Assembly: GCA_046483495.1 (NCBI GenBank)
Contig: JAWODC010000083.1
Span: 1-27,590, forward strand
Length of the DNA: 27,590 bases
Direction: 5' to 3'
Source: Desulfobacterales bacterium
GTDB lineage: Bacteria > Desulfobacterota > Desulfobacteria > Desulfobacterales > UBA5616
The translations under genes were made by a program, and so were the position numbers. Each line of letters opens with the position of its first letter. The first letter of the stretch is position 1. This document shows, piece after piece, positions 1 to 27,590 of the stretch. The notes below the pieces were generated by a model. The model did not search any database. It worked only from the letters and a program-made list of their open reading frames with translations, and was not told the DNA's origin.

Positions 1-296
1 GAGTGGGTCACCTCGCGGGCGTACGGATCGATCCTCTCCAAGGTTTGGTCACCACTGATGATCCGATATGTATATTCGTCGCCGGGACGGGCGGCCTCCA
101 CGTACGCGGCCCAGTAGCCGTCCTCCTCCGCCCACAGGGGATGCGCCTCCGTCGACCGGTCGTTGAAGTCCCCCACCACGCTAACCGAGTCAGCGTGCGG
201 CGCCCACACCCGGAAGGTGGTCCCTCCCTCGCGGGGAATGGCGCCCATACCCTGCTGCAGGTCGCCCTCGTTCTCTCCTTCGCCTGGTCCGGTCAT
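1..296 (-). CDS. GH13 alpha-glucan branching enzyme-like protein, N-terminal CBM48 region; partial, runs off the left edge
   Basis: Not in the ORF track. Manual translation from ATG at 296 (alternative ATG at 248): MTGPGEGENEGDLQQGMGAIPREGGTTFRVWAPHADSVSVVGDFNDRSTEAHPLWAEEDGYWAAYVEAARPGDEYTYRIISGDQTLERIDPYAREVTH. The GxxFRVWAP..V.VVGDFN and DPYAR signatures are typical of GlgB/TreZ-type CBM48 N-termini. Confidence 0.85.
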   Translation of the reverse strand, partial: MTGPGEGENEGDLQQGMGAIPREGGTTFRVWAPHADSVSVVGDFNDRSTEAHPLWAEEDGYWAAYVEAARPGDEYTYRIISGDQTLERIDPYAREVTH

Positions 297-519
297 AGGT
301 TTTTGTGCCGCTCCTCCGTCTTATCCACGGTAATCGCTTCCCAGGGACTGGCGAACAACTCGTCGCCGACACCGATGAGGCCACCGACGACAGGATCGCG
401 TGGGCGATCCGTCCATTGGTGAGGTCGATCACCAGCTCCTCGATGTTGCCGAGGTCATCACCCTCCCGGTTGACGACGCTGTCCCTATGAGTGTCGATGC
501 CGACAACACGTTCGCTCAT
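293..519 (-). pseudogene. PRC-barrel domain protein, frameshifted and truncated (or affected by sequencing errors)
   Basis: Restoring three small deletions (near 507, 483-485 and 387) gives MSER(V)LSASTLI(G)DSVVNREGDDLGNIEELVIDLTNGRIAHAILS(F)GGLIGVGDELFASPWEAITVD, the typical PRC-barrel pattern. Its TGA overlaps the ATG of the GH13 gene. Confidence 0.75.
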
Positions 520-985
520 CCTCCTTTCCCTCGAGCCCCATCGTCCTTGCCGGACATTGGCTTTGAAGGTTGAGTCTCCGTGTTCCTTTCCACCGTCCCG
601 AGCACGTTGTCCCACTCAAGGCACCAGGCATTTGGCGTACACGTACCTTTCCCGGTACGTATTATACCGCGCTGGTGGATCAATAGAAGCTGGAATCCGG
701 GAGCGTCACACACTGGGGACAAGCTCCTGGAAGGCAGAACTGGGCCACCGGAGAGAGAGTCCGCGGAAAAGCTGTGCCATAGGCAGTTTCTGGATCTCGT
801 ACCCTGCTCACCTTTTACCGGGAGAAATTTGCCGCCTGGATGGACGCGGATGGCGATGCCGTTTCGTTTTTCAATACTAAACGCAATAGAAGTGAGAAGG
901 CCGGGTAACATGAAAGACCAACTCATTTGAAAAAGGGCCGAACGGCCATGGGTGCGGGTTAGAGGTGATGTGTACCACATGACTG

Positions 986-1918
986 TTGCGGAAGATATCG
1001 ATGACGTTTGGATGGAGCATCTCAGATCTGTTCACGAATCGTTTGTACCGACGCGGGAAAAAAGCACTGGTTCTCGAGGGCGGGGGCATGCGGGGGGTTT
1101 TTCTCACCGGAGTGCTTCAGGCCTTTACCGACAGGGGGTATTTCCCATGGAAGTGCATCATCGGGTCCTCGGCCGGAGCACTGACAGGAGCGGCGTATGC
1201 CGCCGGTCAGATCCACCTGGCCCGGGATGCGTTTTTCACCCACCTCATATCCGGCGATTTTATTTCTCTTCCCAATATTTTTCGTCCTGAGAAGCACATA
1301 CTCGATCTTGATTGGATGATCGACATGGTGATCAGCGGGGATGAACCGCTGGATCTGAATCGATTGAAAAAGAGCTGCCCCTTGACGATTACGGCGACCC
1401 GGATTACGGAACACCGGCCGCCTGAAACCATCTATCTGAATTCAAAGACCGATGACGTGATAACGGCCTTAAAAGCAAGCGCCGCAATTCCGTATCTGTA
1501 CAGGGGATTTGTGCGTTATCGGGGGTTCAACTTGCTGGACGGTGCCATCCTGGATCCCATCCCGTTTAAAAAGGCACTTGCCATGGGGTTTGATGAACGG
1601 GATATCGTGGTGATCGTTTCCAGACACCGGGAGTATCGAAAACGGCAGGAATCCTTCTGGATAAAAACACTTTATGAAAATTACTACAGGGAAGAAAAAT
1701 ATAAGTGCCTGGTGAACACACTGAAAAACCGCTTTAATCACTACAATGCCGTCCTGGATGACCTGTATGGGAAGCACACGGGAATTGCAGTGATCAACCC
1801 GCCCGAAGAATTGAACGTCAACCGCCTTACACGTGATCGGGACAAGCTCATCGTTGGATTCGAACTCGGCGTCGAAGCAGCGAAAAGATGGCTGAAAAAA
1901 GACGTGGCCAAAACGTAG
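986..1918 (+). CDS. Patatin-like phospholipase
   Basis: Glycine-rich EGGGMRG, nucleophile motif GSSAG, ASAAIP and DGA (DGG-like) motifs. Start uncertain: TTG 986 or ATG 1001. Confidence 0.9.
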   Translation: MRKISMTFGWSISDLFTNRLYRRGKKALVLEGGGMRGVFLTGVLQAFTDRGYFPWKCIIGSSAGALTGAAYAAGQIHLARDAFFTHLISGDFISLPNIFRPEKHILDLDWMIDMVISGDEPLDLNRLKKSCPLTITATRITEHRPPETIYLNSKTDDVITALKASAAIPYLYRGFVRYRGFNLLDGAILDPIPFKKALAMGFDERDIVVIVSRHREYRKRQESFWIKTLYENYYREEKYKCLVNTLKNRFNHYNAVLDDLYGKHTGIAVINPPEELNVNRLTRDRDKLIVGFELGVEAAKRWLKKDVAKT

Positions 1919-1924
1919 CCGCTC

Positions 1925-3121
1925 TTATTCCGTTTGATAACCGGCCTTTGCCAGAGCAGATTTAATTGTTTCGATATGACCGAAACCCCTGGCTTCCAAA
2001 ACCATATGGATTCGGCTCACATTCAACGGCAGCCGTTTTTCATGCCGCTCGTGTGATATATCCAGGACATTGACATCCAGACCGCCTAGTTGGGTGAGAA
2101 GCTTTGCCAAGGCTCCCGGCCGATCTTCCAGCCTGATTTCGAGGTGAAAAATTCGACCGTTTTTCATCAGTCCATGGTTAATGATTCTTCCCAGCATCGG
2201 GCTGTCTACATTTCCGCCGCTGATGACCAGGACCACCTTTTGGTTCTCCCCAACAGACAGGCTTCCACTCATGAGGGCTGCCGGCGGCAAGGCACCGGCA
2301 CCTTCGGCCAATGTTTTTTTTCGTTCGAGAAGCATCAACACGGCGGCTGCAATATCCGACTCCTTCACCAAAACACATTCGTCGACATAACGGCTCATCA
2401 TGTCGAAAGGAATCGTGCCGATTTCCCGGACATTGATGCCGTCGGCTATAGAGGAAGCGGAGGGTACGCGGTGGATTTTTTTTCGTCCCATCGCCTCGTA
2501 AGCCGAGGGGCACGCTTCGGACTCGACGCCTACGATGCGAATTTGGGGGCGAATGGACTTTGCGGCCGCGGATATTCCGGAGACCAGTCCACCGCCGCCC
2601 ACCGGCACAACGATCATATCGGCATCGGGCAATTCGCTCAATATTTCGAGGGCGACGGTTCCCTGGCCTGCGATAACGTCCTTGTCATCGAATGGATGAA
2701 CAAACGTTTTGTCATCGGAAAGTTCACGAGCCTTTTTCAGACTTTCCTGTATGGTTCGGCCGAAAATGACCAATTTTCCGCCATATCCCTGTGTTGCCTC
2801 CTGTTTCGATATGGATGTCCAGTGCGGCATCACGATCGTCGAAGAGAATCCGGCCAGGGAAGCCGCCAAGGCAACCCCCTGAGCGTGGTTTCCCGCGGAG
2901 GCGGTAATTACGCCACCGGGTTTTATGTCCTGCCGGCACCTGAGTATTTTGCAGGCCGCCCCCCTGATTTTAAATGAACCGGTATTTTGAAGATTTTCCA
3001 ATTTCAGGTAGATGTCGGCGCCAAAGGTTTTGCTTAACATGGCGGAGCGGACCAAAGGCGTTCGCAACGTTGAGGATCGAATGATTCGGGCGGCATCTTC
3101 GATGTCCTTAAGCGATATCAT
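1925..3121 (-). CDS. ilvA: Threonine ammonia-lyase (PLP-dependent) with a C-terminal ACT domain
   Basis: LKLENLQNTGSFKIRGA PLP-lysine motif, SAGNHAQG, PVGGGGL, SGGN, and ACT motif DRPGAL. Confidence 0.93.
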   Translation of the reverse strand: MISLKDIEDAARIIRSSTLRTPLVRSAMLSKTFGADIYLKLENLQNTGSFKIRGAACKILRCRQDIKPGGVITASAGNHAQGVALAASLAGFSSTIVMPHWTSISKQEATQGYGGKLVIFGRTIQESLKKARELSDDKTFVHPFDDKDVIAGQGTVALEILSELPDADMIVVPVGGGGLVSGISAAAKSIRPQIRIVGVESEACPSAYEAMGRKKIHRVPSASSIADGINVREIGTIPFDMMSRYVDECVLVKESDIAAAVLMLLERKKTLAEGAGALPPAALMSGSLSVGENQKVVLVISGGNVDSPMLGRIINHGLMKNGRIFHLEIRLEDRPGALAKLLTQLGGLDVNVLDISHERHEKRLPLNVSRIHMVLEARGFGHIETIKSALAKAGYQTE

Positions 3122-3867
3122 CGCCCTTCCTTTTCTGCTTCTATGCCGTAGAAAAATCGGGCGTTTTCCGTTGTCGATCGCGCGGCTTCCTCAATGGAAA
3201 CGTTTTTGATCCACGCCAGATGTTCAAGGGTCTGCACCAGAGTCGCCGGTTCTGACGTTTTCCCCTGGTAAGCTTCAGGTGCGTCTGTTTCAATGAGCAT
3301 GTGTTCTATCGGAGTCCGCTTTACCGCCGCCTGGTGGCGGCTGCTGTAAGCCAGGGCCGGTGTCGCCGAAATAAAATACCCGGCGTTTATGATCCTTTCG
3401 AGCATATCGAGTGGTCCGCTGTACCAATGAAAAACGGCTTTGGAAACACCGGCATCCCGGAGCATGGCAAAGGCCCGTTCAAACGAATACCGGGAATGGA
3501 CATTGACGGGTTTTTCGTGTTTTGCCGCAATCTTCAGCAGGGATTCGAATACCTGCTGCTGAATTTTTTTTGGAACTTTTATTTTGTAGTCAAGCCCCAC
3601 CTCTCCCAAGGCAATGCAGCTGCGAAGGTGTGCATCAACAAAACGCAGGGTCTCGTCAACCTCTTTTTCCACGACGGCCCACGGGTGATAGCCGATGGCG
3701 GGAAGAACCGTTTCCGGAAATTGTTCGCCGAGATCCAGGGTCTTCCTGTTGGATTTCAAATGGGTACCCACCGCCACGATTTTCGAAACGCCGGCGTCCC
3801 GGGCCCGCCGTACTGCATCGGCCGGCGACTGGATCATGTCCAGGTGAACATGGGTATCGATCAACAT
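3118..3867 (-). CDS. tatD: TatD-family metal-dependent hydrolase/DNase
   Basis: DTHVH, GEVGLD, HSR, FHW and ETDAP motifs. Overlaps the ilvA start by 4 nt. Confidence 0.92.
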   Translation of the reverse strand: MLIDTHVHLDMIQSPADAVRRARDAGVSKIVAVGTHLKSNRKTLDLGEQFPETVLPAIGYHPWAVVEKEVDETLRFVDAHLRSCIALGEVGLDYKIKVPKKIQQQVFESLLKIAAKHEKPVNVHSRYSFERAFAMLRDAGVSKAVFHWYSGPLDMLERIINAGYFISATPALAYSSRHQAAVKRTPIEHMLIETDAPEAYQGKTSEPATLVQTLEHLAWIKNVSIEEAARSTTENARFFYGIEAEKEGR

Positions 3868-3939
3868 TTTCGGCCTGTTTTTTGAACGGGTTTTTCCATA
3901 AAACGGCCCAAGACCGTCGAAAACGTTCCCATTTTCCGG

Positions 3940-5061
3940 CTATGGCACCGCACGTTTGATATCGATCACCGTGATCTCCGCGGTGGAGCCGATGCGTATG
4001 GGCGGGCCCCACGTCCCGGTCCCCCGGTTGACATACAGCGCCGATCCTTTGTCCAGTGTGTAATATCCCTGAATGCGGGGAAATTCCAGCCTGACAAGAT
4101 AATTGAATGGAAAGATCTGACCGTTGTGCGTGTGCCCTGAAAGCTGCAGGTCATATAATCCCATGGAGGATTTCGGCACCTTGGGACGGTGCTTGAGATA
4201 AACGGTGAACAAGCCGTTCTTCATCGGCTTTAAAAACCCGGATTCCCGCACCTCCTCCAACCGGCCGCCGTCATCCACACCGGCTATATTGAAGGTCTCG
4301 GCGACCGTCAGCACTTCCTGCCGGAGTACACGGAATCCGCTCCGGCGCATGAATTCCAGGGAATGGTCCAGGCCTGCATAATACTCATGGTTACCCGTAA
4401 CCGCGAATTTTCCGTACGGCGGCTCGATCGCCTCGATCATATTCGACAGGTGCATAAGATTCTGCATGGACCCGTCCACCAGATCCCCGGTGCATACCAG
4501 CACATCGGGCCTTGCGGATTTTACCTTTTCCACTATTTTTCGAAGTATCGTTTCCCGGTTGATGATGCCCAGGTGGACATCTGAAATGTGCACCACGCGC
4601 AGGTTTTCTTTATGATCCCGGATTTTTTCGGTATAGAGGGTCAGGTGGTCAAATGTGATGATTTTTGCGTTGAAATACCCGTAGATCACGAGTACGAGGC
4701 TCAATAACAGCAGTCCGGCCGCGGATGTTTTTCCGGAAAACCGGGGAAAAGAAAGCGGCGTCAGGGACCTGACAAACCAGGAAACGAAATCGATCAGGTA
4801 GAGGAGAATGCTGCCGGAAAACGCCAAAAACACGAATCCCATCCACAGGTAAGCGCTGTAAGCGACAAACCGGGCTGCACCGTCATGCCCCTGCATTTCC
4901 AGAACCCGCGATGCCAACGGCGATACCACCATCGCCGCCATAAACAGAACAACAGCCGGGATTGCCCACCCATGCGAAGGCAGCAGAACCCGGATTCGAT
5001 AAAAAACCACTGCGTGAACACCGCTGTAGATCAGCAGATATGCAACGATAAATTTTGCCAT
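3940..5061 (-). CDS. Membrane-anchored metallophosphoesterase (YkuE/YaeI-like)
   Basis: About four N-terminal hydrophobic helices, then calcineurin-like motifs DVH, GDLVD, GNHE, KH and GHTH. Confidence 0.9.
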   Translation of the reverse strand: MAKFIVAYLLIYSGVHAVVFYRIRVLLPSHGWAIPAVVLFMAAMVVSPLASRVLEMQGHDGAARFVAYSAYLWMGFVFLAFSGSILLYLIDFVSWFVRSLTPLSFPRFSGKTSAAGLLLLSLVLVIYGYFNAKIITFDHLTLYTEKIRDHKENLRVVHISDVHLGIINRETILRKIVEKVKSARPDVLVCTGDLVDGSMQNLMHLSNMIEAIEPPYGKFAVTGNHEYYAGLDHSLEFMRRSGFRVLRQEVLTVAETFNIAGVDDGGRLEEVRESGFLKPMKNGLFTVYLKHRPKVPKSSMGLYDLQLSGHTHNGQIFPFNYLVRLEFPRIQGYYTLDKGSALYVNRGTGTWGPPIRIGSTAEITVIDIKRAVP

Positions 5062-5131
5062 AGACGGGTCTTTTTATACCATTGAAATCGTGATATTAAA
5101 AGCGAAAACAATTTCGGAGCCGATACGTATC

Positions 5132-5809
5132 ATGCGCATTCTATTAGTGGAAGACGACCAAAAAATTGCATCTTTTATCATCAAGGGACTCGAGGCCGCG
5201 GGGTATGCCGTCGATCATGCCGTGAACGGAAAAGACGGGCTTCATCTGTCTCTGACCGAACCCTACGACGCCGCCGTAGTGGATCTCATGCTTCCCGGGG
5301 TGGATGGATTGAAGGTGATCGAAAAAATGCGTAAAGACGACGTCGGGACACCCGTCATTATCTTGAGCGCCAAGGGAAGCGTCGACGATCGGGTCCGGGG
5401 CCTCTACGCCGGCGGCGATGATTACCTGACCAAGCCGTTCTCCTTTTCAGAGCTTTTGGCCCGGCTTCAAGCATTGATTCGGCGCGCCGGGGGTTATACC
5501 GACCCCATCCGCCTTGCGGTGGGAGGTCTTTGCATGAACCTGATGACACGGGAGGTTGTACGAAACGGGTCTCCTATAGAGCTTCAGCCGCGCGAATATG
5601 CCCTTTTGGAGTACCTGATGCGAAACGCCGGAAAAGTGGTTTCAAAAACAATGATCATGGAGCATGTCTGGGATTATCATTTCGATCCCCAGACCAATGT
5701 GGTGGAAGCCCGAATTTGCCGCCTGCGGGATAAAATCGACAAACCTTTCGAGAAGAAGCTGATCCATACCATCCGGGGCATGGGCTATGTTCTTAAAGAA
5801 TACGCTTAG
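5132..5809 (+). CDS. OmpR/CusR-family response regulator
   Basis: MRILLVEDD receiver, phosphoacceptor in VVDLMLP, KPF motif, winged-helix C-terminus (HTIRGMGY). ATG 5132 preferred over GTG 5090. Confidence 0.95.
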   Translation: MRILLVEDDQKIASFIIKGLEAAGYAVDHAVNGKDGLHLSLTEPYDAAVVDLMLPGVDGLKVIEKMRKDDVGTPVIILSAKGSVDDRVRGLYAGGDDYLTKPFSFSELLARLQALIRRAGGYTDPIRLAVGGLCMNLMTREVVRNGSPIELQPREYALLEYLMRNAGKVVSKTMIMEHVWDYHFDPQTNVVEARICRLRDKIDKPFEKKLIHTIRGMGYVLKEYA

Positions 5810-7268
5810 AATTGCACGAAGACTGGCATTCAGGCTTACCCTCTGGTACGGGGGAATATTCGCCGCCTCCCTCTGTTTGGCCTTTGTGCTGTTTTACCTG
5901 TTTATTTCATCCGCGCTCGAAAATCAAACCGACGAAGACCTGCTCAGGCGGTCGCGGGAGCTGGAATCGCTGTTCTTTATCAACGGCATCGAAGCGGTGA
6001 AACAAATCGTGGTCCTCGAAGCACAGGCCGCCGGAGAAAAAAAAATTTTCGTCCGGCTTTTGTATTCCGACGGCGCGGCGTTTTTATCGTCCAACATGAG
6101 TGATTGGAAGGATATCCCCATTCATTCGAAAGCCGTCGATCAGCTTACCCGGGGAGCCGATGCCGTCTTTCATACCGTATCGATTCCGCACCGGAAAAAC
6201 GACGTCCGAATTTTGTACAGCGTCTTATCCCGTGGGATTTTTTTGCAGCTCGGCCAATCGCTCGAACTGCAGACACGTTTTTTTAACGCATTTCGCAGCA
6301 TCTTTATCATCACCACATCGATTCTCGTTCTGTTGTCGGCACTTATCGGAGGCTTCATGGCACGACGGGCCACGGCCGGTGTCGATGCGGTCACCAAAAC
6401 CGCCCGCCAAATCGCCGATGGAGCCATCCACCGGCGGGTGCCGGTCAACAAACGCGGGGACGAAATCGCTCAGCTGGCCCTGACGTTCAATCAAATGCTT
6501 GACCGTATTCAGGATCTGGTAAAAAACATCGAGGAAATCAGCGACAACATCGCCCACGATTTAAAAAGCCCCGTCACCCGGATTCGGGGAGTGGCGGAAG
6601 TGACGCTTACCACGGGGGAATCGCTTCCCGAATTTGAAGCGATGGCAGCGGGTATTATCGAGGAATGCGACCGCCTGCTCGACATGATCAATACCATGCT
6701 GGTCATTTCCAAAACAGAATCCGGTGTGGAGGCGGTATCCCACAACACCGTCGATTTGTCCGCGGTGGTCGAGGATGGATGTGGTTTATTCGGTCCCACG
6801 GCAGAGGACAAAGGAATTGTCCTTGTATGCCGTCTTGAGCCGTATTGCCGCATATCCGGAGATATAAAGATGATTCAGCGGATGGTGGCCAACCTGATCG
6901 ACAACGCCGTCAAATACACGCCCGCGGAAGGCACGGTGACCCTGTCCTTGAGACGCGGACCCAGCGATTTCGTGACCTTAAGCATATCGGATACGGGACA
7001 GGGCATATCTGCGGATGATATCCCGAAAATTTTCAACCGATTTTATCGGGGTGATCCCAGCCGCTCTGAAGGCGGAACCGGTTTGGGATTAAGCCTTGCC
7101 CGTGCCGTCGCCCGTGCCCACGGCGGCGACATTACCGTCGACAGCACCCCGGGTGCGGGGAGCACGTTTACCGTTGCCCTCCCCCGTGAGGGTGCAAAAA
7201 GATCCGGGAGTGCCGGCGGCCTTTTGCCTGTCAAACAGCCGTCCGGCTCCGACATTACCAAAAGGTAA
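5787..7268 (+). CDS. HAMP-domain membrane sensor histidine kinase (CusS/BaeS-like)
   Basis: Two TM helices flanking a periplasmic domain, HAMP (DEIAQLALTFNQML), H-box IAHDLKSP, N-box NLIDNAVKY, G-boxes DTGQG and GTGLGL. Overlaps the response regulator. Confidence 0.95.
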   Translation: MFLKNTLRIARRLAFRLTLWYGGIFAASLCLAFVLFYLFISSALENQTDEDLLRRSRELESLFFINGIEAVKQIVVLEAQAAGEKKIFVRLLYSDGAAFLSSNMSDWKDIPIHSKAVDQLTRGADAVFHTVSIPHRKNDVRILYSVLSRGIFLQLGQSLELQTRFFNAFRSIFIITTSILVLLSALIGGFMARRATAGVDAVTKTARQIADGAIHRRVPVNKRGDEIAQLALTFNQMLDRIQDLVKNIEEISDNIAHDLKSPVTRIRGVAEVTLTTGESLPEFEAMAAGIIEECDRLLDMINTMLVISKTESGVEAVSHNTVDLSAVVEDGCGLFGPTAEDKGIVLVCRLEPYCRISGDIKMIQRMVANLIDNAVKYTPAEGTVTLSLRRGPSDFVTLSISDTGQGISADDIPKIFNRFYRGDPSRSEGGTGLGLSLARAVARAHGGDITVDSTPGAGSTFTVALPREGAKRSGSAGGLLPVKQPSGSDITKR

Positions 7269-7307
7269 TCTTCCGGTCATCTTCCGGTTAACTTAATGAC
7301 TTATAAT
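7254..7307 (+). promoter_or_regulatory. Candidate OmpR-family regulator binding site and -10 element for degP
   Basis: Palindrome ATTACC-AAAA-GGTAAT (7254-7269). Repeats GGTAAT/GGTCAT/GGTTAA at 7264, 7275 and 7286 have an exact 11-bp period with identical CTTCC spacers. TATAAT at 7302-7307. Confidence 0.7.
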
Positions 7308-7363
7308 CCGGATCGAACATGATGGATGCTCTTTCTTACACCACAACAGGAGGAAAAACGCGC

Positions 7364-8800
7364 ATGAAACCTACACATCATATCGGCCGAATCGTTGGTA
7401 TGCTTCTGCTCACCGGTGCCTTAATCTGTCAGGCACCGGAAATCAGCGCACTTTCGCTTGGCAGCGATACCGTGATGGTCCCCGGCAATTTTTCAGAAAT
7501 CGCCGAAAAGGCTAAACCTTCGGTGGTCAATATTCGGACCGAAAAAATCATAAAGGGAGGGAGCCGGGTTTTCAGGCATTTTTTTGATTCCCCGTTTGGA
7601 GAAGGGAGTCCTTTTGACGACTTCTTCGCGCCGTTCTTTGAAAACCGTCCGATCCCCGACTACAAGCAACGAAGCCTGGGCTCGGGATTTATCATCGATG
7701 AAGGCGGCTACATCGTGACGAATAATCACGTCATCGAAGATGCCGATGAAATCAAGGTCAAACTTGTGGACGGCCGGGAATACGAGGGTAAAATCGTGGG
7801 CCGTGATCCCAATACCGATCTGGCCCTTCTGAAAATCGACGCCTCCGAGCCTTTAACGCCGCTTCCTTTCGGCGATTCAGACAAACTGAAGGTCGGCACC
7901 TGGGTAACGGCCATCGGAAGCCCGTTCGGACTCGAGCAGACGGTTACGGCCGGCATTGTCAGCGCCAAGGGCCGCACCATCGGTTCGGGGCCTTATGATG
8001 ATTTTATTCAGACCGATGCGTCAATCAATCCGGGAAACAGCGGGGGGCCGCTGGTTGACCTTCGAGGACGGGTCGTCGGCATCAACACGGCTATTGTCGC
8101 CGGCGGGCAGGGCATCGGATTTGCCATCCCGATCAACATGGCCGCCGGTATTATCGATCAACTCATGGAAAGCGGCGAGGTGACGCGCGGGTGGATCGGG
8201 GTGGCCATCCAGGAAATGACCCCTGAGTTGGCGGATTATTACAAAATCAAAAATCATAAAGGGGTACTCGTCACCGAGGTTTACGAGAACGATCCCGCAG
8301 ATAAAGCCGGCATTAAACAAAAAGACGTCATTATCGCGGTGGATGGAAAACCGGTGACCACGCCACGGGATCTGTCGATGCGAATCGCCGGCATGGCGGT
8401 GGGATCGAAGGTTTCCATCGACCTGATCCGCGACGGGAAGAAAAAATCCGTCGAGGTCAAACCGGCCAAACGGAATGATGAAGAGCTTCTCGCCGGCAAG
8501 GAAAAACCTACGAAAGAAGATCTCGGACTCGAACTCGTCGCAATGACGAAAGAAATCGCGGCAAAATACGGCTACCCGGAAAATGAAAAGGGGCTTTTGG
8601 TACTCGGCGTAGAACCCGGCAAACCCGCGCAGGTCGCCGGAATCCGCCGCGGAGATCTGATTAAAGAGGTAAACCACCACCCGGTAGACACCATTGAATC
8701 CTTCCGCAGGGTGATTGACGGCATCCGGGACGGCCGGTCCTTTCAAGTGCTCATTCTCAGAAAAAATATCGGGTACATTGTGGTGAATATGATAAAATAA
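7364..8800 (+). CDS. degP: DegP/DegQ (HtrA) periplasmic serine protease with two PDZ domains
   Basis: Signal-peptide-like N-terminus, SLGSGF, catalytic triad motifs TNNHV, TDLAL and GNSGG, two PDZ domains. AGGAGG RBS precedes ATG 7364. Confidence 0.95.
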   Translation: MKPTHHIGRIVGMLLLTGALICQAPEISALSLGSDTVMVPGNFSEIAEKAKPSVVNIRTEKIIKGGSRVFRHFFDSPFGEGSPFDDFFAPFFENRPIPDYKQRSLGSGFIIDEGGYIVTNNHVIEDADEIKVKLVDGREYEGKIVGRDPNTDLALLKIDASEPLTPLPFGDSDKLKVGTWVTAIGSPFGLEQTVTAGIVSAKGRTIGSGPYDDFIQTDASINPGNSGGPLVDLRGRVVGINTAIVAGGQGIGFAIPINMAAGIIDQLMESGEVTRGWIGVAIQEMTPELADYYKIKNHKGVLVTEVYENDPADKAGIKQKDVIIAVDGKPVTTPRDLSMRIAGMAVGSKVSIDLIRDGKKKSVEVKPAKRNDEELLAGKEKPTKEDLGLELVAMTKEIAAKYGYPENEKGLLVLGVEPGKPAQVAGIRRGDLIKEVNHHPVDTIESFRRVIDGIRDGRSFQVLILRKNIGYIVVNMIK

Positions 8801-8959
8801 AGACTTTCCCCCCTGAATTCCGGAGCCCGAAGATATGGATGTATGATATGACATGCATACGGGCCCTGGAATTCACCTCTTTATGCATCCAACAGGTGCG
8901 ATTTTAAGAACAGCCGTATCCGTCCGCGCAGGGTTATTCAACACTTCGGTTTTCCTGTT

Positions 8960-9397
8960 TCAGGGATTCGGCTTGCCTACTGCCAGCCGGTCGAGGATAA
9001 GCCCATGGAACCGGCTTTCTTCCGTGGCGATAAACAGCCATCCCAGGTGGGTCATACACGTGCCGCAATACGCAATTCTCCAGCCGAATCCTTTGAACCA
9101 TGTAAATTCTTCCGTCAAAGGTCCCTGATAAGCGCATCCGAAGGCCGCTCTGAAACACCCGATTTCAAATACAATGCCGTGCGGATTGGCGAATGTATGC
9201 GAATGAGCGCCGTTTACGGAAATGCGGGCTGCGTCCGTAGTGATACTGCGGCCGCATTGGGCGCATACGATCACCTCTCCGTCATCTGAGAGCGCCGGTT
9301 CGGCTTGCTCCCCGGTGGAAGGGTCGCCGACGGATACATCCGGCTTTACCGGAGATTCCCGAAGATAAAAAGCGGTGTAGGCGAGGCCGTTCATCAC
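8960..9397 (-). CDS. Bacterial cereblon-family (CULT / thalidomide-binding domain) protein
   Basis: Zinc pairs CAQC and CGTC, NPHG, and the tri-tryptophan cage motifs FTWFKGFGW and HLGWLF. Confidence 0.9.
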   Translation of the reverse strand: MMNGLAYTAFYLRESPVKPDVSVGDPSTGEQAEPALSDDGEVIVCAQCGRSITTDAARISVNGAHSHTFANPHGIVFEIGCFRAAFGCAYQGPLTEEFTWFKGFGWRIAYCGTCMTHLGWLFIATEESRFHGLILDRLAVGKPNP

Positions 9398-9594
9398 GTC
9401 ACCTCATGTTCAACGTGCGTGAAGCTCTTTTAAGCTTTATTTTGCCGAAAGCCCGGTTGAAAGTCCAGTGATTAGTTGACAATAGAAACAAAAAAGGACA
9501 TGCCTTTCATCATGGCTTATGGTATAGAGCAGCCGTAACCCATATCGGCAAACCCCGGCCGGCAAACCTGACGAAGGGATCCGAAATCAACCTT

Positions 9595-10407
9595 ATGGAA
9601 TTCACCGGCACGACCACGGCGGTTCTTGCCGTCTTTTTCATTGCCATGCTGATCAAATCCATTTTCGGATTCGGTGATGCCCTGTTGGCCATGCCGCTGC
9701 TCACATTGGCTGTGGGCATCAGGACGGCTACTCCTCTGTTTGCACTGGTCGGCACGACGATTACGCTGGTCATCCTGTCGCTGAGGTGGCGCCATGTCGT
9801 ACTGAAAAGCGCCTGGCGCCTGATCCTGTCATCGATTTTCGGCATCCCGCTGGGGCTGTATTTTTTAAAGGGCTCCTTTGAAACGGCCGTCAACCTGGTG
9901 TTGGCCCTGGTGATCATCCTTTTCTCGGCATTCAATTTGACGCGTCCGAATCTGCCCCGGTTGAACAGCGAGCGCTACGCGGTTGTGTTCGGCTTCATAT
10001 CCGGCATTCTCGGGGGCGCATACAACACGTCAGGCCCGCCGGTCATCATTTACAGCGCCTTGAGGCGCTGGCGGCCCGAATCCATACTGGCAACCCTCCA
10101 AGGATATTTTTTTCCGCTTGGGATTTTCATTCTGATCGGTCATGCGTTGACAGGTTTGTGGACATCCACGGTGGTTGAATATTATGTGATCTGCCTTCCC
10201 GTTTCCCTGGCGGCGCTTGCCGTCGGCAGCCGCCTCAATCGCGCGATACCCCAGGGCAGGTTCGAAAAATATATTTTCGTACTGCTGTTGTTCATTGGAT
10301 TTTTTCTGCTGATGCAGACGCTTCTGACGCAAACGGCTTCCGCCCAATCCTTTTCAGATGCCATTGTGCGTAACCATTGTTCAAGATTCTTTGCTTTTTC
10401 AGCATGA
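9595..10407 (+). CDS. TauE/SafE-family membrane transporter
   Basis: About eight TM helices with FGFG near the N-terminus, GIPLG, and GILGGAYNTSGPP. Confidence 0.88.
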   Translation: MEFTGTTTAVLAVFFIAMLIKSIFGFGDALLAMPLLTLAVGIRTATPLFALVGTTITLVILSLRWRHVVLKSAWRLILSSIFGIPLGLYFLKGSFETAVNLVLALVIILFSAFNLTRPNLPRLNSERYAVVFGFISGILGGAYNTSGPPVIIYSALRRWRPESILATLQGYFFPLGIFILIGHALTGLWTSTVVEYYVICLPVSLAALAVGSRLNRAIPQGRFEKYIFVLLLFIGFFLLMQTLLTQTASAQSFSDAIVRNHCSRFFAFSA

Positions 10408-10436
10408 CCGTACTAATATAAAAATAAAATCCAAAA

Positions 10437-11543
10437 ATGATCATGACCAATTCCAATTTCCTGGATGAAGATCAACCCTACCGCCTGCTGGACGGCGCGA
10501 CCGGCGAAGCGCTGGCTGTCTACCGGGAAATGGCGCACCTTCGAAAGATCGCCGGTGATCCGGCCGTTTCTCTTGAAACGCGGCTGGATGCGTTTGAAGA
10601 TATCCTGGATTCCGAAATCGGTGACACGTCCCTGATCCGGGGCCGGAATATCGAAAGGGAAATCGGCATTCGGCAGGTCTACCTTAAGTTCGAAGGCGGC
10701 AACCCGACGGGCACCCAAAAAGACCGGATCGCCTTTGCCCAGGCCCTGGATGCCATGAGGAGACGTTTCGACTTCATCACCGTGGCCACTTGCGGAAATT
10801 ACGGAGTGGCACTGAGCCTGGCCTCATCTTTGGCGGGATTGGGGTGCATCATTTTCATTCCTCAAAATTACCATTCCAAACGGATAAAAGAAATGAAGGA
10901 CCTGGGCGCCGAGGTGATCCGAACACCCGGCGATTACGAATCCGCCGTAACGATTTCTAAAGAAACAGCCCTGAAAAAAGAGTACTATGACGCCAACCCG
11001 GGGGGCAACAATACGTCTCTGCAATTGCGCAGTTACGGCCAGATCGCCTATGAAGTGTATGATGAACTCCGCGATGCTCCCCATGCCGTTGCCGTGCCGG
11101 TTTCCAACGGCACCACACTGGCCGGCATTTACCGGGGCTTTTTAAGCCTGTACCGCCGTGGAAAGACTTCCCGAATGCCCCGTATGGTTGCCGGCTCCTC
11201 GTTCAACAAAAATCCGATCATTCAGGCCTATCTGAAGAACACCCCCACCTGTGAGGACTTGAAACCGCAATCGATCAGGGAAACCCAGATCAATGAGCCC
11301 CTTGTCAATTGGCACGCCATCGACGGCAATCCGGCGCTGGAGGCTATCCGGCAAACAAACGGCTGGGCCGGCAACGCTTCGGACAAAAACATGATCCATT
11401 TCTCCCGGCTGATCCGCGACAAGGAAGGACTCCAGGTGCTTCCCTCCTCCACCGCCGGCCTCATCGGGCTGATCGACAGGCATAAACGTGAAGCCCTGCC
11501 CAATGACCGGTACGTGGTGGTTCTCACCGGGAGGAGATCATGA
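10437..11543 (+). CDS. Threonine-synthase-like fold-type II PLP enzyme, divergent; substrate unknown
   Basis: GDTSL..YLKFEGGNPTGTQKDR (PLP lysine), ATCGNYG, PVSNGTT and C-terminal VLTG. Confidence 0.85.
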   Translation: MIMTNSNFLDEDQPYRLLDGATGEALAVYREMAHLRKIAGDPAVSLETRLDAFEDILDSEIGDTSLIRGRNIEREIGIRQVYLKFEGGNPTGTQKDRIAFAQALDAMRRRFDFITVATCGNYGVALSLASSLAGLGCIIFIPQNYHSKRIKEMKDLGAEVIRTPGDYESAVTISKETALKKEYYDANPGGNNTSLQLRSYGQIAYEVYDELRDAPHAVAVPVSNGTTLAGIYRGFLSLYRRGKTSRMPRMVAGSSFNKNPIIQAYLKNTPTCEDLKPQSIRETQINEPLVNWHAIDGNPALEAIRQTNGWAGNASDKNMIHFSRLIRDKEGLQVLPSSTAGLIGLIDRHKREALPNDRYVVVLTGRRS

Positions 11544-12628
11544 AAAACCTGCCCGATGGAAACGCGGTCGTGTACTGCCAGGGTGCGTTTAACACGCTTT
11601 GCGGAAAAACCGCGCACGGACTTGTCCGCCATACACGCAGGTATCGGGTGACATCGGTCATCGATTCGGAGTATGCAGGCCGGGACGCGGGGGACGTTCT
11701 CGAGAGCGTACCGAACGGTATTGCCTTACTGGCGGACCTGAACCAGGCGCTCGAATACGCGAAACAATCGGGATTTCCGGCCACCCATTTTGTGGTTGGC
11801 CTTGCGCCCGACGGCGGGCGGTTGAGCGCTTCGGCGCGAAATGATGTGCTTCGCGCCGTCGAATCCGGTTTGAATGTCGACTGCGGACTGCACGATTACC
11901 TTTCCGAGGACCCGGAAATCGCTTCGGCGGCAAAAAAGGCCGGCGTCGCCATCCGTGATATTCGAAAGCCTCCCCATACGCGGTCCCTCCATTTTTTCAC
12001 CGGAAAAATAGAGGCGGTAACATCCTTTAAAATCGCGGTCTTAGGATCGGATTCCGCTATCGGCAAACGGACGACCGCATGGATTTTGCTGAATGCACTC
12101 GAAAAAAGGGGATTGTGCTCCGAAATGATCGGAACCGGGCAGACCGCATGGATGCAGGGTGCGACATACGGGGTCATTCTCGATGCGCTGGCAAATGACT
12201 TTGTCACCGGAGAAATCGAGCACGCCGTATGGTCCGCCTGGCAAGGCTCACACCCCGATGTGATCATCATCGAAGGCCAGGGGGGAATCATGAACCCGGC
12301 CTATCCCGGCGGGTTCGAAATTCTGGCAGCCGGCCGACCGGATGCCGTGATATTTCAGCATGCACCGAATCGAACGGAATACGATGGTTTTCCCGGGTAT
12401 GCAATGCGGCCGCTGTCCGACCAGATTCGGCTTGTCGAATTGCTGTGCGGAAAACCGGTTGCCGCGATCACCCTTAACCACGAGGGATTTGAACCGCAGG
12501 ATGTCCCGCTGGTATGCCGCACACTTGAAAATACCCTCAGCCTGCCGGTTTACGATGTGCTGTTGGACCATGGGGAACCGTTGGGCGACCGCTTAACAAC
12601 CCTGATCCAAAGACGCATGCAATCCTGA
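11540..12628 (+). CDS. DUF1611-domain protein (DgcN-like N-acetyltransferase family)
   Basis: GKTAHGLVR, GLH, P-loop-like GSDSAIGKRTT, TGQT and IEGQG motifs. ATGA overlap with the upstream gene. Confidence 0.88.
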   Translation: MKNLPDGNAVVYCQGAFNTLCGKTAHGLVRHTRRYRVTSVIDSEYAGRDAGDVLESVPNGIALLADLNQALEYAKQSGFPATHFVVGLAPDGGRLSASARNDVLRAVESGLNVDCGLHDYLSEDPEIASAAKKAGVAIRDIRKPPHTRSLHFFTGKIEAVTSFKIAVLGSDSAIGKRTTAWILLNALEKRGLCSEMIGTGQTAWMQGATYGVILDALANDFVTGEIEHAVWSAWQGSHPDVIIIEGQGGIMNPAYPGGFEILAAGRPDAVIFQHAPNRTEYDGFPGYAMRPLSDQIRLVELLCGKPVAAITLNHEGFEPQDVPLVCRTLENTLSLPVYDVLLDHGEPLGDRLTTLIQRRMQS

Positions 12629-15024
12629 TGAAACGAACGTCCGGCATGAATAACATCCAGGAAAAAACCCATCCGATGGACAGCCCTGATCCGCTGGAAG
12701 CGCTCAAGGTCTTCGATCGGCTCGAGGTCGGCCCCATTCGTCTCGAATCCAAACGCTTCACTGCACCCTACCGCCTGTTTCGGGACGGACGGGAAGAGAG
12801 CACCCGGCTGATTTACAGCTATGAAGAACCGGTGTTCGATCCTTCGGAACCCGAATCCTGGAACCTGGCATGCATGATCGCCGTTCAGGCGGCACTGAAT
12901 TACGGCCTTTTCTGCCGCAGCATGGTTTTTCACGGGGTTTTCGACCTGACGGACCGCCGGTTTCTGATCGATATGATGGAGAATACGGCCCGGGAGATTT
13001 TCGTCAATAAATGTGTTCTGCCAAATCCTTTTCTAATCGGTAAAGCAGCCGGTTTGCCGGTAATTAAAAAAAAGCGATACACCGGGGGCACCCTGACCTT
13101 TTCAGATGCGGGCCCCTTTACGGCAAAACCGGCATGGCGTTTTTGTCACACCCGGCGCGATCGACTCTGCGTTCTCTCCAGCGGTGGAAAGGACAGCCTT
13201 TTAACATTCGGTCTGCTCCATGAGATCGGCCGGGATGTCCATCCGATCTTCGTCAACGAATCGGGCCGCCACTGGTTTACCGCCATCAATGCCTATCGGC
13301 ATTTTAAAAAAACGTTCCCCTCCACCGCCAGGGTCTGGACGAACAGCGATCGGCTGTTCAACTGGATGCTCCGGCGGATGCCTTTCATCCGGCAAGACTA
13401 CACCCGCATGCGTTCGGATGCCTATCCGGTCCGGTTGTGGACAGTGGCGGTTTTCATTTTCGGGGTCCTGCCGCTCATGCGCAAACGGGAGATCGGCCGG
13501 CTGGTGATCGGAGACGAATACGATTCGACCGTTCGAAGAAACGAAAAAGGGATTCCGCATTACAACGGCCTTTATGATCAAAGCATTTTTTTTGACAACG
13601 CGCTCAGCCGGTTTTTCTTTAGAAAAGGGTGGTCCATCAGCCAGTTTTCGATACTGCGCCCCCTTTCGGAGCTCCTGATTGAAAAAATGCTCTACGAACG
13701 ATACCCGGAGCTCCAGCAGCATCAAATGTCGTGCCACGCCGCACATGCGGGTCCTCAGAGCATGCTTCCCTGCGGCCGGTGCGAAAAATGCCGTCGAATC
13801 ATATCCATGTTGACCGCCATAGGCGCCGACCCCCGGCGATGCGGTTATACGGATGACCACATCGACCGTTTCCTCCGGCGGCCTGTATTGGAAGATTTAC
13901 ATCAGGAAAAGGCCGCCATAGAACACCTTTCCGCAATGCTGGCTCAGAAAAATATCCCGATCGATTCCGACCGAATAAAGATCCGCTTTTCCGAACATCC
14001 CGAACTGATGAAGCTGAGGTTCCATCCGGTGAACTCTCCCGTCACGGCCATACCTGTAGACCTGAGGCTGTCGTTGTACACGCTCATACTTGACCATGCG
14101 GCCGGCGCGGTTCGCCGTGTCGGTTCCCGTTGGATTGCATGCAACCCGTATGCAGATCCTGAATTCAATCAGGCGTATGTTTTCGAAGTTGACGGCACAA
14201 AACCGGCCGCATCACGGGAAAAAGCATCCGCATTGCCGCACAGCAACGGATGGCTATGGGAGGAACTGACCTGGCCTGAGGTGAGAGACCACATCCAAAA
14301 AACGGATGTGGCGTTGCTGCCCGTGGGGGCCATAGAGCAGCACGGCCCCCATCTTCCCGTAGATACGGATGCGTTCGATGCCCGATATCTGGCCCGTCGC
14401 GTTGCCGCAGCGTGCAGTGAACCCCGTCCCTTGGTACTGCCCCTGGTGCCTTATGGGGTTTCTTACCATCACGACGCGTTTCCGGGAACGCTCAGCATTT
14501 CGAATGAAACATTGTACCGGGTTGTCTATGAAATCGGTATGGCGGCCGCCCGAAACGGCATCAAAAAATTGATTATCATCAACGGTCACGGCGGAAACGC
14601 CCCTGCCTTGAATCAGGCGGCCCAAACCATCAACCGCGATGCCCGTATTTTTGTGTGTGTCGATTCCGGCGAAACCAGTGATACGGATATCGATGAATTG
14701 ATCACGACACCCAACGATGTTCATGCCGGGGAAATGGAAACAAGCACCAGCCTTGCCGTTCGGCCGCACCTCGTCAAGATGGCATATGCCCGGGCATCCA
14801 TTCCACGGTTTTCGAGCCGGTATTTAAATTTCAGCTCAAAGCGAAGTGTATCGTGGTACGGGTTTACCCATAAGATTTCCGATGTGGGAATCATGGGAAA
14901 TCCCTGGAATGCAAGTGCGGAAAAAGGGTCTAAAATCTGGGAAATCATGATCGCTCATCTCGTTTCCCTGGTGGAAGATGTAAGGCCCATGACCCTGGAC
15001 GAAATACATCACCGGAAACCGTAA
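12628..15024 (+). CDS. Fusion of an N-terminal PP-loop ATPase (MurL/QueC-like, Cys-rich) and a C-terminal creatininase-family amidohydrolase
   Basis: N-terminal domain: SGGKDS PP-loop (13180-13197), FSILRPLSEL, SCH...CGRCEKC (13729-13791). C-terminal domain from about 14251: LLPVGAIEQHGPHLP, NGHGGN, HAGEMETS, G.MGNP..ASAEKG. One uninterrupted 798-aa frame. Confidence 0.85.
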   Translation: MKRTSGMNNIQEKTHPMDSPDPLEALKVFDRLEVGPIRLESKRFTAPYRLFRDGREESTRLIYSYEEPVFDPSEPESWNLACMIAVQAALNYGLFCRSMVFHGVFDLTDRRFLIDMMENTAREIFVNKCVLPNPFLIGKAAGLPVIKKKRYTGGTLTFSDAGPFTAKPAWRFCHTRRDRLCVLSSGGKDSLLTFGLLHEIGRDVHPIFVNESGRHWFTAINAYRHFKKTFPSTARVWTNSDRLFNWMLRRMPFIRQDYTRMRSDAYPVRLWTVAVFIFGVLPLMRKREIGRLVIGDEYDSTVRRNEKGIPHYNGLYDQSIFFDNALSRFFFRKGWSISQFSILRPLSELLIEKMLYERYPELQQHQMSCHAAHAGPQSMLPCGRCEKCRRIISMLTAIGADPRRCGYTDDHIDRFLRRPVLEDLHQEKAAIEHLSAMLAQKNIPIDSDRIKIRFSEHPELMKLRFHPVNSPVTAIPVDLRLSLYTLILDHAAGAVRRVGSRWIACNPYADPEFNQAYVFEVDGTKPAASREKASALPHSNGWLWEELTWPEVRDHIQKTDVALLPVGAIEQHGPHLPVDTDAFDARYLARRVAAACSEPRPLVLPLVPYGVSYHHDAFPGTLSISNETLYRVVYEIGMAAARNGIKKLIIINGHGGNAPALNQAAQTINRDARIFVCVDSGETSDTDIDELITTPNDVHAGEMETSTSLAVRPHLVKMAYARASIPRFSSRYLNFSSKRSVSWYGFTHKISDVGIMGNPWNASAEKGSKIWEIMIAHLVSLVEDVRPMTLDEIHHRKP

Positions 15025-15026
15025 CC

Positions 15027-16094
15027 ATGAAAATCCGGTCGATCGACGCTTGGGCGGTAACCATGCCGCTGTCCGAGCCGTACACGATTGCCTACGAAAC
15101 GGTGGCATCCACCACCAATGTTTTTCTGCGCATTCAAACCGATGGGCCGCTCACCGGCTACGGGTGCGCTGCGCCGGATGAAAAAATCAGCCGTGAAACA
15201 CCCGATGATGTTCTCGATGCGTGCCGGCGGATTATCGAACCCCTTTTGAAAGGGGCCGATCCCCTGAGAATTTCATACCTCTTGGAAAAACCGGCGTCGA
15301 ACCTTACATCAAGGCCGTCCTGCCGGGCCATGGTGGACATGGCGCTATATGATATATTGGGCAAACGGTCGAACCTGCCGTTGTACATCCTTTTGGGAGG
15401 GTACCGCACCCATATGCTCACCAGCATCACCATCGGCATTATGCCGCTGGAAAAAACGGTTCAAGCTGCGCGCCGCCATGTTTCGGCCGGGTTCAAGGCC
15501 TTGAAAATAAAAGGGGGAAAGGATCCGGATGCGGATATTGAAAAGGTTATTCGCATCCGAGAGGCGGTCGGCAAGCGCATTGAATTACGGTTCGATGCCA
15601 ACCAGGGGTATTCGGAACACGAGGCGGTCCGGTTTGTTGAAATGACCCGGCGGGCCCGTGTGGAACTGCTTGAACAGCCCACACCCCGGTATGCGCACGA
15701 TGTTTTAGGCCGGGTTACCGACGGGGTTTCGATTCCGGTGATGGCTGACGAGAGCCTGATCGACCTGACGGATGCATTCAAGCTGGCGAAAAACAACGTC
15801 GTGGATATGGTCAACATCAAGCTCATGAAAGTCGGCGGCATACATGAAGCCATGCGCATCAACGCGGTTGCACGAGCGGCCGGGCTGGAAGCCATGGTAG
15901 GCTGCATGGACGAAGCCGCCCTTTCCATCGCTGCAGGCCTTCATTTTGCGCTGGCCCGGCCGAACGTGGCGTATGCGGATCTGGACGGTCATTTGGACCT
16001 CTTGAACGATCCCTCGACAGGGGCGGTGATTCTGAAAAAAGGCACCCTTTACCCCACGGGAAAACCGGGACTCGGGTTCGATCCGGTGTGTTGA
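15027..16094 (+). CDS. Enolase-superfamily dipeptide epimerase / N-acyl amino acid racemase (L-Ala-D/L-Glu epimerase, DgcA-like)
   Basis: KIK catalytic motif, metal ligands in DANQG, EQP and ADES, second base in NIKLMKVGG, and the DLD motif of dipeptide epimerases. Confidence 0.9.
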   Translation: MKIRSIDAWAVTMPLSEPYTIAYETVASTTNVFLRIQTDGPLTGYGCAAPDEKISRETPDDVLDACRRIIEPLLKGADPLRISYLLEKPASNLTSRPSCRAMVDMALYDILGKRSNLPLYILLGGYRTHMLTSITIGIMPLEKTVQAARRHVSAGFKALKIKGGKDPDADIEKVIRIREAVGKRIELRFDANQGYSEHEAVRFVEMTRRARVELLEQPTPRYAHDVLGRVTDGVSIPVMADESLIDLTDAFKLAKNNVVDMVNIKLMKVGGIHEAMRINAVARAAGLEAMVGCMDEAALSIAAGLHFALARPNVAYADLDGHLDLLNDPSTGAVILKKGTLYPTGKPGLGFDPVC

Positions 16095-16143
16095 TTGAAC
16101 CCGCAGCATTGCCGGATCCCGGGGAATGAGCATGTAAGCGGCT

Positions 16144-17793
16144 CTAATCGTTTTCCCCCCGTATTGCGGCGAGCAAACGATCCGTGTTTCCGCTTTTCGA
16201 GCGATAGGCCGATGCACCGGCAGCCAGCATATCCATGGATTTCTCATCCTCGTCATACATCGATAAGCCGATGATGCGAATGTGGGGAAACATCGAGTGT
16301 ATGATATGCGTCGCTTCGATCCCGTTCATCATGGGCATATTGACATCCATCAGAACCACGTCCGGAAGCCGTTCCCGGGTTACATCAACGGCTTCCTTCC
16401 CATCCGAGGCTTCCCCGATGATCGTTATGTCGGGTTGAAGGCCGAGCATTCCGGACAGCCCCTGCCTCATCACGGGATGATCGTCAACCAGCAGCACCTT
16501 TATTTTTTCGGAGTCGGGCGGGACCGCCGGCGGCGCTTCCTGGAAGGTTCGCGGCCATTCCGGTAGCTTCTTTTCATGCGTTGCCCTCTCCAGCGGGACG
16601 ACCATCGCGATCGTGGAACCCGAACCGGGCGAGCTGTCGATCTCGAGCCGGCCGCCAAGGTGCAGCAGCCGTTCATTGATGCTGAACAGCCCGAACTTCT
16701 TTCCGGAACCGATTTTTTTCCCCATCCTTTCGGGATCGAATCCCCGACCGGCGTCGCTGACGGCTATCCGCAATTCACCGTTTTCATAGATCGTCGCTAT
16801 GGAAGCCGAATGGACTTCGGCATGTTTGAGCACATTCAGCAGCAGCTCCCGCGTGGACTGGAAGAGTAGAATGGTGAGGTCCTTACGGTCCAGAACGATG
16901 TCGTCTTCGATGTGCAGGTCCACATCAAGGCCTTGATTCTCGCGCACCCACCGGGCCAGCCACCCCAATGACATGGAAAAGTTGTTGGATTTAAGGACGG
17001 ATGGGGACAATTCCGTGGAAAGCGAGCGGGAAGTGGATAATGACTGGTTAACCAGATCCAGCACCCGTTCGGCGATCGGTTTCAGCCCGTTTTCCACGTT
17101 GGAGACAAGGGTTTCCTGCCCTATTTTGGCTCCGACGATCAACTGCTGAAGATGATCATGCAGAATTTCAGCAATCCGGTCCCGCTCCTGCTGTTCGGCC
17201 AGCGTCAGCTCGGAAGACAGTCGTGACAGCTGCCGGGCGCGGCGTTCGAGTTCGATATTCTTTTCGTGAAGCGCCTCGGCGTGCTGCTTCTGTACGCTCA
17301 AATCGGAGACGATCGTACATAACGACCTCGCCTCATCCGTGATCATTGACCGCATGGAGAGAAGAACCGGCAGCCTGTTTCCGTCCTGCTGTCGGACGGT
17401 TAATTCCTCCCGAATGTTTTCGGCGAAAGCCCGGTTGAAAAGCGCCTCGAAACGGTCTTTTTCATCCGAATCGATAAAATCGGTGACCTTTCTGCTCATG
17501 ACATTTTCAATGGGGGTTTTCGCCATTTCAGAGAATCGTCCGTTGCAGTAGAGAATGGTCCCGTCCTCATCCAGGATCAGCGCCCCCTCATTGATGGTCT
17601 CGATCAGCACCCGGTAATTGTAGTCCGCCCCTTTGAGCGTGTAAACGCGGTCCCCGGCGGGGTCGGAGATCATGAGCGCATCCACGCTTCCTTCGCGAAT
17701 GGCCTCGAGAATTTCTTCGGATTCGGCCAACCGTCGACGCAATTGGGAAAGTTCTTCGGGGAATGCTTTTTCGGCGTTTATCTGTTTTTTCAT
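16144..17793 (-). CDS. Cytoplasmic hybrid histidine kinase: PAS, HisKA_3/HATPase and receiver domains; kai-associated
   Basis: N-terminal coiled coil with AIREGSVDAL..VYTLKGADYNYR, PAS domain, ERDRIAEILHDHLQQ H-box, ELLLNVLKHA, DAGRG, FGL, and a C-terminal receiver (LLVDDH..LMDVNMP). No TM segments. Confidence 0.9.
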   Translation of the reverse strand: MKKQINAEKAFPEELSQLRRRLAESEEILEAIREGSVDALMISDPAGDRVYTLKGADYNYRVLIETINEGALILDEDGTILYCNGRFSEMAKTPIENVMSRKVTDFIDSDEKDRFEALFNRAFAENIREELTVRQQDGNRLPVLLSMRSMITDEARSLCTIVSDLSVQKQHAEALHEKNIELERRARQLSRLSSELTLAEQQERDRIAEILHDHLQQLIVGAKIGQETLVSNVENGLKPIAERVLDLVNQSLSTSRSLSTELSPSVLKSNNFSMSLGWLARWVRENQGLDVDLHIEDDIVLDRKDLTILLFQSTRELLLNVLKHAEVHSASIATIYENGELRIAVSDAGRGFDPERMGKKIGSGKKFGLFSINERLLHLGGRLEIDSSPGSGSTIAMVVPLERATHEKKLPEWPRTFQEAPPAVPPDSEKIKVLLVDDHPVMRQGLSGMLGLQPDITIIGEASDGKEAVDVTRERLPDVVLMDVNMPMMNGIEATHIIHSMFPHIRIIGLSMYDEDEKSMDMLAAGASAYRSKSGNTDRLLAAIRGEND

Positions 17794-17812
17794 GTGCGCG
17801 TGAATATGCAGG

Positions 17813-18181
17813 TTACTGCTTTTTTACCGCATCCGATTCTTTATTTACGATATCCAGGCTCAGCAGGACTTTTTCGCGGTCCGATAGATCACCGATGATC
17901 TTTCGAAGGGGCAGCGGCAGCTGTTTGATCAGGGTGGGCGCGGCGATCACCTGATCGTGTTTTCCCTTTTCAGGCTGCTGATAGAGGTCAATCACTTCCA
18001 GCTCGAAACGCCCCTTGAGATGCTCCTGACATATTTTCTTAAGGTTTTGAATGGCCTTGATCGATTTCGGGGTCATTCCGCTCACGTACAAACGGAGTAT
18101 GTACGTCTTGTTTTCAGCCCCTTTCAAAGCCTTTTCAAATGCTTCCGTCGAATCTTCAATCTTTGTGTTTTTTTTCATCAT
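17813..18181 (-). CDS. kaiB: KaiB-family protein with N-terminal extension
   Basis: [42 protein letters not shown]. Confidence 0.93.
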   Translation of the reverse strand: MMKKNTKIEDSTEAFEKALKGAENKTYILRLYVSGMTPKSIKAIQNLKKICQEHLKGRFELEVIDLYQQPEKGKHDQVIAAPTLIKQLPLPLRKIIGDLSDREKVLLSLDIVNKESDAVKKQ

Positions 18182-18207
18182 CGAGCCCTGAGACAGCTTT
18201 CCGCTCG

Positions 18208-18498
18208 TCAGTGTGGACGCAAGTCCAACCCCACCAAAACGCGTTCGGTATTCGACAAATCGCCGATAATCTTGCGAAGCGGCTGGGGGAGTTTGCGCAC
18301 CAGCGTAGGTATGGCAAGGATCTGGTCGCCTTTTGCCAGCTGCGGATTTTCGAGCAGGTCGATCACCACGATTCGGTACCGTCCCTGAAGATATTCCTCG
18401 CAGATTTTTTTCAGATTCGAAAACGCCTGCAATGATTTCGGCGTCTGGCCGGCGACATAGAGCCGCAAATCAAAGTATTCCGTGTCCGAATTGTTCAT
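18208..18498 (-). CDS. kaiB: KaiB-family protein
   Basis: [49 protein letters not shown]. Overlaps the kaiC stop by 4 nt. Confidence 0.95.
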
Positions 18499-20237
18499 GT
18501 GTCTTTACCTTCGATTCGGGTTTCAGCGTTATCCGCCATGCGGCGCCATGACACTTTGTTCCGCTGCTCTTTTTCGATAATATCCCTCTTTTCATGCAGA
18601 TGAAGCGTCTGGTCCATTTCGTCCTGTTCGGCCTTAAGCTGCGCCCGCAAGTTCTCGATGCGGCTTTCCAATAGTCGCCGTCTGCCCTCGTATTCCCGTA
18701 TTTTGCGATCCATTTTTCGTTGATTTTCGAGCGATTCGGCCTCCTCCAACGCCTGCTGAGCGATACGGGCGGAACCGGTGAGAACGCCTTGCGGACCGGT
18801 GTACACATCCAGTAAATTCACTCCGGAATCGGTCAGCAAAAACTCCCGGATCTGGTTGGAGTGCGCCATTCCCCTTGATTTGATAATATACAGGCCGCGG
18901 TTGCGCTCACCGCTGCTTTCGATTTCATTCAGCATAATCCAGGTGTCCATAAGCGATGAAACACCGACAGCGGTTTCCGCCTCTTCCGCTCGGCTGATGC
19001 TGAGACTCGTAAAAAGGGAGGTGATCATCCGGCTCTTCAGCAGGTCCACCAGGCGCATGAGAACGGCCTTGACATCCTGGGGATTCCCCGCGGATATGAG
19101 ATTGGAAACCGGGTCCAGAATGATTGCCGCGGGTGAAAAGTCGTTGACCATTTTATACATCCCGACCAGATGCATCTCGAGTCCCTCCGACGTGGGCCGG
19201 ACATTGTGGAAATGCAAGAGGCCCTTTTTCACCCACTGCGTAAGATCAGTGCCGATGGATCTCATGTTCCTTATAATCTGTTCACTGGACTCTTCAAAGG
19301 CATAATACAGGCATCGTTCACCGTCCCGGCAGGTTTGATCGGCGAAACAAGCGGAAATGCTCGTCTTTCCTGTTCCCGCAGTACCGGAAACCAGCACACT
19401 GCTTCCCCGGTAAAAACCGCCGCCGAACATCGTATCCAACCGGGGAATACCGGTGGATATGCGCTCGGAGGAGACCGGGTAATCCAGGCTCACCGACGTG
19501 ATGGGCAGCACCGACAGCCCTCCGTCGTCGATCAGGAAGGGGTATTCGTTCGTTCCGTGACTCGAGCCGCGGTACTTGGCCACACGAAGGCGACGGGTGG
19601 AAATCTGGTTTTCGAGCCGGTGGTCCAAAATCACCACGCAGTCGGATACGTATTCTTCGATGCCATGGCGGGTTAGGGATCCCTGCTTTTCCCCCCGCTC
19701 GGCGGTGATAACCGCCGTAATTTTTCTATCCTTCAACCAGCGAAACAGCCGCCGCAGCTCCGCTCTTAGAATAAAGTCACCGACAAAGCCGGAGAAAAGG
19801 GCCTCCAGCGTATCCAGCACCACGCGTTTGGCTCCGATGGCATCGATGGCATGGCCCAACCGGATGAACAGCCCCTCGAGATCGTATTCGCCGGTCTCTT
19901 CGATTTCGGACCGTTCGATATGGATATAGTCGAGGGCGATTTTTTCTTCTTTTTTGAGATCGTTCAGATCGAATCCCAGCGAGGCGAAGTTCGTCACCAG
20001 GTCGGCTTCGGATTCCTCGAAGCTCATGAATACGCCTGGTTCGCCGAACGCGACGGCGCCGTGCACCAGAAACTCCATTCCAAACAGGGTCTTGCCGCTT
20101 CCGGCGCCTCCGGTAACCAGCGTAGGGCGGCCTCTGGGCAAACCGCCCAGGGTGATTTCGTCAAATCCGCGAATACCGGTAACCGCCTTTTTCAACTCGC
20201 CGCTTTCAGACTGAACGGGGGCCGCATCTTTCATCAA
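18495..20237 (-). CDS. kaiC: KaiC double-domain ATPase/autokinase (KaiC2-type)
   Basis: Two Walker A motifs ([16 protein letters not shown]), two FEE motifs, KYRG and KSRG arginine fingers, phosphosite region GVSSLMDTW, and GVLTGSAR followed by a long coiled-coil tail. Confidence 0.96.
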
Positions 20238-20294
20238 TTTTCCTCCCGCTGCCGAATGTGATTCCGGGCTCAGAACAAAGCTTCAAAGTTAATA

Positions 20295-20323
20295 TTTATA
20301 CACCACTAGATACTGAAATGCAA
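20295..20323 (-). promoter_or_regulatory. Candidate sigma70 promoter for the kaiCBB-kinase operon
   Basis: TTGCAT-N17-TATAAA on the minus strand, about 58 nt upstream of the kaiC start, in an AT-rich spacer. Confidence 0.55.
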
Positions 20324-20324
20324 T

Positions 20325-21044
20325 TCATTTTACGGAAGTGGAACCGGTGTGTCGATTTTCGATGGCCGTGATTGCCCGAACGGCCAGATCATCGATTCGA
20401 AGGGTCTCGAACACCCCGTTTACATAGATGCGAACGGCATGTTCGTCTTTAAGGAGGTTTTTTAACCCGGAAAGATTTACAGGGTTTCTCAACGGCAGTG
20501 CGGCCCAGGCGGACAAGGCACGCTTGAGGGGATCTGTGGATTTGAAAAACGGGTTCAAATGGGGGGCGGCCGCACCCAAAAGCGCCGGCTTAGCGTGCGC
20601 CAACCGCCCTGCCCCCCATAAAAAGCCGCGCTGCAGAACATGATGCTCGAGGTAATTTTGGTCTTCCGCCATAAAGGAAATCAGTATGCTATGGTATTCC
20701 ACGGCCAGATTTTCATTTTGGGCCATGATTTCCCCCATGGCTTCAGGTGACCCCCACCCGATGCCTCCGGATTCATCATTTAAATTCCACATCAGCCGGC
20801 GCATGACTATTCGTGCGGACTCCATGTTTTCCCGGGCCAGATTGTCCACGACCACTCCCATTGCCGAAACGGCCCGCCATTTCAACAACTCGTTTCCGGC
20901 ATATAGAAAAGAGAACAAGGGATTTACGATCCGCCTTCCCGGATACCTCACGATTTCAGAAAACCCCCGATCCAAATCTTCCTCCAGGAGAAGACGCCTT
21001 ATGTTCTCCTTTAGCCGGCGGGTACGTAAAGGACGGTGTTCCAC
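20325..21044 (-). CDS. DVU0298-family HEAT-repeat protein
   Basis: RRLMWNLNDESGGIGWGSPEAMGEI signature and helical repeats. Confidence 0.8.
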   Translation of the reverse strand: MEHRPLRTRRLKENIRRLLLEEDLDRGFSEIVRYPGRRIVNPLFSFLYAGNELLKWRAVSAMGVVVDNLARENMESARIVMRRLMWNLNDESGGIGWGSPEAMGEIMAQNENLAVEYHSILISFMAEDQNYLEHHVLQRGFLWGAGRLAHAKPALLGAAAPHLNPFFKSTDPLKRALSAWAALPLRNPVNLSGLKNLLKDEHAVRIYVNGVFETLRIDDLAVRAITAIENRHTGSTSVK

Positions 21045-21119
21045 TTTATCACCACCGCATTAACGCTGTTGGAGTGCCGGTCATTTGCATCGGATTAATG
21101 TCGAACTCCATGTCGAACC

Positions 21120-21317
21120 TCACGCCTCTTCTTCCTCCCAGTATATACAGCCCGCAGGGCAGTTTTGTATCGCCTCATCCACCTCATCCTCGGGATACGT
21201 GCCACGGGATAGAATTTCAATAAACCCCGAATCGGCAAAACGGAAGACCGAGGGGCACACCGTGGTGCAGACCTCACATCGGATGCAGTCGCCCAGTTCA
21301 ACGTTCGGCTTCTTCAT
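21120..21317 (-). CDS. Single-cluster ferredoxin, 65 aa
   Basis: MKKPNVELGDCIRCEVCTTVCP...NCPAGCI. ATG 21317 preferred over the longer track ORF. Confidence 0.9.
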   Translation of the reverse strand: MKKPNVELGDCIRCEVCTTVCPSVFRFADSGFIEILSRGTYPEDEVDEAIQNCPAGCIYWEEEEA

Positions 21318-22503
21318 GCTGCGCTTCAAAAACGGCACGGGCGATGTTTCGACCGTATGCGATGCATGTCTCCAGGTCGTCCCGGTTTGGAACATACTGA
21401 ATCAGCGGCCCGTCAACGACATCGAAGTTCATGGCCTCCAATTCCGACTTAATTCGTTTTACCGATTCACCGCTCCATCCGTAAGATCCGAAAGCACCGC
21501 CGATCTTATTGAGGGGTTTGAGCCCTTTCATATAGGTCAGCATATCGCTGACCGTTGGGAAAAGGCCGTTGTTCATCGTCGGGCTCCCGACAATCACCGC
21601 CGCCGCATCCAGGATTTCGGTGATCACATCGCTTCTATGCCAGGTCCTCAGGTGCATGGGCCGCACCGCAACGCCCTCGGCGGCGATTCCCTCGGCAATG
21701 GCATTTGCCATCGCCTCCGTGCTGTGCCACATTGTATCGTAAACGACAACCGCCTTTTTTTCGGGAATCTGTCTGCTCCAGGTGACATAGGCGTTTATGA
21801 TTTTTCCAGGGTCGGTGCGCCACAGAATGCCGTGGTCCGGACAAATCATGTCGAATTCAAGCCCCAATTCGGTAACCCGGTCCACCAGCTTCAAAATCAG
21901 CGGCGCATAGAGCAGCAGAATATTAGCGAAATATTTCTTCGCGTGCGGCATGACGGCATCACCGACTTCGTCGTCGAATTTTTCCCAGCCCGCGTAATGC
22001 TGTCCGAATGCATCACTGGAAAACAGGATCTTATCCTCTTTCAGATAGGTGAACATACTGTCCGGCCAGTGCAGCATCCGTGTTTCTAAAAAGATGAGGG
22101 TCCGGCCGCCGATGTCGAGTTCTTCGCCGGACGTAACCGCTTGATAATTGTATTTTCCCGGAAAATGCCGCGACAGGTTTTTATGGCCCATCGTGGAACA
22201 ATACAGCGGTGTGTCTTCACCGATTTTATGCATCACCCGGGGCAGGCCGCCGGAATGGTCCATTTCGGTATGGTTGCTGATCACGATATCGATTTTTTCA
22301 GGGTCGATAATCTCGGATATATTGTCGAGCAGTTCATCGGCGAAGGGGGCTTTTACCGTGTCGATCAAAACATTTTTTTCGCCGACGATCAAAAAAGCGT
22401 TGTACGTCGAACCCATCGGGGTGGAATACCCGTGAAAATCCCTGATATTCCAATCCCGCACCCCCACGTCGTAGACGCCGTTTGCCAGTTTTACAGGTGC
22501 CAT
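21298..22503 (-). CDS. fprA: Flavodiiron protein (FprA / rubredoxin:oxygen oxidoreductase)
   Basis: Metallo-beta-lactamase diiron motifs HTEMDH, HWPD, SSDAFGQH and PDHG; flavodoxin domain TMWHST and FGSYGW. Confidence 0.95.
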   Translation of the reverse strand: MAPVKLANGVYDVGVRDWNIRDFHGYSTPMGSTYNAFLIVGEKNVLIDTVKAPFADELLDNISEIIDPEKIDIVISNHTEMDHSGGLPRVMHKIGEDTPLYCSTMGHKNLSRHFPGKYNYQAVTSGEELDIGGRTLIFLETRMLHWPDSMFTYLKEDKILFSSDAFGQHYAGWEKFDDEVGDAVMPHAKKYFANILLLYAPLILKLVDRVTELGLEFDMICPDHGILWRTDPGKIINAYVTWSRQIPEKKAVVVYDTMWHSTEAMANAIAEGIAAEGVAVRPMHLRTWHRSDVITEILDAAAVIVGSPTMNNGLFPTVSDMLTYMKGLKPLNKIGGAFGSYGWSGESVKRIKSELEAMNFDVVDGPLIQYVPNRDDLETCIAYGRNIARAVFEAQHEEAER

Positions 22504-22541
22504 TTTTTACTCTCTCGTGTAAAAGGTTCTTCTCTCGGGTC

Positions 22542-22579
22542 GATGCCCCTTAGCCGTTTCGAAACATTAAAGGGGCATC
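22542..22579. repeat. Intergenic inverted repeat (hairpin) between rubredoxin and fprA
   Basis: GATGCCCCTT (22542-22551) pairs with AAGGGGCATC (22570-22579). The loop contains the palindrome GTTTCGAAAC. No U-tract follows on the minus strand. Confidence 0.6.
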
Positions 22580-22639
22580 CACGCTTACGGCGATTGCTTC
22601 CGTTTCAGCCGCCCGATGGAAGAAATCATCGAAGATTTT

Positions 22640-22798
22640 CTACTCCTTTTCGAAATCTTCCTTGGGAGCGCCGCATACCGGGCATACCCAGTCATCCGGA
22701 AGATCTTCAAAAGCGGTTCCGGCGCTGATGCCGTTTTCTTCGTCGCCTTGAGCCGGATCATAAACATAACCACAAACCGTACATACGTATTTGTCCAT
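22640..22798 (-). CDS. rub: Rubredoxin, 52 aa
   Basis: Not in the ORF track. Manual translation: [61 protein letters not shown] upstream. Confidence 0.97.
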
Positions 22799-22964
22799 CC
22801 TGCACCTCCATTTTCTTCATCGTTTTTAAGGAGAATCCGCCGTCTCCCATCAGAGTCTTCCCTGACTTAGAGAGGGGATCCACACGCCTTTGAATGCTGT
22901 GGCCGGAAATCGAATCCGGCCGCCCGGGCCTTTCCTGCTGTTTCCTCTGTTTTCGACAACGGGA

Positions 22965-23939
22965 TCACGTGACGATTTCGCGGACGAGTTCGGTGACTTT
23001 TTTTTCGATTTCGTCTCTGACATGACGCATCACTTCCACCGGCTTTTCCGCGGGGTCGGGGATATCCCATTCTATGGTCCGGCAGCCGGGAATAAACGGA
23101 CACGCCTCGCCGCACCCCATGTTTACAATGACATCGGGCGGGTTTCGGGTGACTGCCGCATCCAGGTCCGTTGGAATTCGATACGCCATATCGATTCCTT
23201 TTTCTCCCATCACATCCGCCATCACCGCGTTTATCCGGCCTGCCGGCCGTGATCCCGCGCTGTACGCCTCGATCCTGTCGCCGGCCATCATTTGAGCAAA
23301 GGCGCTTGCCATCTGGCTTCGGCATGCATTTTCCACACAGGCGAACAGTATTTTTGTACGATTCAGCATCGGACCCACCAAGCTTTTCACCGCATTGCGG
23401 ATGTCGCCGGAAACATCGGGGTGCTTTTTTATGTCACCAGGGTGTTCGATCCGCCGATAAGTCAGGCTTCCCGCAAATTCAGCGCCGACGGCATCATAGA
23501 AATACTTCATCGTCAGGTGCACCCCTTCGAAGAGATTCTTCCCTTTCGTAGCCCCGACCGCCAGGAAAAAACCCTTTCGCCGGTTTCCTTTTGGATCCGT
23601 AAGATTCAGGCGGTACTTTCTCGCCCAAAACGTCTGGGATCGATCGATTAAGGCCTTTAGTTGGGCGGTAGTGCTGTAAAAAAAAATCGGGGTGCCGATG
23701 ACGATGATGTCGGCCGCTCTCATGAGCGGGTAGATATCGGTCTCCATGTCATCACGAAGCGGACAGAAGCCTTTCTTTTCACACACCATCAACTCCCTGC
23801 AGGGCTCGATTTTCTTATCGCACACCTTCACCAGACGGGTATGCGCCCCCAGGGCTTCTGCTTCCGACAGAAACGTGTTCACCAGATATTCGGTGTTGCC
23901 GTTTTTTCTCGGGCTGCCGTTCAGGCCTAATATGAGCAT
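22965..23939 (-). CDS. Iron-sulfur flavoprotein-like / NADPH-dependent FMN reductase fused to an ArsC/LMW-PTP domain
   Basis: N-terminal GSPRKNGNT, PCRELMVCEKKGFC and TPIFF. C-terminal ILFACVENACRSQMA, SAGS, MGCGEACP and WDIPDP. Confidence 0.88.
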   Translation of the reverse strand: MLILGLNGSPRKNGNTEYLVNTFLSEAEALGAHTRLVKVCDKKIEPCRELMVCEKKGFCPLRDDMETDIYPLMRAADIIVIGTPIFFYSTTAQLKALIDRSQTFWARKYRLNLTDPKGNRRKGFFLAVGATKGKNLFEGVHLTMKYFYDAVGAEFAGSLTYRRIEHPGDIKKHPDVSGDIRNAVKSLVGPMLNRTKILFACVENACRSQMASAFAQMMAGDRIEAYSAGSRPAGRINAVMADVMGEKGIDMAYRIPTDLDAAVTRNPPDVIVNMGCGEACPFIPGCRTIEWDIPDPAEKPVEVMRHVRDEIEKKVTELVREIVT

Positions 23940-24046
23940 CTCGTTCGTCTCCCAACAGTCGGCATCGGGGCGGACGCCCCTTTCTCATCACCGGGGTTTC
24001 GTCCCTTCCATCCACAGGCATCATTTCGCTTTTCCATATTCCTTAT

Positions 24047-24075
24047 ATATTAAACGTAAAAGGTCGTTTGTTCAA
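24047..24075 (-). promoter_or_regulatory. Candidate sigma70 promoter for the Isf::ArsC-rubredoxin-fprA genes
   Basis: TTGAAC-N17-TAATAT on the minus strand in an AT-rich spacer. Confidence 0.4.
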
Positions 24076-24180
24076 TCGTCTTATACCGATTTGTTCGTAA
24101 TAATCACCTCCCGGTGGTTCCGATGTCCTGCGATTGAAACGAACAGTCCGTTATGAGATCCAAAAACGAGCCTTTCAAGA

Positions 24181-24393
24181 TCAGCCTTGTTTTTCGATCC
24201 ACCATCCCTTTTTTATGTGGGCTTTTTTTTCCGCTTCAGCAAGTTTTCTGATTTTGAATGCGGAATCCCTCAGGACGCCATAGAGAATGCCGCAGCCTGT
24301 ATCTTCCCGCTCCGAATCCCCCTGATCCGCCATTCGCATCATTTCCGCCGTCAGGATCAGGGTTTTTCTGATATTTTCATCACAAGGTTTCAC
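24181..24393 (-). CDS. Small hypothetical protein, 70 aa, predicted helical
   Basis: GGGTGGA RBS-like sequence before the GTG start. Protein-like amphipathic sequence ADQGDSEREDTGCGILYGVLRDSAFKIRKLAE..KKGWW. Confidence 0.7.
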   Translation of the reverse strand: MKPCDENIRKTLILTAEMMRMADQGDSEREDTGCGILYGVLRDSAFKIRKLAEAEKKAHIKKGWWIEKQG

Positions 24394-24436
24394 GATATTC
24401 CACCCGAATCGTTTTCAAGCTTTTCAAATAATTCTA

Positions 24437-24453
24437 AACAATTTTCGTGCCAA
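24437..24453 (-). promoter_or_regulatory. Candidate sigma54 (-24/-12) promoter
   Basis: TTGGCACG-AAAA-TTGTT versus the consensus TGGCACG-N4-TTGCW; the -12 C is replaced by T. Lies about 44 nt upstream of the 70-aa ORF. Confidence 0.5.
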
Positions 24454-24985
24454 TCACTTCGAATTCCACCCGAAAACAGCAGAAGACTGCGGCAAAAAAT
24501 GTACAGGGTTTGACAGGAAAATTAAAATGCGGGAATACATTAAGTATTTTTGAGGATTAAAATTTCCCGGTCAACGCCGAATCGAACCGAATCAGCCGTT
24601 TCCGGATGAACACCCTTTAGCGTTTAGAAGGATGATCGTAAAGGTATGAAAAAAATCCGGTTTGCGAGACACTAAAGCCCATGAAGAAAGCCCGGGGATA
24701 TTTCCGAAAAGGTGTAACTTATGCATTTTATAACGAACAAGGCAAAACGACCAAGCGTCTCGATACCATCTTGAGACAGAATTGTCTTTTAGAACACCAT
24801 AGGATTAGAAAAAGGAAAAAACGCCGCGAAGGGGTGAAAGATGCCTGTATCCCAAAAAGGTGACCAACAACGTGACCAAAAACGAATACCTGCAACCGTA
24901 TCAAGTTCCAGCCGCACCGCAGGTGAACCGTCCGGATGTTTATTCGGCGAATCGGGGGGAAAACGACAGTTACCGGAAATGACGA

Positions 24986-25399
24986 TTATTGCCCGTTCTT
25001 GTTTTGCTTGGCAGAACACTCGGGGCAAATACCCAAAAATTCCATGCGATGACCCAGCACCTGGAAATCCGTGTTTTTCTGAACCATGGATTCCAAATGA
25101 TCCATATTCTCCAGGGGAGCATCGATCACTTTGTCACACGTGATGCATCGGACATGGTAATGGTTTTCTGCATTACCGTCGAATCGTCTGACCGAACCGC
25201 CCCATTCCAACCGTTGAATTTCTCCCATCTCGACCAGCGTTTCCAGATTCCGATAAACGGTTCCGAGACTGATTCTGGGAAGATTTTTTCTGACGATTTC
25301 GTAAATCTCATCGGCACTGGGGTGTGACGTCAGTTTTCGAAGTTGTGAAATGATAACCTTTCTTTGCCGTGTAAGTCTCAAGTTGTGCGCCTTTAACAA
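24986..25399 (-). CDS. perR: Fur-family transcriptional regulator, PerR-like
   Basis: RLTRQR, HPSADEIY, SLGTVYRNL, RFD, HYH, CITC, VID and CPEC match the PerR-type ligand set. TTG start at 25399 follows a GGAGGG RBS. Confidence 0.85.
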   Translation of the reverse strand: MLKAHNLRLTRQRKVIISQLRKLTSHPSADEIYEIVRKNLPRISLGTVYRNLETLVEMGEIQRLEWGGSVRRFDGNAENHYHVRCITCDKVIDAPLENMDHLESMVQKNTDFQVLGHRMEFLGICPECSAKQNKNGQ

Positions 25400-25424
25400 G
25401 ATGAACCCTCCAGGAAATTGACCC

Positions 25425-25637
25425 CTATAAGTCAATCCACATATCCGCTTCGTTACCGCAATGCGTGCAGGTAAAAGTTCCCTTGACGGATTCTTTTTTT
25501 TTCGGAGACGGTTCGACTCCGGACGCAGCGTCTTTCTCATGGGCTGCCGAATCCGGCAAAGAGCAGGTTACCACCATCTCGGCCTCATTGCCGCACTTTT
25601 CGCATTTGCAAAGCTTCTCTGTTTTAATCTCGGCCAT
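25425..25637 (-). CDS. Small Cys-rich metal-binding protein with an internal CxxCGNEAxM duplication, 70 aa
   Basis: GGAGG RBS before ATG 25637. Sequence MAEIKTEKLCKCEKCGNEAEM...FTCTHCGNEADMWIDL. Confidence 0.8.
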   Translation of the reverse strand: MAEIKTEKLCKCEKCGNEAEMVVTCSLPDSAAHEKDAASGVEPSPKKKESVKGTFTCTHCGNEADMWIDL

Positions 25638-25671
25638 TCTTTCCTCCATATGATCTTGTCTTTACATATAC

Positions 25672-25699
25672 ATTTTAATAAATCAACTCAAAAATGCAA
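25672..25699 (-). promoter_or_regulatory. Candidate sigma70 promoter for the CxxC protein-perR pair
   Basis: TTGCAT-N16-TAAAAT on the minus strand in a very AT-rich spacer. Confidence 0.5.
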
Positions 25700-25827
25700 A
25701 ATTTCTAACTGTTTTTTTCACTTTTTTACATTTGGACATCCCAAACAGTTTAAAAATGCCTGCTTCCTTGCATTCGACTCAACTGCCGCATGCCCCATTC
25801 CGCAGAGAATTCGATTGGACAAGCCAT

Positions 25828-26082
25828 CTAAACGCCCAAAGCATCTCTGATTTCATTTTCTTTAAACCCGACGATCACCGTATCGCCGATAACGATCGTC
25901 GGAAAAGAGCATTTCGGGTTCAATTTCTTGACATCTTCAATGACGGATTCCCGCCTCTCGCCTTCCAGGCGATCCACATCCACATAATCATAAGCTGTCG
26001 CACATTCCTCGAGAAGCCGTTTCGTGGCGTTGCAGTGACCGCAGGTACTCAACGAATACAGTTTCACGCGTAATTTCGTCAT
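25828..26082 (-). CDS. Glutaredoxin-family (NrdH-like) redoxin
   Basis: YSLSTCGHC active site, cis-Pro motif SFPT, and IVGF. Confidence 0.9.
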   Translation of the reverse strand: MTKLRVKLYSLSTCGHCNATKRLLEECATAYDYVDVDRLEGERRESVIEDVKKLNPKCSFPTIVIGDTVIVGFKENEIRDALGV

Positions 26083-26181
26083 GTGTCCATTTCCTTTCGC
26101 AAGTCAATTTACGTTTAGACCCTTTTCAATGCCTTAAACAGATGAAAACCCGGACAAACGGGGGCTTCTTTCGGTTTGGGA

Positions 26182-27590
26182 TCAGTGCAAAGCCTCCTCT
26201 ATCGCCCGGTCAAGATCGGCGGGATCGGTAATCGGCGCGCGGCAACTGAAACCTTCGCACACGAATGCTGTCGGACTTTTTTGCACCGGTTTCATTTCCG
26301 CAACAAAAGGAAGATGTTTTGCCAGCCGGTCACGCTGATTATCATCTTCAATGCATATAAGGATCATGCCGGGCAAGAACCGGTGCCTCACGGACGTCAG
26401 CATCCGTTGGGTGGTTTCCATTGCCGCATCCCCGGCGATCACGACCTGAATGGGTTTTGACATCAGCATCATCATGCCGACAAGCAATTGAGGCATTGCC
26501 CCCGGAAACCGCCTTGCTTTTTCGGAAAAGAAAGCGAGTGTTCTGCCCGCCGCGTCATAAAAATCCTGTTGATCGAAGATACGATACAGTCGCATGAAGT
26601 TCATGACGGAAACGGCATTTGCGCTCGGGATGACGCTGTCGTTTTCATCCTTGATTCTGACAATCAAATGCGCGTCATGATCCTTTTCGGTCATAAAAAA
26701 GGCGCCGCGCTCATCATCATAGAATCGGGCCTTCTGCTGTCGGGCAAGTTCGAGGGCCCACGTCAGCCACGTGACATCGAAATCCGATTCGTACAGGTCG
26801 AGAAGCGCCTGAACGAAAAAGGCGTAATCCTCGGCCATGCCCGACACTTTTTTTTCTCCTCCTCTGTATATCCTGAACAACCCACCGGTTTCGGGATCAT
26901 ACAGGTTTTTTTCAATAAACTGCGCGGCTCTCCGGGCGCCGGCCAAAAGATCCTCACGTCCCGTGATTTGGTGCGCCCGGGCCAGCGCCGAAATCATCAG
27001 CCCGTTCCAGGATGTAATGATTTTATCGTCCAGATGGGGCCGTTCTCTTTTCTGTCTTGCATTGTATAGAAGCCGCCCGGCCTGCGCAATGATTTCCTCC
27101 ATGCGGGATGGATCCATACCGAACCGGTTCGCCGTTTCGACGATCGAATGGCTGACAAAAAGCACATTTTTGCGAATAAAATAGCCGTGCGGGTCCGTTG
27201 CGACATTTCCCTCCGGGGCTATCCCGTAATAAAACGCAGCCGGTTCGACAAGCTCCGGCGGCAGCACCTGCTTCAGCTGGTCGTAATCCCAGACATAATA
27301 GGCACCCTCCACCTTCTTTGACGGGTCCGTTTCATCCGGGGGAAGACTGTCTGCATCCTCGGCGGAAAAAAATCCCCCGTCTTTGTGCACCATTTTTTCA
27401 AGGACGTAATCCGCCGTATGTTCGGCGATTTGTTTGAACCTCTCTTTTCCGGTCAACCGAAAGGCATCCATGCAGTTCTCTATTAACTGGGCATTGTCGT
27501 AGAGCATTTTTTCAAAATGGGGGACGTGCCATTTTTCATCGGTTGAATAGCGATGAAATCCCCCTCCCAAATGATCATAAATTCCGCCTT
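26182..27590 (-). CDS. YyaL/SPATA20-family thioredoxin-domain protein; partial, 5' end outside the window
   Basis: The frame stays open to the right edge (GGIYDHLGGGFHRYSTD). Also contains HVPHFEKMLYDNAQL, SAEDADS, EGAYY, DDKIITSWNGL and C-terminal VCEGFSC. Confidence 0.92.
   Translation of the reverse strand, partial: GGIYDHLGGGFHRYSTDEKWHVPHFEKMLYDNAQLIENCMDAFRLTGKERFKQIAEHTADYVLEKMVHKDGGFFSAEDADSLPPDETDPSKKVEGAYYVWDYDQLKQVLPPELVEPAAFYYGIAPEGNVATDPHGYFIRKNVLFVSHSIVETANRFGMDPSRMEEIIAQAGRLLYNARQKRERPHLDDKIITSWNGLMISALARAHQITGREDLLAGARRAAQFIEKNLYDPETGGLFRIYRGGEKKVSGMAEDYAFFVQALLDLYESDFDVTWLTWALELARQQKARFYDDERGAFFMTEKDHDAHLIVRIKDENDSVIPSANAVSVMNFMRLYRIFDQQDFYDAAGRTLAFFSEKARRFPGAMPQLLVGMMMLMSKPIQVVIAGDAAMETTQRMLTSVRHRFLPGMILICIEDDNQRDRLAKHLPFVAEMKPVQKSPTAFVCEGFSCRAPITDPADLDRAIEEALH

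Follow-up and report, generated by a model that had tools for sequence, protein, structure and literature searches.

In the Dgc pathway D-Glu is acetylated in an acetyl-CoA-dependent reaction and N-acetyl-Glu is racemised; DgcN is specific for the D form. The DgcN-DgcA pathway is mentioned in the accessible part of PMC10845958, and in Pseudoalteromonas sp. CF6-2 the two genes are adjacent. The epimerase MurL uses ATP, forms AMP and acts from L to D only, as the accessible parts of PMC8788868 and PMC5808125 describe it. It is recognised by its pairing with MurD2 in genomes without glutamate racemase. QueC, Cap9 and QatC share a PP-loop (SGGxDS), a Cys cluster and a fold. DUF1611 proteins are also found paired with alanine/ornithine-racemase-family proteins (NF040742-like), a pair that is uncharacterised to our knowledge. 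Finally, dipeptide epimerases (YkfB, PDB 1jpm; 3jva; 3rit) carry catalytic lysines, metal ligands and a DLD motif and, in peptidoglycan recycling, are paired with an amide hydrolase (accessible part of PMC5808125).

We compared these systems with a four-gene cassette in a window of 27,590 nucleotides from a Desulfobacterales bacterium (contig JAWODC010000083.1). As in CF6-2, a DUF1611 protein and an enolase-family racemase/epimerase with a DLD motif lie in one operon, with N-acylation likely coupled to stereo-inversion. Unlike the Dgc locus, the cassette adds a MurL-like domain, a PLP enzyme and a hydrolase. The MurL-like gene is placed between DUF1611 and the epimerase, and the MurL-like domain, not the enolase-family enzyme, is the constant partner of DUF1611. 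The first-pass annotation had read the locus as an expanded Dgc variant, the known pathway acting on D-Glu. This was not borne out: gene 2 scored 135.6 bits against the DgcN model NF041892 (cut-off 480) and gene 4 scored 155.2 against the DgcA model NF042940 (cut-off 400), with identities to the CF6-2 proteins of 29% and 27%, respectively; the DUF1611 protein falls in a different clade, and Glu24 of the epimerase replaces an Arg. The broader claim of a conserved, apparently undescribed pathway of DUF1611 and stereochemistry enzymes is upheld by wide co-occurrence of the genes. The cassette likely serves to make and recycle an N-acylated D-amino-acid metabolite whose side chain is non-acidic and probably basic, and none of the searchable papers describes such a route.

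Layout and distribution of the cassette

The four genes are tightly coupled, as first described, by an ATGA overlap at 11540, a TGATG at 12626-12630 and a 2-nt gap before 15027. Pfam returned the domains claimed for them (PALP, DUF1611 N and C, creatininase, MR_MLE N and C) and TauE upstream. The 29-nt gap between tauE and the cassette was given correctly, but conserved membership of tauE did not hold: 0/31 bacterial and 0/80 archaeal-type loci carry a homologue. We rejected TauE as a cassette member, and it is possibly co-transcribed with the cassette at this locus.

Table 1. Positions of the cassette genes, the gene upstream and the domains of gene 3 in the window
Feature	Position	Strand	Details
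tauE, TauE/SafE membrane protein	9595..10407	+	PF01925
Gene 1, PLP enzyme	10437..11543	+	368 aa
Gene 2, DUF1611	11540..12628	+	362 aa
Gene 3, MurL-like::creatininase fusion	12628..15024	+	798 aa
MurL-related QueC-fold domain of gene 3	12688..14187	+	PP-loop S185-GGKDS; Cys369/382/385/388
Creatininase-family metal amidohydrolase domain of gene 3	14233..15024	+	residues 545-782; PF02633, E 4e-71, 239.6 bits
Gene 4, enolase-superfamily epimerase	15027..16094	+	355 aa

A survey of gene neighbourhoods found the genes together widely elsewhere, with the order of the four genes kept across distantly related bacteria and the five-domain order intact in 20 of the 24 bacterial loci that extend far enough to either side. 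The PP domain (52-61% identity), PRK06381 over its cut-off and DUF1611 were found in an identical set of 10 of 401 genomes of the host phylum, including the genome of this locus (G000); one further genome of the 401 had DUF1611 only, without the PLP enzyme or the PP-loop domain. The linkage is not due to chance. Distribution is patchy (3/30 relatives positive, a same-genus genome negative), Aquimarina sp. SS2-1 (L015), whose genome is finished, has a full copy, and archaea apparently have a looser form. No transporter was conserved alongside the cassette in the loci examined, and no small partner or effector gene appeared among the recurring neighbours.

A sigma-70 scan gave 2 sites where 5.1 were expected; both lie on the minus strand. 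A sigma-54 pattern, used without a chance control, matched upstream of the PLP gene in three loci (L004, L005, L012), with any match in 23/140 loci; L126, the locus spanning window positions 9084-13037, had none at that place, and we base no conclusion on this pattern. Four RNA runs (X1-X4) from two studies, labelled salt lake metagenome, contained short pieces 99-100% alike to all four genes and the next gene. These matches are contigs, possibly DNA, showing neither transcription nor levels, and none was on tauE among the matches listed.

The DUF1611 protein and the MurL-like domain

Gene 2 matched PF07755 and PF17396; it is DgcN-related and likely an acyl-CoA-dependent N-acyltransferase. In the tree the cassette DUF1611 proteins form their own clade, apart from DgcN and sister to a clade linked to ornithine racemase (support 100/98 for each group). 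Identity to this sister clade is 41-45% (44% for gene 2 and one racemase-linked protein). There the partner is directly downstream or C-terminally fused and, unlike in the cassette, belongs to the fold-III PLP racemases; neither PRK06381 nor a creatininase or epimerase was seen beside the pair. Of the 8 plasmid hits nearest to it, 7 had a racemase-family gene in this downstream position, as had one genome (G381). None of five more distant plasmid hits had a racemase or epimerase annotated beside DUF1611, so a stereo-inverting neighbour is not universal. The MurL-like domain had no match in plasmids. We also considered a dethiobiotin-synthase-type ATP-dependent ligase because of the GxDxxxGK loop of DUF1611, which we take to resemble that type; this was set aside, as the P-loop-like GxDSAxGKRT of gene 2 has Arg, not Ser/Thr, after GK.

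DUF1611 and the MurL-like domain form the core of the cassette, since 23 proteins are fusions of the two and, in the sister clade, an ornithine-racemase-like gene takes the place of the MurL-like one. The long DUF1611 proteins (n=31) included these 23 DUF1611::MurL-like fusions, 5 DUF1611::ornithine-racemase-like fusions and 1 epimerase::DUF1611 fusion. DUF1611 was present in 73/80 archaeal-type loci, and five loci (L045-L049) had DUF1611 and the MurL-like domain alone. Structure prediction of the complex between the two (score 0.00, mark 0.32) was uninformative in either direction.

The N-terminal ~520 residues of gene 3 had no Pfam match. Their model (pLDDT 93.5) has a QueC-type adenylation fold, matching Cap9 (9nto; Z 13.3, rmsd 2.6, 178 aligned) and QueC (Z 12.7, rmsd 3.2, 190 aligned). 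The top Foldseek match was QatC (9y02; E 4.8e-6, TM-score 0.38), with QueC at TM 0.69-0.73 by target; no MurL entry was among the fold-search matches, which excludes nothing. They carry SSGGKDS and a cluster of Cys residues; the PP-loop and Cys motifs were nearly invariant across 46 sequences, with a degenerate PP-loop in three homologues (P0149, P0165, P0224). The PP-loop named in the first-pass annotation is thus present as motif and fold, but the domain is better described as MurL-related. Unlike QueC, Cap9 and QatC, it is ~500 residues long, being extended at both the N- and the C-terminus, and is without queuosine or defence neighbours.

Judged from sequence profiles and language-model features, the nearest named family is the epimerase MurL, not QueC. 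The MurL model NF041275 matched 28/46 homologues (best E 2.1e-7) and gene 3 itself at 19.6 bits (cut-off 700, E 2.6e-4), over profile positions 277-341 only. MurL clusters stood at 0.96 in the language-model Atlas (214/256 features). Pfam QueC matched weakly in 2/46 members (best E 3.6e-4) and not in gene 3. Carboxylate adenylation is predicted for the cassette domain, as for MurL. However, the cassette has no adjacent Mur ligase (MurD2), its neighbours being DUF1611 and the epimerase, its genome holds a MurI, and the domain has a creatininase-family domain or DUF1611 as its fusion partner. No true MurL over the cut-off was found in its own genome, five handles or 301 genomes. Homologues are also present in Thermoplasmatota, which are not known to have peptidoglycan, and this weakens the muropeptide role suggested earlier. 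One 35% homologue of the MurL-like domain has a KamA-type aminomutase and an ATP-grasp ligase as neighbours (G138), in a genome in which neither DUF1611 nor PRK06381 was found.

PLP enzyme, epimerase and hydrolase

Gene 1 encodes a fold-type II PLP enzyme with PLP lysine K95. It passed NF004996 (PRK06381, 'threonine synthase' in NCBIfam; 429 bits, cut-off 266) and stayed below TIGR00260 for ThrC (101.8 bits, cut-off 167.1). Its closest fold is ThrC (2d1f; Z 35.9, rmsd 2.3, 303 aligned). When aligned to ThrC, the phosphate-binding NPYR arginine of the latter corresponds to Gln196, and gene 1 is probably not a threonine synthase. The genome holds a separate ThrC on contig C71 (TIGR00260 184.5 bits, passed) and a MurI over its cut-off on contig C40; these housekeeping roles thus have genes of their own, and the label PRK06381 likely marks this cassette. 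PRK06381 follows the cassette in 10/10 genomes and was over the cut-off in 0/14 control genomes. Cys119, in a TCGNY motif, was invariant in 62/62 homologues. Going by the motif, its position is presumably that of Ser84 of serine racemase. Ser84 is the re-face base of that enzyme (accessible part of PMC6424897). The invariant cysteine suggests that the racemase may be the PLP enzyme itself. In threonine synthases this position is occupied by Thr, so that a small polar residue at 119 is no proof of racemase activity.

In gene 4 the K162/K265 bases and the DLD motif are intact, and K160, K162, D190, E216, D241, K265, D318 and D320 were invariant in 47 homologues. Its closest PDB matches were the dipeptide epimerases 3jva, 3rit and 1jpm. 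It fell below the cut-offs of all named NCBIfam epimerase models, among them NF041118 (227 against 500) and PRK15129 (91.5 against 343). In L-Ala-D/L-Glu epimerase the side chain of Glu is bound by an Arg of the 20s loop. This residue (Arg24 of B. subtilis YkfB, 1jpm) is replaced by Glu24 in gene 4 and by Glu in 44/47 homologues. The pocket contains E24, D51 and GCM[D/N]E, against Arg and GCMVG in DgcA, and GCMDE is common to gene 4 and 3rit, presumably a cationic-dipeptide epimerase. Because of this acidic pocket the substrate of the cassette is likely non-acidic, with a probably basic side chain. Like the dipeptide epimerases, gene 4 keeps the metal ligands and is paired with an amide hydrolase; unlike them, it has no cell-wall peptidase neighbours.

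The creatininase domain of gene 3 retains a metal site (E570, H572, D581, H654, E702), and the E-x-H, D, NGHGG and HAGE motifs were kept in 21 homologues. It is below the cut-offs of both named families (creatininase TIGR04448, 106.2 against 235; MftE TIGR03964, 150.9 against 172). PF02633 was fused to the MurL-like domain in 119 of 120 best matches; the domain is a separate gene in three Bacteroidota loci (L013-L015) and absent in L038 and L039. In archaeal-type loci the epimerase (31 loci) and an M14-like gene (33 loci) are adjacent, usually encoded on the other strand from the core, and no creatininase accompanies them; there was no useful PDB match for the M14-like protein. The creatininase domain may plausibly act as deacylase, although some loci have no such domain or an M14-like hydrolase in its place. 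Recycling would be a module separate from the core, since the epimerase and M14-like gene travel together in archaeal-type loci and creatininase or epimerase is lost singly (creatininase in L038 and L039; epimerase in L014).

A proposed route and its alternatives

The reading we favour, although tentatively and at somewhat less than even probability, is that DUF1611 adds an acyl group to the nitrogen of an amino acid that is non-acidic and probably basic, that the MurL-like domain then adenylates this product and inverts it, and that the epimerase and hydrolase recycle it. The PLP enzyme would supply or reshape the amino acid, which DUF1611 would acylate from acyl-CoA, as does DgcN. The MurL-like domain would adenylate the free carboxylate with ATP and, as MurL, release AMP and the product inverted from L to D. 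The epimerase could return the D form to L, and the creatininase-family hydrolase, or the M14-like hydrolase in archaeal-type loci, would remove the acyl group. A role as stress or osmotic protectant is a guess. Several points count against this reading: the MurL match is weak; the solved matching folds (Cap9, QueC, NcsA) are amide-forming or sulfur-inserting; DgcN is D-specific, and the route needs an L-accepting DUF1611; a PLP racemase would make ATP-driven inversion redundant; the distant plasmid hits, the G138 locus and the three degenerate PP-loops depart from the scheme; and most close homologues have the MurL-like domain fused to the hydrolase, an arrangement more natural for consecutive than for opposing steps.

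A rather unlikely alternative is a linear route in which DUF1611, the MurL-like domain and the hydrolase fused to it work one after another to give a free, stereo-inverted amino acid, either scavenging environmental D-amino acids (an expanded Dgc pathway, not on Glu) or pumping out a D-amino acid. Dipeptides with a D residue would then fall to the epimerase, and deamination or reshaping of the product to the PLP enzyme. The two types of fusion chain three activities, a Haloferax row contains DUF1611, a dipeptide epimerase, a D-aminoacylase and an ABC transporter, and an amidohydrolase and an M14 gene lie near the Dgc locus of CF6-2. However, the hydrolase is missing in L038, L039 and L045-L049 and accompanies the epimerase in archaeal-type loci, the loci examined have no conserved transporter, and a reversible epimerase with a deacylase would already be enough for scavenging without ATP.

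In an unlikely scheme, the D-amino acid would come from the PLP enzyme acting as a racemase, Cys119 being its second acid-base residue; it would be N-acylated by DUF1611, as by DgcN, and passed to the QueC-fold domain, here an amide ligase. Ammonia or another amino acid would be attached to the activated carboxyl, and the resulting N-acyl amide or dipeptide solute would later be broken down by the epimerase and hydrolase. Invariance of Cys119 at the presumed Ser84 position, the amino-acid racemase partner of the sister DUF1611 clade, Cap9 and QueC as best fold matches, the nearness of gene 4 to dipeptide epimerases and the ATP-grasp ligase in G138 all agree with such a scheme. Against it stand the Thr of threonine synthases at the Cys119 position, the five loci with DUF1611 and MurL-like domain and no PLP gene nearby, and the fact that MurL, not QueC, is nearest by HMM and language-model features.

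Modification of a protein or nucleobase by the QueC-fold domain, as with Cap9 and QatC in anti-phage systems, with the other enzymes supplying or removing the modifying group, is improbable: QatC and Cap9 are top fold matches and distribution is patchy, but the TM-score to QatC is low, the partners all belong to small-molecule enzyme families and the recurring neighbours include no conserved small partner or effector gene. Accidental grouping of housekeeping paralogues (threonine synthase, peptidoglycan D-Glu supply, Ala-Glu recycling, creatinine breakdown) is very improbable, and a housekeeping ThrC or D-Glu supply was rejected: the NCBIfam label and the nearest folds of gene 1 point that way, but ThrC and MurI are encoded elsewhere, specificity residues are changed, and neither the exact co-occurrence in the 401-genome sample nor the control genomes agree with it.

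A wider interpretation is possible but doubtful, namely that the MurL-related family performs ATP-driven, one-way stereo-inversion of an N-acyl amino acid outside the cell wall, in bacteria and wall-less archaea; that, with the DUF1611 and ornithine-racemase-like pair, there are two convergent routes to an N-acyl-D-amino-acid metabolite; and that PRK06381 is a new cysteine-dependent fold-II PLP class. If true, a small-molecule MurL relative in bacteria and archaea would extend this chemistry beyond peptidoglycan and offer a simpler study system, and the cassette would add a new route to what is known of microbial D-amino-acid metabolism. Functions would be given to an unnamed MurL-like family with at least 2,904 members when clustered at 90%, a number that may include distant relatives, and the curated 'threonine synthase' label of PRK06381 would be corrected.

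Literature searches, beyond which subscription papers and supplements may hold relevant assays, found no paper on DUF1611 with an epimerase, none joining any two of MurL, QueC, creatininase and PRK06381, and none joining dipeptide epimerase, Methylococcus and enolase superfamily. Papers listed for DUF1611 alone concern Dickeya and its phages.

A conserved four-gene cassette

The cassette in the window is real and conserved. ORF calling and a junction check bore out the four ORFs of the first-pass annotation, with their coordinates and junctions, as well as tauE 29 nt upstream. Pfam matches were PALP (gene 1, the PLP gene), both DUF1611 domains (gene 2), a C-terminal creatininase domain (gene 3) and enolase-family domains (gene 4, the epimerase). 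The window spans an entire contig, C12 of the host genome (G000). The GC content of the operon (0.52-0.58) was similar to that of its flanks, and close homologues of gene 3 carried the labels Desulfobacterales or Deltaproteobacteria.

Scanning named genome contigs turned up 16 loci, with Desulfobacterales, Flavobacteriaceae, Saprospiraceae and Aquimarina among their hosts, and 15 further loci brought the tally to 31. TauE was found in none of these 31 bacterial loci and is excluded from the cassette. In 24, the flanks of the MurL-like gene (gene 3) were long enough in both directions; L001, L002, L010, L011, L022 and L023 were cut by contig ends, and L040 (genome G138) was set aside as a separate case. 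In this neighbourhood survey, which the first-pass annotation had proposed, the genes were found to co-occur elsewhere, the window's five-domain order being complete in 20 of the 24 loci. The exceptions were L007, whose PLP gene and DUF1611 sit together on a different contig of that genome, L014, with no epimerase nearby (best match elsewhere 38%), and L038 and L039, with no creatininase nearby (best match elsewhere 35-36%).

The distribution is patchy. Among 401 genomes of the host phylum, some of them kin, close matches to the MurL-like domain (52-61%) were found in nine genomes besides the host and weak ones (20-35%) in five more. PRK06381 (NF004996, the NCBIfam family of the PLP gene) exceeded its cut-off in exactly the same ten genomes as the close matches, host included, and the DUF1611 profile matched these ten plus G381. 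The cassette was present in 3/30 relatives; in a genome of the same genus (G706, 96% complete), neither the MurL-like domain nor creatininase nor the epimerase gave a match, and nothing passed the PRK06381 cut-off. In the phylum of Aquimarina, 4/301 genomes matched. The cassette is apparently undescribed so far, as had been claimed for this gene combination: no paper on it was found in the literature searched, which has most subscription journals outside it.

The MurL-like domain and its DUF1611 partner

Residues 21-520 of gene 3 had no Pfam match. Across 46 sequences of this domain, SSGGKDS and four cysteines were nearly invariant. MurL was the sole recurring NCBIfam match, hitting 28 of the 46 members (best E 2.1e-7; window protein 2.6e-4), and MurL clusters made up 27 of 30 feature hits in the Atlas (score up to 0.96). 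The confident structure model (pLDDT 93.5) aligned with Cap9 (Z 13.3, rmsd 2.6, 178 aligned) and QueC (Z 12.7, rmsd 3.2, 190 aligned), and Foldseek ranked QatC first (E 4.8e-6, TM 0.38); these searches bear on the domain beyond its first 150 residues, which they barely probed. MurL itself requires ATP and Mg, yields AMP and works from L to D only, with adenylation of the alpha-carboxylate as its proposed chemistry (PMC8788868, PMC5808125). MurL proper was rejected as the identity of the domain: it scored 19.6 bits against a cut-off of 700, no Mur ligase lies alongside and the host genome has MurI.

Three homologues (P0149, P0165, P0224) have a degenerate PP-loop, P0165 with changed creatininase metal motifs as well, and are possible pseudo-enzyme paralogues. 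P0123 (825 aa) joins the MurL-like domain to a class I methyltransferase domain. Neither DUF1611 nor PRK06381 was found in G138, and the arrangement at its L040 locus (see table) indicates that the domain can serve another pathway. DUF1611 was likewise not found in the three genomes with a separate stand-alone family (L041, L042, L044), which is 47-54% alike and has a Cys cluster, a PP-loop changed to SFGKDS/TFGKDS and, in one member, a weak MurL match.

The operon had been read as an expanded variant of the Dgc pathway (the DgcN-DgcA D-glutamate pathway of Pseudoalteromonas CF6-2, mentioned in PMC10845958). This membership did not hold. The cassette DUF1611, at 135.6 bits, falls far short of the 480 required for DgcN and shares 29% identity with CF6-2 DgcN; its identity to DUF1611 proteins upstream of an alanine/ornithine-racemase-family gene is 44%. 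In a midpoint-rooted tree of 36 rows, where DgcN is a long branch, 19 cassette and 9 racemase-linked rows each fell on one side of a branch (100/98), adjacent to each other and with DgcN outside. The epimerase, moreover, has Glu at position 24, in a loop where DgcA has Arg.

Among 31 DUF1611 proteins of 698-2000 residues, 23 were fused to the MurL-like domain, five to a racemase-like domain, one to an enolase-family epimerase and two to neither. A racemase-like gene directly followed DUF1611 in 7/8 closest plasmid matches. From these fusions and 3' neighbours, the MurL-like gene fills the slot held by the racemase in the sister clade, and it is mainly because of this shared slot that we favour a stereo-inverting role for it. 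Five more distant DUF1611 genes, with no annotated racemase or epimerase alongside, count against that reading. The DUF1611-racemase pair, successive or fused, recurs on Vibrio and roseobacter plasmids (L180, L181, L182, L185) and itself seems uncharacterised. The G381 pair (NF040742 359.9 bits, below 480) lies beside a MarR regulator, an MlrC-like hydrolase and what we take to be a betaine/proline-type ABC transporter.

Chemistry of the remaining enzymes and a possible pathway

The PLP enzyme passed PRK06381, named 'threonine synthase', and failed TIGR00260. Its fold is nearest ThrC (Z 35.9), and the host genome has a separate ThrC. It departs from the ThrC motifs: GTQKDR stands for GSFKDR, TCGN for STGN, and Gln196 replaces the NPYR arginine. 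The family name appears to be a misnomer; the NF004996 model works as a marker for the cassette. Cys119, kept in 62/62 homologues, presumably occupies the position of serine racemase Ser84, going by the motif, and hints at second-face chemistry (racemisation or a D-substrate). Ser84 is the proposed re-face base of serine racemase (PMC6424897).

All 47 homologues of the epimerase keep the two lysine bases, the metal ligands and DLD, and its best solved relatives are dipeptide epimerases. DLD cannot tell dipeptide from N-acyl substrates because DgcA has it too. Position 24 is Glu in 44/47 homologues, whereas B. subtilis YkfB has Arg; D51 and GCM[D/N]E add acidic residues. DgcA has Arg in the position-24 loop, and GCMVG. 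Together, E24, D51 and GCM[D/N]E speak against glutamate and favour a basic or neutral side chain in the putative substrate. The GCMDE of 3rit is, we assume, tied to cationic dipeptides; unlike the cassette epimerase, 3rit has Arg at position 24. The creatininase-family domain has intact metal-site motifs and scored below the creatininase and MftE cut-offs.

Distant MurL-like homologues fell in clusters named Thermoplasmatota and Methylomirabilales. A metagenome scan with these gave 564 loci, of which the best 80 were kept; from neighbours such as deoxyhypusine synthase we infer that these archaeal-type loci come from archaea. ORF calling in the 80, many of them short and related to one another, gave the MurL-like gene in 79 and DUF1611 in 73; 54 loci carry a GNAT and 52 the PLP gene, 33 an M14-like hydrolase and 31 the epimerase, and creatininase was found in none. 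The M14-like hydrolase is swapped in for creatininase. The epimerase adjoins the M14-like gene, mostly on the strand opposite to the core, and L045-L049 hold DUF1611 and the MurL-like gene alone. The core is thus DUF1611 plus the MurL-like gene, usually with the PLP gene, and the archaeal-type arrangement points to hydrolase and epimerase acting as a second module.

Overall, the cassette resembles a DUF1611-centred acylation and stereo-inversion pathway and is a member of neither Dgc nor MurL. The reading that fits most observations, which we hold tentatively, is that N-acylation would come first, ATP-driven inversion would then give an N-acyl-D-amino acid, and epimerase and hydrolase would undo it. 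With the steps in the opposite order, the racemase-linked pair could arrive at a product of this kind. A linear route, for which the chain of DUF1611::MurL-like and MurL-like::hydrolase fusions speaks, seems unlikely. Slightly less likely still is a PLP enzyme acting as the racemase with the QueC-fold domain as an amide ligase.

Neighbouring genes

Coordinates of the operon, neighbouring genes and related loci
Locus	Position (strand)	Feature
Window	10437-16094	Four-gene operon
Window	8960-9397 (-)	Small Zn-binding protein, divergent from tauE; weak Yippee/Mis18 match, cereblon-like by eye
Window	16144-20237 (-)	KaiC-like ATPase, two KaiB-like genes, PAS/histidine-kinase/receiver hybrid, converging on cassette end (translations, by eye)
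L004	5198	Sigma-54-like pattern
L005	4982	Sigma-54-like pattern
L012	5598	Sigma-54-like pattern
L007	7240-7782	GNAT neighbour
L011	1691-3309	GNAT neighbour
L013	11418-12947	GNAT neighbour
L037	11950-15999	ATP-grasp protein, gamma-glutamyltransferase, N-formylglutamate-deformylase-like gene; same strand, ~1 kb upstream of cassette
L040 (G138)	2-3226	KamA-type aminomutase, D-Ala-D-Ala-ligase-like ATP-grasp protein, then 35% archaeal-type MurL-like homologue
L041	3082-4443	Stand-alone family, ~453 residues
L042	6672-8039	Stand-alone family, ~453 residues
L044	6950-8311	Stand-alone family, ~453 residues
L178 (G381)	5878-8138	DUF1611 + racemase-like pair

Frameshifts or split ORFs lie within cassette genes of L004, L009, L012, L016, L035 and L039; in MFD assemblies, sequencing errors may account for them. 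In L004, L005 and L012, which are related, a raw match to a sigma-54-like pattern lies 5' of the PLP gene, two of these sites near genes reading as NtrC-type regulators; the window stretch examined had no such match. GNAT acetyltransferases recur beside the cassette: some stand alone, some accompany an ArgE/DapE-type deacylase and some are fused to a carbon-nitrogen hydrolase. They may form a loosely attached sixth member, or reflect synteny among kin.
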